Positions 1 through 64,000 of a stretch of 64,000 nucleotides of DNA are shown piece after piece. This DNA comes from Verrucomicrobiota bacterium. Lineage in GTDB: Bacteria > Verrucomicrobiota > Verrucomicrobiia > Methylacidiphilales > JBCCWR01. The position numbers were made by a program, and so were the translations under genes. The stretch covers positions 2,966 through 66,965 of the forward strand of contig JBCCWR010000002.1 of NCBI GenBank assembly GCA_039193385.1, given 5' to 3'. The notes beneath the pieces were generated by a model that was not told where the DNA came from, did no database searches, and worked only from the letters and a program-made list of their open reading frames with translations. The number at the start of each line of letters is the position of its first letter. Within the stretch, counting starts at the first letter, position 1.

Positions 1-1
1 T

Positions 2-646
2 ACAGCCTGGCTCATCATAGCAGTCCTGGGTTCAGTGTTAGTGATGCTCGGAAGAATACGTCGCCTCAGTTGTCTGTTTCTTTGGTACACTTGGACTTGT
101 TTATTTACAGCTAACCCTTTAATAGCAAACCCAAGTCTGGCTTACATTGGTTTACTGCTAGTCCTGTGCACTTTAATTCCCCATGGAGAGTGCTACATAC
201 TCAAATTACCCAACGAACACTCTAAAAAGTCTACTAACTGGAAAATGCCTGCCATGGTCTGCTTCACTGCGTGGACACTTATGTCAGTAGGCTACACTTT
301 TTCAGGAGTTATGAAACTTTTCAGCCCTAGCTGGATAGATGGTTCCGCGTTGCAACATCTGATGTATAACCCGCTGGCACGTCCTGGCTTATTCAGAGAC
401 TTGATGTTAATACTTCCAGAGAGTCTAACGAAATGTATGACATGGAGTGTATTGGCATTAGAGATTGCCTTTGTCCCTCTTGTTATTTTCCGCAAAACAA
501 GACCTTGGGTTTGGCTCTCGATGCTTTTGATGCATTTTGGCATCATGGCCACAGTGGACTTTGCTGACTTAAGCTTGGGCATGGTAATGATCCACCTCTT
601 CACCTTCCAGAGCTCATGGGTCAAAAAAACATACACTAAAGCTTGA
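2..646 (+). CDS. HTTM-like multi-pass membrane protein, 5' end outside the window
   Basis: The frame is open from nt 2, with no stop before the listed GTG at 35. The protein is strongly hydrophobic with several TM segments. Motifs SWIDGSALQH and NPLARPGLF and their spacing resemble HTTM/SdpB-type proteins. The family call is from memory only. Confidence 0.45.
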   Translation, partial: TAWLIIAVLGSVLVMLGRIRRLSCLFLWYTWTCLFTANPLIANPSLAYIGLLLVLCTLIPHGECYILKLPNEHSKKSTNWKMPAMVCFTAWTLMSVGYTFSGVMKLFSPSWIDGSALQHLMYNPLARPGLFRDLMLILPESLTKCMTWSVLALEIAFVPLVIFRKTRPWVWLSMLLMHFGIMATVDFADLSLGMVMIHLFTFQSSWVKKTYTKA

Positions 647-898
647 ATTCCTGAGTATCGCACATTTCCATATATACAACATCGCGCTACCCAACTTTAA
701 TCCTTTTTCTTAACTGTGTTGAACATAACCAACCCTCTGCTTTATGTTTTTAAAGTTACGCTCTTCAGAGATGTACGCTTCTATTGGTTTATCATACTTC
801 TTCACAAGCCCATCAAGCTTCTGCATTGCATCGGCTTTCTTGAGACTTCATTCTTTCTACTGGCCAATCATAGGTGTCATCTCTAGTTTTCTCGTTCT

Positions 899-2356
899 TT
901 GATGCATACGAACCATTCTATAACCAAGTGGGAATGGAGCCTGAGCGGTTTCTTGCTGCTTATGGCCGGCGTCTTGATTTTTCAGGATCTGGGAATGGAA
1001 CCACTCGGTTATCCGGATGAGCTCAAGTCGGCAGAACGCTCAACCTCATTTTTAACAACCGGCGACTGGTGGGCAGTGCATATGAACCATGAGCCGAATT
1101 TCAATAAGCCGCCTCTGCAATATTGGTGTAATGCGCTGATCTACACCATTCACCCTGACAAGGAGTTCGCCATCAGACTTATCAATGGCATCTTCGCCTG
1201 GGGTGTCTTCGCTCTCACCCTTCTGCTAGTCTGGCTCATGTTTACAGAGGAAGCTCAAAGAAAATGGATCGCCCCTCTAGCGGTTTATCTTTTGCTGCTC
1301 TATGGGCCGTTTATGGAGTATGCACGCATTGGCATTCTTGATATGGGAGCCACTTTTTTTAGTTTGCTTGTCTTACTCGCGTCTCAACTATCCAGACAGA
1401 ACCCTAAGTGGTGGCTGCTGGCCGGACTCGCAGGCGTCTTAGGCACATTGCAGAAAACGCCTTTACCTTTCGCTATATGGGGATTTCTTTTAATCCTAAA
1501 AGCTTTTCAACCTCAAGAGCGAACTAGTCTCAAATCTTTATGGCTTTGGGGCAGTCTCATCTTTGGAGCACTCCTGGCAGGAATCTGGCCTGTGGTTCAG
1601 CTGATACGCTTCGGGGACATTTACTTTGACCGTTATGTGGTTTTTGAATTAACTGAAATGACCAAGCGCGACGCGAATCTAGGCCCTTTGACCTATATCG
1701 TTTGGATCTCAAAGAAATGGTTTCTTTTTGCCCCACTTGCTTTTGTAGGCTTGGTATGGGCCCTTTTTCATAGCAGGCTCAAAGACAAGAATTTGCCCAA
1801 TCATTTTCTATTTGAGTGCTCTGTACTGACGCTTACTTTTCTAGTCATCATGAGTTGTTTGACTGGCCACTCACACCGTTATATTTTTCCCGTCCTGCCA
1901 TTATTGAGTATCCTGGCCGCATGGTGTATGTATAAGGTGTTGAGACGCTGGGCATCTCACAAATATAGTCTTATCGCTATCATCCTGCTCGTATCTTTCC
2001 CCAGTTTGATGACACTGCATTACCATTACAATTTAAAGCGGCATAAATATAAACCTTTCGTGCCTGTTTTAAATGAATTGGCTGATTTGAATAGAGAAAA
2101 GCAGCTTCCTTTGTTTTTAAGTTTTTCGGATTCGCTTGATCGCGGCAACATGACTCGTCTGGTACGTTATTATGGAGAAGTGGAACCAGCTGTAACCCTT
2201 CTACATGAAAAAGATGCTCTAAACCAGGTGCGGGCAATAACACCCCCGCTGCTAGGTTTGGTCAGTCCGGATAGAATCTCTCACTTGAGAGAAATGGATT
2301 TAAAGATTGAAGAGTTGGGTGCTTCTGGAGGTATTCATTTAATAAAAATTAAGTAA
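899..2356 (+). CDS. Family 39 glycosyltransferase (ArnT/PMT-like)
   Basis: 485 aa with about 10-11 hydrophobic segments. The loop motif NKPPLQYW is typical of ArnT/PMT_2 enzymes. There is a soluble C-terminal tail. The gene ends 5 nt before cysS. Confidence 0.7.
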   Translation: MMHTNHSITKWEWSLSGFLLLMAGVLIFQDLGMEPLGYPDELKSAERSTSFLTTGDWWAVHMNHEPNFNKPPLQYWCNALIYTIHPDKEFAIRLINGIFAWGVFALTLLLVWLMFTEEAQRKWIAPLAVYLLLLYGPFMEYARIGILDMGATFFSLLVLLASQLSRQNPKWWLLAGLAGVLGTLQKTPLPFAIWGFLLILKAFQPQERTSLKSLWLWGSLIFGALLAGIWPVVQLIRFGDIYFDRYVVFELTEMTKRDANLGPLTYIVWISKKWFLFAPLAFVGLVWALFHSRLKDKNLPNHFLFECSVLTLTFLVIMSCLTGHSHRYIFPVLPLLSILAAWCMYKVLRRWASHKYSLIAIILLVSFPSLMTLHYHYNLKRHKYKPFVPVLNELADLNREKQLPLFLSFSDSLDRGNMTRLVRYYGEVEPAVTLLHEKDALNQVRAITPPLLGLVSPDRISHLREMDLKIEELGASGGIHLIKIK

Positions 2357-2361
2357 TAAAT

Positions 2362-3810
2362 ATGTTCGAACTTTACGATACACTGACACGAAAAAAGCGA
2401 GAAATTAAAGCCGGTAATGGTAAGACACTGCGCTTTTACTGCTGCGGCCCCACTGTCTATGGCCCTGCTCATGTGGGAAATTTTAGAACCTTTCTCGTGC
2501 AGGATCTCTTTCGACGCGTGGCGGAACTTTCTGGCTTTAAAACCAAGCATGTCAGAAATGTCACAGATGTAGATGATAAGACCATTCGGCAGTCTCAAGC
2601 CGAAGGCAAATCTCTGACAGCCTTCACTCAATACTGGACGGAACGTTTTCATGCAGACTGTGAGAAGTTGAACCTACTGCAACCTCATGTTGAGCCCAGC
2701 GCCGTGGCACACATCAAGGAACAGATAGAGATGATTGAAAAATTAATCGAAGATAAAAACGCGTATCAAGGTAAAGACGGCTCCGTTTATTTTTCAATCC
2801 GTAGTTTTAAAGATTATGGAAAGCTTGCACGACTCGACCAACAAGAGCTCATATCCGGCGCAGCACAGTCAGCCAATAATTCCGATGAGTACACCAAGGA
2901 CGCCATCAATGACTTCGCTTTGTGGAAAGCACACCGCCAGGAAGATGGCGAAAATTACTGGGATAGCCCGTGGGGAAAAGGGCGGCCTGGCTGGCACCTG
3001 GAGTGCAGTGCTATGAGTTTGAAATACCTGGGGAATGACTTTGATCTTCACTCCGGAGGCGTCGACCTGATCTTTCCTCATCACGAAAATGAGATTGCGC
3101 AAAGTGAATGTTTCACGGGGCAACGCTTCTGCCGCCACTGGCTGCATGTAGCCCATCTCATGGTAGACGGAGGTAAAATGAGCAAGAGCCTGGGCAATCT
3201 CTACACTGTGGCTGATATTGAAGCAAAGGGCTTTCATCCGGCAGAACTACGTTATGTGCTTTTAAGTGGTGACTACCGACAACCGCTTAACTTTACCTGG
3301 GACTCATTACACGCAGCCTGGCAGGCTCTCGGCAAAACGCAAAAGGTTGTAGCAAAACTCCTGCAGATAGCAGAACTCCAGAAGCTACCTGCCTATAAGG
3401 AACAACTTAAGGCCAGAGTCTCTGACTTAGGACTGTTTGCTCAAGCCTGGGAAGCTCTGCAGATGGATATGAATGCACCTAAAGCTCTGGGTCATTTTTT
3501 TACTGCACTCAAACAAGTGGATGAAAACTTGAAGCAGGGACTTTCCTCCAAAGATGCCATCCTTGTGCTTTCACAGCTCGCCTGGATTCTCAATGCGATC
3601 GGTTTAGAAATTCCCGAACGCAAAGAAGCACAAGAACAAGCGCCAGAAGAAGTAAAAACCTTGGCCATGAAACGCTGGCAGGCCAAGCAAGCTAAAGATT
3701 GGAACACAGCGGATAAGCTGCGTGATGAGATCGCTTCTTTAGGATGGACCATCAAGGATCGCAAAGACGGTTTTGATTTGATTAAAAATGCTTCTGCTGC
3801 CGATCTATGA
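2362..3810 (+). CDS. cysS: Cysteine--tRNA ligase
   Basis: N-terminus [12 protein letters not shown]. Class-I HIGH-type motif [22 protein letters not shown] loop [10 protein letters not shown]. Zn/Cys-binding WHLECS. The length of 482 aa fits. Confidence 0.95.
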
Positions 3811-4014
3811 TTCCATAATGTAAGATTAATACAAAACCCATAATTCCATAACTAGTATATTCTAAATGCCTATCGAATATTTTGTTTAAGCAGAATTTTA
3901 TACTTTTAATAAGCTTTATATTGACGACAAAATAATAATAGACGTAGCACATGTAGGTTGCTACTCCGCTTGAAAATATGATAACTTTTTAAATAGTACG
4001 TGTTTAATAACTAG

Positions 4015-4728
4015 ATGAGTTCAGAAGGTAATAGCTCTATTTTCTCTTTTAAAGAGATGCTTCAACACTATGCGCAAACGGGCAAAACGGGCCTCTTTGA
4101 AGTTTCCGCAGCAGGTTCTAGAGGACGTGTGTATATAACCAATGGGTCTGTTATTCACGCAGAAACTGGCAGTGGGCAGGGAGAAGCTGCTGCCCTGCAA
4201 GTGATCTCCTGGAAAGATCCTCTGTATGAATGGAAAGAAGACCAATCTCCTGCAGATGCTTCTGTGGCTGTTCCTGTGCAAGATCTTTTACTCAAAGCAA
4301 TAATAAATGAGAATACAGAAAAAGCTTCACCGCCCGATAAAGAACAACTGCCTAACTCAAATGCGCAAACGCGCAATATCCTTGATCCTAATTCAGTAAA
4401 AATACTCAGCTTGGAGATCTCCAGTAATGAGTTGAAGCCTTTCCGTTTTGTTATCAAGAAAAAGCAGATGACGGTCGGGCGAGATGAAGCCAATGAGCTT
4501 TGCCTGGCTGAGACTTCTGTTTCCCGTAAACATGCCATGATCATTAACATGAATGACAATCTTATTATCCGCGATCTGGGTTCATTGAATGGCACAATGA
4601 TTAACGGGCAGGTTATTACTGAAGGAATCGCAAAAAAAGATCAGATCATCACTTTTGGTGAATGCAACTGTCGTCTCAACGTAAGCATCGTGCGCAAGGT
4701 GCCTACTATGAGTAAAGTCGCTAAGTAA
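4015..4728 (+). CDS. DUF4388 (PATAN-like) plus FHA domain signalling protein
   Basis: The N-terminus (KTGLFEVSAAGSRGRVYITNGSVIHAE...GEAAALQVISWKD) matches the DUF4388 pattern. The C-terminus (MTVGRDEANELCLAETSVSRKHAMI...IRDLGSLNGTMINGQ) is a canonical FHA core. Confidence 0.8.
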   Translation: MSSEGNSSIFSFKEMLQHYAQTGKTGLFEVSAAGSRGRVYITNGSVIHAETGSGQGEAAALQVISWKDPLYEWKEDQSPADASVAVPVQDLLLKAIINENTEKASPPDKEQLPNSNAQTRNILDPNSVKILSLEISSNELKPFRFVIKKKQMTVGRDEANELCLAETSVSRKHAMIINMNDNLIIRDLGSLNGTMINGQVITEGIAKKDQIITFGECNCRLNVSIVRKVPTMSKVAK

Positions 4729-4826
4729 AGTTCTATTGTTGGCTTAACAGCAGTACGATCATGCAGCCCATTGCCATTGACGCTCTATAAAAGTATTTGA
4801 TATATATTTTAATCTGCATCAAGCAT

Positions 4827-4899
4827 TGCCCCATAGCTCAATTGGCAGAGCGCCAGGTTCTGGCCCTGGAGGTTTAAGGTTCGATCCCTTATGGGGCAG
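4827..4899 (+). tRNA. tRNA-Gln (anticodon CUG)
   Basis: Hand-folded cloverleaf. Acceptor TGCCCCA/TGGGGCA, D-stem GCTC/GAGC, anticodon stem CCAGG/CCTGG with loop TTCTGGC, T-arm TAAGG-TTCGATC-CCTTA. The U1:A72 pair is typical of bacterial tRNA-Gln. No CCA is encoded. Confidence 0.93.
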
Positions 4900-4978
4900 G
4901 GGGCAGGGAAGCAGATATTATTTAGCCAATCAGCCGCTTTTCGATTTTGCGAACCCTGAACTATGCGTCCTGAACTCC

Positions 4979-5485
4979 TTAACTGGCACGCGCCAGAAAA
5001 GTTTCATCCATCTTAGTGATGCGTTCTCCCAGACAACGGCAGAGATTTTTCATAATAATAGTATGCTGGTCTGGCCAGATTTGATAAAGCTTGTTCAAGC
5101 TGTTACTCGTCAACGAGTAGAGAAAGCAAGTTTCTTTGGCCACCACCGTAGCAGAGCGTACGATAGGCTCTATCACACACATTTCTCCAAAAAATTCATT
5201 TTGGCCCAGCGTTGCAATAACAGACACATTGTCCTCACTGATGTTTTTCATGACTTCCACGACACCACTGCCCACGATGAACATTTCGTCTCCAGGTTCT
5301 CCTTCACGAACAATAACTTCTCCTGCATGAACGACTCTTTCATGTGATGCAACGTAAAGTGTGATAAGAGCATCCTGTGAAAGCTCCGCAAATATTGGAA
5401 TATTCTGAAACGAATTGAGCACCGGACTCGTGCTAAAAAGCGCCTCCATAGCCTTGACAATATTTGTTGGAAGTTGAAGTTTCAT
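4979..5485 (-). CDS. Stand-alone cyclic-nucleotide-binding domain protein
   Basis: 168 aa. Phosphate-binding cassette FFGEMCVIEPIVRSATVVA with the conserved Arg. The start overlaps the upstream stop by 4 nt (ATGA). Confidence 0.8.
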   Translation of the reverse strand: MKLQLPTNIVKAMEALFSTSPVLNSFQNIPIFAELSQDALITLYVASHERVVHAGEVIVREGEPGDEMFIVGSGVVEVMKNISEDNVSVIATLGQNEFFGEMCVIEPIVRSATVVAKETCFLYSLTSNSLNKLYQIWPDQHTIIMKNLCRCLGERITKMDETFLARAS

Positions 5486-5958
5486 TCTGCAAGCACCGTG
5501 TTAGCTATTTTGAAACGTTCATTTACTTGTCGTAATGTACGTGAGTAAAATCGAGCCAGATTGGAAATAATGAGAGCATACTGGTCTGGATGATCTTTTT
5601 CTAATTCCTTAAAAAATTCCAAAGAGATAAACAATAAAGAACAGGGTTCAAGAGCCACAAAAGTTCCAGCGCTTGAGCTATTTCCCAAAAGACACTGCTC
5701 GCCAAAAAAATCGCCATCGATCAAAGTAAAAAGAATATCATGCGGACTTCTCGACTCACCCTCAAAAACTTCAACGGAACCACTGATTAAAATGTGGACA
5801 CCGCGAGTTGCCGAACCCTTGGCTAAACACACATCCCCCGCCTCAAAATCATGAGGTTGCGCATTTGCAGCCAAAGTATCAATTTTTTCCTCATCCAGCC
5901 AGGAGAAGAGGGTGACTTGCCGTAACTTATCAACTTTGTTATCCATAGCTTCTTTCAT
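5482..5958 (-). CDS. Stand-alone cNMP-binding-like domain protein with a degenerate phosphate-binding cassette
   Basis: 158 aa. The beta-barrel pattern GDVCLAKGS...HILISGSVEV is present. The cassette FFGEQCLLGNSSSAGTFVA has Ser where the ligand-binding Arg normally sits. It overlaps both neighbours by 4 nt. Confidence 0.7.
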   Translation of the reverse strand: MKEAMDNKVDKLRQVTLFSWLDEEKIDTLAANAQPHDFEAGDVCLAKGSATRGVHILISGSVEVFEGESRSPHDILFTLIDGDFFGEQCLLGNSSSAGTFVALEPCSLLFISLEFFKELEKDHPDQYALIISNLARFYSRTLRQVNERFKIANTVLAE

Positions 5959-7334
5959 AGTTGCAGTAATGAGTTTTCAGGCCAGTAATCCATAATGCCC
6001 ATGGTGAGAAAGCGAAACAGCAAAGAACGTGTATGCTCTATAGGATAACCTAGCTCTTCAGCGATCGCGTTAAGATTTCTCCCTCCCTTATTGACTATTT
6101 CTGCAAAGGCAAATTCCTCTTCATCAAATCCGTAGGAGACCATATGCTCAAAGCCTCGCCGCGTGTAGGCTGGCGTCCCACTGCTTTTCTTAAACTCTTC
6201 GATGTTTTCAATTTCCTCAGCCTGAATATGTCGCAGACTTTCTACCGTCCAATCGCTAATTGTTATAGGCTCTCCAATGTAGTCACGAATGAAATCTGGA
6301 AACTGGTAGAGATCCTGAAATTCAAAACGTAACCCATCAAAAATCCAATTACGGGAAAAAAGAAAGCTCCCGAACTGACGGGTAAGATGCACGGCTTTTT
6401 CCTCACTTAGTAAATCAGCTTCATGAAGTGTCAGAAAAAACGGCTTGGATGACTGACCTTGTTCATTTGTAGCATTGTTAAGCGCCTCCTGTTGGTCAGG
6501 GGGAAAGTTTAAATTCGCTCCTTGGAGATAATCGGTCATGTTTTTAGTCGTATTAAAAGCAACCATGCCATCTTTTACATACAGTTCCTGCGGCGTTTCT
6601 TGAATGAAGGTTTTAAGCACCCCGCTCAACTTTTGCTCATCAATCGCACGCAAGACCAGCATCAGAGGAAAGTGATGCGTATTCCCACAAAAAACAAGGG
6701 AAGGACTCGTAGTCGTAGCAACTTGTAGAAGAGGCTTTGTTTTAGGGAGAGGGATTTTGCGAGTGGCAGGGGTAGGAGCAGGCGTTGGTTTCGTTGTATC
6801 TTGAACTTTCTGCTCTAACTGAGAATCTTCCAACCCAATCTTTAAAGGACGTGTTGCCGGGCGAGGCTTAAAGGCCCCCGCTGGCTGTTTTTCTGGCATG
6901 GTTTGCGGAGCAGGGATCGGTTGCGTACCAGATATGCCATTACGCCGGAAAGTCAGAGTTGTATTGCGCAAAACAAAATTGACCGTGGCACAGAGCAGCT
7001 CAGGGGTAAATGGCTTGGTCAATGTGCGCTTTACGTTCTGAAACTTGCGTGCCGCCTCACGTATGTTCTTATTATCACTACTCAGGAATATAACAGGTAT
7101 ATGATCCGTATGCGCTTCACTGAGTAATTGTTCACAGACGCGCTCGCCATTCATATCTGGCAAAATAAAATCTAGCAAAATGAGATCGGGATGTTGCGAT
7201 CTGGCAAAAGCTAAACCTTCCTCGGCATTTTGCGCTGTGATCACCTCAAATTTCTTGGAGTATTTTGTCAGGCTATCTGCAATAAACGCACGCAGTGTAT
7301 GGCTGTCATCAATGGTTAAAATGCGCGTATTCAT
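5955..7334 (-). CDS. Response-regulator receiver protein with a Pro-rich linker and a DUF4388-like C-terminal region
   Basis: REC motifs ILTIDDS, DLILLDFILPDMNG and TKPF. A P/T/K-rich linker follows. A segment SGVLKTFIQETPQELYVKDGMVAF resembles DUF4388. No DNA-binding or enzymatic output domain was recognised. Confidence 0.75.
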   Translation of the reverse strand: MNTRILTIDDSHTLRAFIADSLTKYSKKFEVITAQNAEEGLAFARSQHPDLILLDFILPDMNGERVCEQLLSEAHTDHIPVIFLSSDNKNIREAARKFQNVKRTLTKPFTPELLCATVNFVLRNTTLTFRRNGISGTQPIPAPQTMPEKQPAGAFKPRPATRPLKIGLEDSQLEQKVQDTTKPTPAPTPATRKIPLPKTKPLLQVATTTSPSLVFCGNTHHFPLMLVLRAIDEQKLSGVLKTFIQETPQELYVKDGMVAFNTTKNMTDYLQGANLNFPPDQQEALNNATNEQGQSSKPFFLTLHEADLLSEEKAVHLTRQFGSFLFSRNWIFDGLRFEFQDLYQFPDFIRDYIGEPITISDWTVESLRHIQAEEIENIEEFKKSSGTPAYTRRGFEHMVSYGFDEEEFAFAEIVNKGGRNLNAIAEELGYPIEHTRSLLFRFLTMGIMDYWPENSLLQL

Positions 7335-7339
7335 CTTGC

Positions 7340-8053
7340 TTATGCGGTTACGGCCTGATTTTCATCAATTTTATGAACGGTTTCCAGCAGCAACGATTGC
7401 CAATCCGCATTCAATGTCCGTTCTGCCTTAATCGGTTCTGCCACCTCCTGCACCTTGCCCCCGCTCCAGCTCACAATAACTTGAAATGCATCCATACCTT
7501 GTCTCTCTGCCGCCTCGGCATGGATAATCTCGCCCTTCTGGATATAAAGACGTCCGGACTCGCCCTCCTTGGAAGTAAATTGTAAGACCTGAGTCGCGCG
7601 TGAAAGACACTTCAACTGAATAATATCCACACTGCTTAAATTTGAAAGAGAAGCCTGAAACTGAGCATCCGGCTGAGTGCTTTCCATCTGGCTATCATGT
7701 GCCCTTCGCAACAATTTAGCGATAGATATAGGGTTGATCGGTTTTTCGATAATTTTAAGAATGTCCAGCGCATCGATCTGTTCTTGATATTCCGCAAGGT
7801 CGCCATCCGTCATCAGCACAATCGTGGCTGCAGGCTGCGTTGTCTTAACATCACTAATAAAGTCAATGCCAGTGCCATCTTCAAGAAAGACATCCACAAT
7901 ATACATGGGCACCGTGTATTCACTGATAAGCACCTGTGCTTCCTCCACCGTACGAGCAGGTAATATAGTGTACTCAGAAAAATCTGCCCTCATAGCCTGA
8001 GTAAGCTGTGCCAGCAACATCTGTTGGTCTTCTAATATCAGTATGGAGGCCAT
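7340..8053 (-). CDS. Response-regulator receiver plus DUF4388 domain protein
   Basis: REC motifs ILILEDQQ, MYIVDVFLEDGTG and IEKPI. The C-terminal ESGRLYIQKGEIIHAEAAERQGMDAFQVIVSWSGGKV matches the DUF4388 core. The ATG at 8053 (MASILILED) is preferred over the upstream ATG at 8068. Confidence 0.8.
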   Translation of the reverse strand: MASILILEDQQMLLAQLTQAMRADFSEYTILPARTVEEAQVLISEYTVPMYIVDVFLEDGTGIDFISDVKTTQPAATIVLMTDGDLAEYQEQIDALDILKIIEKPINPISIAKLLRRAHDSQMESTQPDAQFQASLSNLSSVDIIQLKCLSRATQVLQFTSKEGESGRLYIQKGEIIHAEAAERQGMDAFQVIVSWSGGKVQEVAEPIKAERTLNADWQSLLLETVHKIDENQAVTA

Positions 8054-8304
8054 AATTTCTAGGAGCACTAATAATCTTTAAAAACAAAGATAATAAGAAG
8101 GCTTTAGAGAAATACAAGTCAGGCTTACAGCATAACAGAAGAATTTGTATCATGCATACTTCTTTACTAACCTATGCTTTCCTGAGCACCCGACAGCCCC
8201 ACGGCCCGACATAGCATTAAAATCACATAGGACAAACGGACCTTTGGACCTTTTTTCTTTTTCATCCTTTCTACGTTAGCTGACGGACCAGCAGTTGGTT
8301 TAGC

Positions 8305-8398
8305 CTGTATGATGCCTGAGAGGGCGAGTCGGATGTGTCAAATCTCCCGTGCCAAAATCTTACAGACATGGTCGTGTCCCTATTGCTTCATGCGGGTG
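8305..8398. repeat. Intergenic palindromic unit of a dispersed repeat family (CCGCATGATGCCATAG / ATAGAGGGCGAGTCAGATGTG)
   Basis: The left arm ctgtatgatgcctgagagggcgagtcggatgtgtcaaa and the right arm catggtcgtgtccctattgcttcatgcgggtg are imperfect reverse complements. Related copies occur at 10.6, 12.3, 16.6, 31.0 and 36.2 kb. Confidence 0.7.
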
Positions 8399-8507
8399 TA
8401 TATCTGCTCGTCTATAGGAATATCGATACGTTTGGTTTGCTTCGCACGTAGATAATGCTATAAATGAGCTGAAAAACAATATTATCAAGACCCAAAAGGC
8501 ACTTTAA

Positions 8508-10367
8508 ATGTTACGAATTTCGGAATACCCCCTTTTCACAAAAATGCGTTATCTGCTTAGTATCAGTCTAACCTTAACCTGCTTAATAGCACCTATCAGT
8601 AGCTTAGCTCAAAAAGACAAGGGGATGGATGAAATGTGGGGGGATCAAACCGCCCAACAAGTTGCTGCGGAATCCAAGCGTGGGTTGCTCTTCAAGCATG
8701 GAAACTATGCTATGTTTATACATTTCGGGCTCTATTCTCAATTGGCCAATAAAGTAGACGGGAAAACCTACTACGGTATCGGGGAATGGATCATGAGCAA
8801 TCGAATGGCCAAGATTCCACCTGAAAAATACAAACAACTGGCTAAGACTTTTAATCCGAAAAATTTCGACGCTAAAGAGATCGCAGCCCTGGCCAAAGAT
8901 GCTGGTATGAAATACATCGTTATCACAGCAAAGCATCATGATGGTTTTGCTTTGTTTGATACCGATTACGATGATTTTAACATCGTCGATGCCACACCCT
9001 TCGGCAGGGATCCCATGCACGAGCTAGCTCAAGCCAGTCGTGACGCTGGACTGGGTTTTGGGTTTTACTACTCCCAGAACCAGGACTGGACATCTCCTGG
9101 TGCGCAGGGAGGACCTCAAAAAGATGCCAACGGCAAACCCGCTACATTCACAGAATATTTTTATCGCGAGTGTCTTCCCCAGGTAAAAGAACTCACCAGC
9201 AACTATGGGCCGCTGGAGATGATCTGGTTTGATACGCCCGGAAATATTCCTAAAAAGCATGTCATGGAGCTTGTGGATGTGGTGAAGAAGAATCAACCCA
9301 CAGCTTTGATGAATAGCCGTATTGGTCAAGGCCTGGGGGACTATGTGACCCTTGGAGATATGGAAGTGCCCATGAAGAAAGTAGAAGGTCTATGGGAGTC
9401 CGTCGATACCACAAACACCTCCTGGGCTTATGCCTGGTATGATGAGGACTGGAAATCGCCAAGGGAAATCCTGAAACGCCTGGTTGGCTGTGTAGGTCGT
9501 GGTGGCACCTACATGCTCAACATCGGACCACGTGGAGATGGAAGTGTGCCCAAGCCTGCGGCTTTGGCACTGAAAGGTGCAGGAGCGTGGATCCAGAACT
9601 ACCCACAAGTAATCTATCATGCAGACCCATCCCCTTGGAACTATGGAATGCCTTGGGGAGACATTACAGCAAATGGAAGTAAACTCTTTCTATCCGTATT
9701 TGACTGGCCTGCATCAGGCCAGCTCTTCCTGGCCGGACTCAAAACCGAAATCAAAAATGCCAAAATTCTCCAGGGAAAGGAAAAATCAGAGGCTATTGGT
9801 TTTGAACAAAACGAAGGCTGGACTCGTTTTACTCTCCCGGATAAAGCTCCTGAGAAACTGGCATCTGTCATAGAGCTTGAGTTGGCTGGAGCACCCGAAG
9901 CCGATTCTACACATGGACTTGACCCAAATGTAGAAACAAGCATCACTGGTGACTTCGCCAAGGTTGACCAAGCTAAATTGGGCAAGACGCGATGGATGGG
10001 AAAGTTTGGAGAATGGTACAGTGCCATCGTTGCTAGTAATTGGCAAAAGGGGTCAAAAACAAGTTGGGATGTATCTGTCCTGGAGCCCGGATACTATCAA
10101 GTACAATTGTCCTATCGTGATAAAGGCCTGGAGTTTAAGCAAGAAGGTGAGCAACCAGGTGGCAATCGTATTGTATGGGCAGTCGAAGTGGAAGGTGGGC
10201 AGAAGATCCAAAATCAGCTCAGTATTTACAGAGTCTTTAAAAAATACGCTGTAGGCTGGCTGCATTTTCCTAAAGCTGGTCGCTATAAAGTTCATGTCAG
10301 CAATGTCGAAGGGGCCTCCTCGACGACAGAGCTGAAAAAGATACATTTCAAAAGAGTACTTTTTTGA
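8508..10367 (+). CDS. Alpha-L-fucosidase (GH29) with a C-terminal beta-sandwich/CBM-like extension
   Basis: GH29 motifs FIHFGLYSQ, KYIVITAKHHDGFALFDT, FGFYYS and WFDTPG. A signal peptide is present if translation starts at the ATG at 8544 (MRYLLSISLTLTCLIAPISSLAQ). Confidence 0.88.
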   Translation: MLRISEYPLFTKMRYLLSISLTLTCLIAPISSLAQKDKGMDEMWGDQTAQQVAAESKRGLLFKHGNYAMFIHFGLYSQLANKVDGKTYYGIGEWIMSNRMAKIPPEKYKQLAKTFNPKNFDAKEIAALAKDAGMKYIVITAKHHDGFALFDTDYDDFNIVDATPFGRDPMHELAQASRDAGLGFGFYYSQNQDWTSPGAQGGPQKDANGKPATFTEYFYRECLPQVKELTSNYGPLEMIWFDTPGNIPKKHVMELVDVVKKNQPTALMNSRIGQGLGDYVTLGDMEVPMKKVEGLWESVDTTNTSWAYAWYDEDWKSPREILKRLVGCVGRGGTYMLNIGPRGDGSVPKPAALALKGAGAWIQNYPQVIYHADPSPWNYGMPWGDITANGSKLFLSVFDWPASGQLFLAGLKTEIKNAKILQGKEKSEAIGFEQNEGWTRFTLPDKAPEKLASVIELELAGAPEADSTHGLDPNVETSITGDFAKVDQAKLGKTRWMGKFGEWYSAIVASNWQKGSKTSWDVSVLEPGYYQVQLSYRDKGLEFKQEGEQPGGNRIVWAVEVEGGQKIQNQLSIYRVFKKYAVGWLHFPKAGRYKVHVSNVEGASSTTELKKIHFKRVLF

Positions 10368-10584
10368 GATGTGTAGGGGAAGCAGCAAGGTAGTGAATCA
10401 TCTATTGGACCACCCGATACCTCAGTAGCATCTGTGTTTTAAACAAGCTCTGGATACTATTATTTTCTGTTTGGGATATCGTGCTATTTGCGTGCGAAGC
10501 AACTCTCATAGCTATACAGTCATTCTCCTTTTTGCTGGTTCTCCCTGGAGCGGATTTGGCGGATGACTCTCTTTTCACGATCGT

Positions 10585-10813
10585 AAATGCCATAGACGGA
10601 GACACGACGACATCTACGGATATCAACGGAACCCTTTTATAAAAATCCGCATGGTGCAATAGAGGGCGAATCAGATGTGTCAAAGCTTGAGGAGAAGAGA
10701 CTTTAGAGACAACACAGTTGTAGCAAAAGGAGATACGATAACTTGGCGATAAAGTCTCCTCTTCGAAGATCCCAAGATCTTGCACAGATAATCGTGTCGC
10801 TATTGCATAACGC
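10585..10813. repeat. Composite copy of the dispersed intergenic repeat family
   Basis: Contains aaatgccatagacggagacacgac (10585-10608), atccgcatggtgcaatagagggcgaatcagatgtgtcaaa (10646-10684) and an inverted arm atcgtgtcgctattgcataacgc (10791-10813). Confidence 0.65.
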
Positions 10814-10885
10814 TATACGCCATTTTGGTAAATGTTATGAATGCTGACTCTTTCCCCCTGCACCCCGCACTCGCTATCTCGAAAA

Positions 10886-12247
10886 TTAAAGCTCTCTTTC
10901 ACCATACGCCCAACCTTTCCGCACTGGATCCTTAATGTATTTGTTCAATGAGGGATCTTTGAATGTCATACTCTTGGGCTCATACTCGACTAACTTTTGC
11001 GAGCGCAGCGCGATCGTTCCGAGAATCACCGTTTCGGTGAGTGGAGCTGCATAGTCAAAGTTAGAGCCGCAACGAGCGATCTCGCCGCGAATCTCTCCAA
11101 TAATTTCGCGAACAGGTCCCCCAATGGCCCGTGGAATGGTCTTCGGAGGCAGTTGGCGACGCATTTCCTTCCAATTCTTCGTGAGCCGGGGGCTCCCAGG
11201 ACGCATGTTTGGCGAATAGATGGAATTTTTATTTCCCAGAAGCAGGCAACCGCCTTCATAGTATATTGCATTGGGATCATTCGAATCCATCTCAGGGGGA
11301 AGTTTGGGAAGTCTGCCTCCCTCGTACCAAAATACTTTGACAGCAGGCCGGTTCGCAGCGGCAGCAAATTCGTACACATACGTCGCTGCCTCAGGTTTTG
11401 GATTCTTCACACCGTAGTCAGAACTATAATCGAGGTCGGACATGTAAACCTTGGCAGGGTAGCCAAGACTCAGAGCATATTTTGGAATGTCCAAAGTGTG
11501 ACATCCGATATCTCCCAAGCCCCCAAGGCCAAATTCCCAAAACCAGCGCCAGCCTCTGGGGTGATAAGCGATGTTATAGTCTCTATAGGCCGCCGGACCT
11601 AGCCAGAGATCCCAATCTAGACTATCGGGAATCGGCTGCCCAATAGGCTGAGACTTTTTTACAGTAGAAATGTTTTTCGTAGTCCGGTTTGTCCAGGCGT
11701 GCACCTCGCGCACTTCCCCAAGAAGCCCAGCTTCATACCATTCGCGAATGTAACGCATACCCTCTAGCGTATGGCCCTGATTACCCATTACAGTAGCGAC
11801 ACTGAACTTTCGCGCTGCCGCTTGCAGGGTGCGCGCTTGCCAGATATCGTGAGTGAGAGGTTTTTGAGTATGGACAGCGATCCCACGTTCCATGGCCGCA
11901 TAAGTAGCAGCAAAGTGGGTGTGATCTGGTGTGCTAACAATGACTAGATCCAACTCTTTATAATGGGTATCCAGCATCTTGCGAAAATCCTTATAGCGTT
12001 TGGCATTGGGAAACGCTTTGAACCCAAGTGCACCCACTTCGAAATCAACATCCGCTATGGCTACCACATTATGGTCCCTACAGTCGTGAAACGCAGTCTT
12101 GGCTATGCCTCCACCACCGATCAGTGCAATATTCACCTTGAAATTTGCATTTAAGCCTGTTTTTCCAATAGAAAATGGCGAACAAATAAATGAGCCCCCT
12201 ACGGCTATAGTGGTTTTTAGATAAGTTCTTCTGGAAACAGAGTTCAT
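10886..12247 (-). CDS. Gfo/Idh/MocA-family oxidoreductase with a twin-arginine signal
   Basis: N-terminus MNSVSRRTYLKTTIAVGGS looks like a Tat signal. Rossmann motif IALIGGGGIAKT. VIVSTPDHTH and GNQGH segments are typical of the glycoside-3-dehydrogenase-like branch. The ATG at 12247 is preferred over 12277. Confidence 0.85.
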   Translation of the reverse strand: MNSVSRRTYLKTTIAVGGSFICSPFSIGKTGLNANFKVNIALIGGGGIAKTAFHDCRDHNVVAIADVDFEVGALGFKAFPNAKRYKDFRKMLDTHYKELDLVIVSTPDHTHFAATYAAMERGIAVHTQKPLTHDIWQARTLQAAARKFSVATVMGNQGHTLEGMRYIREWYEAGLLGEVREVHAWTNRTTKNISTVKKSQPIGQPIPDSLDWDLWLGPAAYRDYNIAYHPRGWRWFWEFGLGGLGDIGCHTLDIPKYALSLGYPAKVYMSDLDYSSDYGVKNPKPEAATYVYEFAAAANRPAVKVFWYEGGRLPKLPPEMDSNDPNAIYYEGGCLLLGNKNSIYSPNMRPGSPRLTKNWKEMRRQLPPKTIPRAIGGPVREIIGEIRGEIARCGSNFDYAAPLTETVILGTIALRSQKLVEYEPKSMTFKDPSLNKYIKDPVRKGWAYGEREL

Positions 12248-12338
12248 CTGTAAAAAGAAAAAGCCCGCCACAAGCAAGCCATTCAGCTTGTCTTTATATT
12301 AATTGTATCATTTTTTCCAGCTTTTTAAGCTCTTCGTT

Positions 12339-12375
12339 AAACCGCATGATGCCATAGGCGCAAACACGACCATAG
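12339..12375 (+). repeat. Copy of the dispersed intergenic repeat (left-half type)
   Basis: aaaccgcatgatgccataggcgcaaacacgaccatag. It shares CCGCATGATGCCATAG with 31040-31059 and the extension ..ACACGACC.. with 8368-8398 (reverse complement) and 10585-10608. Confidence 0.65.
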
Positions 12376-12452
12376 CTATGAAGATAAACCGAACCATTTG
12401 TTCCTCTCCAATCAAGATAATTTATTGCACTTAATGTTTGAATTCGGGTGCG

Positions 12453-13502
12453 CTATAAAGACTTTACCCAGAAATTGCGAAACTGGATTCGGTGGCCGTG
12501 GTCTTGCAAAAGGATGGGCGCCGGACCTTGGATGTGTGGCTTGAGACGGTTAAGTTCGGTGAATCCGGAACGCTCAAATATCTCTTGGTCTTTATGAATG
12601 AGTTCGCCGTTATGGTAAACGGTGATTTCAGGTGCCTGTATCAATTTTCCTGATTCATCGAATTGAGCGGCTCGAAAAGTAATATCGTAAGTCTGCCATT
12701 GCCCCGGCGGGCGGCTGCGATTCACTTTTGACGGAGCTACGCGATAGATTGAGCCTGCTTCTGTCCATCCAGATTCAAAACCATAGCTATCGAGTATTTG
12801 AACTTCATATGCGTTTTGGATAAAAATGCCACTGTTGCCACGCCCCTGTCCGGAATGTTCGGGCTCGTAGGGGAGCTTGAATTCGAGGTGAATCTCGCAG
12901 TCTGCATAGACATTTTTCGTAAACAGATGGCCCCCACTCTTGTTGCCTTCTTTGCGAGGAAAGGTCTCTAGGACGCCTCCGGGCAGCAGCTCCCAAGTAG
13001 CGGGTTTACCGTCACCATGTTCGAAACCTGACAAAGTGTCTGCAGGCAGAATAACATCCGCACCCTCGGGTGCTTTACGTCTCAATGTTTGCGAGATTCG
13101 CACGACTCTTTTGAGTTCGAAGGGCAATTCATCAACTTTACCTTTACCCCGTTTCATCGTTCGTTTGCCCTTCCAGCCATCAGGCCCGAGTTCAAACTCC
13201 CATTGCTTATCTTTATACTGAATGATTCCATCTAGGGGCTTGAGCACCTTTTCAAAATCAAGATTCGCGCGGCGCTCGAATGCATTCATCATTTTCACAT
13301 GGAACGCTCCTCCATTCACCCCAACCACTTGGGCAACGATTGAGGGATTATCGAAACCATAAGATTTGGGCGGAGCATCAATATAAGCGCCCTGCCAGTC
13401 TCCCATAATTAGGGGCACCTCATCGGCATGCAAGACCGTCAGCAAGACACAGGTAAGGATTGAGAATGGAAAAAATGTAAAACGAAGTGAGGCGGTTAAC
13501 AT
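12453..13502 (-). CDS. DUF1080 (3-keto-disaccharide hydrolase-like) secreted protein
   Basis: Signal peptide present. The C-terminal half carries GNSGIFIQNAYEVQILDSYG, PGQWQTYDITF and ILLQDHGHRIQFRNFWVKSL, the classic DUF1080 signature. Confidence 0.8.
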   Translation of the reverse strand: MLTASLRFTFFPFSILTCVLLTVLHADEVPLIMGDWQGAYIDAPPKSYGFDNPSIVAQVVGVNGGAFHVKMMNAFERRANLDFEKVLKPLDGIIQYKDKQWEFELGPDGWKGKRTMKRGKGKVDELPFELKRVVRISQTLRRKAPEGADVILPADTLSGFEHGDGKPATWELLPGGVLETFPRKEGNKSGGHLFTKNVYADCEIHLEFKLPYEPEHSGQGRGNSGIFIQNAYEVQILDSYGFESGWTEAGSIYRVAPSKVNRSRPPGQWQTYDITFRAAQFDESGKLIQAPEITVYHNGELIHKDQEIFERSGFTELNRLKPHIQGPAPILLQDHGHRIQFRNFWVKSL

Positions 13503-13791
13503 GATTTTTTTATATAGTAAGTTTCTTTACCGGATTCAAGTAGATCAGTGAGAACCCTGAAATGACTCCTACAATCCCCAGGCAGTTTTGATCTGAAAGA
13601 CATCTTGTTAGTAAAATTGGCCAAATTGAAATTCCGGCTCATCTGAGATCGGCCTCCGAAACGGGTGTATCCTACATTTAGACGACCGATCCAGCCCTGG
13701 ATTCGATCGTCAGGGAAAAGAGATATACAACCTAAAAAGAACAGTAGTCTGCGTAAAGGACGCATGCTAACAATCAAACCTATATAAAAAA

Positions 13792-15234
13792 TCACTGGCG
13801 AGTGCCACGCTTTCGCAAGTCATCCAACATGCTTTGCATTTGGCTGACTACCTCTGGATTTTCAGAAATCACATTGTTTTCTTCCGAGGGATCTATCCTT
13901 AAATTATAGAGGCTCGGTCTTGCTTGTGGCTCATAGACTTGTTTGAGCTTGTCGGGCAGGTTATCGGGCATTTTTCCATCCACATATTTCCAGTTTCCAT
14001 GACGAATAGCCTGAATACCTGCCGCGTTGGTGGTGATCATAGCTGGGCGGGCTTCTTGCTTCTGGCCGAGTAGGGTAGGTGCAAAGCTGATACTGTCGGG
14101 GGCATCCTGTACCGTCGGTGCATCCCCGCTGATCACTTGCACGAGTGTCGCGTAGATATCTACAATATTGACGGGGGTATCACTTACTGCTCCGACAGAG
14201 ATTTTCCCATCCCAACGAACCAGCAAAGGAACGCGTGCACCCCCTTCATAGATTGAGTGTTTGTCACCGCGGTATTTTCCATTCAATGCCAGGCCTTGGG
14301 CAATTGCCTGTTTTTCCGGACGCTGTTTATCTGCCATGGGGATATCAGCGCCGTTGTCTGCTGTGAAAATAATTATGGTTTCCTCATCGATACCCTCGTA
14401 TTCGAGTGCCCTTATGATTCGCCCTACTGACAAGTCGAGATCCTGGATAAAGTCGCCAAAAGCCCCGGCTCCGCTGGCACCACGCATGGTCTCCGAGGGA
14501 ACGATGGGGTGGTGGGTAGCAGCTGGTGCGAAGTAAAGAAAGAAAGGTTGATTGGATCCACTACGATGTGTTTTTTTGATCCACTCTATAGCTTTGTCTG
14601 TCATAAACTCTGAGGCCGTCTCTCGGTTGCGCTGAGGGGCATCAAGTCCCAAATACTTCTTACCATAAAAGCTGCTCGCGTAAGGACTGAGTTTCTTGGA
14701 TCGCAAACCCCATACTCCATCATTTTCGATCCACACTCGAAGCATATCATCAAGGTTTTGTGGAAGACCGAAATGATAATCAAACCCAACATCATTCGGC
14801 CCAGGCGATAGCTTCTCAGTCCATACGACAGGTCTTTTATTACCATAACCCAAATGCCACTTACCGATTTGCGCGGTGGTGTAGCCGAGCTTTTGAAAAT
14901 ACTTGGGGAGTGTGGTGCGATCGGTCGCAACGACCAAAGGATCATACACATTTACAACACCAAAGGGAAGCGGGCCGCGCCAGGCATATTCCCCAGTTAA
15001 CAATGCGTAGCGCGTCGGTGAGCAGATGGAGCCTGGCGCGTTGGCGTTGGTAAACATCATTCCCTTTTCAGCCAGCTGATTGAGGCTCGGAGTTCGTATG
15101 AATTCCTTAGACGCACCATAGGCATTGACATGGCCCACGCCAAAGTCATCCGCCATAATCAATACTACATTGGGCTTTCCGTTAAGGATGCTTACTCCCA
15201 GTAAGCTTATGAGGAATGCACTGAGTGTCTTCAC
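13792..15234 (-). CDS. Arylsulfatase (S1 formylglycine-dependent sulfatase)
   Basis: PNVVLIMADDFG, then the sulfatase signature SICSPTRYALLTGEY (C-x-P-x-R), plus GKWHLG and FTADNG. A signal peptide is present. Confidence 0.92.
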   Translation of the reverse strand: MKTLSAFLISLLGVSILNGKPNVVLIMADDFGVGHVNAYGASKEFIRTPSLNQLAEKGMMFTNANAPGSICSPTRYALLTGEYAWRGPLPFGVVNVYDPLVVATDRTTLPKYFQKLGYTTAQIGKWHLGYGNKRPVVWTEKLSPGPNDVGFDYHFGLPQNLDDMLRVWIENDGVWGLRSKKLSPYASSFYGKKYLGLDAPQRNRETASEFMTDKAIEWIKKTHRSGSNQPFFLYFAPAATHHPIVPSETMRGASGAGAFGDFIQDLDLSVGRIIRALEYEGIDEETIIIFTADNGADIPMADKQRPEKQAIAQGLALNGKYRGDKHSIYEGGARVPLLVRWDGKISVGAVSDTPVNIVDIYATLVQVISGDAPTVQDAPDSISFAPTLLGQKQEARPAMITTNAAGIQAIRHGNWKYVDGKMPDNLPDKLKQVYEPQARPSLYNLRIDPSEENNVISENPEVVSQMQSMLDDLRKRGTRQ

Positions 15235-15294
15235 AAAAGCACAGTATAGCCCTTACGATTAGATTGTCGAATAGGGCCAAACATCAGGGACTCG

Positions 15295-16416
15295 TTATTT
15301 AATTCCTGGCATTTTCTGAATATTGGGAACTGACTTCTTAATAGGATTTGCCTTCAGGAGCTCGGCGGTTTCTGCAAGGATCGCATAGGCTTCTGGTTGT
15401 ACGACCCCATTGCCGTCAGGCCCTACATTAAGGAGGAGCGCTCCACCCTTTTCGTTGATATCCTTGAGTTTGTCGTAAACGGTCTGGGCACTCTTCCATG
15501 CATCATCGCTTTTCTTGTAGCCCCACGAGTAATTCATGGTGTAACAACCTTCCCAGTGCATGGCAAAGGCGTCCTTAAAATGCTTCTGTTCCTGGGTGAC
15601 GTAATCGAGTTCAAAAGTCTTCCTTTTGGCCACTCGGTTGTTGACGATGACATTGCGGTCAGCATTACGGATGGCGTTATAGAGTTCGATGCCATCTTTC
15701 ATCGTCCACCACTTCACCCAATCGCCGTCGAACCACAAAACACTTGGTTCATATTTCTCGATGAGTTCCAGCACCTGGTTGCGCTGGTAATCGACATATT
15801 CCTGTTTCCGATCATCGACGATCTGCGTGTTACGCGCATTTCCCTTTTTACCCAGATCAACGGGACGCGCTTGGGTGTGATGGTGCCAATCGAGAATACT
15901 GTAATAGAGACCAAAACGAATGCCGTGTTTATCGCAAGCTTGCTTGAGCTCCATCAGTAAGTCGCGGTCTTTGATCGGAGTAGCCGCAATGTCATAGTCC
16001 GTATAGGCACTATCCCAGAGGCAGAAACCTTCATGGTGCTTTGAAGTAATGACCAGATAAGTCATACCTGCCTTTTTGGCCGCAGACACGATGGTCTCAG
16101 CATCGAAGTCAGCAGGGTTGAATTCCTTGGCCAACTCGGCGTATTCCTCCCGATCGATATTCAAGGTGCCCATGATCCATTCGGAGTAGACACTCCCGCC
16201 CCCGCCATTTTTATTGGGGAGGCGCTGGTCTTTCCATTCGCCCCCCAATATGGAATACAAGCCAAAGTGGATGAACATGCCGTATTGCGTATCGGCAAAC
16301 CACTGCATGCGCGTGTTATATTCTTCAAGGGATTCGGACTTAAGTTCAGCAGCCTGAGATAAGGAATTACTGGAAACGATAAAAATGGATACGAGGACTA
16401 TTAATGATCTTTTCAT
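15295..16416 (-). CDS. Alpha-L-fucosidase (GH29)
   Basis: FIHFGLYS, TYLVITSKHHEGFCLWDS, FGLYYS and LWFDGDW. Signal peptide present. 373 aa, catalytic domain only. Confidence 0.9.
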   Translation of the reverse strand: MKRSLIVLVSIFIVSSNSLSQAAELKSESLEEYNTRMQWFADTQYGMFIHFGLYSILGGEWKDQRLPNKNGGGGSVYSEWIMGTLNIDREEYAELAKEFNPADFDAETIVSAAKKAGMTYLVITSKHHEGFCLWDSAYTDYDIAATPIKDRDLLMELKQACDKHGIRFGLYYSILDWHHHTQARPVDLGKKGNARNTQIVDDRKQEYVDYQRNQVLELIEKYEPSVLWFDGDWVKWWTMKDGIELYNAIRNADRNVIVNNRVAKRKTFELDYVTQEQKHFKDAFAMHWEGCYTMNYSWGYKKSDDAWKSAQTVYDKLKDINEKGGALLLNVGPDGNGVVQPEAYAILAETAELLKANPIKKSVPNIQKMPGIK

Positions 16417-16591
16417 AACAAAATAAAGTTAATTTGAACTATTTTTTGCATTAAACCAATGCAAAAAAAGAAAAAAAGGAGGCGAAAAAGAAAAATTACA
16501 CCCAGGAGGAGCAGCCTTTCTCTGGAGTTAATTAGAAAAAGGCTACAGGCCAGACGCGATTGAAATGACATTAGCCGCACCATTGAGACTT

Positions 16592-16611
16592 AAACCCACA
16601 TCATGCGGGTT
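16592..16611 (-). repeat. Copy of the dispersed intergenic repeat (core only, inverted)
   Basis: The reverse complement reads aacccgcatgatgtgggttt and shares AACCCGCATGATG with 31040. It can fold as AACCC-loop-GGGTT. It lies just 3' of the 1354-aa gene. Confidence 0.5.
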
Positions 16612-16619
16612 CAATCAGA

Positions 16620-19600
16620 TTAGTCGGTCTCTAAAAATGCGCTGGATATAATCTGCAGGCCAGACATTGCATCAACACCTCCATTGGATTGAAGCTGTCC
16701 CGTTATCTCACCTGTGCTAGTGGAAGTGTACGTAAAGTCTATGTAGTTTACGCTGGGCATCCTAAAGAATTCGTTATTTGCTGGCACACTAAACAAACCT
16801 GAATTAACCGCATAATTACCAGTGCCTGAAACTTGCCCGAAAATACGGATGGTGTATTCCGTATCTGGACTTAAGCCGCTAAAGCGCCAGCGGAGGTTTT
16901 TACCAGCTACCCTTAGCTGCGTATAGACTAAATCCCTTCCCAGTGTGTCATTCGCATTGGTGTCCTCCCAAGTTCGATAAACCCTTCCTTCGTAATTCAA
17001 CTCAAATTGAACCGATGTCGTATTACCCTGTCCATCGATCAGGTTACTGAGCGTCGGATTGGTTATTAATGATAGGGCATCTCCCGGGCCTACAACGAGA
17101 CTGTTCCATGCTCCTTCCTGCCCCGCTAAAGGTACCATGGCAGCATTTCCCGGTGTTGTGTCAGAACCAGCATAGGTGTTTACGCCACCCGTCTTTGTGG
17201 TATCGAAGTCGATGCTGATTAGATCGCTAACTTCTGTTACATCAATCTCCAACTGAACCTCTGCAAGGCCTCCCTGACCATCAGATGCCTCTATCACAAA
17301 GACGTTATTGCCTGCATCACTGTTGGTAGGCGTTCCGCTCAGAGTTCCATCAGCCGCCACATTCAACCAACCTGGACCAGAGACTTTGCTATAGCTCAAT
17401 ACATCACCATCGACATCAGTGGCTGTGCCGGCAATCGTGCCACTGTAAACGCTGCCTCCGCTTGCACCCCCTACCGTGATCACATCCTCACCAAAGGTTG
17501 GTTGATAGTTAAAGGCTGAGGTAGTGCTGGAAGTGATCTGCAAGCCAGACATAGCACTGATGGTGCCATCGGAATTGAGTCGGCCGGTGATTTGGCCCTG
17601 GCTATCCGAGACCACAGTAAAGTCCATATAATTCTGCAGGGGCATCGGAATCAGTGAGCTATTGACTGCAAAATAACCACGATTGCTGGACCAGCCATCA
17701 GAACCGGAAACCTGGCCGAAGACACGGATGGTGTATTGGGTATCCGGCCGCAAGCCATTGAAGCGCCATTTCAGATTTCTGCCTGCTATACCATACTGCG
17801 TATAGACCACATCGCGCCCTAGTAAATCAGGTGTACTGCTATCTTCCCAGGTTCGATAAACTAGCCCTTGGTAATTCAATTCAAAATGAACTGATGTCGC
17901 TTGTCCTTTGCCATCTATGAGATTACTAAGCACCGGATTGGTTCGTAGAGATTGGGTATCTCCAGAACCCACCCCAAGACTATTCCACAAACCACTCTGG
18001 CCGGGCAGAGGCATCATACTGGCATTTCCAGGGGTTATGCCTGAGCCGGAATACGTATTCATACTACCGGTCTTCGTGGTATCAAAATCGATACTGAGCA
18101 AAGCTTGCGCTGCTACCACTGTAATGTTGAGCTGAACTTCATCCGTGCCGCCCTGGCCATCTGCAACCATAACGGTGAAGTAGTTAACGCCCAGATCGCT
18201 CGATGTAGGCGTGCCGCTGAGCGTACCATCCGCTGCTATAGTGAGCCACGGTAATCCAGAGACTTTGCTGTATGTTAGCGTGTCTCCATCAGCATCTGTG
18301 GCTGATCCTGCGATGGTGTCGCTGTAAGCAACGTCTTCGTTGGCATCAAGACCATTGATAGGGTCGACGTTAAAGACAGGTGGGTTGTTTGGCGGTGTCG
18401 GGCCTCCAGCGATACTACCAGATGCGTAGATACGAATGTCATCTAAAGTCGAGAATTCTTTAGCTGCACCATTAGCATTACCTTTAAATCGGAATCGAGT
18501 TTGATTTGTCAGGGTATAATCAGCAATCGTAACTCTCTCGTCGACATAAGTTGTCCAGTTACGCGGGTCATCGCTTGTCAATTTACCTCGCCCAATTTTG
18601 TGGACTCCGGTCCAGCTTTTTCCGCTGTTGGTAGACATCTCCAATTTGTGTCCTTCTCCACTTTCCAGGTTGGCTAAACTGAAGGTATATTCCACTGTCA
18701 CCTCGGTATAGCCATCTAGCGGAAGATCATGGGTGCTTGAGAGTGTAGAATCGTCTCCGTTTTGAATGACTCTGATTCTGTAACTTCCGTCACCATTCTC
18801 TACCCTTATGCATCGGGCACCCCCACTCGCCCAGTTGCCAAAACCACTTTCGAAATCGTCGGATTGAATGAGGGATTCATTGCCGGAGACGACCAGAAGG
18901 TTCATCGTCGCGATATCGTTTTCACCGTTTCCATTAGAAACATTTATTGTAAAAGTATTACTTCCGATATCTGCGGCGGAGGGGGTTCCACTTAGCGTGC
19001 CATCCGCAGCGACACTTAACCATCCCGGTCCGGAGATCTTTAGGTAGCTAACGGTATCTCCATTTGGGTCAAAGGCTCGGTCCGCGATGGAACCGGTGTA
19101 AGCGTTTCCACTGTAGGCTTTGTTTGCGATTAATGAATCGATGATGAAGTTTGGCGCTGTAGGTTCGGTCCCCGCCTTATACATCTGGACCGCCAGGTAG
19201 GGATCGTTGGGCATGGTGATGGAGAAACTACCGGATTGGATGCCCTTATCGGTTATTGTCATATTCCACGTATCCAGCAAGCTCACTCGGTAATCGATAC
19301 CGGCAGGCATATTATAGTTGCGGCTGGTGGCGGTCTGGTCGCCATAGTAATAAAGAAAATAGTCGTCTCCGTTTTGGGCGGCTTGCTCATCACCGCTGAC
19401 GGGTTCGAGTTTCTTCTCGGGGATATGATTCATTAGTGTATCGAACCAATCGATACGTGCAGGACTGGTGCCTTTTAAGCTGCCTCCCCGTGACCACCAA
19501 AGAATATTGTCCGGCGAAAGGTAACACTCGCCATGACCTAAATAGGTGCCTTTAACCGTGGCATCCCAATAGCGCGCCGTCATTTCCTCGCCGCTCAATT

Positions 19601-20684
19601 GCCCCCAGGAACTGGCTACGTCGCCCTCATACTTCGCCTCGTCATAGACTACGGGTTTTTGGTATCTATCACGAAGTTCGAGCCCTCCGTCCTTTAAACC
19701 ACTGGCATCACCCTGGTAACTGACGTGAGTAACCCACGATTTATTATGATCGAAAACATTTTTTGGAAAACCGGGATAATTATGGATGCTTCTAAGGTGG
19801 TCATAGGGGTCTTTGTTTTGAAAAAAAGTTCCCATAGCATCCCAAAAATCATCGGGAAACCCTACCAGATGATACTCGTTGGCCATGGACCACCACACAT
19901 TGCGGTAGCATGCGAGCCGCGCGATCATGTAGTCCCAGTAGCGCTCCATTTCTTCCTGGGTTTGGTTGTTTTTGAATCCGAAAGTCAAACCGTTGTAAGA
20001 ATCGTAGGGATGCATGACGATGATATCTGCTTCGATTCCGAGATCTTGGAGTTGATTCAAACGCATTTCCAAATTGTGCCAGAAGTCGGGGTTGAAACGG
20101 GTGAAATCCCAGTTCTCCAGGGTGCCTTCCACCGGATAATGCTCTGGCTCTACATCGTTCCCGTAGTTGAATGATTTCGGGAATATGCATATCCTAATTT
20201 TGTTAAATCTGTGTTGACTGAGGGTCTCTAGGGTCCGATCTTGCAAGGCAGTGGTCTGGTTGATCCAGCCATAAACCGTAGTGCCATTCTCAAAGTAGGG
20301 AGTGCCATCTTCATATTGGAAATGGAAGGTGTCTCGCACGCTGACTGGGCCGCGATTGTTTCCGGTAGGCGGCACACAGGTAAACGAGCCAGCCTGGCCG
20401 TCCAAAGCCGGTGCGTTGCTAACAGTTGTGTAATTCCAGACACCTTCAGAGCGTGGCATGAAACGGATTTTGTAGATCCCGTTTCCATCATAGAAACCGG
20501 GAACCGTGATACTGGTGCTTCCTTGGCTAAAGTTAGCATCGAGGGTGACATCGACATAGGGATTACCGCTTGACGGGCCAGACAGTGTGACTTCAAAGCA
20601 GTCCCATTTTTCAACAGACTGGGCATTCAGAGAGACAAAGGAGAAGCAAAGTGCGAGCAATAGTGGGATATAGTTTTTTTTCAT
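16620..20684 (-). CDS. Secreted multidomain glycoside hydrolase: DUF5060-like N-domain, clan GH-A TIM barrel (DUF4038/GH140-like), cadherin-like domains and repeated unknown modules
   Basis: Signal peptide present. N-terminus KWDCFEVTLSG...GIYKIRFMPRSEGVWNY looks like DUF5060. Barrel motifs are WWSMANEY (acid/base NE) and VVYDEAKYEG. Three dystroglycan/cadherin-like segments (D.DGDTL(T/S)YSKVSG(P/L)(G/P)WL..AADGTLSGTP) and one MAM/LamG-like module follow. Confidence 0.72.
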   Translation of the reverse strand: MKKNYIPLLLALCFSFVSLNAQSVEKWDCFEVTLSGPSSGNPYVDVTLDANFSQGSTSITVPGFYDGNGIYKIRFMPRSEGVWNYTTVSNAPALDGQAGSFTCVPPTGNNRGPVSVRDTFHFQYEDGTPYFENGTTVYGWINQTTALQDRTLETLSQHRFNKIRICIFPKSFNYGNDVEPEHYPVEGTLENWDFTRFNPDFWHNLEMRLNQLQDLGIEADIIVMHPYDSYNGLTFGFKNNQTQEEMERYWDYMIARLACYRNVWWSMANEYHLVGFPDDFWDAMGTFFQNKDPYDHLRSIHNYPGFPKNVFDHNKSWVTHVSYQGDASGLKDGGLELRDRYQKPVVYDEAKYEGDVASSWGQLSGEEMTARYWDATVKGTYLGHGECYLSPDNILWWSRGGSLKGTSPARIDWFDTLMNHIPEKKLEPVSGDEQAAQNGDDYFLYYYGDQTATSRNYNMPAGIDYRVSLLDTWNMTITDKGIQSGSFSITMPNDPYLAVQMYKAGTEPTAPNFIIDSLIANKAYSGNAYTGSIADRAFDPNGDTVSYLKISGPGWLSVAADGTLSGTPSAADIGSNTFTINVSNGNGENDIATMNLLVVSGNESLIQSDDFESGFGNWASGGARCIRVENGDGSYRIRVIQNGDDSTLSSTHDLPLDGYTEVTVEYTFSLANLESGEGHKLEMSTNSGKSWTGVHKIGRGKLTSDDPRNWTTYVDERVTIADYTLTNQTRFRFKGNANGAAKEFSTLDDIRIYASGSIAGGPTPPNNPPVFNVDPINGLDANEDVAYSDTIAGSATDADGDTLTYSKVSGLPWLTIAADGTLSGTPTSSDLGVNYFTVMVADGQGGTDEVQLNITVVAAQALLSIDFDTTKTGSMNTYSGSGITPGNASMMPLPGQSGLWNSLGVGSGDTQSLRTNPVLSNLIDGKGQATSVHFELNYQGLVYRTWEDSSTPDLLGRDVVYTQYGIAGRNLKWRFNGLRPDTQYTIRVFGQVSGSDGWSSNRGYFAVNSSLIPMPLQNYMDFTVVSDSQGQITGRLNSDGTISAMSGLQITSSTTSAFNYQPTFGEDVITVGGASGGSVYSGTIAGTATDVDGDVLSYSKVSGPGWLNVAADGTLSGTPTNSDAGNNVFVIEASDGQGGLAEVQLEIDVTEVSDLISIDFDTTKTGGVNTYAGSDTTPGNAAMVPLAGQEGAWNSLVVGPGDALSLITNPTLSNLIDGQGNTTSVQFELNYEGRVYRTWEDTNANDTLGRDLVYTQLRVAGKNLRWRFSGLSPDTEYTIRIFGQVSGTGNYAVNSGLFSVPANNEFFRMPSVNYIDFTYTSTSTGEITGQLQSNGGVDAMSGLQIISSAFLETD
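16623..18390 (-). repeat. Tandem in-frame duplication (two units of about 295 aa) inside the 1354-aa gene
   Basis: The units at about 17511-18390 and 16623-17510 each encode a cadherin-like domain, then (L/I)SIDFDTTKTG..NTY(S/A)GS...NLIDG(K/Q)G..TSV.FELNY.G.VYRTWED...(K/R)WRF.GL.PDT.YTIR(V/I)FGQVSG and end in AMSGLQI(T/I)SS. The period is about 885 nt. Confidence 0.85.
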
Positions 20685-20957
20685 AACGATGTCCTAACTC
20701 CTTAAGCAGTCGTTGGGGTTTATTCTAGGGAGAGAGCAAAGGTTTAACTTTTTATAATCCATATTGTTATTATGGTTTTTATTGAATATGTGGTTATGTT
20801 GGCAAATATAAGTTGGCTCGTCAATATAATCTACTTTTTAATGTTAAGACCTAGTCATCGCGCTTACAACGAGTTCAAGCGGCCTAGCCTGTAGCCTCTA
20901 AGAGATGCAAAAAAGCTATTCTCGGCCAAAGTAGATAACAAAATACCCAAAAGAGCA

Positions 20958-21140
20958 GTGTTTTTGGGTTTTATAGATCGTTGGCCAAGAGTTGTAGAGT
21001 CTGAGCATCGCGAAGTTCTAAGGTTATGCGAAAGTCACAAACTGCATGGAAAAGCCATCGGTTTCTTTGATAGGCCAATTTTGTGTTCTGCGATTCTCAA
21101 TGAAGTGCTTAAGTGGACATTGGACAAAAAGTTGGCTTAA
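20958..21140 (+). pseudogene. Possible remnant of a PIN-domain (VapC-like) toxin, C-terminal part only
   Basis: LHGKAIGFFDRPILCSAILNEVLKWTLDKKLA resembles the VapC C-terminus (G.GIG..D..LA..A.....LWT.DK.L). No PIN N-terminal Asp motif and no antitoxin gene lies upstream, and a stop sits at 20892. This is a weak call. Confidence 0.3.
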
Positions 21141-21198
21141 TCTTAAGAAGAGCTAACTGACTTCTGACTTAGCTGTGTTTCTTTTGTTTTTTCACAGT

Positions 21199-22425
21199 TT
21201 AATTGCTTGGTTCATTGCTGACCGATTTCAACACAGCAATGGCTTTCTTGCGCAGTTCCTCATTCGTCGGGTTTCGTCCATGTTTTACCTTAAAGGCAGC
21301 CACGGCTCGCTTCATGCCGGTGTAATAGTTCGACAAAGTATGGTAGAATGGCTGTTCTAAATTAGTGTCATCAATGAGCCACACTCCACGGTGCTTGCCA
21401 TTGATTTTTTCGTTGCAGTACAGCTCCCAATAGAGGACGAATGGACAACCCCACTCGACAGCGCTGAGACATACGTCTCGGGCGAATTCATCCTGTTTCT
21501 CAGGCGTCCCCGCCGCTGCCAAGGGAAGACCATATTCCCCTATAAAAACACGCTTACCTTGAAATCCGGGTTTGGAGGGCAGTTTCGACTCGATGTAGTC
21601 CAAGGCTTTCTGCAGCGCTTCCCGCACATTGTCTTTGTTGGGTTTGGTCGTGTCATAACTCGAGTAAGATACGTAGTCCAACGTGGTATGGGGAAGCACA
21701 TCGTTGACCAGGCACTTGCCACCCTTCATCCCCTTAGCCACCAAGTTGACCTCAGTGTAATGATAGAGGGAAATACCATCCACGGGCACCTCTCGCTTTG
21801 CATCATCAATGGCTTCCTGACGTACGTTGAGCCAGTCGATCATGCCCTTGATAGCCTCAGGCGTAGGATCTTTGGTCCGGTCGGTTCCTTGATGAAGGAG
21901 CCAATCTCCCTCCCAATGTCCAAGGAGAAATGTCTTACCGGTGCCTTGGTATGTCGTCAACAAATAGGTGGCCAAGGCCTTTATCTCACCATAAGTGGCA
22001 TCACGCTCTGCTTTGGAAAAACCATCTTGCCATCTCACCGGAGCAAAGGTATTGACCCAGATGAGGTAGTAGGCAAAAGGCATGTCCAACACGGCTTTCA
22101 TGGAGGGCTCTTTGTGAGCCAGATCGGTCAAAGACTGGATGTCATCGCGGGGCGGTAGCCCATAGAGCTTGCCCTTATAGCGTTCACTCATAGCAAACTT
22201 CAGAAGATTGGAGCCCATGGCCAGAATACGCTCTGCCGTCTCGACCAGAGTGGTCTTCTCGGTGAACTGATATTTCACGCCGATGGTCTGAGTTCCGAGG
22301 ACGTAGTTGGTGGTATCTATCTCAGACTCAGGACTGGGTCCGTTCAAAATCTGCGCGCTACTTGCGTTTACCCAGAGATGTATGATAACGAAAGCCAAGA
22401 AGCACGTATGATATTTCACGTTCAT
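21199..22425 (-). CDS. Secreted TIM-barrel glycoside-hydrolase-like protein, family unassigned
   Basis: A signal peptide is present from the ATG at 22425 (MNVKYHTCFLAFVIIHLWVNASSAQ). Candidate catalytic pair FLLGHWEGDW and VFIGEYGLP, plus PFVLYWELYCNE, is reminiscent of clan GH-A enzymes. Confidence 0.5.
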   Translation of the reverse strand: MNVKYHTCFLAFVIIHLWVNASSAQILNGPSPESEIDTTNYVLGTQTIGVKYQFTEKTTLVETAERILAMGSNLLKFAMSERYKGKLYGLPPRDDIQSLTDLAHKEPSMKAVLDMPFAYYLIWVNTFAPVRWQDGFSKAERDATYGEIKALATYLLTTYQGTGKTFLLGHWEGDWLLHQGTDRTKDPTPEAIKGMIDWLNVRQEAIDDAKREVPVDGISLYHYTEVNLVAKGMKGGKCLVNDVLPHTTLDYVSYSSYDTTKPNKDNVREALQKALDYIESKLPSKPGFQGKRVFIGEYGLPLAAAGTPEKQDEFARDVCLSAVEWGCPFVLYWELYCNEKINGKHRGVWLIDDTNLEQPFYHTLSNYYTGMKRAVAAFKVKHGRNPTNEELRKKAIAVLKSVSNEPSN

Positions 22426-22591
22426 AGGTTTCTTACCTATGAATGTTAAAAGATAAATACAAGGATGAAAGAGAAACCTTTTCCCACCAAGACGCACGAC
22501 CATTTAATGAAAAGTAAAAAGAGAAAAGAGTTCCGGTAGCTGAAAAACTGAGCACAGGACTTGGATGAAGCAAGTTAGTGGACCCTGTGGA

Positions 22592-23314
22592 TCATTCGTT
22601 TACGGCCTGCTTTGCAGCCAACTTGAGTTGATTTGCCGTTCGACTTTCCAATGAGTTGTTCCACCGAATAGTTGTCGGGTCTCTGTCTGCAAGAACTTGC
22701 ATAAAAACACATGCCGCCAGGTAAGCGCCCCTCTTGCTGGGATGACTACCATCCTTCGCATAAAGAGACCGAAACAAGTTCTCATCCAAGTCGTATACGG
22801 CTCTGAACGCTAGACCCACCGGAGCTATCAAGGCCGCATTATCTCGAGCTGCCTGTTCATAGTTCTCGGCCAACTTTTTTTGCATGGTTGGAAAGTCTGG
22901 AAAACTATTGGGGTTCCGAGCATCCCCATCGCGACGACCCCACGTCATATATAGGCACATTTTCGGCTGTGGTTTAAGATCGCTAAAAAACTGAGAAAAA
23001 CCTTTGACTGCCATATGAAAAGACTTTGTATACTTGCCGGGTAAGGCGGGCGTCTGGCTTTGATCCTGTAAGATGATGAAGGACCAATCCTTACTTCTTA
23101 GTTTATCCAAGATCGCCGGGTTATTGAGATGTTGGGTGAGATTCTTTCCTCCCGGAGCGATGAAATCGAAATGGACATGCACACCTTCCCGTTTGAATAA
23201 CTCAGTGACCGTTTGCTTGATTCCTTGCGTATAACTATTGCCAATGAAAAGAATATTCTCTTCACCGAAAGCGGGCAGCGTAGTGGCTAAGGCAACAAAT
23301 AAAATATTAAGCAT
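22592..23314 (-). CDS. SGNH/GDSL-like hydrolase (DUF4886-like), probable carbohydrate esterase
   Basis: Signal peptide from the ATG at 23314. Block I ILFIGNSYTQG and block V DGSHPSKRGAYLAA are present. About 240 aa. Confidence 0.62.
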   Translation of the reverse strand: MLNILFVALATTLPAFGEENILFIGNSYTQGIKQTVTELFKREGVHVHFDFIAPGGKNLTQHLNNPAILDKLRSKDWSFIILQDQSQTPALPGKYTKSFHMAVKGFSQFFSDLKPQPKMCLYMTWGRRDGDARNPNSFPDFPTMQKKLAENYEQAARDNAALIAPVGLAFRAVYDLDENLFRSLYAKDGSHPSKRGAYLAACVFMQVLADRDPTTIRWNNSLESRTANQLKLAAKQAVNE

Positions 23315-23563
23315 GCGCACCATTGAGAAAAGTATCTTTGAGATTACCCAAGTAAGAATGCCGGTGCCCTTTAGTGGATTCAATTCCTAATGAGAACGAT
23401 ACGTTCCCTTTTTCTACAAAGGAAGAATGAAGAAAAATGACAGACATTTAATAACGATGAGAGTTGCTTCGCATTTAAATAGAGCTATAAACCAAGCCGA
23501 AACCAGTGCCATTACGATGCAAAAGAAATTTAAAATATTACCCATGACGGACGGACCCTTTTT

Positions 23564-25105
23564 ATGATTCAGCTTATTTTTCGAAAATATGGCAATCGCC
23601 AATACCTTAAAGATGATCTTCTCTCCGGATTGACCGTTGCCCTTGCCCTTGTTCCTGAAGCCGTCGCTTTTGCCTTTGTGGCAGGAGTCAATCCCCTCGT
23701 TGGGCTTTATGCTGCCTTCATTATCGGTCTTGTTGCATCGATAGCAGGAGGACGCCCAGGCATGATTTCTGGCGCGACTGGTGCGCTTGCTGTTGTTGTG
23801 GTGTCATTGGTCGCAACACACGGAATAGAGTATTTATTTGCTACGGTTGTTTTATGTGGCGTCTTGCAAATCACCGCCGGGCTTTTTCGCCTGGGGAAAT
23901 TTATTCGTCTGGTCCCACATTCGGTGATGTTTGGCTTTGTCAATGGTCTGGCTATCGTCATTTTTATGGCCCAACTCGATAGTTTTAAAATCAGTAATGA
24001 TGCGGGTGAGAAAGTGTGGATGCAAGGCAGTGGCCTTTGGATGATGCTGGGCCTGGTTGGCCTGACCATGCTCATCATACAGTTTTTACCCAAATTGACG
24101 AAGGCTGTACCCTCCTCGCTCATGGCCATCTTAGTGACTTCTGCCATTGTCATTGGTTTTGGTCTAGATACCCCGTCCGTAGGTGATGTCGCCAGTGTCG
24201 CAGGTGGCTTCCCGAGTTTTCACATACCTGGTGTTCCCTTTAATCTGGAAACATTAGCGATCATTTGGCCCTTCGCGTTGACCATGGCAAGTGTGGGCTT
24301 GATCGAGTCCTTGATGACTATGTCCCTCATCGATGAGCTCACTGAGACGCGAGGCAAAGGAAATCGTGAATGCGTGGGGCAGGGCCTAGCCAATGTTTTC
24401 ACGGGTTTCTTTGGAGGTATGGGTGGATGTGCGATGATTGGCCAGTCGATGATTAATATCCGCTCCGGAGGCCGCACACGCCTTTCAGGTATTTCAGCAG
24501 CGTTGTTCCTGCTTCTTTTCATCCTGTTTATCCCGAATTTGATCGAAAAAATCCCTATTGCTGCGCTCGTAGGAGTTATGTTTATGGTGGTCATAGGCAC
24601 CTTCGAGTGGACCAGTTTTCGCATCCTGAACAAAATCCCCAAGGTAGATGCATTCGTATTGATCATGGTGTCCTTAATCACCGTTTTGCTGCACAATCTA
24701 GCCCTTGCGGTCATCGCCGGTGTTGTTATCTCTGCACTGGCTTTTGCCTGGGAAAGTGCCACGCATCTCCGCGCCGAAGTCTCCAAAGATGAAAAAGGCA
24801 TCAAACACTATGACCTTTTTGGTCCCTTGTTTTTTGGATCGGTTAAATCCTTTCAAGATATCTTTAACCCATCCAAGGACCCCAAAGAAGTCGTTATCGA
24901 CTTTCAGAATTCGCGGGTCTGGGACCACTCTGGCATCGAAGCCATTAACTCACTGACGAAGCGCTATGGGAAGCGAGGAACCATCTTGCATCTACGCCAC
25001 CTTAGCGCAGAATGCCGACAACTGCTCGATAAAGCGGGTAACATGATCGAGGTCAACATCGTCGAAGATCCCAAATATCATATAGCCGAAGACAAGCTCG
25101 ATTAA
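23564..25105 (+). CDS. SulP-family anion (sulfate) transporter with a C-terminal STAS domain
   Basis: SulP N-terminal motif [24 protein letters not shown]. About 11 TM segments. The C-terminal STAS-like region has [19 protein letters not shown]. Confidence 0.9.
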
Positions 25106-25306
25106 TGGAATGCTCTCTAAAAATCTGAGCTCGGGATCAGAAAGCTGTATTTAAAACAGACTCTTGGGAAAATCAGTGTGTGAGAAAAAACTAAACCAAG
25201 AATCCGTGATTCTTGGAACGATCGCCTTGCGTTCGCAAAATTAATTAGGCATGAGCCTAAGAGCTTGACTTTCAAAGATCCATAGTGGAATAAGTACGCT
25301 ATTTAA

Positions 25307-25388
25307 ATAAAGTTAAAGTTAACTTAAATTTTTTAATTCTAGAAAATAAAAGAGCGTCAGCAGACCACACGATAAAGTTAAAATTAAC
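25307..25388 (+). promoter_or_regulatory. Two 17-nt direct repeats (ATAAAGTTAAARTTAAC) upstream of the beta-helix gene; possible operator
   Basis: ataaagttaaagttaac at 25307-25323 and ataaagttaaaattaac at 25372-25388 match at 16 of 17 positions and start 65 nt apart. The second ends 18 nt before the ATG at 25407. Function is inferred only. Confidence 0.3.
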
Positions 25389-25406
25389 AGATCAAAACCC
25401 AAGCGT

Positions 25407-28400
25407 ATGAAAATTAAAATCAAAAGTGCTTTAATGGTTATTTGTATGCTGGCAGCGACTCCACTTGCCAAAGCACAAATCTTTACTGCTATTGCAGATG
25501 CTCATGTAGCCGAAACCTCTCCGAACAACAATAATGGCTCACTAAAACGCTTACAGCTTAGAAGTGGCGCTTTAGGAAAAAAGAGCATCGCCTACATCAA
25601 GTTTGAAGTCCAAGGATTGCAGGGCAAGGTAAGACTGGCTCGTCTCAAGGTCAAAACCAAATCAGCGGATGGTCTGGTAAATGTGCATGCTATTTCCGAT
25701 AACAATTGGGTGGAAACCGACATTACTTGGAATAAAAAACCCGCTCTCACCAGTGTTATTGATACCATTACTGCTTACTCTGGACAGTGGATCACTTTGG
25801 ATGTCACTAAGGCCATCAAGGGAGATGGCATCTATACATTTGCACTGACGAGTTCAGCCGATACTGATTCTAGAAGCGATTTTTCCAGTCGGCACACAGG
25901 TGCTGCCCCTATTTTAGATATCGGAACAGACCATGTATTAGATTGGCAGGTAGTGAAGACGGTCTATCCCACTGATGATGTCGTTGTGGCGGGGGTAGTG
26001 ATGGATGCGAGCCGTCTACCCTATGATCCGGAGAATGAAGATTGCTCACCGGCGATTCAAAAAGCGCTGGATGAAGTAGGGGCTGCTGGAGGCGGAACGG
26101 TCTTTCTACCTGTAGGTATCTATCGGTGTGATGCCGTCATCGATTTTCCGATGGACGTCCATTTGCGAGGGGACTGGGGCAAGATTACAGATAAAGACAA
26201 AACAGTTCGCGGGACGATCCTTAAAGTGATCTACAACGGAATGCACACGAATGAGAGCCCTCCATTTATCCAATTGAACTACAGGAGCGGTTTGCAGAAT
26301 TTATCTATCTGGTATCCAAATCAAAGCTTAAGCTCAGTCGTTCCCTACGCCGCAACCATTGGTGTGACCGACTCGCTCATTGCAGAGATCCGGATTGAGA
26401 ATGTCAATTTAGTTAACTGCTACCGTAGTTTCATTCTAAATACTAGCAACCTTCGCTCCAACATTAATGGGATCTACGGTTCCCCTTTAAACATGGGACT
26501 CTATCAGCAAGCTTCTAGAGATATTCCTAGTTTTTCCAGAGTTTACTTTTCTTCAGAATACTGGGCTCAATCCGGCCTGAAAAATGCGCCTAAGCGATCA
26601 GAACTCATGGAGTATATGAAAAATAATACCACCGGAATCAAAATCGATGCTTCGGACAACATTCTGGCCAATGAGTTACACGTGGCTGACTGTCAGATTG
26701 GCTTCCACTTTACAGAGTATCCTGGCGAGGGAACTATGAACGGTATGGTCTACGGATGGAGTTCAAAGAACTGTGTGATTGGTTTGTTAGCTGATCCAAT
26801 TGGGGACACCCGCTTCATTAATTGTCATTTCTCGGGGGATACCGCTGTAGAATTGAAAGGCCAAACTATGGATCTTTTTTTTAATGGATGTTTCTTTGAA
26901 TCAACAGTTTCATCCTATGATTTGATAGATGGGCGAGATAAGAGACTCGTCTATCTTCACTTTCAAAACTGTCGTTTTAAAAATAAGATCGATGTGCCCA
27001 AAGGGCATCTGTCGATCGTGAATTCTACCTTTGATTATGTAGGCGATATACCCATTGAGTTAGATAAATTGACTCAATCGGCAGTTCTAGCTGGAAACAC
27101 CTTTGCCTATAAAGGCGACCCGATTAAACTAAAACGCACAGACCCGTCAAAGGTGCTCATCGACAAGAACCCTACCTACTCAGAAAAGTTCTTACCTTTT
27201 GATGCAGAAGGCTACGATCAAATCCGCAAACCAGCAGACACGCACATGATCGTCATCGGGAGCCGGGGCTATGAAGTTGCAGTTGATGGTACAACCGATG
27301 ATGCACCAGTTCTTCAGCTAGCGCTCAATGACGTGGCAGCTCTAGGAGGTGGTATTGTAATGGTTCCACAACTATGCGATGCAGGCTATGCCATTCGCTC
27401 ACCACTTAGGATACCGCCTGGAGTCGAGTTGCGCGCATCTGCCGAGGGCAAGCACTCTCTTCGGGCAGCTCAAAATATGCCAGGAGCTCTTTTTCAAATA
27501 TACTATGGGCGTGGAGGTTCGGATCCTGCGATTACTCTTCAAAAAGGGAGTGGCTTTAGAGGATTCACCATTTACTACCCTGAGCAGCTTATTAATGACC
27601 TTACACCCTATGCCCCGGCAATTCATATAGCTGGAGATGATGCCTATGTGCAAAACATCCAGTCGGTCAATGCTACGGACTTTATTCTTTGCACCAACAG
27701 CACTAATGTCTTGCTCGAACGTCTAACTGCTGATCATACAGATCGATTATTCAAGCTCGTAAATTGCACGAACAGTCGAATCAATTCCGTTAATATTTAC
27801 GGGGAGTGGGACGACACGGGACTGGGCCCCTATTTGGAACAGGATATTCGTCTGATGGAACATGGAATGGCCCATTGCCTTGCTTATGAGATCATAGATT
27901 CGAGTAATATAGAAATTTTTTCGACCTTTGGCAGAGCTTGTTATTTAGGGGGCAGATTTATTAATTCATCTGTGCATACCTTACAATTTTCGTTTGAGTC
28001 ATATAGTAACGGGATAGAGATAGATGGAATACCCTCCGGGAAACGTGTGGAACTGCTAGGTTCATCAATGCGTGTGGATCGTGATTATAAAGAATCTGAA
28101 AAGATATTCCTAGATGTTAAAGGAAACTCCGACAGTGGAGCTTTTCGATTAATTTCATCTATGCTAGACGGCTATCCAGATACTATTTTAAAGTCAACTA
28201 ATCTAGACTGCACACTGCAACAGTGTGCCTTTGTTATGGATCGATTTAAAATGGCTAAGCAGGGAGTGCACTTGGACGGAGATGAGCCCGCAGTTACCCG
28301 CATTGAAAATTGTGCCATTGATTTTCCACACCTTTTCACAGATATAGCCAATATATCTGGGAAACGCTTGGAAATGGTGGGCAACATCTGTATGGCCGGG

Positions 28401-28964
28401 TTGGAATATCCGCAGAATAGTACTCAATATCTCGATTCGGTCGATCCATTAGAGATATCGCCGAAGATCCGTTTTGCCGCCGTAGCGAACCTGGTGACCC
28501 CAAGAGTTAGCACTCCTTTCCATTCAACACCCATCGACGGAGGGATGACTCTGCTTTCGATAGACTTTGAAACTGAGTATTTCGAGCACGATGCCTTGCA
28601 GTATATGTTTGGATATCGTCCGAGTGAGACTTCTAGCAATCTTGTTTTTGAAGTAACGAGTCAGCTTTTTGATGAAAAATATAAATCGACTTCGGTAGGC
28701 ATCCAATTCGGCTATTATTCAAAGGAAGCAGGAACTGTTTCGGTTGAATATCAATTACCTAAAGCTGATTGGGTCGTCGTGGATACGCTGAAGCTTAAAG
28801 ACGAAACCGCCGAAACAAAATTCGAAACAAAAGTGATAAAAGTCTCAGAGAACTTGCTACAACAAGGCACCCGTATTCGTCTCGTGCTCCAGTCAGGTAA
28901 TGCATTGTTTTCATTCATATCAGTAAATGGCAAGGATCTCCTACCAATACCCTTTGGGACTTGA
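25407..28964 (+). CDS. Secreted protein with a DNRLRE-like N-domain and two tandem right-handed beta-helix (Pectate_lyase_3 / GH55-like) domains
   Basis: Signal peptide present. ADAHVAETSPNNNNGSLKRLQLRSG..IAYIKFEV is DNRLRE-like. There are two copies of the beta-helix N-cap motif: DCSPAIQKALDEVGAAGGGTVFLPVGIYR and TDDAPVLQLALNDVAALGGGIVMVPQ. Confidence 0.6.
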   Translation: MKIKIKSALMVICMLAATPLAKAQIFTAIADAHVAETSPNNNNGSLKRLQLRSGALGKKSIAYIKFEVQGLQGKVRLARLKVKTKSADGLVNVHAISDNNWVETDITWNKKPALTSVIDTITAYSGQWITLDVTKAIKGDGIYTFALTSSADTDSRSDFSSRHTGAAPILDIGTDHVLDWQVVKTVYPTDDVVVAGVVMDASRLPYDPENEDCSPAIQKALDEVGAAGGGTVFLPVGIYRCDAVIDFPMDVHLRGDWGKITDKDKTVRGTILKVIYNGMHTNESPPFIQLNYRSGLQNLSIWYPNQSLSSVVPYAATIGVTDSLIAEIRIENVNLVNCYRSFILNTSNLRSNINGIYGSPLNMGLYQQASRDIPSFSRVYFSSEYWAQSGLKNAPKRSELMEYMKNNTTGIKIDASDNILANELHVADCQIGFHFTEYPGEGTMNGMVYGWSSKNCVIGLLADPIGDTRFINCHFSGDTAVELKGQTMDLFFNGCFFESTVSSYDLIDGRDKRLVYLHFQNCRFKNKIDVPKGHLSIVNSTFDYVGDIPIELDKLTQSAVLAGNTFAYKGDPIKLKRTDPSKVLIDKNPTYSEKFLPFDAEGYDQIRKPADTHMIVIGSRGYEVAVDGTTDDAPVLQLALNDVAALGGGIVMVPQLCDAGYAIRSPLRIPPGVELRASAEGKHSLRAAQNMPGALFQIYYGRGGSDPAITLQKGSGFRGFTIYYPEQLINDLTPYAPAIHIAGDDAYVQNIQSVNATDFILCTNSTNVLLERLTADHTDRLFKLVNCTNSRINSVNIYGEWDDTGLGPYLEQDIRLMEHGMAHCLAYEIIDSSNIEIFSTFGRACYLGGRFINSSVHTLQFSFESYSNGIEIDGIPSGKRVELLGSSMRVDRDYKESEKIFLDVKGNSDSGAFRLISSMLDGYPDTILKSTNLDCTLQQCAFVMDRFKMAKQGVHLDGDEPAVTRIENCAIDFPHLFTDIANISGKRLEMVGNICMAGLEYPQNSTQYLDSVDPLEISPKIRFAAVANLVTPRVSTPFHSTPIDGGMTLLSIDFETEYFEHDALQYMFGYRPSETSSNLVFEVTSQLFDEKYKSTSVGIQFGYYSKEAGTVSVEYQLPKADWVVVDTLKLKDETAETKFETKVIKVSENLLQQGTRIRLVLQSGNALFSFISVNGKDLLPIPFGT

Positions 28965-29065
28965 CCCTGTCTTGCATATCAGATTGCGTGCAACGCAATA
29001 CCTCGAAATGCGATTGGCTGAAGTAAGACCCGCTGTATGGTTTCGTCTTATCTTCATATACTCCT

Positions 29066-29989
29066 ATGAAATCCTTCCTCTTATTGACTCTAGCGTTCTT
29101 AGCTGTGCCCTTTTTTAGCCTAAAAGCGAAACCAAAAATCACCAGCTACTTAGAGGTGATATCCGTTGAAACAAAAAAGAGAGAGATTGTGCTTGAGCAC
29201 AATTTGAAAATCAATGCCCCCAATTGGTCCCCTACTGGTGAATTCTTTGTGGTTAACTTTGACGGGAAGCTGCATAAAATTGATCGGGCAGGAAAAGAAA
29301 TTAAAGAAATTGATACCGGTTTTGCAGATCGCTGTAACAACGATCATGGCATATCTCCAGATGGTACCCGCCTGGCCATCAGTCACTCGCCTCGCAACGA
29401 AGATGGAAATAAAGGGGTTTCAACCATATATACCGCTCCGATTGAAGATGGAAAGCCCGTGCAAATTACGATGAAAAATCCTTCATGGTGGCATGGCTGG
29501 TCTCCTGACGGAAAGACTCTAGCCTACACCGCCAGCCGCAATAAAAACATTGATATTTATACCATTCCCGTGGATGGCGGCGAGGAAACACGGCTGACAG
29601 ACTCTCCCGCTCACGACGACGGCGCAGATTATTCTCCCGACGGAAAATACATCTATTGGAATTCTCATTCCTCCGGCAGCATGGAAATCTGGCGTATGAA
29701 GGTAGATGGCAGTGACAAAATCCAAATCACGAAAGATGCCCATTCCAATTGGTTTCCTCATCCTTCACCGGATGGTAAGTATTTGGTCTACCTCTGTTAT
29801 CTCGAAGATCAGGGTAATGCTCATCCTTCCTGGAAAGATGTCAAACTTAGATTGATCGATTTAGAAACAAGCGAAACCACCGATTTAACGGATGTTTTCC
29901 TCGGTGGACAGGGCACAATTAATGTCCCCTCCTGGTCGCCAGACAGTCGCTATGTCGCCTTTGTAAGTTATGACCTAGAGCATTTTTGA
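29066..29989 (+). CDS. TolB-like beta-propeller (PD40 repeat) protein with its 3' end remodelled by the IS630 insertion
   Basis: Signal peptide present. Repeated PD40 motifs [37 protein letters not shown] and [10 protein letters not shown]. The last three codons and the stop lie inside the IS630 terminal repeat. Confidence 0.75.
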
Positions 29990-29996
29990 ATTAAAT

Positions 29997-30597
29997 TTAA
30001 ACATAGTTGCAGTGATGAAAGAAGTTTCTGCATTCATCGGCCGAGAAGGAGTCAAAACTAGCAACGACAGCCTCCACAAGCTCATCCCAAGTTCTTTTTG
30101 CTGCTTGACGTAAAAGAGCTTTAAATTTAGCAAAAGCCATTTCTATAGGATTAAGGTCTGGGCTGTATGCGGGAAGATAAACTAGCTCGGCCCCCGCCGC
30201 TTCAATAGCTTCTCTAACGCCTTTTACTTTGTGAGCAGGTAGGTTATCACAGATAACAATATCACCTTTACTAAGGGTTGGGCAGAGATGTTGGATAATA
30301 TAGCTTACAAACATTTCTCCATCCATTGCACCATCAACAAGCAATGGCGCAGTCAGTGCGTTATATCTTAGTGCTGCCAAAAACGTGGAGCTATTCCAAT
30401 GACCGTATGGAACCTGGTCATGGCAACGTTCTCCTCGAAAAGCTCTTCCATAGAGACGAGTCATTTTGGTATTTACACCAGTTTCATCTAGAAAAACAAG
30501 TTTCTGAGGATTCCATATAAGTTGATCCCATTTCCATTGTAGACGTTTGGCTTCTATATCAGCGCGTCCACGTTCGCTGGCTCGAAACGTTTTTTTT
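29997..30597 (-). CDS. IS630 transposase, DDE_3 catalytic part (orfB, +1 frame relative to orfA)
   Basis: The frame is open back to the A8 run (T8 at 30590-30597 on the plus strand). It carries LVFLDETGVNT, DNLPAHK and YSPDLNPIEMAF (DDE). A7 instead of A8 would fuse orfA and orfB into about 311 aa. Confidence 0.85.
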
Positions 30598-30933
30598 AAA
30601 GCTATAGCCCATCTTAGTCAGATGATAGTGCAGAGTTGCTAGACTAATGCTTAACTCATGTTGGTCATAAAGCTTTTCTTGCATTTGCTCCAAAGTTATT
30701 CCTGGAGTTTTTTTGATCCATTCGATGAGCTGCTTTTTATACGGTTGAAGCTTGCTTTTGAGATGGCCGCCCTGCTGTTTATAATACACTTCTCCCCTTT
30801 GTTTGTACCTTTTCCAATAATGACAGATTGTTGTTCTATTAATTCCAAAACTATGGGCTGCCTGGCTTTGACTCATACCTGCTTCAAGGGCTCTAATAAT
30901 TTTCTCTCTTAAATCTTTGCTATAAGCTTTCAT
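30559..30933 (-). CDS. IS630 transposase, N-terminal HTH part (orfA)
   Basis: MKAYSKDLREKIIRALEAGMSQSQAAHSFGINRTTICHYWKRYKQRG is a typical IS630/Tc1 paired-like HTH. The frame ends shortly after an A8 run. Confidence 0.85.
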   Translation of the reverse strand: MKAYSKDLREKIIRALEAGMSQSQAAHSFGINRTTICHYWKRYKQRGEVYYKQQGGHLKSKLQPYKKQLIEWIKKTPGITLEQMQEKLYDQHELSISLATLHYHLTKMGYSFKKNVSSQRTWTR

Positions 30934-31039
30934 CCTTAAGCTTATAATTCTACATAATCACAATGTACAGCTTGTTGTGACTTAATTCAAAAATCCTCTA
31001 GTAGAATAATGTATGGACTGCTCTTGAAGCTATTTCTTG

Positions 31040-31059
31040 AAACCCGCATGATGCCATAG
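31040..31059 (+). repeat. Copy of the dispersed intergenic repeat (left-half type)
   Basis: aaacccgcatgatgccatag lies between the IS630 end and the sulfatase stop. Confidence 0.6.
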
Positions 31060-31143
31060 ACAGCAAGCTGTGGAGCCTGATGTGATTGATCCCCATGAAG
31101 CCAGGCTTCGGTACGATGGGCTGGCCTGGATGAAGGCGAGAGG

Positions 31144-32673
31144 TCAGGGAATTTGAATGGCCAGAGTTGCTCCTTCTTTCACGGGAAAGAGAGCCTTTTT
31201 TTGTTCCAGAAGCTGGGACATTTCCTGAAGCATTTGTTTGAGTTTCTCAGGGTTGGAGGTGGCTAGATTCTCAGATTCGCTGCGATCGCTCTTGAGGTTG
31301 AAAAGCTCATACGGCCCATGAGAACTCTTTTCATTTACGTAGTGATAAATGACTTTCCAGTCTCCAGAGCAGTAGGAGGTGAAGTACGCCGACTGATGAG
31401 CATGAGGAAAATGATTGAGGAAGGCTTCCTGGCGGCTTGTATCCGGAGCTCCTGTGAGGAGTGTGTTGAGGCTTTGTCCGTCTATGACATGCCCATCTAC
31501 CTTATCTATACCCACGAGTTCGAGAATGGTGGGAAAAAGATCCATAATGGTTCCCATTTGTGATTGTGTTGCGCCAGATGCAATGGGGAGTTTTTGTTGA
31601 AGTTCTTGCATTGCCTTCCCTTGAGCAGGCTTGGCCCATGCGGCAATGAAAGGGACACGCATGCCGCCTTCATAGTGATTGGACTTTCTACCACGCAGGG
31701 GTGCTGAGTTGCCCACCGCATGATTTTTGCCTATCGGTGAAGCAGAGCCATTGTCGCCCAAGAAAAAGAGGAGTGTCTCTTCTTCGATACCGATCTTTTC
31801 TAAGGCCTTAAGCAGATCTCCCAGAGACTTATCCATCCCTTCAATTAAGGTGGCAAAGTTTTGTGCTTTGGTATTGCTTATGCTCTCTGTGTAGTTCGCT
31901 TCAAAACGAGGATCTCTTTCAAATGGACCGTGAGCGGCGTAATGAGACAAGTGCAGGAAGAAGGGCTGCTGTGCTTCGTGTGCTGCTTTTATTTGTTCAA
32001 TTGCTTCCAGGGTCAAAGCATCACTTAAGTGGGTGTCGGACCCGTGGTACTTTTGGAGATGTGGGACGGGGTGTTTGCCGTTTTTTCCTGTATAATTGTT
32101 CCCTGCTGAGTAGCTACCGGGTGAGCCTATGGCGCTTCCGGCAATATTGATATCAAACCCAGCGACTAAGGGGTCGCTCCCTGTGTGCTCATGCGGCCCC
32201 AAGTGAGCCTTTCCTACATGAATGGTTTTATAGCCGGAACTTTGTAAGAGCCGTGGGAGCGTAACCGAGGATTCATTGAGACCCGGCCAATTCCATTCGG
32301 GAGGATCGAAAGCCCCCTTATTTCTTTTGTTGGGACTGATCCATTGAGTTGTGCGATGCCGGGCGGAATTTTGTCCTGTCAATAAAGAGACACGTGAGGG
32401 TGAACATACCGAATGAGCATAAAACCTGGAAAAGCGTATACCCCGTGCTGCAAGCACCTCCATGCTGGGGGTTTGGTAAAGATCATTGAGAGGATGTTTT
32501 TCTGGATTGCCTTCCGCATCCACCAGCATGGGGACAGATGTATCCATGAGGCCCATGTCATCTACTAGGAAAATGATGATGTTAGGCTGTTTCGTCTCTG
32601 CTTGGAGCATAGGTAAGCCCACGACGACTAGAATACATGAGACGACTATTTTGATAGGTATGCTGAAGTTCAT
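31144..32673 (-). CDS. Arylsulfatase (S1 family)
   Basis: PNIIIFLVDDMG, signature SVCSPSRVSLLTGQ, GKAHLG and FLGDNG. Signal peptide present. Confidence 0.92.
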   Translation of the reverse strand: MNFSIPIKIVVSCILVVVGLPMLQAETKQPNIIIFLVDDMGLMDTSVPMLVDAEGNPEKHPLNDLYQTPSMEVLAARGIRFSRFYAHSVCSPSRVSLLTGQNSARHRTTQWISPNKRNKGAFDPPEWNWPGLNESSVTLPRLLQSSGYKTIHVGKAHLGPHEHTGSDPLVAGFDINIAGSAIGSPGSYSAGNNYTGKNGKHPVPHLQKYHGSDTHLSDALTLEAIEQIKAAHEAQQPFFLHLSHYAAHGPFERDPRFEANYTESISNTKAQNFATLIEGMDKSLGDLLKALEKIGIEEETLLFFLGDNGSASPIGKNHAVGNSAPLRGRKSNHYEGGMRVPFIAAWAKPAQGKAMQELQQKLPIASGATQSQMGTIMDLFPTILELVGIDKVDGHVIDGQSLNTLLTGAPDTSRQEAFLNHFPHAHQSAYFTSYCSGDWKVIYHYVNEKSSHGPYELFNLKSDRSESENLATSNPEKLKQMLQEMSQLLEQKKALFPVKEGATLAIQIP

Positions 32674-32855
32674 TAGTTTATAACAATATTTGGATACATA
32701 AAAAAACTAAAGATAAGTTTATAAATTTAGAAATAACAAAAGCAATTTTTTGCCTTGACTACTGTATATAATGAGCATACACTGTATAACACACTGAGTT
32801 ATACTCATTTATCCACAATTAACTAAACTTAAATACTTCAAAGAAAGGAAAACGA

Positions 32856-33338
32856 ATGAAATACCAAATCATCACTCTAACGCTACTCACAGTATCTTTA
32901 TTCACTCCATTAACCGAAGCCTCTTCCATGGAGAAGGCTAAAGAGTTAATGAGATTGATGGAGGTGCGGAAGTCGATAGATGCGTCTCGAGCACAGATTT
33001 CTCAAATGAACCAACAAATGATAGCATCTCAAGGCTTGAGCGAAGAAGCGTCCAAGCAAGCCATCGCAGCAGCAGAGCAATCAATGGAGGCCTCTTTCAA
33101 TGCTATGGAAGAGATCAATTGGGAAGGTATATTTGGAGAAATTTATAGCTCGGTTTTTACTGAGGAAGAACTTCAGGGTTTAATCGATTTTTATAAATCC
33201 CCTGTAGGCCAGAAGTTCATTAAAAAGCAACCTGAGCTGCAAGCTGCTACCATGCAAAAAATGCAGGTAGAAATGATGAAGATAATGCCACAGATTCAGT
33301 CGGATGTGATGAACGCTATCCAGGAAGCCAAGAAATAA
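32856..33338 (+). CDS. DUF2059-domain periplasmic protein
   Basis: Signal peptide present. FTEEELQGLIDFYKSPVGQKFIKKQPEL matches the DUF2059 core. Confidence 0.6.
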   Translation: MKYQIITLTLLTVSLFTPLTEASSMEKAKELMRLMEVRKSIDASRAQISQMNQQMIASQGLSEEASKQAIAAAEQSMEASFNAMEEINWEGIFGEIYSSVFTEEELQGLIDFYKSPVGQKFIKKQPELQAATMQKMQVEMMKIMPQIQSDVMNAIQEAKK

Positions 33339-33433
33339 ACTTTTGATAGATTAACGGTAGCGTAAAAGCCAACTAGAGACGGATTTAACGACTCGTAGCT
33401 GATTCTAGACATTGGACTTTGTTTCCTCATTCC

Positions 33434-33841
33434 ATGGCAAAAGACCCCTCCATAGCACTTCTGGTAGGCCCTATCTCGGCATCTGGATCAGGACCTCTCT
33501 ATCGGCAAATCGTTGATGGTTTTCAGCGAGCTGTGAGCGAGGGCAACCTTAAGCCTGGCTCTCCCTTGCCGAGCTTTCGAGTGCTCGCTGAGGAGTTGAT
33601 GGTCAGCCTCATTACGGTGAAGCGAGCCTATGAAGAACTGGAACGGGAAGGCATTATCTACCGCCATCAGGGTTTGGGAACCTTTATCTCTGAAAAGGGA
33701 GTAGTAGCCAGCCGCGAAGCGAAGCTCAACAAAGCACGCGAGATGATCGCAGTCGCAACCAAAGAGGCAGCCGAGGCAGGTCTAGAAGAGGAGGCTATCC
33801 AAAGACTGGCTTACGAAGCTGTTAAACAGACCCTCAATTAA
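33434..33841 (+). CDS. GntR-family transcriptional regulator (short, YtrA-like)
   Basis: Winged-helix segment LYRQIVDGFQRAVSEGNLKPGSPLPSFRVLAEELMVSLITVKRAYEELEREGIIYRHQGLGTFI. The short C-terminus is typical of the YtrA subfamily. An alternative TTG start lies at 33419. Confidence 0.85.
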   Translation: MAKDPSIALLVGPISASGSGPLYRQIVDGFQRAVSEGNLKPGSPLPSFRVLAEELMVSLITVKRAYEELEREGIIYRHQGLGTFISEKGVVASREAKLNKAREMIAVATKEAAEAGLEEEAIQRLAYEAVKQTLN

Positions 33842-33852
33842 CAAACACCACC

Positions 33853-34758
33853 ATGAGAGAACAAAACGAAAACGCCATAACGATCCAAGGCCTCCGTAAG
33901 ACCTTTTCCGGTTTTCAACTAGGACCTTTGGATATGAATATCCCGAAGGGATCTGTATACGGATATGTCGGGCCTAATGGTTCTGGAAAGACGACGACGC
34001 TGGATCTCCTATTCGCAATGGGTGTGCCTGATGGCGGCACCGTACAAATGTGCGGAATCGACGCTTTCCGTGATGAGGTAGCGATGAAACGGAAGGCTGC
34101 CTACATGCCCACGGACATCAGCTACGCCACCTGGGGCGTGGTCTGGAAAGCCATCCGCTTCGTGCGTGGTTTTCACACCGACCGTTGGGATGACGCCTAC
34201 TGCGAGTCTTTGCTCAAGCGTTTTGACATCGGCTCACACGACAAGATATCTTCCCTCTCTTTCGGTAGCCAAACCAAACTCGCTCTCATTCTCGCCTTGT
34301 CCTGGAAACCTGAGATCCTTGTATTGGACGAACCCTCGACAGGGCTCGATGCCCTGGCCAAGCGAGAACTCTATGCCGAGTTACTTGACATCGTGAGTGA
34401 TGAAGAGCGCACGATTCTTGTTTCTTCCCACAACCTTGCAGACCTCGAACGATTTGCCGATCACCTCGGAATCATCCGGAAGGGTAAGATCATCCATGAA
34501 GGGCCCACGAACGAAATCGTGGATCGCTACCGCTTGGTCAAATTCCAGTTGCCTGAAGGCAGGGACTTCGAATCCGAGCCAGGGCTGACGCTCATGGCCA
34601 ATCAAGGAGGGCACTGCCAAGTGTTGGTGGATCAAAAACTAGTGCCTATCGAGGCTCTAGCGGCACGGGGAATTTCTGTAAAGAACCAGACTAGCCTTAA
34701 CTTAGAGGATCTCTTCGTAGCCCTTCTCAAGCCAAACTCAACCTCGAGCGACTCATGA
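33853..34758 (+). CDS. ABC transporter ATP-binding protein
   Basis: Walker A GPNGSGKTT, signature LSFGSQTKL, Walker B ILVLDEPSTGLD and H-loop SSHN. It overlaps the next gene by 4 nt. Confidence 0.9.
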   Translation: MREQNENAITIQGLRKTFSGFQLGPLDMNIPKGSVYGYVGPNGSGKTTTLDLLFAMGVPDGGTVQMCGIDAFRDEVAMKRKAAYMPTDISYATWGVVWKAIRFVRGFHTDRWDDAYCESLLKRFDIGSHDKISSLSFGSQTKLALILALSWKPEILVLDEPSTGLDALAKRELYAELLDIVSDEERTILVSSHNLADLERFADHLGIIRKGKIIHEGPTNEIVDRYRLVKFQLPEGRDFESEPGLTLMANQGGHCQVLVDQKLVPIEALAARGISVKNQTSLNLEDLFVALLKPNSTSSDS

Positions 34759-36113
34759 TCAAACAGATAGCATTCGATTATTTGGCACGGTGGGGATGGC
34801 TGTGGTGTCTTGGACTCCTGCTACACCTCTTCGCATCCGTTAGTGGTCTCTGGGTGGAGGACCCCTTCGTTTTTTTATACGGCCTTATTGCTCTAAGCGC
34901 CCTTCTTCTCTTGGTCGACGCACATCGTGGAGCTGCACGAGCAATCCTTTTGCAATCCGCCAACTATGTAAAACTGGGAAGGACCTGGTGGTGGATGGCG
35001 GTGGGAATTCCATTTCTCTTGCTCGGTGCCACAGTGGTCTTATCTGCTGGAATAGCATGGCTCTTTTTCGAGGAGCCGCACTTTCATCTCAATCAGTTTC
35101 TGTTCGCACTCTTTTTCCCTCCCATCTCGCTGGGAATGATCTTCATTGGATGCACTGGAAGTTCAAAAGTGTTTCAACCACAGAGAAAAGAAGGATGGAT
35201 CTGTTTTTTGATTGGGTTTGTCGGTTTTTATGGGGTAATAGGAGATTATCTTGTCCCATCTAATGTAACTACAGGTATCGTAGTTGCTCTAGGTATTCTT
35301 TGTCCGGTGATCGCCTGGTTTCGCGCGCCCCGGCTCGTGTTGTGGAGAATCGGTGCTATTGCAGAAGCAGATCACGTGTCCAATAAAAATGTGTCTTCTT
35401 CGATACTTCCTCCTGCTGTTCGTCGCCGTTACACCCTTTTCACTCTCTTGTTGTCCTACCATCTACCCCTATTCGGCGTCCTGGGGTTGGGCCTCTTCGC
35501 GTTTTTGATGGTGTATACCAGCGGCTTTTCAGAGCAACCCGAGCTATCGCGAGAGCCAAGGCTATTTCTTGTTTCGGGGTTAAACGGCGCAATGATCGTG
35601 TCCTTCTTCATGAGCCAAGGAATGATCCTTTCCCAGCTTCGACTCCTGCGCCTCGCCCCTCTGACCCGAAGCAAGATTACCTCACTTGTTGTCTTCGGAT
35701 GCACAGCAGGCTCTTTGGTGTGGGCAGGGGTTCTGCTTCTTATCTTCTTGGTACTTCCATGGCTCATACATCCTGAGACACCGACTGTTCAACTCCTGAG
35801 ATATTTATCGAAGGATGTCATCGGGACTATTCCTCTAAGTCTTACTATGATCTTCTTTATGTCGAGTGCATACTCGCTATCTCTGCTATATGGCCAAACC
35901 GTAGCGGGGCACCTCATTCAATTTATCGGAGGCACGCTGACATTTTATTTGATCTTCTTCGGAGGCACACTGGCTTTGAGCTACGGGTCTGACTACCCCT
36001 CATGGCCTTTTTACATAGCGTTTGTGACCATGGTGATCACGGCCTGGCTGACCACATATGCGGTGCTCGGTAAAAACACGCTCTGGAGAGCCATCGTTAC
36101 TAGGCCGAAGTGA
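34755..36113 (+). CDS. Multi-pass membrane protein, presumed permease partner of the ABC ATPase
   Basis: 452 aa with about 12 hydrophobic segments. It is translationally coupled to the ATPase gene. No recognisable family motif was seen. Confidence 0.55.
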   Translation: MIKQIAFDYLARWGWLWCLGLLLHLFASVSGLWVEDPFVFLYGLIALSALLLLVDAHRGAARAILLQSANYVKLGRTWWWMAVGIPFLLLGATVVLSAGIAWLFFEEPHFHLNQFLFALFFPPISLGMIFIGCTGSSKVFQPQRKEGWICFLIGFVGFYGVIGDYLVPSNVTTGIVVALGILCPVIAWFRAPRLVLWRIGAIAEADHVSNKNVSSSILPPAVRRRYTLFTLLLSYHLPLFGVLGLGLFAFLMVYTSGFSEQPELSREPRLFLVSGLNGAMIVSFFMSQGMILSQLRLLRLAPLTRSKITSLVVFGCTAGSLVWAGVLLLIFLVLPWLIHPETPTVQLLRYLSKDVIGTIPLSLTMIFFMSSAYSLSLLYGQTVAGHLIQFIGGTLTFYLIFFGGTLALSYGSDYPSWPFYIAFVTMVITAWLTTYAVLGKNTLWRAIVTRPK

Positions 36114-36245
36114 CAATGAGACCACATCAAAGAGTTCGATCGGGCTCTCTATCTTAGACCACTCAAAGGAAATAAGAGATAGGAAAATTATCCTATGGGC
36201 TGAATACGAAGTCCTGAATGACTCTTATTTAACCTCCATCAAACA

Positions 36246-36268
36246 ATAGAGGGCGAGTCAGATGTGCC
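36246..36268 (+). repeat. Copy of the dispersed intergenic repeat (right-half type)
   Basis: atagagggcgagtcagatgtgcc matches 8318-8340 and 10659-10681. Confidence 0.6.
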
Positions 36269-36294
36269 TAACTTTTCCATAGTAGACAGACAGG

Positions 36295-36367
36295 TATAAC
36301 GTAAAGGGTTTATGGATCACTTACACTCTGAGGCTCGTTGTCCATAGCCAGAACTGATCTCACTTTC
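36295..36367 (+). repeat. 73-nt direct repeat, copy 1
   Basis: tataacgtaaagggtttatggatcacttacactctgaggctcgttgtccatagccagaactgatctcactttc matches 37620-37692 at 72 of 73 positions. Confidence 0.9.
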
Positions 36368-36397
36368 CAGCCAGAGGGCATTTGTTATTTGCTTGTC

Positions 36398-36489
36398 CTA
36401 CGATCTGCGAATTGACATCTATTCTTCTGAATTGATTGCTCACCTAGACGGGATCAACCAGGAAAAAGCAGTCAGTCTGCAGATCGTAG
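36398..36489. repeat. Inverted-repeat pair (19-mers, 54-nt spacer)
   Basis: ctacgatctgcgaattgac (36398-36416) faces gtcagtctgcagatcgtag (36471-36489). The arms are complementary at 17 of 19 positions. Confidence 0.8.
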
Positions 36490-36588
36490 AGCAAGCCAAA
36501 TAATAACAGCCTCATTCATCATTCCGGTTCACCTGAAACAGGGGAATAAGAAGTGGAATTTCGCTAAAGGTTGTTCTAAGTTATTTAT

Positions 36589-36783
36589 ATGACCGTCAAA
36601 GAAATAGCTCGTGATGTCGTGGAACATGCCCCTGATAGTTGTTCATGGGAAGAGTTAATAGACAACCTTCGGCTGAGACAGACTCTTGCTAAGAGCAGGG
36701 AAAACAGTGAACAAGGTGAAATGCTTACATCCCAAGAACTGAAGAAAGAGCTATCTGAATGGGCAACAAATCGTTCCACGTAA
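36589..36783 (+). CDS. Putative antitoxin of a ParE/RelE-type toxin-antitoxin pair
   Basis: A 64-aa acidic/helical protein directly upstream of the ParE-like gene and overlapping it by 25 nt. No confident family motif was seen. Confidence 0.5.
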   Translation: MTVKEIARDVVEHAPDSCSWEELIDNLRLRQTLAKSRENSEQGEMLTSQELKKELSEWATNRST

Positions 36784-37073
36784 TTTTTGCTCGTAATTCA
36801 AAAGAACATCTTCAATCCATTGCAGAGTATATAGCACCGGATGATCCCATTCGGGCCATAAGCTTTTGTGATGAGTTGATTGATTATGCGCTGACGCTTT
36901 CAAAAAGTCCGTACAAAGGAACGCCCTACAACATAGAGGGACATGAAGGATTACGAGTCATAGGCTACGGCAAAAGATACAAGTATTTGATTATCTATAA
37001 GGTGATTGAAGAGGAGGGTGTAGTAGAAGTATGGGCCTTTTGGCATGGATCAAGAATGCCGCCTGAACTCTAA
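36759..37073 (+). CDS. Type II toxin, RelE/ParE family
   Basis: 104 aa. FHVIFARNSKEHLQSIAEYIAPDDPIRAISFCDEL...YKYLIIYKVIEEEGVVEVWAFWHGSR follows the ParE plasmid-stabilisation pattern. Confidence 0.75.
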   Translation: MGNKSFHVIFARNSKEHLQSIAEYIAPDDPIRAISFCDELIDYALTLSKSPYKGTPYNIEGHEGLRVIGYGKRYKYLIIYKVIEEEGVVEVWAFWHGSRMPPEL

Positions 37074-37083
37074 CTTTCCCCTC

Positions 37084-37458
37084 ATCATTATCAAACCCAC
37101 CTCATCGAAATCGACCCATGAATCAGGCAGCCGTTTCGTCTTCGTCTACGACGGCCTCGACTAACGCATTGAAGCATTAGAGCACACCAGTGGTGCCCTC
37201 ACCAAGACAACCAGTTACCTCTATGATGGCCTCCTACCCGTCGCCCATCTTGACGAAACCAATGAAGTCACCCTCCATGTCACCAGAGGTCTCGACCTCT
37301 CAGGCACCATGTCCGGTGCCGGCGGCATTGGTGGCATCCTCGCCACCACGCGCACATCCATCATTCCGGACTCCTCATCTCAAACTGGGGAATCCAGTGG
37401 GTCACAGGGTGGATTTAGTCCTTCCTACTTCTTCTACCACGGCCTCAACAAGGGCTAA
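37084..37458 (+). pseudogene. Orphan RHS-core C-terminal fragment with an in-frame stop
   Basis: Frame 1 reads ..SGSRFVFVYDGLD*RIEALEHTSGALTKTTSYLYDGLLPVAHLDETNEVTLHVTRGLDLSGTMSGAGGIGGILATT...SYFFYH. It has YD repeats and the GGIGG motif that precedes the DPxGL site in RHS proteins. There is a TAA at 37162-37164, no start, and no toxin tip. Confidence 0.7.
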
Positions 37459-37603
37459 GGTTTTAGATGCCTTCTTTGCCTTAGGCTTATGATTGCTGGC
37501 GTTTTTAGCTACATACTCCCCACGGGCTCGCCTGCGATGACAAAACCATGTCGAAAAGGTCTGCTGGCCTATCCCATAATGCCTGCAAAATTGCGAAGCT
37601 GGC
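37433..37603 (-). mobile_element. Internal fragment of an IS66 tnpA (orf1) gene
   Basis: About 170 nt align with 41878-42037 of the complete IS66. It encodes MPASQFCRHYGIGQQTFSTWFCHRRRARGEY... No IS ends are present. Confidence 0.8.
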
Positions 37604-37619
37604 ATACCGCTTACACATA

Positions 37620-37692
37620 TATAACGTAAACGGTTTATGGATCACTTACACTCTGAGGCTCGTTGTCCATAGCCAGAACTGATCTCACTTTC
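37620..37692 (+). repeat. 73-nt direct repeat, copy 2
   Basis: Matches 36295-36367 at 72 of 73 positions. It lies 67 nt from the stop of the Y1 transposase gene. Confidence 0.9.
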
Positions 37693-37719
37693 GTATCTCT
37701 ATTTCTTCAACACCAAATA

Positions 37720-37738
37720 CTACGATCTGCAGACTGAC
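37720..37738. repeat. 19-mer that is the exact reverse complement of 36471-36489
   Basis: ctacgatctgcagactgac versus gtcagtctgcagatcgtag. The pair is a perfect inverted repeat bracketing about 1.27 kb. Confidence 0.9.
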
Positions 37739-37758
37739 TCTTTCTGCTTTAAGTCCCA

Positions 37759-38883
37759 TCAGCTGAAAACATTGTTTTTGAGGTCACGGAAGACGGTGAG
37801 ATCACCCCAGTCCGCACCTATCATCTTTCTGGAAGCTGAAGTTCTGTTTTCATACGTAGGATAAAGTTTTGTATCATTGAGCTTTTGTTGGCTGATACCT
37901 TTTCTTCTGGCTTGCTCTTTTTCCCTCTGTTTCTGAGCTTTGAGTTGCCTGAACCAAGCATCCACAAACTCTTTACTGCCCAACACAGCACCATCACTCA
38001 TGTAGCGCACACGACATCGCAGCACCTGGGGTAAAGATAACCGTCCCCCTTCTGCAACAACCTTCTTCACCTGTTCAGGATCATAAGAAGCCACAGCCGA
38101 TCCAGCAAAACGCTCGCCACCTTGCCCTCTCTTAGTCCTAACTTGCGCCTTGGTCACCTGAGCACCTTTCATCACCAGTAAGGTTCGGTAAACTCTCTGC
38201 GTGGCATCCCACCTCACACGATCATAAATAGCTTTCAAACCAGACTGAGCTTTCTTACTACCTGCTACCGCCTCCCCATAACCACACCAACGGTAATCCT
38301 TAGGATCGGAAACCAACTTGGCTCTCACGCAATTAAGATCAATGTAGGCAGCCACCGCGGCTAGCGCAGCCTCACTATTCTCCATAAGCACACTCTTAAA
38401 GCGTTCCGCCCAAACGGTACCATAACGGGTTTTACCCTCATTTTCTTGGGCTGCCCTTGATTTGTTGTACCAGATAGTAAAACGCTGTTTGAGTTCCTTC
38501 ATAAAAAACGAAACATCACCCATACGTTTGAAAGCCTTCTGACGTTCGTACTCAGCCTCCACACCACCTTTTGAGAGTGTAGATTGTAATGTAGCAGCCA
38601 TCGCAGGCTTTTTAGGATAAAGCAGAGCAAAACGTCGGACCAACTCAACATCGGAAATGTTCTTCTTATTCTCATCAAGAGGGACTCGCACCAAAATATG
38701 AAAGTGATTACTCATAATGGCATACGTAATGACTTCCACACCACAGAACTCCGCCACCTGCCAGATCTGTTTGCGTAAAACTTCCTTCTCCTTATCTTTG
38801 AGCAGAAACATACCCCCAACACAACGACTGATGCAGTGATACACAGCCGTCTGCCCTTCAACTTTAATCCGTGCCGTTCTCAT
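37759..38883 (-). CDS. Y1 (HUH) transposase-like protein, IS200/RayT-like
   Basis: HUH motif MSNHFHILVRVP. The catalytic-Tyr helix AAYIDLNCVRAKLVSDPKDYRWCGY follows the RayT/IS200 pattern Y..LNPVRA.LV..P.DY.W. At 374 aa it has an extended C-terminus. Confidence 0.8.
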   Translation of the reverse strand: MRTARIKVEGQTAVYHCISRCVGGMFLLKDKEKEVLRKQIWQVAEFCGVEVITYAIMSNHFHILVRVPLDENKKNISDVELVRRFALLYPKKPAMAATLQSTLSKGGVEAEYERQKAFKRMGDVSFFMKELKQRFTIWYNKSRAAQENEGKTRYGTVWAERFKSVLMENSEAALAAVAAYIDLNCVRAKLVSDPKDYRWCGYGEAVAGSKKAQSGLKAIYDRVRWDATQRVYRTLLVMKGAQVTKAQVRTKRGQGGERFAGSAVASYDPEQVKKVVAEGGRLSLPQVLRCRVRYMSDGAVLGSKEFVDAWFRQLKAQKQREKEQARRKGISQQKLNDTKLYPTYENRTSASRKMIGADWGDLTVFRDLKNNVFS

Positions 38884-39208
38884 ATCATGTTCCTTATTTC
38901 GTTTACTTCAAACAACTTATGACAGATCAAACAGGAGTCAATAATAATAAGTCTGTCCCTTGTTTATTAAAAAACTGCTATCTTTATCATGTTTTCTTCA
39001 TTCATTTGAATGGAGGCCAATATAAGAATCGTCTAATGGCCCTTATATTGGTTGGGATTATCAGATCATCCTGTCCCTGGCTCACAGGTATTACTGGAGA
39101 GCGATTAAAAGCAAGATCGATAATCCCTTTAATTTTATTAACTCGTAGAGTTGCCAGAACGACCTCTGTTCTCATGTCAGTTCGCAGCACAAGGAGGAGT
39201 CATAAATC

Positions 39209-39766
39209 ATGAATCAATCAACCACTCATATTCATTACATCGGAATCGATATCGCAAAAGACAAACTTGATGTCCATATCCTTTCCAAGGTGCTTCAAAT
39301 ACCTAATGATAACAAAGGGTTTCATGCCCTCTTAAAGCGATTATCAAAAATATCAAATCCTCACATTATTTGTGAAGCCTCTGGAGCTTGTCATCTCAAG
39401 TTACTCGCATTCCTTAATAAGCATGGAATCGAAATCTCTGTCATTAACCCACGACAGGTTCGTGACTTTGCTAAAGCCAAAGGACTATTAGCAAAAACTG
39501 ATACCATCGATGCACGCCTGCTCACTGACTATGGAGCGTGTCTTAAACCAGCTTCTACAGAACCTCTACCTGACTTTATCCTTCAGTTAACAGAACTCGT
39601 AGATCGTAGAACACAACTACTGCAGATGATTAATGCTGAAAGCAATCGACTCTCTTCTACCAACTCCTCAGATCTTAGAAAAATGCTTAACAGTCATATA
39701 CGTTCCCTTAAAAAGCAGGTTGAGAAACTCATCGAACTCATGGGGCAACTTGTAGATGAACAGTAA
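39209..39766 (+). pseudogene. IS110-family transposase, N-terminal DEDD domain only, truncated by the IS66 insertion
   Basis: YIGIDIAKDKLDVH and ICEASGACH..LINPRQVRDFAKAKGLLAKTDTIDARLL form the IS110 N-domain. The frame stops at a TAA created by the IS66 terminal repeat (cagTAAgcg). The C-terminal Transposase_20 domain is absent. Confidence 0.8.
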
Positions 39767-39842
39767 GCGTCACATGTAGTGCCTTATAAAAAGAGTTGCG
39801 AAGTCATAGATGACATAAGTATAGGGCTATGACATCTACGAC

Positions 39843-41354
39843 TTAGGCTGCGTGTCGTAGGTGATTGTTTTGATTTTCTGCCCAGGCTTTGGGTGTGAGG
39901 TTTTTGATATCCCAGTTCGTTGAAGTGGGGATTTTTTCTAAGACATCTTTAAGATAAGCATAGGGATTAATGTTTCTTTTACGACAGGCTTCGATGATGG
40001 TGTAGAGGATAGCGCTTCGCCCTCCTGTTTGTTCTGCTCCTATGAAGAGCCAGTTCTTTTTACCAATGGCAGTGGGACGTATGGCATTTTCGATATGGTT
40101 ATTATCAATGGCTACTTGTCCATGATTGAGATACACCTCAAGCTTATCCCAATGGTTCAGAGCATAGTCGATAGCTTTACCTGAATTACTTTTGGGCAGG
40201 AAGTTTTGCTGCTTTTTCCAATAGACAAGCATGTGTTTAATGCGGTTAATAATCGGACGGCTTTGACTCTGACGTATAACCTCTCTGAGTTTAGGTCCAG
40301 CACGCTGATGACGAAGTTTTCGTTCGATTTGATAGAGTCTGTAAATTTGCAGTAAAACCCATCGCATACGCCTGTCGTGATCTTTAGCTTCGAAGAACTT
40401 TCTGCGAACGTGTGCCCAGCATCCTGCGAGATGAAGCTGAGGTCGAACTTTGTTTTGATAACTGGTGTAGGCACTGTAGCCATCGCACTGAAGGATGCCT
40501 TTGAAGTCAACAGGAATGATATTGTTTAAACAACTCGCACTACGTGAGCACTGCCAGTCAAAGATAGTATCATAGCCTTGCTTACCATAGACCCAGAAGT
40601 AACCCTGTTGAGTGCGACCTGATCCTGGATGTAAATAGGCGATGGGTGTTTCATCCACTTGCAAGTAATCACCCTTTTGCAGAAGCTCCTGTTGCATTTG
40701 CTTATAAATGAGTTGCAGAGAGTCAGTGGCCAGTCCCATCCAACGTGCCATGGTCTGTCTTGGAATATGGAGATCATAACGATGCCTGAAGATCTGCTGC
40801 TGGCGATAAAGTGGAAGATGATCACAATATTTACTTACAACAATCGAAGCCATCAGTCCGGGTGATGCGTAGCATCCATCGGCTAATGTATGGAGTGGTG
40901 CAATAACAGGAGGCGTATAAGGGTTATCTTTACGAACGTATTTGCGACGAATGATTTGCCTACGCTTGAACCTGCCAGGTTCATAGTCAAGCTGCTCGGT
41001 CACTTCCTCTCCCATCAGTCGCCACTGCTCAGGAGATGCCTTCACCTCATCAGGATCAACATAAACTTTTTCAACTGGAAGATTTTCAGGGACACGTGGC
41101 TTGCGAGCTGCAGCCTTTTTAGGAGAAGGAGTGTTCTGTTCTTCGGCCTCCGCATACGCTTCTAACTCACATACGGAGGCTTCGTCTTTTTTTCGCTCCG
41201 CCTCCTCTAAAAGCAGCAACTGATTCGGATCAACCTTCTCACTACTGCTGCCATAGATCCTGCGAGTAAGGGTATCAACTTTTTGTTCAAGCAACTTGAT
41301 CTGAGCCTTGAGCAAGGCATTTTGTTCTTCAAGTTGTCTTTCCCGTTTACTCAT
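39843..41354 (-). CDS. tnpC: IS66-family transposase TnpC
   Basis: 503 aa. It has an N-terminal leucine-zipper-like coiled coil, a CxxC-type region and a DDE_Tnp_IS66 core (LQVDETP, CWAHVRRKF, AIDNNHIENAIRP, KNWLF). Confidence 0.92.
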   Translation of the reverse strand: MSKRERQLEEQNALLKAQIKLLEQKVDTLTRRIYGSSSEKVDPNQLLLLEEAERKKDEASVCELEAYAEAEEQNTPSPKKAAARKPRVPENLPVEKVYVDPDEVKASPEQWRLMGEEVTEQLDYEPGRFKRRQIIRRKYVRKDNPYTPPVIAPLHTLADGCYASPGLMASIVVSKYCDHLPLYRQQQIFRHRYDLHIPRQTMARWMGLATDSLQLIYKQMQQELLQKGDYLQVDETPIAYLHPGSGRTQQGYFWVYGKQGYDTIFDWQCSRSASCLNNIIPVDFKGILQCDGYSAYTSYQNKVRPQLHLAGCWAHVRRKFFEAKDHDRRMRWVLLQIYRLYQIERKLRHQRAGPKLREVIRQSQSRPIINRIKHMLVYWKKQQNFLPKSNSGKAIDYALNHWDKLEVYLNHGQVAIDNNHIENAIRPTAIGKKNWLFIGAEQTGGRSAILYTIIEACRKRNINPYAYLKDVLEKIPTSTNWDIKNLTPKAWAENQNNHLRHAA

Positions 41355-41402
41355 AGTTAAGCCGCTTCCACCCTAACAAATGAGTCTTATAACGTACATC
41401 TT

Positions 41403-41759
41403 TTAATCCTCACGCTCATACCAGGGACGCATGCTACCACTCTTTAAATCAACTCCATCTGTTAACATCGCAAAAGCCTCTGGACTCAGCTTGAGTTTTA
41501 CTGCATTAGGGTTCGTTGTCTTCGGCCAACTAAAACTGCCTTGCTCAAGTCGTTTGCTTAATAGCCACAACCCACTGCCATCCCAATAGATAATCTTCAG
41601 ACGCGTATGCTTGCGATTGCTAAATAAAAACAAAGCGCCTCCACGAACTTCATCACACAATCTGTCTTTAACCAATGCCTCAAGTCCATTAAAACCCTTG
41701 CGCATATCACAGGGCTCCAGAGCCACATAAATCTTCAAGCTCCCACTAAAGCTTAACAT
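41403..41759 (-). CDS. tnpB: IS66 Orf2-like protein TnpB
   Basis: 118 aa. VALEPCDMRKGFNGLEALV, LFLFSNRKHTRLKIIYWDGSGLWLLSKRLE is the standard IS66 TnpB signature. Confidence 0.92.
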   Translation of the reverse strand: MLSFSGSLKIYVALEPCDMRKGFNGLEALVKDRLCDEVRGGALFLFSNRKHTRLKIIYWDGSGLWLLSKRLEQGSFSWPKTTNPNAVKLKLSPEAFAMLTDGVDLKSGSMRPWYERED

Positions 41760-41762
41760 CTC

Positions 41763-42138
41763 TTACTTGCCCAAAAGATTTACTAACTCAGCTACCAGTG
41801 GCAGTTGACTACGATCACTGACTTCCACCTTCGTCCCGTTAGCCAATTCCACCTTGAGAACACCTGGCTTTGCTTCGACCACGGCCTCTACCAGAGCTAA
41901 GGATTTAGGTGCCTTCTTTACCTTAGGCTTATGATTGCTGGTGTCTTTAGCTATATACTCGCCACGGGCTCGCCTGCGATTACAAAAAGGTCTGCTGGCC
42001 TATCCCATAATGCCTGCAAAATTGTGAGGCTGGCATCCCGCTCTTTTCAAACTCATCAAGTAATGCTTCACGTTTCTCGGGCGGCAATGTCACGCGTCCT
42101 AACACATCTGTTTTTAAGATCTCTAGCTCTTCGTTCAT
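41763..42138 (-). pseudogene. tnpA: IS66 tnpA (orf1) disrupted by an 11-nt deletion
   Basis: It reads MNEELEILKTDVLGRVTLPPEKREALLDEFEKSGMPASQFCRHYGIGQQTFL* and continues in another frame (RRRARGEYIAKD...LVAELVNLLGK*). Compared with the orphan fragment at 37540-37560, 11 nt (ccatgtcgaaa) are missing near 41984. Confidence 0.8.
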
Positions 42139-42215
42139 CAGTAATGTCGTATACTACCCTTTACGACTTTACCTATGCCACCCTCATCGTACGGCACTAC
42201 ACGTGACGCTTACGC

Positions 42216-42641
42216 TTAGCAAGCAATTGGACTCGATAGTTTTTCGACCTCAATAGTACCGAAAGCCTTATTTTCTGGGAAGACCAAGACATATTCAGTT
42301 TCAAAATCAAAACGAATTCCCATTTTCCGATGCGCCTTATCGATTATTAAAATCGCAGCATCAATAAGGCATTTTGGAATAAGATGTTTCTCTGCTAAAA
42401 CGTCAATAAACGGAAGCAAATCAACATCGCGAGAAGCACCTAATTCATCTCCTTCTGAACGCCGCCCTTCAGCAAACTTTCCTATGTTACTAAGCTCAAA
42501 AGCAACCAAATCAAATAGCTGATCGAACTCTTGGACAGGTATCTCGCCAAATTCACCATCTCCATTATCGTCTATAAAATGATCAATGAGAGGCTCAATT
42601 TGATCTGCAGAAACAATCACATAATCAAAGTCAGTAGTCAT
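42216..42641 (-). CDS. Putative cognate immunity protein of the RHS toxin
   Basis: About 141 aa from the ATG at 42641, which is 7 nt after the RHS stop. The protein is acidic and cytoplasmic-looking with no signal peptide. The assignment is by position only. Its stop lies 2 nt from the IS66 end. Confidence 0.55.
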   Translation of the reverse strand: MTTDFDYVIVSADQIEPLIDHFIDDNGDGEFGEIPVQEFDQLFDLVAFELSNIGKFAEGRRSEGDELGASRDVDLLPFIDVLAEKHLIPKCLIDAAILIIDKAHRKMGIRFDFETEYVLVFPENKAFGTIEVEKLSSPIAC

Positions 42642-42648
42642 AGAATTA

Positions 42649-45600
42649 CTATCTTCCTTCAAATGCTCTCTTACGAGCATTCATTGCTGCCCCAATCGCA
42701 TTTGCAGTGGGATTCTCGGTGTCGGTATCAAATGTTCCATATTTAGAGTTATTACGTATCGATTGGAATGTATCACTATATGCATTTCCAACAGGCTCCA
42801 CTGTAACGTCATAGAAGGTGGCACTTTTCACAGCATTCTCAGTAGCGCCCGCAAGACCCTCTGCTTGCAAATCAACAACAAAGAAAGCGGCGGCGCTAAG
42901 TGGTCCCAATTTCCGGGCGAGCTTTCCACCCATCTTATTAAACATCCCTCCCCTTTTGTTGAAGAGCTTAGGGTTTAACCCAGTCTGAAGTTTCATCATT
43001 TTATTTTTACCTCCAAAATCATCTAACATCTCGTTGAGACCAGTAGTATTAGCCCCCTTCCCAACCATCTCGTTAAACTGCTTATTGTACGGGTCTGAAT
43101 TAATCTGATCTACCAGCATGCTCGCGAGTTCTTTAGATTTCTTGGCTGATAAACCTCCTATATCAACACCATCTTTCTTAACTAACTCTAGCACCTGATC
43201 GACAATCTCACTGGACCTTTTGTCGTAGACTTCGTGAGCATTAGACCAACCATGCCGCGGCATTCCCCTTGGTTTTCCTGCGGGAACTTTCATGTCTTCT
43301 AATGCATCTGTGAGATGCTGATTCCAATTGTCTGTTCCGTGCATCTCCCTAAGTTTCGCGCGTGTAACAACATGGTGATCAGTGGGCTTAACTCCAGGTG
43401 GATCATCTTTACGCAACCCTGTTGGGTCGAACATGGTCCAAGGATTTTGGACGACATAGGTGTAGACGTTTGGACCGTCGACAAAGCCTAGGGGGTCTCG
43501 TGTGATGAAGACACCGGCTTCGAGGTCGCGGTAACGGAACCCTTCGTTGAGGAGGCCGGTGGGGTCTTCGTCTTTGGTATTTGCACGTTGGCGGTCAGTA
43601 TTTGTCCCTATCTCGGCGGTGCGTTTTCCGAAGGCCTCGTATTGGGCCTGCCATCCGATCGCGCCAAGCGGGTCTGTTTTGGCTACAACGTCGCCACGGC
43701 TGTTGTAGTGGTTAAATGCTGGAGTGTCGGATCTGAGGGTATAGAGAATACCTCCGATGCCGCCACCGTAGTCGCTACCACGGATATACTCTACCTCCGG
43801 AGAAGATGATACGGTGGTCGTGTGCTCCTGGACTGATGTGCCGCCAGAGAATGAGAGGATCGTTAAGTCGCGACCAGAGATTGCGCTTTCGTCGCGAACT
43901 ACGCGTCTGAGACGTTGGTCGTAAGCATAAGCGTAACTTCCGGTGTCGGCAGTTCCCGTCTGGTAATCTAGAGTGATCAGGCGGTTGTCATAGTCGTAAC
44001 TATAGGTATCGGTGTGGGTACCGTCGCTCCGTGAGCTGCGGTTTCCGTTGGCATCATAGGTGTAGCTGATGATTTGAGTGCCATCCGACAGTGTGATAAG
44101 TTGATTACTATTGGCGGTGCTCGCGCTGCTGCCGTCTCCAAAGGTATACGTTGTGGTGGTGTCAAGAACGGTATCGGTGTAAGTCCGCTTGGCAGATCTG
44201 TTATGAGCATCATCGTAATCGTATTCAGTGAGGTTGGTAGTGCCCCCCGAAATTGCGATTTCTTCGGAGTCCAGCCGATAGGTGCGGTCGTAAGTATTTG
44301 TAATGACACGATCTGTCAGATTCCCTAGCGGATAGAACTCTTCGATCTGACGGATATTGGAGACGGCATCGTAAGCATACCGATATTCAGCGAATGGTTG
44401 TAGGGCAGATGGGGCGGTATTCGTAGCGTTTTCCTTGCGACCAAGGATGTCGTATACACATTCTATAATTACGCCATTCGGAAGCGTCTTCCTAACAATG
44501 TCTCCAGCTGGGTTGTATTGGTATTCAGTTTCACGCGTGCCGTCGGTGAGTGTTTCCAGGCGGTTGAGCACGTCATAGGTGGATGTCAACAGGCGTGACG
44601 ATTCCCCATATGTGGTGCTTCTACGGTTGCCTGCCTTGTCATAGATGTAAGTGTGTGTGATCCCCGCCGAAGTCTCGGTTTGTAGACGATTGAGTGGATC
44701 GTAGGTGGATGCAACTGCCCGGATAGAGTCCACCTCATTCGGATACGTGACTGAAAGAATATTTCCGTTCGGATCGTATGCATAGTCGCGATCGTCAATA
44801 GCGCGACCGGTAAATCTGACATTTTTTAGGCGGTTTAGATCATCATATTCGTACGCAGTGTACTGAGCCTTCTCGTCAGTGCGGCCATACATTAGAAGTG
44901 CGTTGTAGTGGCTTTCGTGAGTGCGTTCGAGCTCTTGCCCTGAATCCCAGATCGTGTGCGTTTTTCGAGACAAGCCGTCGTAACGGAACTCGGTAACGGC
45001 TCCCTTGCCATCGGTGACGCGTGTTTGGTTGCCCGTATCGTCGTATTGGTAGGATACGAGAATATCGTCCGTATTCAGTGTACCTTCGACAATCGATGGT
45101 TGACCCGTAGTGGGATTCGTAACGGTCGAAGTCAGCCTGTTTAATGCATCATAGAAGTTGACTGTGACGTTATCCTCCGAATCGGTAACTGTTTTGATAT
45201 TCGAGTTTTTGTCATAGGTGGTGGAAGTGACTAAGGCTTGGGCACTCACCTCACCGAACACGGGAACGGCTGAAGTCGTGGTGGTTGTGGGACGGTTCGC
45301 ATTATCAAATGTGATTACAGTGCTGAGGCCACGCGGATCTGTCGTCCCGATGACATTACCTACCCCATCATAGTCAGTGATCGTTGTTGGCCATACAATC
45401 GGCTCAGCAGGATTTGAATAGTCAACAACCGCGGGAGCTCGCTCGCTTATCTGGCGATTTCTTGCATCATAGGTGTAATTCCAACGAAAACCTCGCGGAT
45501 TAATTGTCGCTGATATATTCGAGGCCGCATCGTAAATCGTTTCGGTAACAGGGGATCCTATAAGTGTATCATCGGCAGGTTGTCGATCGATTGCTCCCAC

Positions 45601-48600
45601 TAATGACAACGGATCGGTCTGCCAGACTTTCACTGGTCTACCGGCGGCGTCATATTCCGTTTCGGTCCGATTTCCGCGTGGATCCATTACCTGGTAAGCG
45701 AGTCCCGTACTTGAGTAGCTTGTGGTAGTCAGAGTCTCCAGGGGGTCCCCGAATGCATCGCGTACCTCAACGACACGGCCAAGGCCGTCTCGCGTAGTCT
45801 GAACTACCTTTCCTAGAGGGTCACGCGCCGTTGAAATCAAGGACTCTTTTTCCCCGACAATGTCTCCGTAGTCTGTAGATGTCAGAGCTGAGACACCTGA
45901 GACATACTCTACCGTAGTGGACTCTTCTCGGTAAACTTCATCATACACGATGATAGTGCTAAATGTTTCGGTGTCCAAGAAGGTCCTATAGGCGTCGTGT
46001 TGGATGATTTGTGTCGGCTTGAAACCTTCGCTACCGAATGCACTAGCCCCGGGATTCCGGAAATTGTCGTAGACGTATTCTGTGTGCGTCCTTTCGGATG
46101 ATCCCGAAATCGTGGGATTTCCATTAATCTCTTCGCCATTCCCGTCTACAGCCGTTCCTTCATAATTGGTATAGGTATGCACGACACGTTGAATATCGTC
46201 GTAAAAATTACGTGTAACAATGCCTCGTGGATCGGTCACAGATGTCAGCGAGTTTACATCATTGTATGTATAGGAAGTAACGATGTCCGCCTCGGTGATC
46301 TCTCCTCGGTTATCATCCGCAAGTATCTGTGGCTCAAATTCAAAAGGAATCGATGGCAGGCCAAGTCCGTCCATGTCGACGATGGTACGGATTTTTCTTC
46401 CGAGTTCATCATAGTGGTGCATGGTATGGTGCCCCTCTTCATCAATTTCCAAAGTAAGGTTACCACTATAATCGTAGATGTATCTAACAAAAGTCACACG
46501 CTCACCATTTAGGGTTCCCGCGGATGGGTAAGTGACTTTCACCAGTCGATTTAATTTATCGTAAGTAAAGGTAGTGGTATTGTTTCTGGGGTCTGTAGCA
46601 GAAGTGCGATTTCCATTATTATCGTAAAGGTAGGAAGTCGTGAGAGCGAGGCCCTCTGGATCTACTATTTCCCGGAATATACGGCCGTTGCTGTCCGCCA
46701 CGTATTCAGTAACAAGATCCGTCTCCCATGCTTGCCCACTGATATTTGCGTAAGCATCAACCTTCTTTCGGGTCATAAATTTTGGGAAACCTGAGTTCGT
46801 GAAGAAGTAGTCTTCTTGGCTTAGTTTTACACCCGATGAATCTTCAACTATTTTATCAGTTCGCCGCCCCAGGCTATCTATATCGTATTCGGTGCGGGTT
46901 CCATGCTCATCAACAATTTTGGACATGATCCGGTAATCACCGGTATACTGATATGTGGTCACTCGACCGAGGGCGTCAGTCATTATAGTGGGGTCCGACC
47001 ATTTACTCATCATGTTCGGGAAATTTGTGGTAGTGATACGAGAACCCGCACTCGCACCACGAGAATTTTGGAATTCCCATTCCGTGGTATTCCCCGAAAA
47101 ATCTTCAATACTCTCTAAGCTGAGACCTGAATCAGGGTCGAAGGTGAATGTTTCAGTACCGATTGGGGTCTCATTACTATGGGCACCTCCATAGTAGCTT
47201 ACTTCCATGGTCTCATAATAGAGAAGCCATTCGCTGGAGGTACCGGTTGAGCTATCACCATAGGTGATATTTTTATCTATAATTTCACCGCTGACATCCT
47301 GAAAGGAGTAAATGGTATAATTACCTTCAGTATCCTCAATTATTGTCTCTACGTTCGTCGCTGTGAACCTGGGTCCAAATTCCAGAGACGTATTACCTTT
47401 CGAAAACTCACTCTGACGATTTCCGGGAAGGGTGACTTTCTTGACTAGTCTAGGTAATCCATAGGTCTTATTATAGTCCGATTGACTACTGGAGCCATCG
47501 TCTCCATTTATGTCCTCTAGCTGTTGATTTATTTCCGCCTGGGCATTCAATGGAAGGTGATTTGTCGAGACAGGGACATATACAGCGCTTCCTCCACTCG
47601 CGGAATAGCTTTTGATGGTTTCGTTTGGCTCATATTCGAAAGTGTAGGTATTTTCGCGCTTATCGGTAATTGAAGTGATATTACCGTGATAGAAACTCGT
47701 TGGTGAGTCCGGATTGATTTCGGCATCTGAATCCTCAGCGAAGCCATAATCATACTGCTTAGAGGTTCCATCGGGATAATCTACTGACATCAGCTTAGTC
47801 ACATCATATTCAACAAACTCTTTTTCAGTGAGATAATTAAACTCGATCGTATTTCCGCGCGGATCGGTAATAGAATCAATTCTTCTACAATCGTCGCTTC
47901 GGGCAATCGAGATGCTCTGCCCTGGGAATTCCGGTGAACTAATCGAGGTCGGTATTAGTGAAACGGACGAGCCTCCATAGTCATAGTTAAGAATGTTGCC
48001 GAACCGATCTTCTACTTGCACCAACCGCCAATACGTATGCTTTTTGGTGCTGTCGCCGCCGTCCACACGGTTTGAAGAGTAATGGAACCACGCATCGCAT
48101 TTCGCATAGGTCAATGTATTACCATACTTCTTATAGAGCACCAAATTGTCACCGCTCCGTTCGAGTCTATTCTCGTAGGTCTTAGCATCTACCAGTGACG
48201 AGGGCCAAGGGAAGAATGCGTCATCACTATCGATTCCGAATCTCTGAGAATGACCATTCTCGTCGACGACATTTACGCTCATTGGAGCAGTCATAACGCC
48301 GGACCCTAGGCTTTCGACCTGCTCAACATAGGAACATATATTAGAGCTCCACCCTGCTCCGAAAGGCAGAGTCAACCGTTCATGGGGCCTTAGACCTGAA
48401 CGATCCGTCCAACTCAATTCACTCGCAGAAGCTGTCACGCTCAGGACTAACTCGCTGGAGGCCAAGGGGACGTAGACATAGGAAGTATCATGCCTTAGGC
48501 TGAGATCAAACGCATCAATATACGTCTCTTCATTCTCTAAGTCTTTCTCATCTTCCTCTTGTGGTTTCTCGTCGGGAATGGGACGCCCGTTCAATGCAAT

Positions 48601-50931
48601 CTTACGGTAGCGCGGTCCGACTGAGTCTCTTCCAGAGTAGCTCTCGGACCAGCTGGTGCTGGCAATTGGGATCAGATAGGCAGACTTCGTCGACCACTCG
48701 GACTCAGGCACATCATCGTTGAAATAGTCAGGATTGGCTCTCAACCATTCCGAGACATCACTAGCATTTTTTCCATCCTCTGATAAAGGCGGAGTAAGAA
48801 GACTATCGGGGTCAATTACTAAAAACCCATTGGCTTCGACATTGGACACGTAGTCATAGTCAAATCGATTTTGCTCAGAGGCTATATGTTCGAGGGTAAT
48901 CTCATAAATCTGACCTCCTGCCAAAACTAAAGAATAATTGTAAACCGAACCAAATCCTTGCGAAGTCGCGCTTTGATTTCCGATATTTAGACTCCACCTT
49001 TCAGACTCACTACCTGATGGATCGCCAATATAGCCACCAATGGTGTAACCACCGCCAAACGAATAATCGAGACCGACGTCACCTATATCACCACAGTCTA
49101 AGTCACTGACATCAGGACCGTTATACTCGCCAGGCACAAAAGGCTTACTCGTATTACTCGTCGGATCGCCTCCGCCGAGTAATTCGTCATTATCGTCGTA
49201 TCCATCAAAATCGCTATCGGCTAGGTCGGGATTCGTTCCATACAGAAATTCCGTGGCAGTATCTAAACCGTCGTTATCGAAATCCACGCCAATTAGCTCG
49301 TCCGGAACCAAAGGATTGAGGAAGATACTATTAAATTCGTCAACATCCGCTATGAGATCGAAATCAGTATCCCAATAATTTGGATCAGTGCCAGTTTGGA
49401 ACTCTTCGAGATTTGTTAGTCCATCTTCATCAAGGTCCAATACTGCGTCAGAAGAGTCGAAAGGATCGAGACCTGCATTTAATTCCCAGACTCCGTTCAT
49501 GCCATCATTGTCACCATTTATCACATCCCATTCGATAACAAAGCGCTGAGAACCATTTGAGACGAAATCGATGAATATTGCAGGTTCACCACTGTCAAAT
49601 AAGCCTATCTCGGTTTGCTGGTCAGATGCATAAATCGGTAGGCCATTCTGGGTAATTTTTTTAATGTATAGGAAGATGTCAGAGCTCGGCGAATATTGAG
49701 CTATCCGACGCATAGACCAAGAAATCTCCTGCCCTCGGGGAAACCAATTGTCTCCGATCCAACTCACGTTGACTTCGAGGTTTAAGTTTTCTCGATAATA
49801 GAGAGAGTCGACGATGACGCGAACTCGATCTAATTCCAAGGCGTTTAATCCACGAAACAGTTCAGTGAAATTGTCCAAGCCATCTGAGTCTTCGTCGGAG
49901 GTGCCGTCAAATGAAAGGTCAGCGAATAAATTTTGCTCCCAGTCATCGGGTAAGTAATCGAAATCGGTATCAATCCAAGGTGTCAAAAATGCACCAATTA
50001 CAGGTCTTACTGTCTCTTCATCCTCAGCTTCATCTTCTTCTGGATAGACTCGTATATAAGTAGGTGCGCTGAAGGATCTCTTAGCGGGCTCACTGGTCGC
50101 GATTGCGCCATCTGCATTGAATATGCTAAATATCGTGTTGTCGTGCTGAGCCGTCAGGTGACTGATCAGTGAATCTGGATTCACAACAAAACCATCTTCT
50201 TTATCAAACTGTGTGACCACCATGTAGTTTCCTGGGCCCGGAAGTTCTATTTCATATAGAAATTTATAACGATAAAGTGGGCAAATAACATTCTGTGGTG
50301 ATAAACGTTCCGAGGAATAAGGATCCACCGGATCGATATCTAACTCAATAGCGTTGTCGAGTAACCCATCAGCGATATCGGATTGTTCGAGTGTATCCAA
50401 GTCGACAACATATATCTGCGGGCGAGGAAAATCGTCTTCGTCAAAAAACTCCGCTATTCCATCTGGATAACCGCTGCCCGCCCTATAGTCAGTAGGAATT
50501 TGTATAACACCCGTTCCAAACAAAATTTCTAGATCCAACTCTATAGTGTTCGATTCGACGGAGTAACCCATATTATCGGTAAATGCATCAGCATTCGGAA
50601 CAGTGACTGTTGCTTCTACAAAACGTCCGTCCCAAGAGACTAAGTCGACGAAAGTTTCCTCTCCTTCACCCGGCAGGAGGGTCGGACCATCTGGTCCTAT
50701 TTCGAATTCGACGACAGTTCCGTCACACAAGGTAAACGATGTTATACCTGGTCCGTCGTGGAAACTATCGAAATTCGTTATGCGTTCTCCAAAACATTCA
50801 CCGTTCAAAACATATAGAGTCTGAATTCCATCACCCACAACGAGATTAAAATCCCGAAAACTGAATGATTCATTGTCCGCAAAAGCTGAACTCGAACAGA
50901 CAAATAAAAATATTATAATCCTTTTAAGCAT
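42649..50931 (-). CDS. Giant Sec-signal RHS/YD-repeat polymorphic toxin (about 2760 aa)
   Basis: Signal peptide MLKRIIIFLFVCSSSAFA|D from the ATG at 50931. TSP3-type Ca-binding repeats (DLDEDGLTNLEEF, DSDFDGYDDNDE). Dozens of YD repeats (YDALNRL, YDGLSRK, YDDLNRL, YDPLNRL, YDVLNRL). Core end GGGIGGILY...FITRDPLGFVDGPNVYTYVVQNPWTMFDPTGL, followed by a 254-aa C-terminal tip. Confidence 0.92.
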   Translation of the reverse strand: MLKRIIIFLFVCSSSAFADNESFSFRDFNLVVGDGIQTLYVLNGECFGERITNFDSFHDGPGITSFTLCDGTVVEFEIGPDGPTLLPGEGEETFVDLVSWDGRFVEATVTVPNADAFTDNMGYSVESNTIELDLEILFGTGVIQIPTDYRAGSGYPDGIAEFFDEDDFPRPQIYVVDLDTLEQSDIADGLLDNAIELDIDPVDPYSSERLSPQNVICPLYRYKFLYEIELPGPGNYMVVTQFDKEDGFVVNPDSLISHLTAQHDNTIFSIFNADGAIATSEPAKRSFSAPTYIRVYPEEDEAEDEETVRPVIGAFLTPWIDTDFDYLPDDWEQNLFADLSFDGTSDEDSDGLDNFTELFRGLNALELDRVRVIVDSLYYRENLNLEVNVSWIGDNWFPRGQEISWSMRRIAQYSPSSDIFLYIKKITQNGLPIYASDQQTEIGLFDSGEPAIFIDFVSNGSQRFVIEWDVINGDNDGMNGVWELNAGLDPFDSSDAVLDLDEDGLTNLEEFQTGTDPNYWDTDFDLIADVDEFNSIFLNPLVPDELIGVDFDNDGLDTATEFLYGTNPDLADSDFDGYDDNDELLGGGDPTSNTSKPFVPGEYNGPDVSDLDCGDIGDVGLDYSFGGGYTIGGYIGDPSGSESERWSLNIGNQSATSQGFGSVYNYSLVLAGGQIYEITLEHIASEQNRFDYDYVSNVEANGFLVIDPDSLLTPPLSEDGKNASDVSEWLRANPDYFNDDVPESEWSTKSAYLIPIASTSWSESYSGRDSVGPRYRKIALNGRPIPDEKPQEEDEKDLENEETYIDAFDLSLRHDTSYVYVPLASSELVLSVTASASELSWTDRSGLRPHERLTLPFGAGWSSNICSYVEQVESLGSGVMTAPMSVNVVDENGHSQRFGIDSDDAFFPWPSSLVDAKTYENRLERSGDNLVLYKKYGNTLTYAKCDAWFHYSSNRVDGGDSTKKHTYWRLVQVEDRFGNILNYDYGGSSVSLIPTSISSPEFPGQSISIARSDDCRRIDSITDPRGNTIEFNYLTEKEFVEYDVTKLMSVDYPDGTSKQYDYGFAEDSDAEINPDSPTSFYHGNITSITDKRENTYTFEYEPNETIKSYSASGGSAVYVPVSTNHLPLNAQAEINQQLEDINGDDGSSSQSDYNKTYGLPRLVKKVTLPGNRQSEFSKGNTSLEFGPRFTATNVETIIEDTEGNYTIYSFQDVSGEIIDKNITYGDSSTGTSSEWLLYYETMEVSYYGGAHSNETPIGTETFTFDPDSGLSLESIEDFSGNTTEWEFQNSRGASAGSRITTTNFPNMMSKWSDPTIMTDALGRVTTYQYTGDYRIMSKIVDEHGTRTEYDIDSLGRRTDKIVEDSSGVKLSQEDYFFTNSGFPKFMTRKKVDAYANISGQAWETDLVTEYVADSNGRIFREIVDPEGLALTTSYLYDNNGNRTSATDPRNNTTTFTYDKLNRLVKVTYPSAGTLNGERVTFVRYIYDYSGNLTLEIDEEGHHTMHHYDELGRKIRTIVDMDGLGLPSIPFEFEPQILADDNRGEITEADIVTSYTYNDVNSLTSVTDPRGIVTRNFYDDIQRVVHTYTNYEGTAVDGNGEEINGNPTISGSSERTHTEYVYDNFRNPGASAFGSEGFKPTQIIQHDAYRTFLDTETFSTIIVYDEVYREESTTVEYVSGVSALTSTDYGDIVGEKESLISTARDPLGKVVQTTRDGLGRVVEVRDAFGDPLETLTTTSYSSTGLAYQVMDPRGNRTETEYDAAGRPVKVWQTDPLSLVGAIDRQPADDTLIGSPVTETIYDAASNISATINPRGFRWNYTYDARNRQISERAPAVVDYSNPAEPIVWPTTITDYDGVGNVIGTTDPRGLSTVITFDNANRPTTTTTSAVPVFGEVSAQALVTSTTYDKNSNIKTVTDSEDNVTVNFYDALNRLTSTVTNPTTGQPSIVEGTLNTDDILVSYQYDDTGNQTRVTDGKGAVTEFRYDGLSRKTHTIWDSGQELERTHESHYNALLMYGRTDEKAQYTAYEYDDLNRLKNVRFTGRAIDDRDYAYDPNGNILSVTYPNEVDSIRAVASTYDPLNRLQTETSAGITHTYIYDKAGNRRSTTYGESSRLLTSTYDVLNRLETLTDGTRETEYQYNPAGDIVRKTLPNGVIIECVYDILGRKENATNTAPSALQPFAEYRYAYDAVSNIRQIEEFYPLGNLTDRVITNTYDRTYRLDSEEIAISGGTTNLTEYDYDDAHNRSAKRTYTDTVLDTTTTYTFGDGSSASTANSNQLITLSDGTQIISYTYDANGNRSSRSDGTHTDTYSYDYDNRLITLDYQTGTADTGSYAYAYDQRLRRVVRDESAISGRDLTILSFSGGTSVQEHTTTVSSSPEVEYIRGSDYGGGIGGILYTLRSDTPAFNHYNSRGDVVAKTDPLGAIGWQAQYEAFGKRTAEIGTNTDRQRANTKDEDPTGLLNEGFRYRDLEAGVFITRDPLGFVDGPNVYTYVVQNPWTMFDPTGLRKDDPPGVKPTDHHVVTRAKLREMHGTDNWNQHLTDALEDMKVPAGKPRGMPRHGWSNAHEVYDKRSSEIVDQVLELVKKDGVDIGGLSAKKSKELASMLVDQINSDPYNKQFNEMVGKGANTTGLNEMLDDFGGKNKMMKLQTGLNPKLFNKRGGMFNKMGGKLARKLGPLSAAAFFVVDLQAEGLAGATENAVKSATFYDVTVEPVGNAYSDTFQSIRNNSKYGTFDTDTENPTANAIGAAMNARKRAFEGR

Positions 50932-50936
50932 GGCTA

Positions 50937-51188
50937 CTAATTTTTGACAGGCGTCCACTCATACCAAATGTCGCGGGGCTGAGATTGAAAGCTGTCCAGT
51001 AAATCAGTAATGTCTGTGCCATTAACTTTAACACTTTTTATCGACGGTGGTCTCTCTTTTGATAAGGGTATATTAGACCCTGCGGCGAATGGTGTAAATA
51101 CCTGCCCATTCAGATTTAGAACTATTAGAAAAAAAACTAGAATTGCGGCACTTGTAGCCAAAAAGATGTGTTTGTGACGTTTACTCAT
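50937..51188 (-). CDS. Small N-terminally anchored membrane/periplasmic protein
   Basis: 83 aa with one N-terminal TM helix (IFLATSAAILVFFLIVLNL). It starts 1 nt after the upstream stop and ends 5 nt before the RHS ATG. No family was recognised. Confidence 0.5.
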   Translation of the reverse strand: MSKRHKHIFLATSAAILVFFLIVLNLNGQVFTPFAAGSNIPLSKERPPSIKSVKVNGTDITDLLDSFQSQPRDIWYEWTPVKN

Positions 51189-51189
51189 T

Positions 51190-52125
51190 TTAATTGTTCG
51201 TTAACTTTTTTGCCAAATAGCGAAGATTTGCGTGCGTTGTCGTGCTCAAGAAATTCTCCAAGCCAGTGCTCACATCTGCATGCCACACCGCATTCTTTTT
51301 TAAGGCACCGAGCACTGCTAGCTGTATACCGACAGATGGACTCGGCTGTTCACCCAAAATCTGCACAGCAATCCGCGTACTGGCAACATCGCCGATTTCA
51401 CCAAGAGCCTGGATAGCGCTTATTCTTGAGGCTTCGGAAAAAGTGACGTCTTGAGCGATAATGTTGGCAACTTGCTTAATAACAGAAAGTTCAAACTCAG
51501 GACACGACACACAGAGGTAGACCAAATTGATAAAAGAAGTCCCACACAGAGAATTCTTTTCAAACAAACAATTTGCGATCACAGATTGAAAGGCGTCTCG
51601 AAGCTCGGTCAAATATTCTGGCACAGCACCGACCCAAGTGCGCTCATAAAAATCCACAAAATACTGTAGCACGTATTCACGCCAAATTATGGACTGTGAA
51701 GTGTCTAAGACGATATGAAGCATCAATTGACCCACGAGATGTGGATTTTCATCGCTGTGTATGTATTTGACCAACAAATCATTCCTTAGAGAGTAAGTCG
51801 ATAGTTCCCCAAAAGACCCTGTTGGCACAGGGATATTGTTTGAAAGGAAGAAAATGAGAGCAGTGTGGTCTGCTTCACTTAAATCATCAATAACTACCTT
51901 ACTCGCAATCTTGGCCCGTGTAATGTAATCTGTGGTATTTTTTAGGAGCAGGACTGCATCGTTCGACATTGCTGCCGCATCGATAGTGGGCACTTCAAAG
52001 GTATTCACAAAACTCACACTTGGCGGTGGATTCCCTGCTATTCGAGCTGTCACGGTATCTCGAAATACGGAGGCATTAACTAAGTTAACACTCAACAAGA
52101 AAAAATTGATCATTATAAATTTCAT
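51190..52125 (-). CDS. Secreted alpha-helical (HEAT/ARM-like repeat) protein
   Basis: Signal peptide from the ATG at 52125 (MKFIMINFFLLSVNLVNASV). The C-terminal ISAIQALGEIGDVASTRIAVQILGEQPSPSVGIQLAVLGALKKN resembles PBS-lyase-type HEAT repeats. The fold call is weak. Confidence 0.4.
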   Translation of the reverse strand: MKFIMINFFLLSVNLVNASVFRDTVTARIAGNPPPSVSFVNTFEVPTIDAAAMSNDAVLLLKNTTDYITRAKIASKVVIDDLSEADHTALIFFLSNNIPVPTGSFGELSTYSLRNDLLVKYIHSDENPHLVGQLMLHIVLDTSQSIIWREYVLQYFVDFYERTWVGAVPEYLTELRDAFQSVIANCLFEKNSLCGTSFINLVYLCVSCPEFELSVIKQVANIIAQDVTFSEASRISAIQALGEIGDVASTRIAVQILGEQPSPSVGIQLAVLGALKKNAVWHADVSTGLENFLSTTTHANLRYLAKKLTNN

Positions 52126-52130
52126 AACAG

Positions 52131-55100
52131 CTATCTTCTCCCGATTTTTCCAATTAAAACACCGTCCTGGTAGACGTATGTCCGGTGACATACGGAACCT
52201 CGCACACTATCTGGCTTTATGAGGACAAAGTCGTAGGTGCCGTCGACTGCAAACTCAGACAATGAAACTTCGCGGACCCGCGTCCCGTCATCAAAGGTAA
52301 CCCCTGCCTTAAAAATATCTATTCTGATCAAAATATCCTCGGAGGAGAAGTCCGGAGAAATATACAGAGTGCTTTGAACTAAACTAGTACCATCCTGACG
52401 CTTGAATTGCTTCAAATACCCTTCAACGGCTTCAACAAGCCAAAACGTATTCATCTCGACTGAAGTAATAGGAGAGCCATCGGGCAGCCTTGCGGTCAAA
52501 GTGTTGCCAGGAAACTCTAAGTTTGAACCGAGTTCGAAATGAATAGAATTTTCACCTATAGACTTAACCTTTGCCAAGGCTTGGCCTCTACTAATTGGCA
52601 ACAGAGGTGAAATGTTTTCCCAGGTCCATTCTCTTTGCTGCTCCAACCAAACGTTGGGAACATGAGATGTATCCGGAATTTCCACTACATCAACAACAAT
52701 TTGCCGAGAGTCCGTCACACCACCAGGATAAGTTACATCGGCAATGATCGTGTATTGGCCGCTTTCCGAGAACTTGTGGACAGTCTCTTCACTTCCAGAT
52801 AGGTTGCCGTATACGGAAGAACCAATGTTTACATGACCATTGACCCCCGCCAGCTCAGAGAGTATGAACTTGAGCTGCGAGCCAGTAGTGACAATGAATT
52901 CTTCTGGAGAGTCGTCCGCAAACAGAACCATGGGCTCCCAAGACACATCGATAATCTGCGATAAGCCGCCATTCTGATAATCAACCACAAAGCTTGTATT
53001 GGGCTCAGACACCTCAATCCGAGTGTACCATTGATTCGTTTCGCTACGCCTCAAAAACGCCCCGTTTGATATGGCCATCATCCCGGGAAAGCGAGAGAAA
53101 CCTTCAAGTGAAACCGGGGACACATGGGTCATTATATTGCTCTCGAAAGCACCCTCCTGAGCGCTCAAAATAGCCAATTCCCACTCATCACGAAGCACCT
53201 CCGTTGCGAAATCTGGAGACTCTACTTTCACATAGTCAATTTGAACTGACCTTCCTCTAAAAACATTGTCCCATCTCAGATTGAAAGTATGCGAACCTAC
53301 ATCGAGGTAAGGCGTTAGTAGCACTTGATCTTGAGAGAATTCCGCGTCAGCTATTTGCACATTTTCAAGGTATTGACCGTTAATCTTCGCTACAAAGAAG
53401 ACAGGCATGCCAAGAGTGAGCTGAGTTTCAATACGGCGCGCTACTTTATAATGAATCTCATAGATTCCGGGGGTCGTGATATTGAAATCAAAAGAGAGTT
53501 CACCGTTTAACGACGAAGAATAAATTGAATCACCACTCATAACCCAGCTTCCAGAGAGAGTTGACGCTTCGCTTCCGCTTATTGTCAGAACAGTTGACGT
53601 CGAAGCATATTCTGAAACAAGAGGATCTGAGCCGCGCACCAGAACTTCTTCCCCATCGCTAACTCCATCACTATCGGTATCCGCGTTGAGAGGATTTGTG
53701 CTGTAAATTGTTACTTCATCAAGGTCAGAGAGTCCATCAAAGTCTGTATCTCGCGTATATCCGACTAACTCCACGTTTGCTGCGACAAATTCTCGATCGC
53801 CACGACCAGAGCTTAAGTAGATGCCAGCTACAGTATTCAAATCAAATTGGGTCGCGGTCTCAGCAATCACGCTCCAGAGAATACCGTCCCCAGAAGCCTC
53901 TACAACAGTGAGAATTTCACCGCGCGTAACTCTGAGGTATAGTCCTGGCAGGAAATCACCATAATAGGTCGGGCCGTTTATAGTAAGCTTGTCGCTATCG
54001 CTTGCTCGAGTCGATTGATAAAATCTATCCGTAATTCTTAAATAACCGGCAACCATTTTCGAGTCCACGTCGATACTATTACGAACCATTAAGCCTACCT
54101 GGGTTTTATTATTTCCCGACTCTACGTTGTCTACGCGGAAGGTCATAGAATAACCCCCGGTATTCTCTCGATAGAAAAAACTACTGTCCTCAACGCCATT
54201 GCCTGCAGAGCTAAGCAGCCAGGAGTCCCCAAATACAAAACCATAACCCGAATCGACATTGCCATAATCCACGGTCTGCCATGGATCTGGCAGAAGACCA
54301 TCGGGAGCTTCACTTGAATCTATCGGAGAAGTCCGAGCAAACAATTCTTCGGTATCCGTGAAACCATCTCCGTCCGTATCAATAAGGTTAGGATCAGTAT
54401 AGATGTCAAATTCTTCGATATTAGCGAGCCCGTCTGCATCTAGGTCATCCTCGCTATCATCTACTAATAGATTTAACCCATTGTTATACTCCCAAAGATC
54501 CGACATGCCATCAGAGTCCGTATCGAACGCATAGAGATTGCTTCCAACAAGCCTCTCCGTTTCATTAAGTAAACCATCTCCGTCGAAATCCATTCCCTCG
54601 GGTTCGCCATTTGAGACAATAAAATTATCAAACTGGGCAGAACTCGAGCTTGCAGAATTTTGAAGGATATCTAAGTGAGAGAAATAGACGAGATCAGCGT
54701 TCACGAAAGGAATGTCTTGTGCATACATGACACCATTTAAAAATACAGAAGTCGTTTTCGTGATGTAGTCGAGATAGAAGGCGTATTGATTGACTCCGGG
54801 CACTAGACTAGATGGAAATATATCGATCCATTCGCCCGCCTTTGCGTCCCAGATTGAAATACTCGTCTCGTCTTTTTTGCCGATCACGAAGGCGTGGAGT
54901 GTGGCAATCGTTTCAGGCAGGTCACCTTCCAATAAATCGGCGTCAAAGGATACCCAGACTCGTCGCTGGTTCTCTATTCCGAAACGTTGGGTGGCAGAGC
55001 TAATTTCGACTCCGTTATCGATAATTGCCAAAGATTCATCCCCCTGAACCTCTGCGGTTCCTGTGCTAAGCCATCCGAGCTGACCATTGAGAGGGCCTGG

Positions 55101-56753
55101 TAGATAGCCTTCTGATGGAGAAAATTCGGCAAACCATGAGAAAACGCCATTTCCTTGAGGACTTAAGGAGGCAATCAAGACGTCAGGGACAATCGGATCC
55201 ATCCCCCATTGAATCTCGGTGAGGTCTCCTACACCATCTCCGTCTGTATCGAATAAAAGTGGATTAGTTCCGCGCACACCTTCTTCTTCGTTTGACAAAC
55301 CATCACGGTCGTCATCCAGCCCCAGAGGTTGCACAGTTGACACCGTTAAATTGTCCAGGCCCGTGTCGCCATAAATCTCCATCTGCGTCAGAAATGGTTT
55401 CGTTCGGATAAAGGGAATGTCCGAAAAAACGCGCGTGCCATCGACATAGTAATCAGTCAGCTGATTTAAATAGTCGCTTTTGAGCGTAATACGTCTCCAA
55501 GAACCGGACGCGATTACATCTGCGGTCAACCAGCGCTGACCTACTGGAAAAGACGGATCATAGACGCGTAATCTCTGTGAATCATCGAATGAAAAGGCCG
55601 AGCTCACATCTGCATCGATGACGTCTTCCATGTCTCCCGGGGTAGGCTTGAGCCATTGGTCGACCCACACAACCGAATTGCCTGAGCCTTTCAAAAAGCT
55701 AAACACTTCAGATGTGCCGCTTACCATCAAATTCTGATTTCCATCGAAGGAACTACCGGTAGCGATCGACACCGAATCTCCGACAATCGTCCATGCGTCC
55801 GTAGTGCTCAAAGGCCCAGCAGTCCAAGATTCAAATCCTTCGAAGAGCGGTAAATCGTTAAAAACAAAAAGATCTGCGACTGTTGGATCTGTTTCTGCAG
55901 CCAATTCTGCGCTATCACTGAATCCATCGCCGTCCGTATCGGGATTGGTGGCACCGGTTGTGAGCTGGTATTCCTGCAAATTGTTCAGGCCGTCGAAATC
56001 GGGGTCGAGGTAGCGCTGGTTGATCAGGGTATCCAGCCCCTGTAGCTGGAGCCAGGTGTCGGGTAACCCATCATTGGAGGTATCGGCGTAGAGCGGATTG
56101 GTCGACCCGGCGTAGAAGAAGTCCAGACCGGTGCCGTAGTTGGGGTCGGACTCTAGGGAGAATTTCTCCAGAAAGTTGGCTGAGTTATCCAGAAAACCGA
56201 TATCATAAGCGACGAAGGTGCCGTCGACAAAGAGGTCCCAGGTCTTGGAAAGATAATCCAGACGATAGCTTAAGCGCATCCACGCAGTCGCTTGGCCCCC
56301 CGAAAGATTAAAGGTGCTCGCGGTATCGAGCCACTGCCCACCCCCCAGGCCATCGCCATCCAGGACAAACACTGAGCCCGTGCCGACAACATCCACAAAA
56401 CCGGTAGTCGCTGGCGATACTTGCAAGCTGGCCTCGGGCAAATTGGCCAGCGGACCCGCAACGGGCTTCAGATAAAAGTCCACCCAGCGCACCGCATTCG
56501 AAAGCGGATCTATGAAATCCAAACTAAAAAAACCCTGCCCTTGCAGCGATATCGACTGTTGGCCCGAGACCGAGTCCCCGTCGACGACACTGGCCTGCAA
56601 AAAGGCGGGATCGAGCAACCAATCGGGATCCGATAGCAAAAGACCCGGCGTATACTCCTCAGCCGTCTCAAAATCCGTCTGAAACGGCAGCGGAGTCTGC
56701 GCAACAAGCGAGGATAATGCTACGAAGCAAAGGCCTATGGATGCTAACTTCAT
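52131..56753 (-). CDS. 1540-aa secreted protein: three LamG/concanavalin-like modules separated by TSP3-type calcium-binding linkers, plus further beta-sandwich domains
   Basis: Signal peptide present. Three paralogous modules of about 190 aa begin TDFETAEEYTPG, EGFESWTAGPL and AEFSPSEGYLPGPL. Each ends in a (Y/D)Y...T..(F/Y).(D/N)G......I.F pattern. Linkers include NPDTDGDGFSDSAE, FDTDGDGVGDLTE, DTDSDGMSDLWE, DTDGDGFTDTEE and DTDSDGVSDGEE. Confidence 0.6.
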   Translation of the reverse strand: MKLASIGLCFVALSSLVAQTPLPFQTDFETAEEYTPGLLLSDPDWLLDPAFLQASVVDGDSVSGQQSISLQGQGFFSLDFIDPLSNAVRWVDFYLKPVAGPLANLPEASLQVSPATTGFVDVVGTGSVFVLDGDGLGGGQWLDTASTFNLSGGQATAWMRLSYRLDYLSKTWDLFVDGTFVAYDIGFLDNSANFLEKFSLESDPNYGTGLDFFYAGSTNPLYADTSNDGLPDTWLQLQGLDTLINQRYLDPDFDGLNNLQEYQLTTGATNPDTDGDGFSDSAELAAETDPTVADLFVFNDLPLFEGFESWTAGPLSTTDAWTIVGDSVSIATGSSFDGNQNLMVSGTSEVFSFLKGSGNSVVWVDQWLKPTPGDMEDVIDADVSSAFSFDDSQRLRVYDPSFPVGQRWLTADVIASGSWRRITLKSDYLNQLTDYYVDGTRVFSDIPFIRTKPFLTQMEIYGDTGLDNLTVSTVQPLGLDDDRDGLSNEEEGVRGTNPLLFDTDGDGVGDLTEIQWGMDPIVPDVLIASLSPQGNGVFSWFAEFSPSEGYLPGPLNGQLGWLSTGTAEVQGDESLAIIDNGVEISSATQRFGIENQRRVWVSFDADLLEGDLPETIATLHAFVIGKKDETSISIWDAKAGEWIDIFPSSLVPGVNQYAFYLDYITKTTSVFLNGVMYAQDIPFVNADLVYFSHLDILQNSASSSSAQFDNFIVSNGEPEGMDFDGDGLLNETERLVGSNLYAFDTDSDGMSDLWEYNNGLNLLVDDSEDDLDADGLANIEEFDIYTDPNLIDTDGDGFTDTEELFARTSPIDSSEAPDGLLPDPWQTVDYGNVDSGYGFVFGDSWLLSSAGNGVEDSSFFYRENTGGYSMTFRVDNVESGNNKTQVGLMVRNSIDVDSKMVAGYLRITDRFYQSTRASDSDKLTINGPTYYGDFLPGLYLRVTRGEILTVVEASGDGILWSVIAETATQFDLNTVAGIYLSSGRGDREFVAANVELVGYTRDTDFDGLSDLDEVTIYSTNPLNADTDSDGVSDGEEVLVRGSDPLVSEYASTSTVLTISGSEASTLSGSWVMSGDSIYSSSLNGELSFDFNITTPGIYEIHYKVARRIETQLTLGMPVFFVAKINGQYLENVQIADAEFSQDQVLLTPYLDVGSHTFNLRWDNVFRGRSVQIDYVKVESPDFATEVLRDEWELAILSAQEGAFESNIMTHVSPVSLEGFSRFPGMMAISNGAFLRRSETNQWYTRIEVSEPNTSFVVDYQNGGLSQIIDVSWEPMVLFADDSPEEFIVTTGSQLKFILSELAGVNGHVNIGSSVYGNLSGSEETVHKFSESGQYTIIADVTYPGGVTDSRQIVVDVVEIPDTSHVPNVWLEQQREWTWENISPLLPISRGQALAKVKSIGENSIHFELGSNLEFPGNTLTARLPDGSPITSVEMNTFWLVEAVEGYLKQFKRQDGTSLVQSTLYISPDFSSEDILIRIDIFKAGVTFDDGTRVREVSLSEFAVDGTYDFVLIKPDSVRGSVCHRTYVYQDGVLIGKIGRR

Positions 56754-56773
56754 GAGGGCAACTGACCTAAAAA

Positions 56774-57523
56774 TCAGGGATTAGGACGGATCAGGCACGC
56801 TTCTGAAAGCGAACGCCCAGCAACAAAAGTAGGACTAGTAATCCACCCCCCCAGCGATCCCAGCATAATCACAGTGCCGGCAGAAGGCGGCGACGCGATG
56901 TCCACCGTGAGCGTGGGGACTGGCAGCCCACTGGTGTTGGTTATCGAGGCAAATTTGATGAGCGCAATAGGCCCCGCTGCGGATAAAACCAAGGTGATCT
57001 CATTGTTGGTATCGGTCTGCAACAGCGCAAACAAGTCACTGGCTGACAATTGGATGCTTAGATCGCCGGTTTCACCAGCTGCAATAGGCAGCGATCCTAA
57101 AGGACTGGTGACGGTGATCCCCTCGTTCGCGCTTACGGACCCGGTACCATGCGGGCGGTCCGCCGGGCCCATCACAGCGGTCCAGGCAGTCTCGCTCACC
57201 CCGTCGAGCAGCGCGCTGACATGCAAATTTTCCACACTTGCACTTGTGGTATTGATGCGATGCAGAGTCAGTGTCGCCGATACGATATCAGAGGCTTGAG
57301 TAATTTGCGGAAGGAGCGATGAAACATCAAAACGCAGATAGGACAACCGGTCATGAACCCCAGTGGCCGTGTAATGTCTGCGAACCTGCAGGGTTTCGCT
57401 TTCGTTCCGATCCTCGCCAATGACACGGCTAAAGGCATTTTCGGTAGCCACAATCGAGACCGAATCGCCGTAGGCGCTGGTGGTTGCCAATACAATTAGA
57501 AAAAACAAGGAGCGATGTATCAT
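56774..57523 (-). CDS. Secreted DNRLRE-like domain protein whose PEP-CTERM-like anchor is out of frame at a C7/G7 tract
   Basis: Signal peptide present. RLSYLRFDVSSLL...ATLTLHRI is DNRLRE-like. After the homopolymer at 56846-56852 the annotated frame ends in non-hydrophobic sequence. With one G fewer the tail reads SPPSAGTVIMLGSLGGGLLVLLLLLGVRFQKRA* with a stop at 56791. Confidence 0.55.
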   Translation of the reverse strand: MIHRSLFFLIVLATTSAYGDSVSIVATENAFSRVIGEDRNESETLQVRRHYTATGVHDRLSYLRFDVSSLLPQITQASDIVSATLTLHRINTTSASVENLHVSALLDGVSETAWTAVMGPADRPHGTGSVSANEGITVTSPLGSLPIAAGETGDLSIQLSASDLFALLQTDTNNEITLVLSAAGPIALIKFASITNTSGLPVPTLTVDIASPPSAGTVIMLGSLGGWITSPTFVAGRSLSEACLIRPNP

Positions 57524-57727
57524 TTTAAATATTAGGATAAATAGGTTATAAATAGATATTTATTTAACGAGGGCGTACAGAAGCATTTTATTAAAACAAG
57601 TAAAGAAAAAACTGCCGAAAAAACGTCAACTCACTCACTCAATATAGATGGTCGATAGAGGCCTGCTATCTGAGGAAATGAAGGAGTAATAAGCAGTCCA
57701 TGATTACGCTAAACGATAAATGAAAAA

Positions 57728-57763
57728 GGGGTCACCCATTTTTCTAATGGGCGACCCTTTTTT
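57728..57763. terminator. Bidirectional rho-independent-type hairpin
   Basis: gggGTCACCCATT-tttct-AATGGGCGACcc pairs at 11 of 12 positions. It is flanked by A5 on the 5' side and T6 on the 3' side, so both strands see a U-tract. It lies about 75 nt 3' of the minus-strand sulfatase gene and upstream of the RHS operon. Confidence 0.6.
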
Positions 57764-57836
57764 GTTCCGATGATTGACGTGATTTGGCGTGAATTGAATA
57801 TGTCCATTCAATTCGATGTTACTCTGACCAGACCCT

Positions 57837-59264
57837 CTAGTTGGATGCCCTGGTATCTATGCCGGGGAGCTTCCACTTTGGATGAGGCGTGTGCTCTTTG
57901 GCTGCGATTACTTCGATTTGTTCAATGATTTCGGGATGTTGGGCAGCAAGGTTGTGCTCCTCTCCGACATCCTTTGAAAGATCATAGAGTTCCCATTTTC
58001 CTTCGGCTCCGTTAGCTCGGTAAGCCTTCCAGCTCTCGCCCAGGTGAACTGCCTGCTGTGGCATTTTCTCGTAGAATTCCCAGTAGAGATAATCGCGTTC
58101 GGTTTGCTGGGTCGGTTGTCCTCTGAGGGTGGGGTAGATTGAAATGCCATCCATGGCCTCCGTGATGGGTTGCCCCCCTATGTCTGCGATAGTTGGCATC
58201 AAATCGTACTGAGTGGTTTGTAGATCACAGGTGCTTCCCGGCGGGATGGTGCCGGGCCACCAGGCTAGCAGTGGGACACGGATCCCGCCTTCGTAGAGGT
58301 AGCGTTTAAACATGCGGTAGGGCCCATTGCCGTTCCATCTCTTAGTCTTGCCGTAATAGCTGTCTTCGTCGCCATTGTCTGAGGTCCATAGGATGATTGT
58401 ATCTTTCTCGATACCCCATTGCTTCACCGCGTCGATCAGGCGGCCGACGTTGCGGTCATGGCGAGTGATGAGTGCGGCATAGAGCTGTTCCCTTTGTTTC
58501 CATGGCATCTGGTCGTAGCCTTCCATATCCGGAACCCAGAGGCCGTTGAGGGGGATTTTGCTGGAGTCTCCATGAGGCACACAACTTGCGTAGTAAACAA
58601 AGAAGGGCTTTCCCTTTTGCTGACTCTTGTCCATGAAATCGATAATGGTGTCGGCATAGAGATCTTCGGTGAAGATACCGTTTTCACCGAGCACCGGTAC
58701 ATGAGGTTTGAGCTTTTCCGGATCATTTTCAGGAATCGGGGTTTTCTCTCCGTTGATCCAAATATGATCATTATAAAAGGACCGACAATCGACGTGACCC
58801 AGATAACCCATCCAGTAATCCCAGCCTACTCTGGTGATTTCCTCGGGTGTGTGATGACCACCCGTGCTGATTTTGCCAAAGGCCGCAGTGGTATAGCCCG
58901 CCTGGCGAGCTACCTCACCCAGCATGGGATCCTTAGGGGGCCAGATTGCAGCAGACAGCCTTGCGGCGTTGGCGCGCCAGACAGCGTTTCCGCCGTGTTT
59001 TCCAGTCAGCAGGCTGTTTCGTGATGGGCCACACACGGCGTTACCGGCGTAGGCGCGGGTAAACAGCATGCCCTCTGCGCGCAGTCGATCCAGGTTGGGG
59101 GTCTTGAGAGTCTGCATACTGGCCTCATCCAGTCCGTAACAGGGCACTTTGCCAATTCCCCAATCATCGGTATTGATGTAGATTATATTTGGAGTGTTTT
59201 TCGCTTCTGCGCATAGGGTCATCAAACTTAAAACAAAGAGGGAGGTGAATGCTGTTTTCATCAA
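57837..59264 (-). CDS. Arylsulfatase (S1 family)
   Basis: PNIIYINTDDWG, signature AVCGPSRNSLLTGKH and WTSDNG. Signal peptide present. Confidence 0.9.
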   Translation of the reverse strand: MMKTAFTSLFVLSLMTLCAEAKNTPNIIYINTDDWGIGKVPCYGLDEASMQTLKTPNLDRLRAEGMLFTRAYAGNAVCGPSRNSLLTGKHGGNAVWRANAARLSAAIWPPKDPMLGEVARQAGYTTAAFGKISTGGHHTPEEITRVGWDYWMGYLGHVDCRSFYNDHIWINGEKTPIPENDPEKLKPHVPVLGENGIFTEDLYADTIIDFMDKSQQKGKPFFVYYASCVPHGDSSKIPLNGLWVPDMEGYDQMPWKQREQLYAALITRHDRNVGRLIDAVKQWGIEKDTIILWTSDNGDEDSYYGKTKRWNGNGPYRMFKRYLYEGGIRVPLLAWWPGTIPPGSTCDLQTTQYDLMPTIADIGGQPITEAMDGISIYPTLRGQPTQQTERDYLYWEFYEKMPQQAVHLGESWKAYRANGAEGKWELYDLSKDVGEEHNLAAQHPEIIEQIEVIAAKEHTPHPKWKLPGIDTRASN

Positions 59265-59468
59265 ATTTGTGTGGGTTTCGAATTTTTATCGTGCTGGAAT
59301 TCGAAGAAGGTTCGGAAAGGACAAACAAAGCGGACAGTCCTTGTTTTTTATACTTTGATTTATAGACCTGTTAGGATACGAAGCAACTCCCATACTTATT
59401 AAAGCATTCTCCTTTGGGTGAATTCTGTGTTTAACGAATGGACTACTTTCTTTATTATTTCATGGGGA

Positions 59469-59741
59469 TTACGCAAGAATCTGAAACCCTTTTAACTCGG
59501 TATTCACCGGCATCTCCTGTTCCTGGACCTCGCGGATGAAACCATTGAGATGGCTATTCTTGATCTCTTGTGTCATGGCTTCTACTTCAGACTTTTCTCC
59601 CTGCAGCCAACACTCCACCCGCCCATCGGCCAGATTTTTCACATAACCACTCACTTCAAAACCGGAGGCTATTTGCTTCACGGAGTAACGAAATCCCACC
59701 CCCTGCACATGGCCTTTATAAAACAACTGAGCTGCAAACAT
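59469..59741 (-). CDS. acyP: Acylphosphatase
   Basis: About 90 aa from the ATG at 59741. It has the signature GHVQGVGFRYSV and GYVKNLADGRVE. Confidence 0.85.
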   Translation of the reverse strand: MFAAQLFYKGHVQGVGFRYSVKQIASGFEVSGYVKNLADGRVECWLQGEKSEVEAMTQEIKNSHLNGFIREVQEQEMPVNTELKGFQILA

Positions 59742-59819
59742 CCCCACAGGTCTAACCCATCCCCCTTCTTTTACCAAGCGTCATTGCTGTAGCCATTAAC
59801 AAGCTAAAAAAACTTAAAA

Positions 59820-61058
59820 TTAGTGTGGCTGATAGGTGGCAGCGAACGCTTCTTTGGCCTGCAGGCGGAATTGATGCTCTCCTTTGAGTCTGATTATTTT
59901 GTCTGCTGGGGAATGGATGATGTCTCCACGAGCTCTACGCTTGGCCTCTTTTTTATCTTTAGCTTTGAAGCTACGGGTCAACAAATCGTAGTCATTGAGC
60001 CTGCCGCTAGCGGCGCAGCCACTCATTTGCAACTTGCCTGAAGTCTCGACCACGGGTGAGGTCATGCGGAAGAGAGCATCTCCACCCTCCGGGTAAAGCT
60101 TGCTGTCGTTGGTTAGAGCCAAAAAACTAAATTTAAGTTCATGAAGATGACGCGGGGCGTCGAACTTGCGGTTGATTTCTTCGGTAAGCGCTGGCACATG
60201 CCACGAATGTACTTCATGGCACCAGTGTTTTGTTCCATGACGCTGGAGCATAGGACAAGCCTGGGCATGAAGACAGGGCCCGAGGATGGATGGCTTTGAT
60301 TCCTGTTTGAGCCACAAATCCCGCACGCGCTGCAAACGCAGGGAAGTCTCAGCTAAGGCCGGCTCGAGGACCAAGAGCAGACCGCCTGGCTTTAATTTCA
60401 TGCTCAACTTTTTCAACCAGTTTAGCACCTGCTCATCATCGCTGCCGAAGAAAGCCTCTCCCAGAGAGAAGCTCAGAATGATCATATCCCAACCCTCAGC
60501 TTGAGCGAGGACAGATTGCTGGAGTGCAGTCTTCATATTGCCACGATGTGTCATCCAGCGGGCCTGGGGCCAGAGATTGCCTTGATCCATACTCAGTTTG
60601 CGCAATAACTCCAATTGCAGGTTCGATTGATCGACGGCGTCGATCAACATACCCTGGGTAACACCCTGATGAGCCATTTCTGTCACGGCTCCCATAGATG
60701 CGGCCCCCAGCCCGCAACCCAGGTCCAGCACACGCATACGGGGACCAGCAGGGACTCCGACTTCGGATTGGCTTTGGTCTTCCACAGGCGGTCGCCATTG
60801 TCTGAACTGAAGCAGTTCGCGCATAGCATAACGCACCCGGGTGAAAGTCTGGGGATAGAAATAACAGCCATAGGCCAGGACGGCCTCTTCATCCTGAGTG
60901 TAGCCGGAGAAATCCTCTTCTCGTTCCGAAGTGAATAAGTCGCTGAGAATATCCGCTGCAATGACCAGTTTGTGCAGACATGTCTTCCGTTTGGGGTGCT
61001 TCATACGGCTCAAAGCCTCTGCCTCCCACCATTGCTCCAAGGCCTCCGGATAGATCAT
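59820..61058 (-). CDS. Rsm22-like SAM-dependent methyltransferase
   Basis: SAM motif I is VLDLGCGLGAAS, with post-I LLVLEPA. The C-terminal Cys/His cluster CLHAQACPM...HWCHEV is typical of Rsm22-family proteins. The ATG at 61058 avoids overlap with the upstream gene. Confidence 0.62.
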   Translation of the reverse strand: MIYPEALEQWWEAEALSRMKHPKRKTCLHKLVIAADILSDLFTSEREEDFSGYTQDEEAVLAYGCYFYPQTFTRVRYAMRELLQFRQWRPPVEDQSQSEVGVPAGPRMRVLDLGCGLGAASMGAVTEMAHQGVTQGMLIDAVDQSNLQLELLRKLSMDQGNLWPQARWMTHRGNMKTALQQSVLAQAEGWDMIILSFSLGEAFFGSDDEQVLNWLKKLSMKLKPGGLLLVLEPALAETSLRLQRVRDLWLKQESKPSILGPCLHAQACPMLQRHGTKHWCHEVHSWHVPALTEEINRKFDAPRHLHELKFSFLALTNDSKLYPEGGDALFRMTSPVVETSGKLQMSGCAASGRLNDYDLLTRSFKAKDKKEAKRRARGDIIHSPADKIIRLKGEHQFRLQAKEAFAATYQPH

Positions 61059-61059
61059 G

Positions 61060-64000
61060 TTATTCAATAGCTGAAAGACGTTCTTCGACGACACAGATCA
61101 AATCTTTTACTTGTTCTCGGGCCGCATCTTTGCCCTCCGTGTGAATCTTATGATGGATGTCTGGCAACTGACTCATGGTAGTGGAGCACAAGGCTTCAAG
61201 CTTTCTGCGGAAAAGCAAGGCGACGAAACCATCCAGCTCATCCATACTTTGAATGCCTCCTTTCTTCAAGGTGTCCTTACCCAGCCGCTCCAGGCTTGCT
61301 GACTCACGGAAGAGTATGGCGGTGCCAACCAGCGAGCCTTCTGGATCCATCAGCGGGCTGTTGCTTTGTTTGACATGCAACTGCTTGGCACCCGCTGTGC
61401 GTAATTCTGTTTGCATCAGGATAAGACCGCTGTTATCCCCGAGCAGATGAATTTGCTGCTGCTGGTGAATATTATAGACTTCTGTTATTTCATGACCGTA
61501 AGCCTGTTCAAACTTCAGATCTATGATTTTTTCTGCAGCTTCATTGAGCATAACAACCTTGCCGTTATCATCCGTGGTGATGAAAGCTTCTTCTATATGC
61601 GGTGCCATGCTGCGCTCGACGACTTTTCTGATTTTCATGGCCTCCTCCCGACGGACTGAGGCAGGCTTCAGAGTGGTGCGAGACGCTTTTTTGACCTCTT
61701 TGACCTTTCCCGTGTCATCGGCTGAAGAGACAGATAACTCATCTTCTGTTTTTTTCGCATCGGCTGCCTTGTCTTCTTCAGGAACCTCGGGGGTCGCTTG
61801 CGGTTTGCTTTTGGTGACTTCTTCCGAAGTCTCAGTTTTACCGGTTTCCTCTTTTTGCTGCTGAGATTTTGCCGTAGATGGTGTTTCTGTCTGCTGCTTG
61901 GCTTGGGAGTCGGGTTCTGCCTTTTTCTTTTCAGTGGAAATTTGCTCCGCCTTGGCTTCCACTGGCTTCACTTTTTCGGTCTCCGAATCTTCGGGCGACA
62001 TTTTATCATTGGAAATCACAACACTGGATTTGTCCGTGTCTTGATTTGTGGGCAGAGATGTTTCACGCGTTAAAACTTTAGGCAATATGGTCGTGCCCAG
62101 TGTTTCCTTTTCCAGAACGAGAATGGGCACCGTCTTATGCTTGAGAGAATCTTCATCTTCTTCCTCTTTATCTGTCTGGACCGGCTGCGCCGGTTTCGCT
62201 TCCTCAATTTTCTGTCGCATAGCAGAGCAATCAGCCTGATCCATGAAAACGATAGCCGAGTCCAGTTGATGTTCCACGGTGTACACACCATAGATGCTCA
62301 AGGTGGCCATTATTTTACTCTCATCCTTTTTCTTAAATTCATCGCGCACGCGCGCTTTGATCGACTTCCGCGAAATCATTCTGCTGATAAACGAGTCCAG
62401 TAAATCAGCGAGTTCGGACATAACAGCTAAATCCATCAGCTTCCTGCCTCGGAGTTGATCCGGGTCTTCATAGCCCAGAAGTTCAATGAAGGCAGTATTG
62501 GAGGCAATAATATTGCCCATGTTATCGACCATGGCGGTAGGACGCTTGTTGGAGCTGAAGAGAGTCTGAAAACGAGTTTCGATGATTTGCAGGTGCAAAT
62601 GCATTTCTGTGGATTTCGATTTATTGCTGAAACTACGCAACACATTCCAAAGCGAGCCGTCATGATTGCGGATGGCCTGCGCATCCATTAGGACTTGTAA
62701 CTTACGGCCTTGACTATCTTTGAGCACACTTTCCAGGGTGAAAGCGTCGCGACTGCCGTCGACGAGCATTTTCTCAAGCTCTTCGCCTTCATCTTTATTT
62801 TCTGTGTAAACAAATTCCGTGAACTTGCGTCCAATCCATTCTCCCTCTGGTTCGCCCGACCATTGAATCATGGTGTCGTTCACTAAGTTGACTTTGCCAT
62901 CGGCGCTAGTGATAACTACGCCACTCATGCTTGAAGATACCAGTGCTTTGAAACGTGAATCACTTTCAGCATGCTGGGACTCCAGTTGGGGTATGACATT
63001 CAGGTTATCAATTATCCAGACAAGACGCTTTTCAGGACTTGCATCCATGATATGTCCATAAATCCTGACCCAGATAGCTGTGGCATCCTTGCATGCCATC
63101 CACCCTTCCATGACATAAGCATTCTGTTCCCCGTTAAAGCAAGCGTCGCGCTGTTCCTTTTCATTGACATCATTAATGAGTGAGAGCGTTTCGCTTAGAG
63201 GAACATCCTGGAGAGAGGCAACATCAAAGCCGGTCCATTCTGTGAAAACAGGGTTGACCTTTAACACCTCGCCGTATTTGTCAAGCTGCACTACAGCGAT
63301 CTTAGCCTCATCCAGCATGGCTAGCTTTGCTTCTTCAGCTTTCTTGAGCAAAGCATCCTTTTCGATTTCTTTTTTCTCGATTTCTACGATGCGCATCTGC
63401 GCGCTCTTCAAGTCCGCTGCGGTATTGCTGATACGTACTTCGTGACCTTGCAGCTCTTCCTGCTGACCGGCTAACTGCTGCTTGAGTTCATCTCGTTCGG
63501 ACTCGGCAAGCTCCGCACGTGCTTTTTCATTACGCAGAGATTCTTCTACATCAGTGACCGTCTGACGCAGCTGGGCCAATTCCTGGTCTGCTTCATCCAG
63601 GCGAACCGAGGTTGTTTCAAGTTCACTGTGCGTTTCCTGTAAGTTCGACTCTAGATCACCAGCACGGGCCGTTTCGTTGCTCAGTTCTTGCTGAGTCTGT
63701 TGTAACTGCCCATTTAGTCCTTCAGTTTGTTCTTGCACTTCCTGAAGCCTGGTCTCTATGTCTGCAAGATTCTGCGCCGTGGTCTCAAGCTCTGATCTGG
63801 TATTTTGAATTTCATCTTCCAGCCCACCCATCTGCTCTTTGGCTTCTGTTAACAAGACAGTGGTTCTTTCGAGTTCTTTACGCTCAGTGAGATCTTCCAC
63901 CATCAAAATCATAGCCCACTGAGGGTAATCCGATTGCTCAATCTTTGATACGGTGAGCCGGGCGGGTAACTGGGCGGTGTCTCGCTGAAGTTGTGCTTCA
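61060..64000 (-). CDS. Multi-PAS coiled-coil signalling protein, N-terminus outside the window
   Basis: The frame stays open upstream of the listed ATG (..DYPQWAMILMVEDLTERKELE is the end of a PAS domain). A long coiled coil follows, then at least three PAS-like modules. A K/E/T-rich linker of about 200 aa is encoded at roughly 61.65-62.25 kb. No kinase, GGDEF or HTH output domain was recognised. Confidence 0.65.
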   Translation of the reverse strand, partial: EAQLQRDTAQLPARLTVSKIEQSDYPQWAMILMVEDLTERKELERTTVLLTEAKEQMGGLEDEIQNTRSELETTAQNLADIETRLQEVQEQTEGLNGQLQQTQQELSNETARAGDLESNLQETHSELETTSVRLDEADQELAQLRQTVTDVEESLRNEKARAELAESERDELKQQLAGQQEELQGHEVRISNTAADLKSAQMRIVEIEKKEIEKDALLKKAEEAKLAMLDEAKIAVVQLDKYGEVLKVNPVFTEWTGFDVASLQDVPLSETLSLINDVNEKEQRDACFNGEQNAYVMEGWMACKDATAIWVRIYGHIMDASPEKRLVWIIDNLNVIPQLESQHAESDSRFKALVSSSMSGVVITSADGKVNLVNDTMIQWSGEPEGEWIGRKFTEFVYTENKDEGEELEKMLVDGSRDAFTLESVLKDSQGRKLQVLMDAQAIRNHDGSLWNVLRSFSNKSKSTEMHLHLQIIETRFQTLFSSNKRPTAMVDNMGNIIASNTAFIELLGYEDPDQLRGRKLMDLAVMSELADLLDSFISRMISRKSIKARVRDEFKKKDESKIMATLSIYGVYTVEHQLDSAIVFMDQADCSAMRQKIEEAKPAQPVQTDKEEEDEDSLKHKTVPILVLEKETLGTTILPKVLTRETSLPTNQDTDKSSVVISNDKMSPEDSETEKVKPVEAKAEQISTEKKKAEPDSQAKQQTETPSTAKSQQQKEETGKTETSEEVTKSKPQATPEVPEEDKAADAKKTEDELSVSSADDTGKVKEVKKASRTTLKPASVRREEAMKIRKVVERSMAPHIEEAFITTDDNGKVVMLNEAAEKIIDLKFEQAYGHEITEVYNIHQQQQIHLLGDNSGLILMQTELRTAGAKQLHVKQSNSPLMDPEGSLVGTAILFRESASLERLGKDTLKKGGIQSMDELDGFVALLFRRKLEALCSTTMSQLPDIHHKIHTEGKDAAREQVKDLICVVEERLSAIE

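Follow-up and report, generated by a model that had tools for sequence, protein, structure and literature searches.

How would a very large RHS toxin that carries a Sec signal peptide leave a bacterium with two membranes, and do the genes packed around it act in this delivery? The question is raised by a locus in a 64-kb window (the whole stretch of DNA analysed, 64,000 nucleotides) from a marine Verrucomicrobiota MAG, whose closest relatives, in the Opitutales and Cerasicoccus, are diderms. WapA of Bacillus subtilis, the studied example of a Sec-dependent RHS protein, acts from the wall of a monoderm. In contrast to WapA with its wall-associated display, the RHS protein considered here (g5) has a diderm host, and an outer-membrane step is therefore needed.

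Organization of the locus

Six tightly packed ORFs, g1 to g6, occupy the minus strand between positions 42216 and 57523 of the window (Table 1). With the chosen start codons, which for g3 and g5 match those of their orthologs, the gaps g1-g2, g2-g3, g3-g4, g4-g5 and g5-g6 are 20, 5, 1, 5 and 7 nt, so that the ORF coordinates confirm the spacing given in the initial annotation. All six ORFs (6/6) far exceed what chance would produce, and homologs or family matches were obtained for 5/6. Signal peptides of the n/h/c type, judged by eye, are present on 5/5 of the g1-g5 products, in agreement with the signal peptide or N-terminal anchor ascribed to each of them before. The hairpin and AT-rich region described upstream of the block were also recovered, the spacer before g1 measuring 313 bp overall at 36% GC. 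The hairpin is the sole strong minus-strand terminator in the 41.7-58 kb interval, lies directly after the sulfatase gene and bounds the putative transcription unit on its upstream side. Sigma-70-like matches within the block are no more frequent than at chance level, and the block is probably co-transcribed.

Table 1. Features of the locus, with positions in the window
Feature	Coordinates	Strand	Basis or remark
Intrinsic terminator hairpin of upstream sulfatase gene	57729..57757	-	12-bp stem, 7 GC pairs, T-run
AT-rich spacer upstream of g1, presumed promoter region	57524..57728	-	33-36% GC
g1, 249-aa signal-peptide protein with DNRLRE/CBM96-like domain	56774..57523	-	Lineage-specific, outside conserved cassette
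g2 (giant A), 1540-aa signal-peptide protein, pI 4.05	52131..56753	-	TSP3 Ca-binding repeats, beta-rich lectin-/Ig-like modules
g3, 311-aa Sec-exported alpha-solenoid (HEAT/ARM-like)	51190..52125	-	Always directly after giant A
g4, 83-aa signal-peptide protein, conserved mature part about 55 aa	50937..51188	-	Occurs only with NTD
g5 residues 1-474, signal peptide and conserved N-terminal domain (NTD)	49510..50931	-	Family search, alignment
g5 residues 475-720, TSP3-like acidic linkers then GDPSGSxSERW beta domain	48772..49509	-	BLASTP, motif scan
g5 residues about 800-2506, RHS/YD shell ending in Rhs-associated core	43414..48534	-	Pfam/NCBIfam/PDB
g5 residues 2507-2760 and stop, variable C-terminal domain	42649..43413	-	DHH motif, hydrophobic Gly/Ala segment
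g6, 141-aa acidic cytoplasmic protein, candidate immunity protein	42216..42641	-	7 nt after g5
IS66-family element, context outside module	39843..42138	-	77 nt downstream of g6

The IS66 element on the downstream side (DDE_Tnp_IS66, 6e-83; TnpB_IS66, 1e-31) includes a TnpA-like ORF at 41980-42138 (E = 0.001). The surroundings hold many sulfatases and fucosidases, together with a CBM96 pectate-lyase-like giant. Among window ORFs of at least 150 aa, Pfam and NCBIfam searches gave no T6SS, Tc, TPS, exosortase or outer-membrane component genes, and no hcp, vgrG, tss or TcA gene was found in the 64 kb.

The first gene had been described as DNRLRE/PEP-CTERM-like, and the second half of this description does not stand. 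DNRLRE (NF033679) matches g1 at 9.4e-8 over profile positions 15-163 of 164, but with 32.3 bits stays just under its cut-off of 34, and Pfam CBM96 matches weakly (0.0047, 17 bits). No PEP-CTERM model of NCBIfam matched at E <= 0.01, an Arg cluster is missing from the C-terminal sequence (...ASPPSAGTVIMLGSLGGWITS...) and the window has no exosortase gene; g1 was accordingly rejected as a PEP-CTERM/exosortase substrate. It was not found upstream of giant A in the closest relative (L002) or in L004.

The RHS protein and its N-terminal domain

The g5 ORF (42649-50931, minus strand) matches Pfam RHS_repeat (7.6e-53, 176 bits, cut-off 22) and YD_repeat_2x (TIGR01643, 3.5e-30), and Rhs_assc_core (TIGR03696) is placed at residues 2431-2506 (49 bits, cut-off 32.5). 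The core ends with DPLGF...DPTGL and reads ...RDPLGFVDGPNVYTYVVQNPWTMFDPTGL; a DPxGL autoproteolysis motif is present at this end, where self-cleavage is predicted. PDB sequence matches (Rhs 7q97, Tse5 8cp6, TcdB2-TccC3 and YenC2) cover the core only, the alignment to TcdB2-TccC3 being limited to residues 2060-2507. Compared with its L002 ortholog, g5 is 97% identical at residues 2401-2500 and 14-25% identical directly after DP[TK]GL (residue 2506); the whole ortholog is 73% identical, yet the tip is displaced. The GC content of the toxin-tip stretch is 0.42, versus 0.50 in the core. No Pfam family matched the tip at E <= 5, and NCBIfam searches with full-length g5 (E <= 0.01) placed nothing there. 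YD repeats, Rhs core and displaced C-terminus bear out the identity first given to g5: by its sequence hallmarks it is a true RHS polymorphic toxin, presumably toxic through this tip.

The product of g6 is acidic as annotated (pI 4.24, 21% D+E) and has no signal peptide. From its position, it may confer immunity to the C-terminal toxin. No homolog was found in the other loci, the L002 contig stopping before the equivalent position, and no family matched.

At the other end, the N-terminus of g5 (MLKRIIIFLFVCSSSAFA|DNES) is conserved in orthologs and is, by inspection, a signal peptide. The initial annotation had stressed a Sec signal in place of a PAAR, VgrG-binding or TcB-like N-terminus, and indeed no Pfam or NCBIfam model for the latter matched. 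Two beta-rich parts make up the NTD, and between them runs a Ca-binding-like linker, W-D-D-D-LPD-WE / DED-DG-N-E. An exhaustive HMMER search of 1.84 billion representative proteins returned only 5 true relatives, and members of the family are always located in the cassette context described below. The n/h/c signal peptide is conserved in 6/6 NTD proteins with the N-terminus present; the seventh member, P0035, is a fragment without it. The AF2 model of the NTD is poor (pLDDT 57, beta-rich) and gave no significant match in a fold search.

Beyond the NTD, residues 471-701 of g5 align to residues 1481-1693 of the NTD-bearing giant of L005 (giant B; BLASTP E = 7e-22), in which the GDPSGSxSERW beta domain also precedes a different C-terminal part. 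TSP3 linkers had been reported as common to g5 and g2. This holds by alignment, the D-x-D-x-DG linkers of g5 aligning to TSP3-bearing orthologs, but not by profile, TSP3_bac failing to reach E = 0.01 on g5.

The conserved cassette and its cargoes

Giant A had been presented as a LamG/TSP3 protein. TSP3_bac matches it with E = 3e-19; the LamG part was not retained, as no LamG model matched g2 itself and a faint Laminin_G_3 was seen in the L010 ortholog only. Orthologs are found in 9/9 cassette lineages, at 30-64% identity, and some of them carry PA14, DUF1349 or Laminin_G_3. The sole match to PDB profiles was the Bap Ca-binding segment, and nothing TcA-like was matched in Pfam, NCBIfam or PDB. 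TSP3 Ca-binding repeat stretches are also common to Myxococcus CglD and MtsD (NF033765, NF047639), whose models score 55 and 40 bits on giant A for equivalog cut-offs of 400 and 800. Because only the repeats match, giant A is not orthologous to these proteins.

The most conserved cassette protein is g3 (45-75% identity in clade I, about 31% in clade II). It is confidently modelled as a stacked helical-hairpin HEAT/ARM alpha-solenoid (AF2 pLDDT 84, pTM 0.78, all-alpha, 17 helices), which, with the signal peptide seen by inspection, agrees with the HEAT-like secreted protein first proposed. The best Foldseek matches (alphaRep, designed ARM, PP2A-A, MO25, importin) had probabilities of 0.99-1.0 but E of at least 8e-3 and TM <= 0.47, and point to this fold class, not to a specific family; HEAT_2 matched the L016 homolog at 2e-5, under its cut-off. 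The g4 alignment, of 5 orthologs, has 21 invariant columns and a conserved mature motif (QVFTPF..GNNPPL..RP..I..V.INGxD..LDGFQ.Q..D.WY.W), and previously uncalled g4-homologous ORFs were located in L010 and L016. The orthologs show a cleavage-type site, AKA|QVF, and g4, annotated before as anchored, more probably is a small secreted protein whose signal is cleaved off. No function-assigning fold or family was found for the NTD, g4, the giant A C-terminus or the toxin tip.

Giant A and g3 occur in 9/9 lineages of Opitutae-type Verrucomicrobiota, while g4 and the NTD are jointly present in 6/9 and both absent in 3/9. The order giant A, g3, g4, NTD-giant, with tight spacing, is that of the window, L002/L003, L004/L005, L009, L010 and L016. 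In Cerasicoccus maritimus (L012), an Opitutae MAG (L013/L014) and L015, the three NTD-less lineages from which g4 is absent, giant A and g3 are followed by other Sec-signal cargo. Judged from this conservation, the conserved unit is four genes: g2, g3, g4 and the roughly 474-aa NTD of g5. The six-gene RHS operon of the initial annotation is reduced to this core, g1 being absent from the closest relative and g6 going with the toxin tip, not with the conserved cassette. Likewise, co-conservation of the accessory genes with RHS genes was found for g2, g3 and g4, in the six independent lineages with the NTD gene, and not for g1. The synteny with g2-g3-g4 is that of the NTD gene in these 6 lineages; RHS itself is present in the window and its sister and, separately, in L009, where the next gene after a g3 paralog encodes a separate RHS protein with a signal peptide.

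The part that follows the NTD is variable: RHS (window and sister), beta-helix and DUF3238, beta-helix and a giant-A-like C-terminus, or Big_7 repeats. C-termini that are neither RHS nor toxin-looking were found in 3/5 lineages with the NTD-giant read to its end; in the sixth NTD lineage, L016, the contig ends before the C-terminal part. Downstream cargo is often cut off because most loci are metagenome fragments. The RHS-NTD fusion represents a single acquisition (window and sister). In clade II, the L013 genes after giant A and g3 are polymorphic and toxin-like: the first 130 aa of the 391-aa and 450-aa proteins are 73% identical, after which the two diverge, one having a HEEEH motif. On this distribution, the partner genes track the 474-aa NTD, not RHS, and RHS is only one among several cargoes attached to the cassette.

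Relation to known systems and proposed role

RHS toxins with a signal peptide ('T2SS/Sec') already appear in the 2012 catalogue of Zhang et al. (PMC3482391), as a class present in all bacteria, and Table 1 of that work gives no signature neighbourhood genes for them. The earlier claim that known routes do not explain a Sec-exported RHS protein was therefore overstated. Sec-type RHS proteins such as WapA and g5 have in common the Sec signal, the RHS cage, a core ending with DPxGL and a displaceable C-terminus; g6 would correspond to the immunity-type gene downstream. Unlike in WapA, the cage of g5 is preceded by about 800 aa of NTD, TSP3 linkers and GDPSGS domain and, unlike in the Sec class at large, the toxin gene comes after three co-conserved partner genes.

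In T6SS Rhs effectors (Photorhabdus Rhs1, Pseudomonas Tse5), shell and core are homologous to those of g5, and there is likewise a polymorphic C-terminal toxin, with an immunity gene to which g6 would correspond. However, g5 has a Sec signal peptide and neither PAAR nor prePAAR, and no VgrG/Eag/hcp context was matched in window ORFs of at least 150 aa, and g5 was rejected as a T6SS Rhs effector. Tc toxins (TcB-TcC with TcA) resemble the locus in that an RHS cocoon is encoded beside a very large partner protein, with core homology to TcdB2-TccC3 and YenC2. In contrast to these, SpvB, the TcB mid-domain and the beta-propeller are all missing from g5, giant A is built of TSP3 repeats and lectin-like modules and shows no TcA-like helical pore or shell, and g1 to g5 all carry Sec signals; only the RHS core aligning and g2 having no TcA-like match, membership of the Tc family was also rejected. 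CdiA/CdiB share with the proposed logic a long surface-displayed scaffold, a swappable C-terminal toxin and an adjacent immunity gene. Here, however, TPS domain, FhaC/CdiB beta-barrel gene and FHA repeats are lacking, and with no match to a TPS domain or Omp85-type transporter gene in the block or window two-partner secretion was discarded. The initial statement that T6SS, Tc and two-partner-secretion hallmarks are missing is upheld, as no PAAR, VgrG, TcA/TcB or TPS feature was found in g5 or the 64-kb window.

For TANFOR-domain polymorphic toxins of Bacteroidetes, an outer-membrane route has been inferred from gene neighbourhood only; like the giants described here, these are large Sec-signal proteins with a conserved N-terminal domain and variable C-terminal or downstream payloads, the toxin being sometimes fused and sometimes in the next gene (PMC7073777). 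TANFOR (TIGR02542) gave no NCBIfam match on g5; the N-terminal domains are unrelated, the phylum is different and the resemblance is in architecture only. Verrucomicrobiota are not known to have a T9SS. In addition, many payloads here are non-toxin, and in place of T9SS substrates the partner genes encode giant A, an alpha-solenoid and a small protein.

The locus is a Sec-type RHS toxin grafted onto a rare cassette not described before. We lean, with a little better than even confidence, towards g2-g5 being a lineage-specific cassette for giant exoproteins, in which an RHS cage has taken the place of the variable C-terminal stretch of giant B in the window lineage. The cassette would produce two giant acidic Ca-binding lectin-/Ig-rich exoproteins (giant A and the NTD-bearing giant B) and two small Sec-exported partners, to which the cage would bring a core that cleaves itself, a C-terminal toxin that can be displaced and the downstream immunity gene g6. 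The products of g1-g5 would cross the inner membrane by Sec. In the periplasm or at the surface g3 and g4, to which co-occurrence suggests a partner role, may bind giant A and the NTD, as chaperone or tether, and external Ca2+ would trigger folding of the TSP3 linkers. The NTD giant would then be displayed or released and the cage would deliver the toxin to neighbours in the WapA/CdiA manner, the producer being protected by g6. The cassette does not itself encode the outer-membrane step, which probably uses a general pathway encoded elsewhere in the genome.

We regard as unlikely that g2-g4 (with g1) form a dedicated machine, and hence a new delivery route, which moves or presents the Sec-exported cage across the outer membrane. 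Tight co-conservation with the RHS-bearing gene argues for it, as do the two links of RHS to the cassette (one by fusion, one through the g3 paralog and RHS of L009), the toxin-like polymorphic genes after clade II giant A and g3 (L013) and the lack of any known RHS route in g5 or the window. However, 3/5 fully read NTD-giants end in non-RHS, non-toxin-looking C-termini (L016 being cut by the contig end), and g1 is not conserved. Nor does the role of export factors suggested for the accessory proteins fit their content: nothing in the cassette resembles an outer-membrane translocon, be it beta-barrel, secretin or pore former, giant A being made of lectin-/Ig-like modules and Ca-binding repeats and g3 being a soluble-type solenoid. 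That g5 instead travels as cargo of a T6SS, or of a Tc-like A component, whose genes lie elsewhere in the genome, with a misleading signal-peptide-like N-terminus, is very improbable. It would fit the homology of its core to T6SS Rhs and TcB-TcC shells, but not the missing PAAR, prePAAR, VgrG-binding or TcB N-terminal domain, the signal peptide of 6/6 NTD proteins with an N-terminus (fragment P0035 excluded), the about 800 aa of secreted-type modules ahead of the shell or the absence of hcp, vgrG, tss and TcA genes within 64 kb.

The domains found in the members (PA14, DUF1349, Laminin_G_3, beta-helix/pectinesterase-like, Big_7) and the neighbourhood of sulfatases, fucosidases and the CBM96 pectate-lyase-like giant suggest another reading, in which the cassette is a particle or glycan adhesion apparatus of a polysaccharide degrader and takes no part in toxin delivery. 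The RHS part would simply have been recombined onto a suitable secreted scaffold, either to be set free as a toxin via vesicles or lysis or to serve some different function. Confinement of the RHS fusion to one sub-lineage is consistent with this. We hold it to be quite unlikely: the L009 g3 paralog before a separate RHS gene argues for a recurrent, not accidental, link, and the toxin tip is actively diversifying while the downstream small gene is kept, which implies selection for antagonism from the scaffold. The boldest reading, which we consider quite unlikely, would make giant A and g3 (with g4 for NTD cargo) the cis-encoded core of an undescribed Opitutae pathway for export and display and the NTD its targeting domain. 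Such a core would move very large Sec cargo, including folded-size RHS cages, across or onto the outer membrane; its cargo would include other polymorphic toxins, and the NTD would be comparable to TPS, PAAR and TANFOR domains.

The six-gene block as a possible transcription unit

The block reported at 42216-57523 was confirmed overall: with the starts listed below, the six minus-strand ORFs (g1 to g6, in transcription order) and the gaps of 20, 5, 1, 5 and 7 nt of the initial annotation were reproduced, the start codons of g3 and g5 being those used by their orthologs. The upstream sulfatase gene ends at a terminator with a 12-bp stem (57757-57729), the sole strong minus-strand terminator within 41.7-58 kb. 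Weak hairpins inside the block are as frequent as in shuffled sequence, and the 313-bp spacer 5′ of g1 has a GC content of 36%. Together these features make it plausible that g1-g6 form a single transcription unit. By inspection, n/h/c-type signal peptides are found at the start of g1-g5. The product of g6, the candidate immunity gene, is acidic (pI 4.24) and carries no signal peptide.

Coordinates of the block and of neighbouring features in the window
Feature	Position	Strand	Remark
g1	56774-57523	-	249 aa
g2 (giant A)	52131-56753	-	1540 aa
g3	51190-52125	-	311 aa
g4	50937-51188	-	83 aa
g5 (RHS)	42649-50931	-	2760 aa
g6	42216-42641	-	141 aa
IS66-family element	39843-42138	-	inserted 77 nt downstream of g6
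IS66 TnpA-like ORF	41980-42138	-	
IS66 TnpB	41403-41759	-	
IS66 transposase	39843-41354	-	
Partial second copy of IS66 end	37431-37611		85.6% identical to 41873-42042
73-bp repeat, two copies	36295-36367 and 37620-37692		98.6% identical
ParE toxin gene	36759-37073	+	Pfam 3.8e-13
CBM96/beta-helix protein	25407-28964	+	1185 aa

The RHS protein and its partners

The g5 protein matches RHS_repeat (7.6e-53) and YD_repeat_2x, and its Rhs-associated core (residues 2431-2506) ends in DPLGF...DPTGL. Among solved structures, the shells of Rhs, Tse5 and TcB-TcC were matched over the core only. Identity between g5 and its ortholog in an Opitutales MAG (L002, 73% identical overall) ranges from 54 to 97% along the body, reaches 97% at residues 2401-2500 and falls to 14-25% from residue 2507 on. 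This drop right after the core is a textbook C-terminal displacement. A [DG]HH motif is present in both tips (the variable C-terminal parts), as is a hydrophobic Gly/Ala segment. Since Pfam at E <= 5 matched neither tip and full-length g5, scanned with NCBIfam, had no match in its tip, reading the motif as HNH-like is a guess. The GC content of the tip and g6 is 0.42, compared with 0.50 for the core. We also observed that residues 801-900 (nt 48232-48531), where the RHS region begins, are 94% identical to L002, with flanks at about 55-75%; they may plug or close the cage at its N-terminal side.

The first 474 residues of g5, signal peptide included, form a conserved N-terminal domain (NTD). 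A word-indexed search with this domain retrieved nothing and missed the query itself; exhaustive HMMER, used in its place, found five true relatives among 1.84 billion representatives, the remaining matches being confined to a TSP3-like linker. AF2 modelled the NTD poorly, as a beta-rich structure with pLDDT 57, and the Foldseek matches obtained with this model (ZP-C, fimbrial subunits, Ig domains) were not significant and were left unused.

The partner proteins gave fewer assignments. For g1, the DNRLRE match (32.3 bits) lies just under the cut-off of 34 and CBM96 is weak; no PEP-CTERM model matched, so the earlier label of PEP-CTERM-like protein is rejected. The same kind of module is strong (CBM96, 4e-26) in the 1185-aa protein of the window, next to a pectate-lyase-like beta-helix, and is common among the glycan-degrading proteins of this genome. 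The proposed LamG/TSP3 content of g2 stands for TSP3_bac repeats (3e-19) but not for LamG, which g2 itself does not match; its orthologs bear PA14, DUF1349 or a faint Laminin_G_3. Searched by sequence and by profile against the PDB, g2 matched only a Ca-binding stretch of Bap. A Tc-like ABC reading was rejected, giant A being devoid of TcA features. No family assignment was obtained for g3 or g4. The g3 model (AF2, pLDDT 84, pTM 0.78) is an alpha-solenoid of 17 helices whose closest folds by Foldseek are alphaRep, ARM, HEAT, PP2A-A and MO25, none at E <= 1e-3, and HEAT_2 was matched at 2e-5 in a distant g3 homolog; the term 'HEAT-like' thus holds as a fold class.

A cassette shared by relatives and its cargoes

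Nearly no g3 homologs exist in 5.8 billion proteins, and each of those found lies in the same gene arrangement. The order giant A, g3, g4, giant B (the NTD-bearing giant, or the second giant of a locus) is found in the Opitutales MAG (L002/L003) and in metagenomic loci L004-L008; on the contigs of NTD relatives L009, L010 and L016, giant A, g3 and g4 are followed by an NTD protein, the g4 ORF of L010 and L016 being present though uncalled in the annotation. Searching species genomes and metagenomes with g3 profiles revealed a more distant clade: Cerasicoccus maritimus NBRC 105382 (L012), an Opitutae MAG (L013/L014) and L015. The metagenome scan contributed two loci only, and a second indexed search with the profile only a g3 paralog in L009. 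In the distant clade, giant A and a g3-like gene are followed by other signal-peptide proteins, and g4 and the NTD are absent. The Cerasicoccus giant B was excluded from the NTD family, as hhalign with the NTD profile aligned the TSP3-like linker alone. Overall, giant A and g3 occur together in 9/9 lineages; g4 and the NTD are together present in six and together absent in three. The synteny of accessory genes, for which the initial annotation had suggested a search, is borne out for g2, g3 and g4, kept in order next to the NTD gene, but not for g1; neither g1 nor g6 has a counterpart in any other locus compared, and conservation of cassette-flanking genes was checked across loci and not found. 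Just upstream of giant A, L012 (3673-4593, minus strand) and L013 (3522-4400, minus strand) each encode, in divergent orientation, an N-terminally anchored, helix-rich protein of ~300 aa; the two show no BLAST similarity to each other and neither has a Pfam match.

The NTD runs into RHS only in the window and in the sister locus L002. In L005 it is followed by TSP3 repeats, a stretch read as beta-helix-like from its sequence (no Pfam match), a GDPSGSxSERW domain common to g5, and DUF3238; in L010, by six Big_7 domains. In L009, giant B continues with a beta-helix/pectinesterase-like part and a C-terminus homologous to the last 530 aa of giant A (g2 residues 1002-1535 against giant B residues 2146-2730, 24% identity, E = 6e-25), so that the two giants of the cassette exchange modules. 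RHS reappears, as a separate gene, downstream of this giant B (L009 10412-13891), where the g3 paralog P0154 (289 aa) is followed 13 nt further by a signal-peptide RHS-repeat protein of at least 866 aa, cut off by the contig end. With such non-RHS continuations in L005, L009 and L010, the partner genes go with the NTD and not with RHS, contrary to their initial description as RHS-linked. After giant A and the g3-like gene, L013 (10637-15825, also L014) encodes two signal-peptide proteins, of 391 and 450 aa, that have 73% identity over their first 130 aa but unrelated C-termini, one protein bearing HEEEH. Small genes of 289, 144, 252 and 218 aa lie between and after them, a layout that looks like a polymorphic toxin/immunity array.

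The best-supported reading is that of a conserved Opitutae cassette encoding two giant exoproteins, Ca-binding and rich in lectin- or Ig-like modules, together with two small partners exported by Sec; one lineage would have grafted an RHS cage, a toxin and an immunity gene onto this cassette. The view that the cassette is a dedicated delivery machine for the RHS toxin, close to the toxin-delivery module first proposed, keeps in its favour the conservation of g2-g4 with the NTD gene but is weakened by the non-toxin cargoes. For the conserved Opitutae cassette, co-occurrence suggests that the g3-like solenoids are partners of large cargo, namely giant A in all lineages and the separate RHS protein in L009, and that g4 pairs with the NTD. 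As no cassette protein resembles an outer-membrane channel, the outer-membrane step probably relies on machinery encoded elsewhere.

The cassette is undescribed so far, and its RHS link is lineage-restricted. To our knowledge, the secretion biology of Verrucomicrobiota is nearly unstudied. How signal-peptide RHS toxins exit diderm cells has been a standing question since the 2012 catalogue; in the present locus the RHS cage is carried by a scaffold that has a defined NTD and three co-evolving partner genes, which makes g3, g4 and giant A concrete candidates, and Cerasicoccus maritimus NBRC 105382 is a culturable carrier of the giant A and g3 pair. Signal-peptide RHS toxins are already described as a class (PMC3482391). 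The closest architectural parallel to the cassette is the TANFOR class, in which toxins are fused to a conserved N-terminal domain or encoded downstream of it (PMC7073777). The locus would also illustrate the grafting of a toxin module onto a pre-existing giant exoprotein; were the partners merely adhesin accessories, it would remain a clean case of RHS C-terminal displacement in Verrucomicrobiota.

Surroundings and mobile elements

The source is a marine polysaccharide-degrading Verrucomicrobiota MAG, and the window contains sulfatases, fucosidases and the CBM96/pectate-lyase-like giant. PAAR, VgrG-related, TcB N-terminal and TPS domains were not found in the block proteins, nor T6SS, Tc, TPS, secretin or exosortase components among window ORFs of at least 150 aa. 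Within this scope, the reported absence of T6SS, Tc and two-partner-secretion hallmarks holds.

A frame with an internal stop at 37090-37460 (plus strand; ...VFVYDGLD*RIE...YLYDG...RGLDLSGTMSGAGGIGGILA...YFFYH) was considered as an RHS-shell end cut by the IS66 fragment; the resemblance is one of motifs only, unsupported by BLASTP against g5, Pfam or NCBIfam. The ParE gene is preceded by a 64-aa ORF in antitoxin position with no family match, and the pair (36589-37073, plus strand) is bracketed by the 73-bp repeat. Other mobile-element genes, at 37759-39766 and 29997-30464, encode a 374-aa transposase of the IS200-like Y1 type, an IS110 DEDD transposase in truncated form (185 aa) and part of a DDE_3 endonuclease. 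An IS-rich stretch adjoins the RHS block.

Follow-up and report, generated by a model that had tools for sequence, protein, structure and literature searches.

The 64,000-nucleotide stretch of Verrucomicrobiota DNA analysed here (the window) encodes a large RHS protein that ends in a tip of 254 residues, and the locus raises the question of whether this tip and the gene directly downstream form a toxin/immunity cassette and, if they do, what kind of toxin the tip would be. An earlier note on the sequence had described the tip as a possible new or composite toxin domain, with an xHH motif reminiscent of AHH/LHH-type nucleases and a hydrophobic C-terminal half, and had suggested that it was exchanged together with the downstream gene. 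The tip and the 141-aa gene very probably are the toxin/immunity cassette of an RHS polymorphic toxin, and the locus adds a new family to a class of bacterial weapon that is already well known and does not amount to a new kind of system.

The RHS protein and its cassette

The protein and the downstream gene comprise the following features:

42649..50958, minus strand: intact RHS/YD-repeat protein, 2769 aa, stop codon included (ORF list and translation)
43414..43641, minus strand: RHS-associated core domain, ORF residues 2440-2515 (TIGR03696 Rhs_assc_core, 49 bits against a cut-off of 32.5)
43414-43428, minus strand: DPTGL self-cleavage motif at the end of the RHS core (sequence)
42216..42641, minus strand: probable immunity gene, 141 aa as translated, stop codon included (ATG at 42641, stop at 42216-42218), 7 nt after the RHS stop codon

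The RHS frame is uninterrupted over its 8.3 kb, and the ATG at 50931 is likely its true start, after which a predicted Sec-type signal peptide (MLKRIIIFLFVCSSSAFA, followed by DN) was read from the sequence by eye. The protein has 17 matches to RHS_repeat (PF05593, E 8e-53) and is further matched by YD_repeat_2x, RHS_core, TIGR01643 and NF041261; its N-terminal 1000 aa gave nothing above threshold in the Pfam scan, and the same was found for the N-terminal regions of the relatives P0003 and P0007. A word-indexed search with the end of the core placed the nearest RHS-core relatives in the Verrucomicrobiota (short fragments without Pfam labels), and these core-end homologues have unrelated tips. 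Three hallmarks of an RHS/YD-repeat polymorphic toxin are present at the locus, namely the repeats, a core that ends in DPxGL and is followed by a variable tip, and a candidate immunity gene downstream.

As in the classical RHS cassettes (T6SS Rhs effectors and TcC of the Tc toxins), a YD-repeat shell and an RHS-associated core ending in DPxGL are followed by a variable tip and then directly by an immunity gene, and a lower GC content of the cassette and orphan tip/immunity cassettes in relatives are likewise shared. The window protein differs in its predicted Sec signal peptide and long Asp-rich N-terminal region, where the classical proteins have a PAAR, VgrG or TcB partner domain, and in the bipartite nature of its tip.

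The tip is encoded at 42652-43413 and reads exactly as it had been quoted; positions 43414-43428, which had been given for PWTMFDPTGL, span DPTGL only. The tip and the downstream gene had both been thought AT-rich. This holds for the gene (GC 0.385, 2.4th percentile; GC3 0.28 against 0.51 in the YD-repeat part), but the tip is ordinary for the window (GC 0.448, 35th percentile, against a mean of 0.465) and is lower only when set against the 1 kb of RHS core next to it (0.53). The suggestion that the tip may be composite was well founded, and its two modules, which have different histories, meet at a linker:

43009..43413, minus strand: N-domain, tip residues 1-135, conserved AHH-like toxin domain, probably catalytic (invariant residues, AlphaFold2, hhalign)
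42910..43008, minus strand: Gly/Lys-rich linker, tip residues 136-168, junction of the two modules (alignment conservation ends and pLDDT falls from ~90 to 55)
42652..42936, minus strand: exchangeable C-terminal module (the tail), tip residues 160-254 (alignment A3; occurrence on other N-domains)

A rare family of tips

No Pfam or NCBIfam model matched the tip at E<=1, in keeping with its earlier description as unassigned to a known family. The family to which it belongs is rare. When 1.84 billion representative proteins were searched exhaustively with HMMER, 20 matches were returned, of which 19 are real relatives, most of them RHS tips and most starting right after DPxGL; the other is a repeat artefact (P0008, a spurious repetitive translation of 4488 aa with 10 matched stretches). 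The nearest homologue of the tip, P0001, shares 44% identity. A word-indexed homologue search gave no match with the tip and one protein only with the N-domain profile, two scans of GTDB species genomes gave no relatives, and the family was unmatched by tblastn among the PLSDB plasmids. Neither the tip nor the full-tip and tail profiles gave a meaningful match in sequence searches of the PDB. DUF1048 (PF06304) matched repeatedly below threshold, the best match being to a subfamily consensus (22.2 bits, cut-off 29.6), and PDB 2hh6 was matched at E 0.25 in a sequence search; as the DUF1048 match spans only the helices after the His motif and always stays under its threshold, it was rejected as helical and compositional similarity.

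The downstream gene and its family

A ribosome-binding-like site, GAAGGAAGA, stands ahead of the 141-aa ORF. Proteins of 138-157 aa follow the homologous tips in the loci L001, L003-L008 and L011, and a profile built from eight proteins downstream of homologous tips elsewhere, with the window's protein left out, matched the 141-aa protein (24.8 bits and a conditional E of 1.4e-9, across profile positions 3-132 of the 145) and no other among the 473 ORFs of the window. The 141-aa protein and three relatives matched no Pfam family at E<=10 (Imm11/DUF1629, Imm43 and SUKH included), and the protein matched no NCBIfam model. By sequence comparison, it belongs to a new family of putative immunity proteins of ~145 aa. 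The nearest tip homologue, P0001, has no downstream immunity ORF, and the 150-aa protein that follows P0002 in L010, considered as an immunity relative, went unrecognised by the profile. L008 holds an orphan cassette composed of a truncated tip and an immunity gene, which shows the typical dynamics of RHS cassettes.

Pairwise comparisons between loci allowed the two modules to be set against the immunity protein (local BLOSUM62 scores):

L003 and L011: immunity protein 171, N-domain 382, tail 23
L005 and L008: immunity protein 150, N-domain 305, tail 19
L003 and L005: immunity protein 34, N-domain 172, tail 220

Similarity between immunity proteins tracks the N-domain and not the tail. Through its match to the immunity-family profile and its co-variation with the N-domain, the downstream protein bears out the proposal of an exchanged toxin/immunity cassette.

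The surroundings of the gene raise the question of whether the cassette is still intact, as it abuts a mobile element:

39763..42213, minus strand: IS66-family element, context and not part of the cassette (TnpB_IS66 and DDE_Tnp_IS66 matches; 37-nt terminal inverted repeats GTAAGCGTCAC...)

The element lies 2 nt beyond the immunity-gene stop codon and interrupts an IS110 transposase gene, with an IS200-like gene further on, and no clean 8-bp target duplication was found at its ends. The last ~10 residues of the 141-aa protein are unlike the ...LGF motif at the C-terminus of the family, and a truncation of the immunity gene by IS66 is possible. Combined with the D64 of the window tip in place of the N64 of the family, these observations would fit a decaying remnant in an insertion-sequence graveyard, in which the toxin or the immunity protein may be non-functional. 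Such decay is improbable given the uninterrupted RHS frame, the retention of all invariant residues and an immunity protein of roughly family-typical length that aligns over nearly the whole profile. Further, a single additional copy was found, in an independent sequencing run (SRR22824305), and its IS66 junction is the same.

The N-domain and its probable relationship to Tox-AHH

Two groups of conserved residues mark the N-domain:

43372..43377, minus strand: HH dyad H13-H14, proposed metal ligand and general base (invariant; aligned to the HH of AHH domains)
43216..43254, minus strand: H54-GWSNA-H60-EV-Y63-D64-K-R66, second His pair and Tyr (H54, H60 and Y63 invariant; start of helix 58-80)

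The motifs pointed out earlier are in place, with DHH at tip residues 12-14 and HGWSNAH-x2-Y at 54-63, and they extend beyond chance, as 15 homologous tips all have H13, H14, H54, H60 and Y63. Y109 and F113 are likewise invariant in these tips, and positions 64 (N64) and R66 show at least 90% conservation among members, the window tip having D at 64.

Tox-AHH (PF14412) is an HNH/EndoVII (His-Me finger) nuclease domain of polymorphic toxins (PMC3113570; PMC3482391), with a published signature of [AG]HH, N, H, H, Y and a reported occurrence in the Verrucomicrobia (PMC3482391). The roles suggested here for the HH dyad are inferred from Zhang et al. 2011 (PMC3113570). On balance, the N-domain appears to be an AHH-like nuclease. 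An hhalign comparison of 18 family members with 16 AHH domains gave a probability of 66% (P 5.5e-5, score 32.6), and the match is collinear over 93 columns with HH, the His of the helix and the invariant Tyr in register, such that H60 and Y63 align with the helix His and Tyr of AHH. Column-shuffled controls had a mean score of 11, with 3 of 300 reaching the real score, and unrelated alignments scored 11-12. With a smaller set (15 family members and 9 AHH domains) the probability was 30% (P 5.5e-4), and 1 of 200 shuffles reached the real score. The 16 references were retrieved from plasmids with a made-up AHH-like bait peptide; nine are verified as AHH by Pfam and the other seven were accepted by record annotation or similarity.

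A scan of 24,736 Pfam families picked up AHH as the only polymorphic-toxin nuclease family, below threshold, through P0011 (16.3-17.1 bits against a gathering threshold of 22.3, with E 0.0056 at 17.1 bits, over profile positions 4-94 of 111); on the same model, verified AHH domains reach 36-75 bits. P0011 was the only one to match at all among the ~20 members and consensus sequences scanned, and none of these lies above the AHH threshold. The family and subfamily consensus sequences are without an AHH match, and the window tip has none at E<=10.

Like Tox-AHH, which is likewise found at the C-terminal tip of polymorphic toxins, RHS proteins among them, the N-domain has an HH dyad, which in many members is followed by [VI]-x-P; a helical insert comes next, and two further His and a Tyr mark the beginning of a helix. 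The differences are nonetheless several. HH is preceded by D, G, K, Q or V in this family and by A or G in AHH; the invariant Asn of AHH (NGVxLP; 9-member alignment A5) aligns to L38 and has no fixed counterpart, the position next to L38 being E, D or N; and the spacing between the two later His is x5 (x4 in one subfamily) instead of x3. Unlike AHH, the family has an extra conserved helical region (D107, Y109, F113, N114) and an exchangeable C-terminal module after the N-domain, and whereas the retrieved AHH toxins are followed by DUF1629/Imm11 or Imm43 proteins, the tips described here are followed by the uncatalogued ~145-aa family. Because no member lies above the Pfam cut-off, no Asn is fixed and the immunity family is different, the N-domain falls outside AHH and LHH as these two families are defined; what stands of the earlier likening to AHH/LHH is a distant relationship to AHH.

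AlphaFold2 run with the alignment gave a pLDDT of 84-97 over tip residues 1-150 (a run on the single sequence, with a pLDDT of 47, was unusable). The model has single beta-bridge residues at 13 and 43, then the helix 58-80 carrying H60, and would be compatible with an arrangement of strand, insert, strand and helix; these single-residue bridges are the only predicted beta structure, with no clear hairpin, and the N-domain is modelled as almost wholly helical. Foldseek searches of the model against the PDB and BFVD found no similar structure and no His-Me one (best E >1), and no Pfam HNH-type model passed threshold for the family. Together with the missing HNH Asn, these results would suit another metal-binding enzyme, such as a zinc hydrolase acting on cell wall, lipid or protein; as the RHS protein has a signal peptide, a periplasmic target is conceivable. 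In that case, unlikely as it is, the resemblance to AHH would have arisen by convergence or would be an alignment artefact produced by a few His and Tyr. Against such an enzyme, the AHH match is collinear and in register, with unrelated controls well below its score, and AHH is the one context-fitting sub-threshold match among all of the Pfam families. Additionally, the Pfam scans of the family returned no peptidase, lipase or amidase, whatever the E-value, and the N-domain has no HExxH or similar motif. An AHH-like nuclease is, for these reasons, the preferred reading of the N-domain.

An exchangeable C-terminal tail

The tail adds two features to those listed above:

42868..42903, minus strand: short hydrophobic patch PLSAAAFFVVDL, tip residues 171-182 (hydropathy)
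42787-42837, minus strand: conserved tail motif N-x2-KSATFYDVTVEPVG (alignment A3)

The Gly/Lys-rich stretch FNKRGGMFNKMGGKLARKLG was confirmed at tip residues 151-170 (G+K 37% in residues 128-168 against 19% in the whole tip), as was the hydrophobic stretch that follows it, but the C-terminal half is not hydrophobic as had been proposed. Residues 128-254 are hydrophilic overall (GRAVY -0.45), and only residues 169-190 are hydrophobic (+1.18). A hydrophobic patch of 11-15 aa is present at the same relative position in every family member. The best 19-residue Kyte-Doolittle window is 1.27 in the window's tip and 0.8-1.95 across the family, mostly below the usual membrane-helix cut-off of 1.6, and by hydropathy the patch makes an unconvincing membrane helix.

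Similar N-domains carry at least three unrelated tails, and the type of tail seen in the window occurs also on the other N-domain subfamily and, in L002, on an N-domain that is unseen by the family profile and is followed by a different gene of 292 aa. By eye, the L002 N-domain (WNHGIPQ...SH..IH..Y) had seemed a divergent relative; it reaches 0.3 bits with the family profile and is therefore treated as unrelated. As read from these alignments, the tail is exchanged independently of the N-domain.

The earlier note had also entertained membrane damage by the C-terminal half, which would make the tip a double toxin, with the hydrophobic stretch as the core of a membrane-active or pore-forming peptide. 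A short hydrophobic patch after basic residues in every member, the invariant residues of the tail in alignment A3 (D, A, N, S, T, D, P, G), of which the polar residues of the KSATFYDVTVEPVG module suggest a specific function, and the movement of the module between toxins like an independent unit all speak for such a peptide. It is nevertheless a poor prospect, as the patch is short, its hydropathy mostly falls under the membrane-helix cut-off and the half in which it lies is hydrophilic. No second protective gene was found in common among the loci with this tail, the sole conserved downstream protein co-varies with the N-domain, and unrelated tails replace the module on closely related N-domains. 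A single toxin, residing in the N-domain, is the better account of the tip.

No Pfam or PDB relative of the tail module was found, and a role in delivery is doubtful. A comparison is offered by CdiA-CT, in which a non-toxic cytoplasm-entry domain is joined to a nuclease domain, is swapped independently of it and needs no immunity protein. By analogy, the tail, with its basic Gly/Lys linker, hydrophobic patch and N-x2-KSATFYDVTVEPVG, might be a portable, non-toxic delivery or entry module that the RHS toxins of the Verrucomicrobiota swap between unrelated toxin domains and that mediates membrane engagement or import of the toxin into the target cell, although this is unlikely. The entry domain of CdiA-CT is N-terminal to the nuclease, whereas the tail module is C-terminal to the toxin domain, and the two have no sequence similarity, such that CdiA-CT is an analogy for the hypothesis only.

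Proposed mechanism and significance

The observed domain architecture, conservation, modularity and co-variation of the immunity protein with the N-domain can be set into a mechanism. The RHS shell would cleave itself after DPTGL and release the 254-aa tip. The toxic part would be the first ~135 residues, representing a rare new family of metal-dependent nucleases distantly related to Tox-AHH and the His-Me finger, in which H14 may act as the general base, H13, H54 and H60 may hold the metal ion, and Y63 and R66 may contact the substrate. The 141-aa protein would be the cognate immunity protein and would neutralise the N-domain by binding. The last ~100 residues would be a separate module, moved between toxin domains by recombination and presumably not toxic alone; an accessory role is the most likely one, and speculatively the tail may engage or cross the target-cell membrane or pack the toxin inside the RHS shell. 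Taken as a whole, a Sec-exported RHS toxin with an AHH-like nuclease of a new family, a cognate immunity protein and an accessory tail is somewhat favoured.

RHS and other polymorphic toxins are a main source of new antibacterial enzyme families, and the locus adds three uncatalogued pieces: a rare, AHH-like domain that is a probable nuclease, its cognate immunity family of ~145 aa and an exchangeable C-terminal module. Each of them is from Verrucomicrobiota-type bacteria, whose RHS proteins have signal peptides and not type VI secretion adaptors. Should the tail not be a delivery module, the value of the locus would be limited to new Pfam-type families and a better annotation of such loci. 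Should it be a delivery or entry module, the locus would bear on how RHS-borne nucleases reach the cytoplasm of the target cell.

RHS gene and tip

The tip closes one long RHS gene; the following features were located in it and directly behind it.

42649..50958, minus strand: RHS ORF, single and uninterrupted, 2769 aa
47900-50958 (RHS residues 1-1019): N-terminal ~1000 residues, with abundant Asp-containing, TSP3-like calcium-binding-type motifs
ORF residues 2440-2515, minus strand: RHS-associated core TIGR03696 (NCBIfam, 49 bits against a cut-off of 32.5), its C-terminal end being DPTGL
42652-43413, minus strand: tip, 254 residues, downstream of DPTGL in the translation
Tip residues 12-14: DHH
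Tip residues 54-63: HGWSNAH-EV-Y
Tip residues 151-170: Gly/Lys-rich stretch
Tip residues 171-182: PLSAAAFFVVDL
Minus strand, starting 7 nt past the RHS stop codon: 141-aa ORF, with GAAGGAAGA upstream

The protein carries 17 Pfam RHS-repeat matches (E 8e-53) and NCBIfam matches to YD repeats, the RHS core and the RHS-associated core, and the translation of the tip agrees exactly with the sequence quoted in the earlier note. The RHS core end is most closely related to sequences named Opitutales, Verrucomicrobiaceae and Coraliomargarita, which makes Verrucomicrobiota the probable source of the window. By inspection of its sequence, the protein begins with an apparent Sec-type signal peptide; a Pfam scan of the N-terminal ~1000 residues gave no match, and no PAAR, VgrG or TcB-type domain was found in residues 1-1019.

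The tip had been described as belonging to no assigned family, and at E<=1 neither it nor the protein encoded downstream matched any Pfam or NCBIfam profile. Neither a word-indexed search of 5.8 billion proteins nor the GTDB species genomes and PLSDB plasmids yielded a relative. Relatives are present on metagenome contigs, and when 1.84 billion representative proteins were searched exhaustively with phmmer, 20 matches came up at E<=1e-3, one of which (P0008) was discarded as a spurious repeat protein. Most of the remainder are C-terminal tips that start directly after the DPxGL of RHS proteins, while P0003 and P0007 hold the family domain behind non-RHS N-terminal regions.

A conserved N-domain and an exchangeable tail

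Among 15 aligned tips (alignments A1 and A2), H13, H14, H54, H60, Y63, Y109 and F113 are invariant and L38, N64, R66, A97, D107, N114, V117 and G120 are at least 90% conserved (the window's tip has D at position 64). All conserved positions fall within the first ~125 residues, and beyond ~residue 135 the tips split into types without mutual relation. The window-type tail reads N-x2-KSATFYDVTVEPVG (alignment A3), a second type, TQYYRFG...TPEE, occurs in P0007, P0009 and P0020, and there are several further types; no tail relatives were found in Pfam or the PDB. The N-domain (tip residues 1-135) and the tail (residues 160-254) have separate histories, as their local BLOSUM62 scores diverge by pair (L003 with P0005, N-domain 382 and tail 23; L003 with P0010, 172 and 220; P0006 with P0007, 339 and 54). 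On contig locus L002, a window-type tail sits on an N-domain that goes unrecognised by the family profile (0.3 bits).

The C-terminal half is not hydrophobic, as the earlier note had it, but hydrophilic overall (GRAVY -0.45) with a single hydrophobic patch, and its best 19-residue hydropathy window (1.27) lies under the usual membrane-helix cut-off of 1.6. A patch of 11-15 aa occurs at the same relative position in every family member, and the 19-residue hydropathy of these patches is mostly under that cut-off.

The probable immunity family downstream

A protein of 138-157 aa directly follows the homologous tips at L001, L003, L004, L005, L006, L007, L008 and L011. These proteins are interlinked by BLASTP, with that of L006 connecting all (1e-7 to 1e-12), and none of those scanned matched Pfam. 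A profile of the eight, with the window's own protein left out, gave 24.8 bits for that 141-aa protein (conditional E 1.4e-9, positions 3-132 of 145) and matched no other of the window's 473 ORFs. The AT-richness claimed for tip and downstream gene stands for the gene, a true outlier with a GC of 0.385 (2.4th percentile) and GC3 of 0.28, but the tip, at 0.448 against a window mean of 0.465, is ordinary and low only relative to the adjacent RHS-core kilobase (0.53).

Similarity of the immunity proteins follows the N-domain, not the tail.

Pairwise scores of immunity protein, N-domain and tail
L003 and L011: immunity 171, N-domain 382, tail 23
L005 and L008a: immunity 150, N-domain 305, tail 19
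L003 and L005: immunity 34, N-domain 172, tail 220

At L002, where the tail is of the window type and the N-domain is different, the downstream neighbour is a different protein of 292 aa, and no second gene is common to loci with a KSAT-type tail. Taken together, these observations point to the N-domain as the probable toxic part of the tip, to the ~145-aa protein as its predicted immunity protein, and to a tail that would require no immunity protein of its own. The absence of a second shared gene, with the hydrophilic C-terminal half, also counts against the hydrophobic second toxin considered earlier.

At L009 (6026-6652), no immunity gene is visible beside P0001, which of all homologues is nearest to the window's tip (44% identity); the ~600 bp that follow it have no ORF >54 aa. 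Downstream of its homologous RHS tip, L008 holds an orphan cassette (3480-4477) of a kind typical of RHS loci, comprising a 194-aa toxin-family fragment, which begins past the HH dyad and scores 27 bits with the family profile, and a second, divergent 138-aa immunity-family gene.

At L002 (115-1863), the tip reads WNHGIPQ...SH...GGIH..Y after DPEGL, has no Pfam match and carries the same KSATFYDVTVQPVG tail. With its 292-aa neighbour, which has a faint beta-propeller match, it may be another uncatalogued toxin/immunity pair.

Probable distant relationship of the N-domain to AHH nucleases

AlphaFold2, given the 15-sequence alignment, modelled residues 1-150 at pLDDT 84-97 (whole-tip pTM 0.67) and the tip beyond residue 150 poorly. 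The modelled N-domain is mainly helical; isolated beta-bridge residues, 13 (the HH dyad) and 43, come before a long helix (58-80) that has H60 at its start. Foldseek found nothing similar to the tip model in the PDB or BFVD.

When members and consensus sequences were scanned with Pfam, the single relevant match was that of P0011 to AHH (PF14412; E 0.0056, 17.1 bits, under the 22.3 cut-off; profile positions 4-94 of 111). Profile-profile comparison was made with real AHH toxins retrieved from PLSDB plasmids, nine of them Pfam-verified at 36-75 bits. Fifteen family members against nine AHH sequences gave a probability of 30% (P 5.5e-4, score 27.8), and 18 against 16 gave 66% (P 5.5e-5, score 32.6, 93 columns). 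Column-shuffled AHH alignments scored 11 on average (95th percentile 14) and reached the real score in 1/200 shuffles for the smaller set and 3/300 for the larger; reversed or unrelated control alignments scored 9-12. In the larger comparison the family HH is in register with that of AHH, H60 lies opposite the His of AHH H-x-G-x-H, and Y63 lies opposite the invariant AHH Tyr.

For Tox-AHH the published signature runs [AG]HH, N, H, H, Y, with the first His assigned as a metal ligand, the second as the water-activating base, and the helix His residues as metal ligands (PMC3113570; PMC3482391). The family shares the HH, H, H and Y. Unlike Tox-AHH, it has no fixed Asn (the position aligned there is L38, with E, D or N next to it), and the spacing between its His residues is x4-x5, against x3 in Tox-AHH. 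The nuclease reading of the earlier note is retained in part: the N-domain is not an AHH member by the criteria of AHH itself, but its distant homology suggests nuclease chemistry, and it is a new family, probably within the AHH-like branch of the His-Me finger nucleases.

Genomic surroundings

The cassette is followed by mobile elements.

39763-42213: IS66-family element with 37-nt inverted repeats, beginning 2 nt past the immunity gene's stop codon
37759-39766: adjoining region

The first small ORF of the IS66 element is apparently in two pieces (52 aa and 39 aa, 41763-42138), the ends of the element lack a clean 8-bp target duplication (TGCTAAGC versus TGTTCATC), and its far end interrupts a 185-aa IS110-type transposase ORF, past which lies a 374-aa ORF with an IS200-like Y1 transposase domain. 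These features suggest that the DNA downstream of the cassette was rearranged or partly deleted; the original sequence there, perhaps orphan cassettes, is gone. In L030, a 1.4-kb contig from the independent sequencing run SRR22824305, the tip end, the immunity gene and the initial 29 nt of the IS66 repeat are identical to those of the window, so this strain, or a very close one sharing the IS66 insertion, was also sampled elsewhere.

Encoded just upstream of the RHS gene is a 1540-aa protein (52131-56753, minus strand) that contains bacterial TSP3 repeats and weakly matches the calcium-binding domain of binary toxin B/anthrax protective antigen; it overlaps a 333-aa ORF without family match (51190-52191, minus strand). 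The 1540-aa protein could assist the RHS protein during export or delivery. Downstream of the homologous cassette at L003 (7185-10391) are three paralogous secreted proteins of ~350 aa that start ...PVGLITLTVNGTGGTQ... The window also encodes a sulfatase and an ABC-transporter pair (57837-59264 and 33853-36113), and L009 likewise has sulfatase and Big_9/cadherin-like genes, which fits a polysaccharide-degrading genome of marine Verrucomicrobiota type.

Proposed mechanism

The RHS protein would be exported via Sec, given its apparent signal peptide, would self-cleave after DPTGL, as expected from its family, and would retain the cleaved tip until delivery. The N-domain would then cut nucleic acid by a His-Me-type metal site, with the immunity protein protecting the producer. 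The tail would be an accessory module, for which membrane engagement or entry is our preferred, speculative guess, and shell packing the other. As a system the locus is of a known kind, the RHS toxin/immunity cassette. Its predicted immunity family is new, the exchangeable C-terminal module behind the toxin domain is another of its new elements, and the predicted toxin domain represents a new, rare family that is AHH-like by distant homology.
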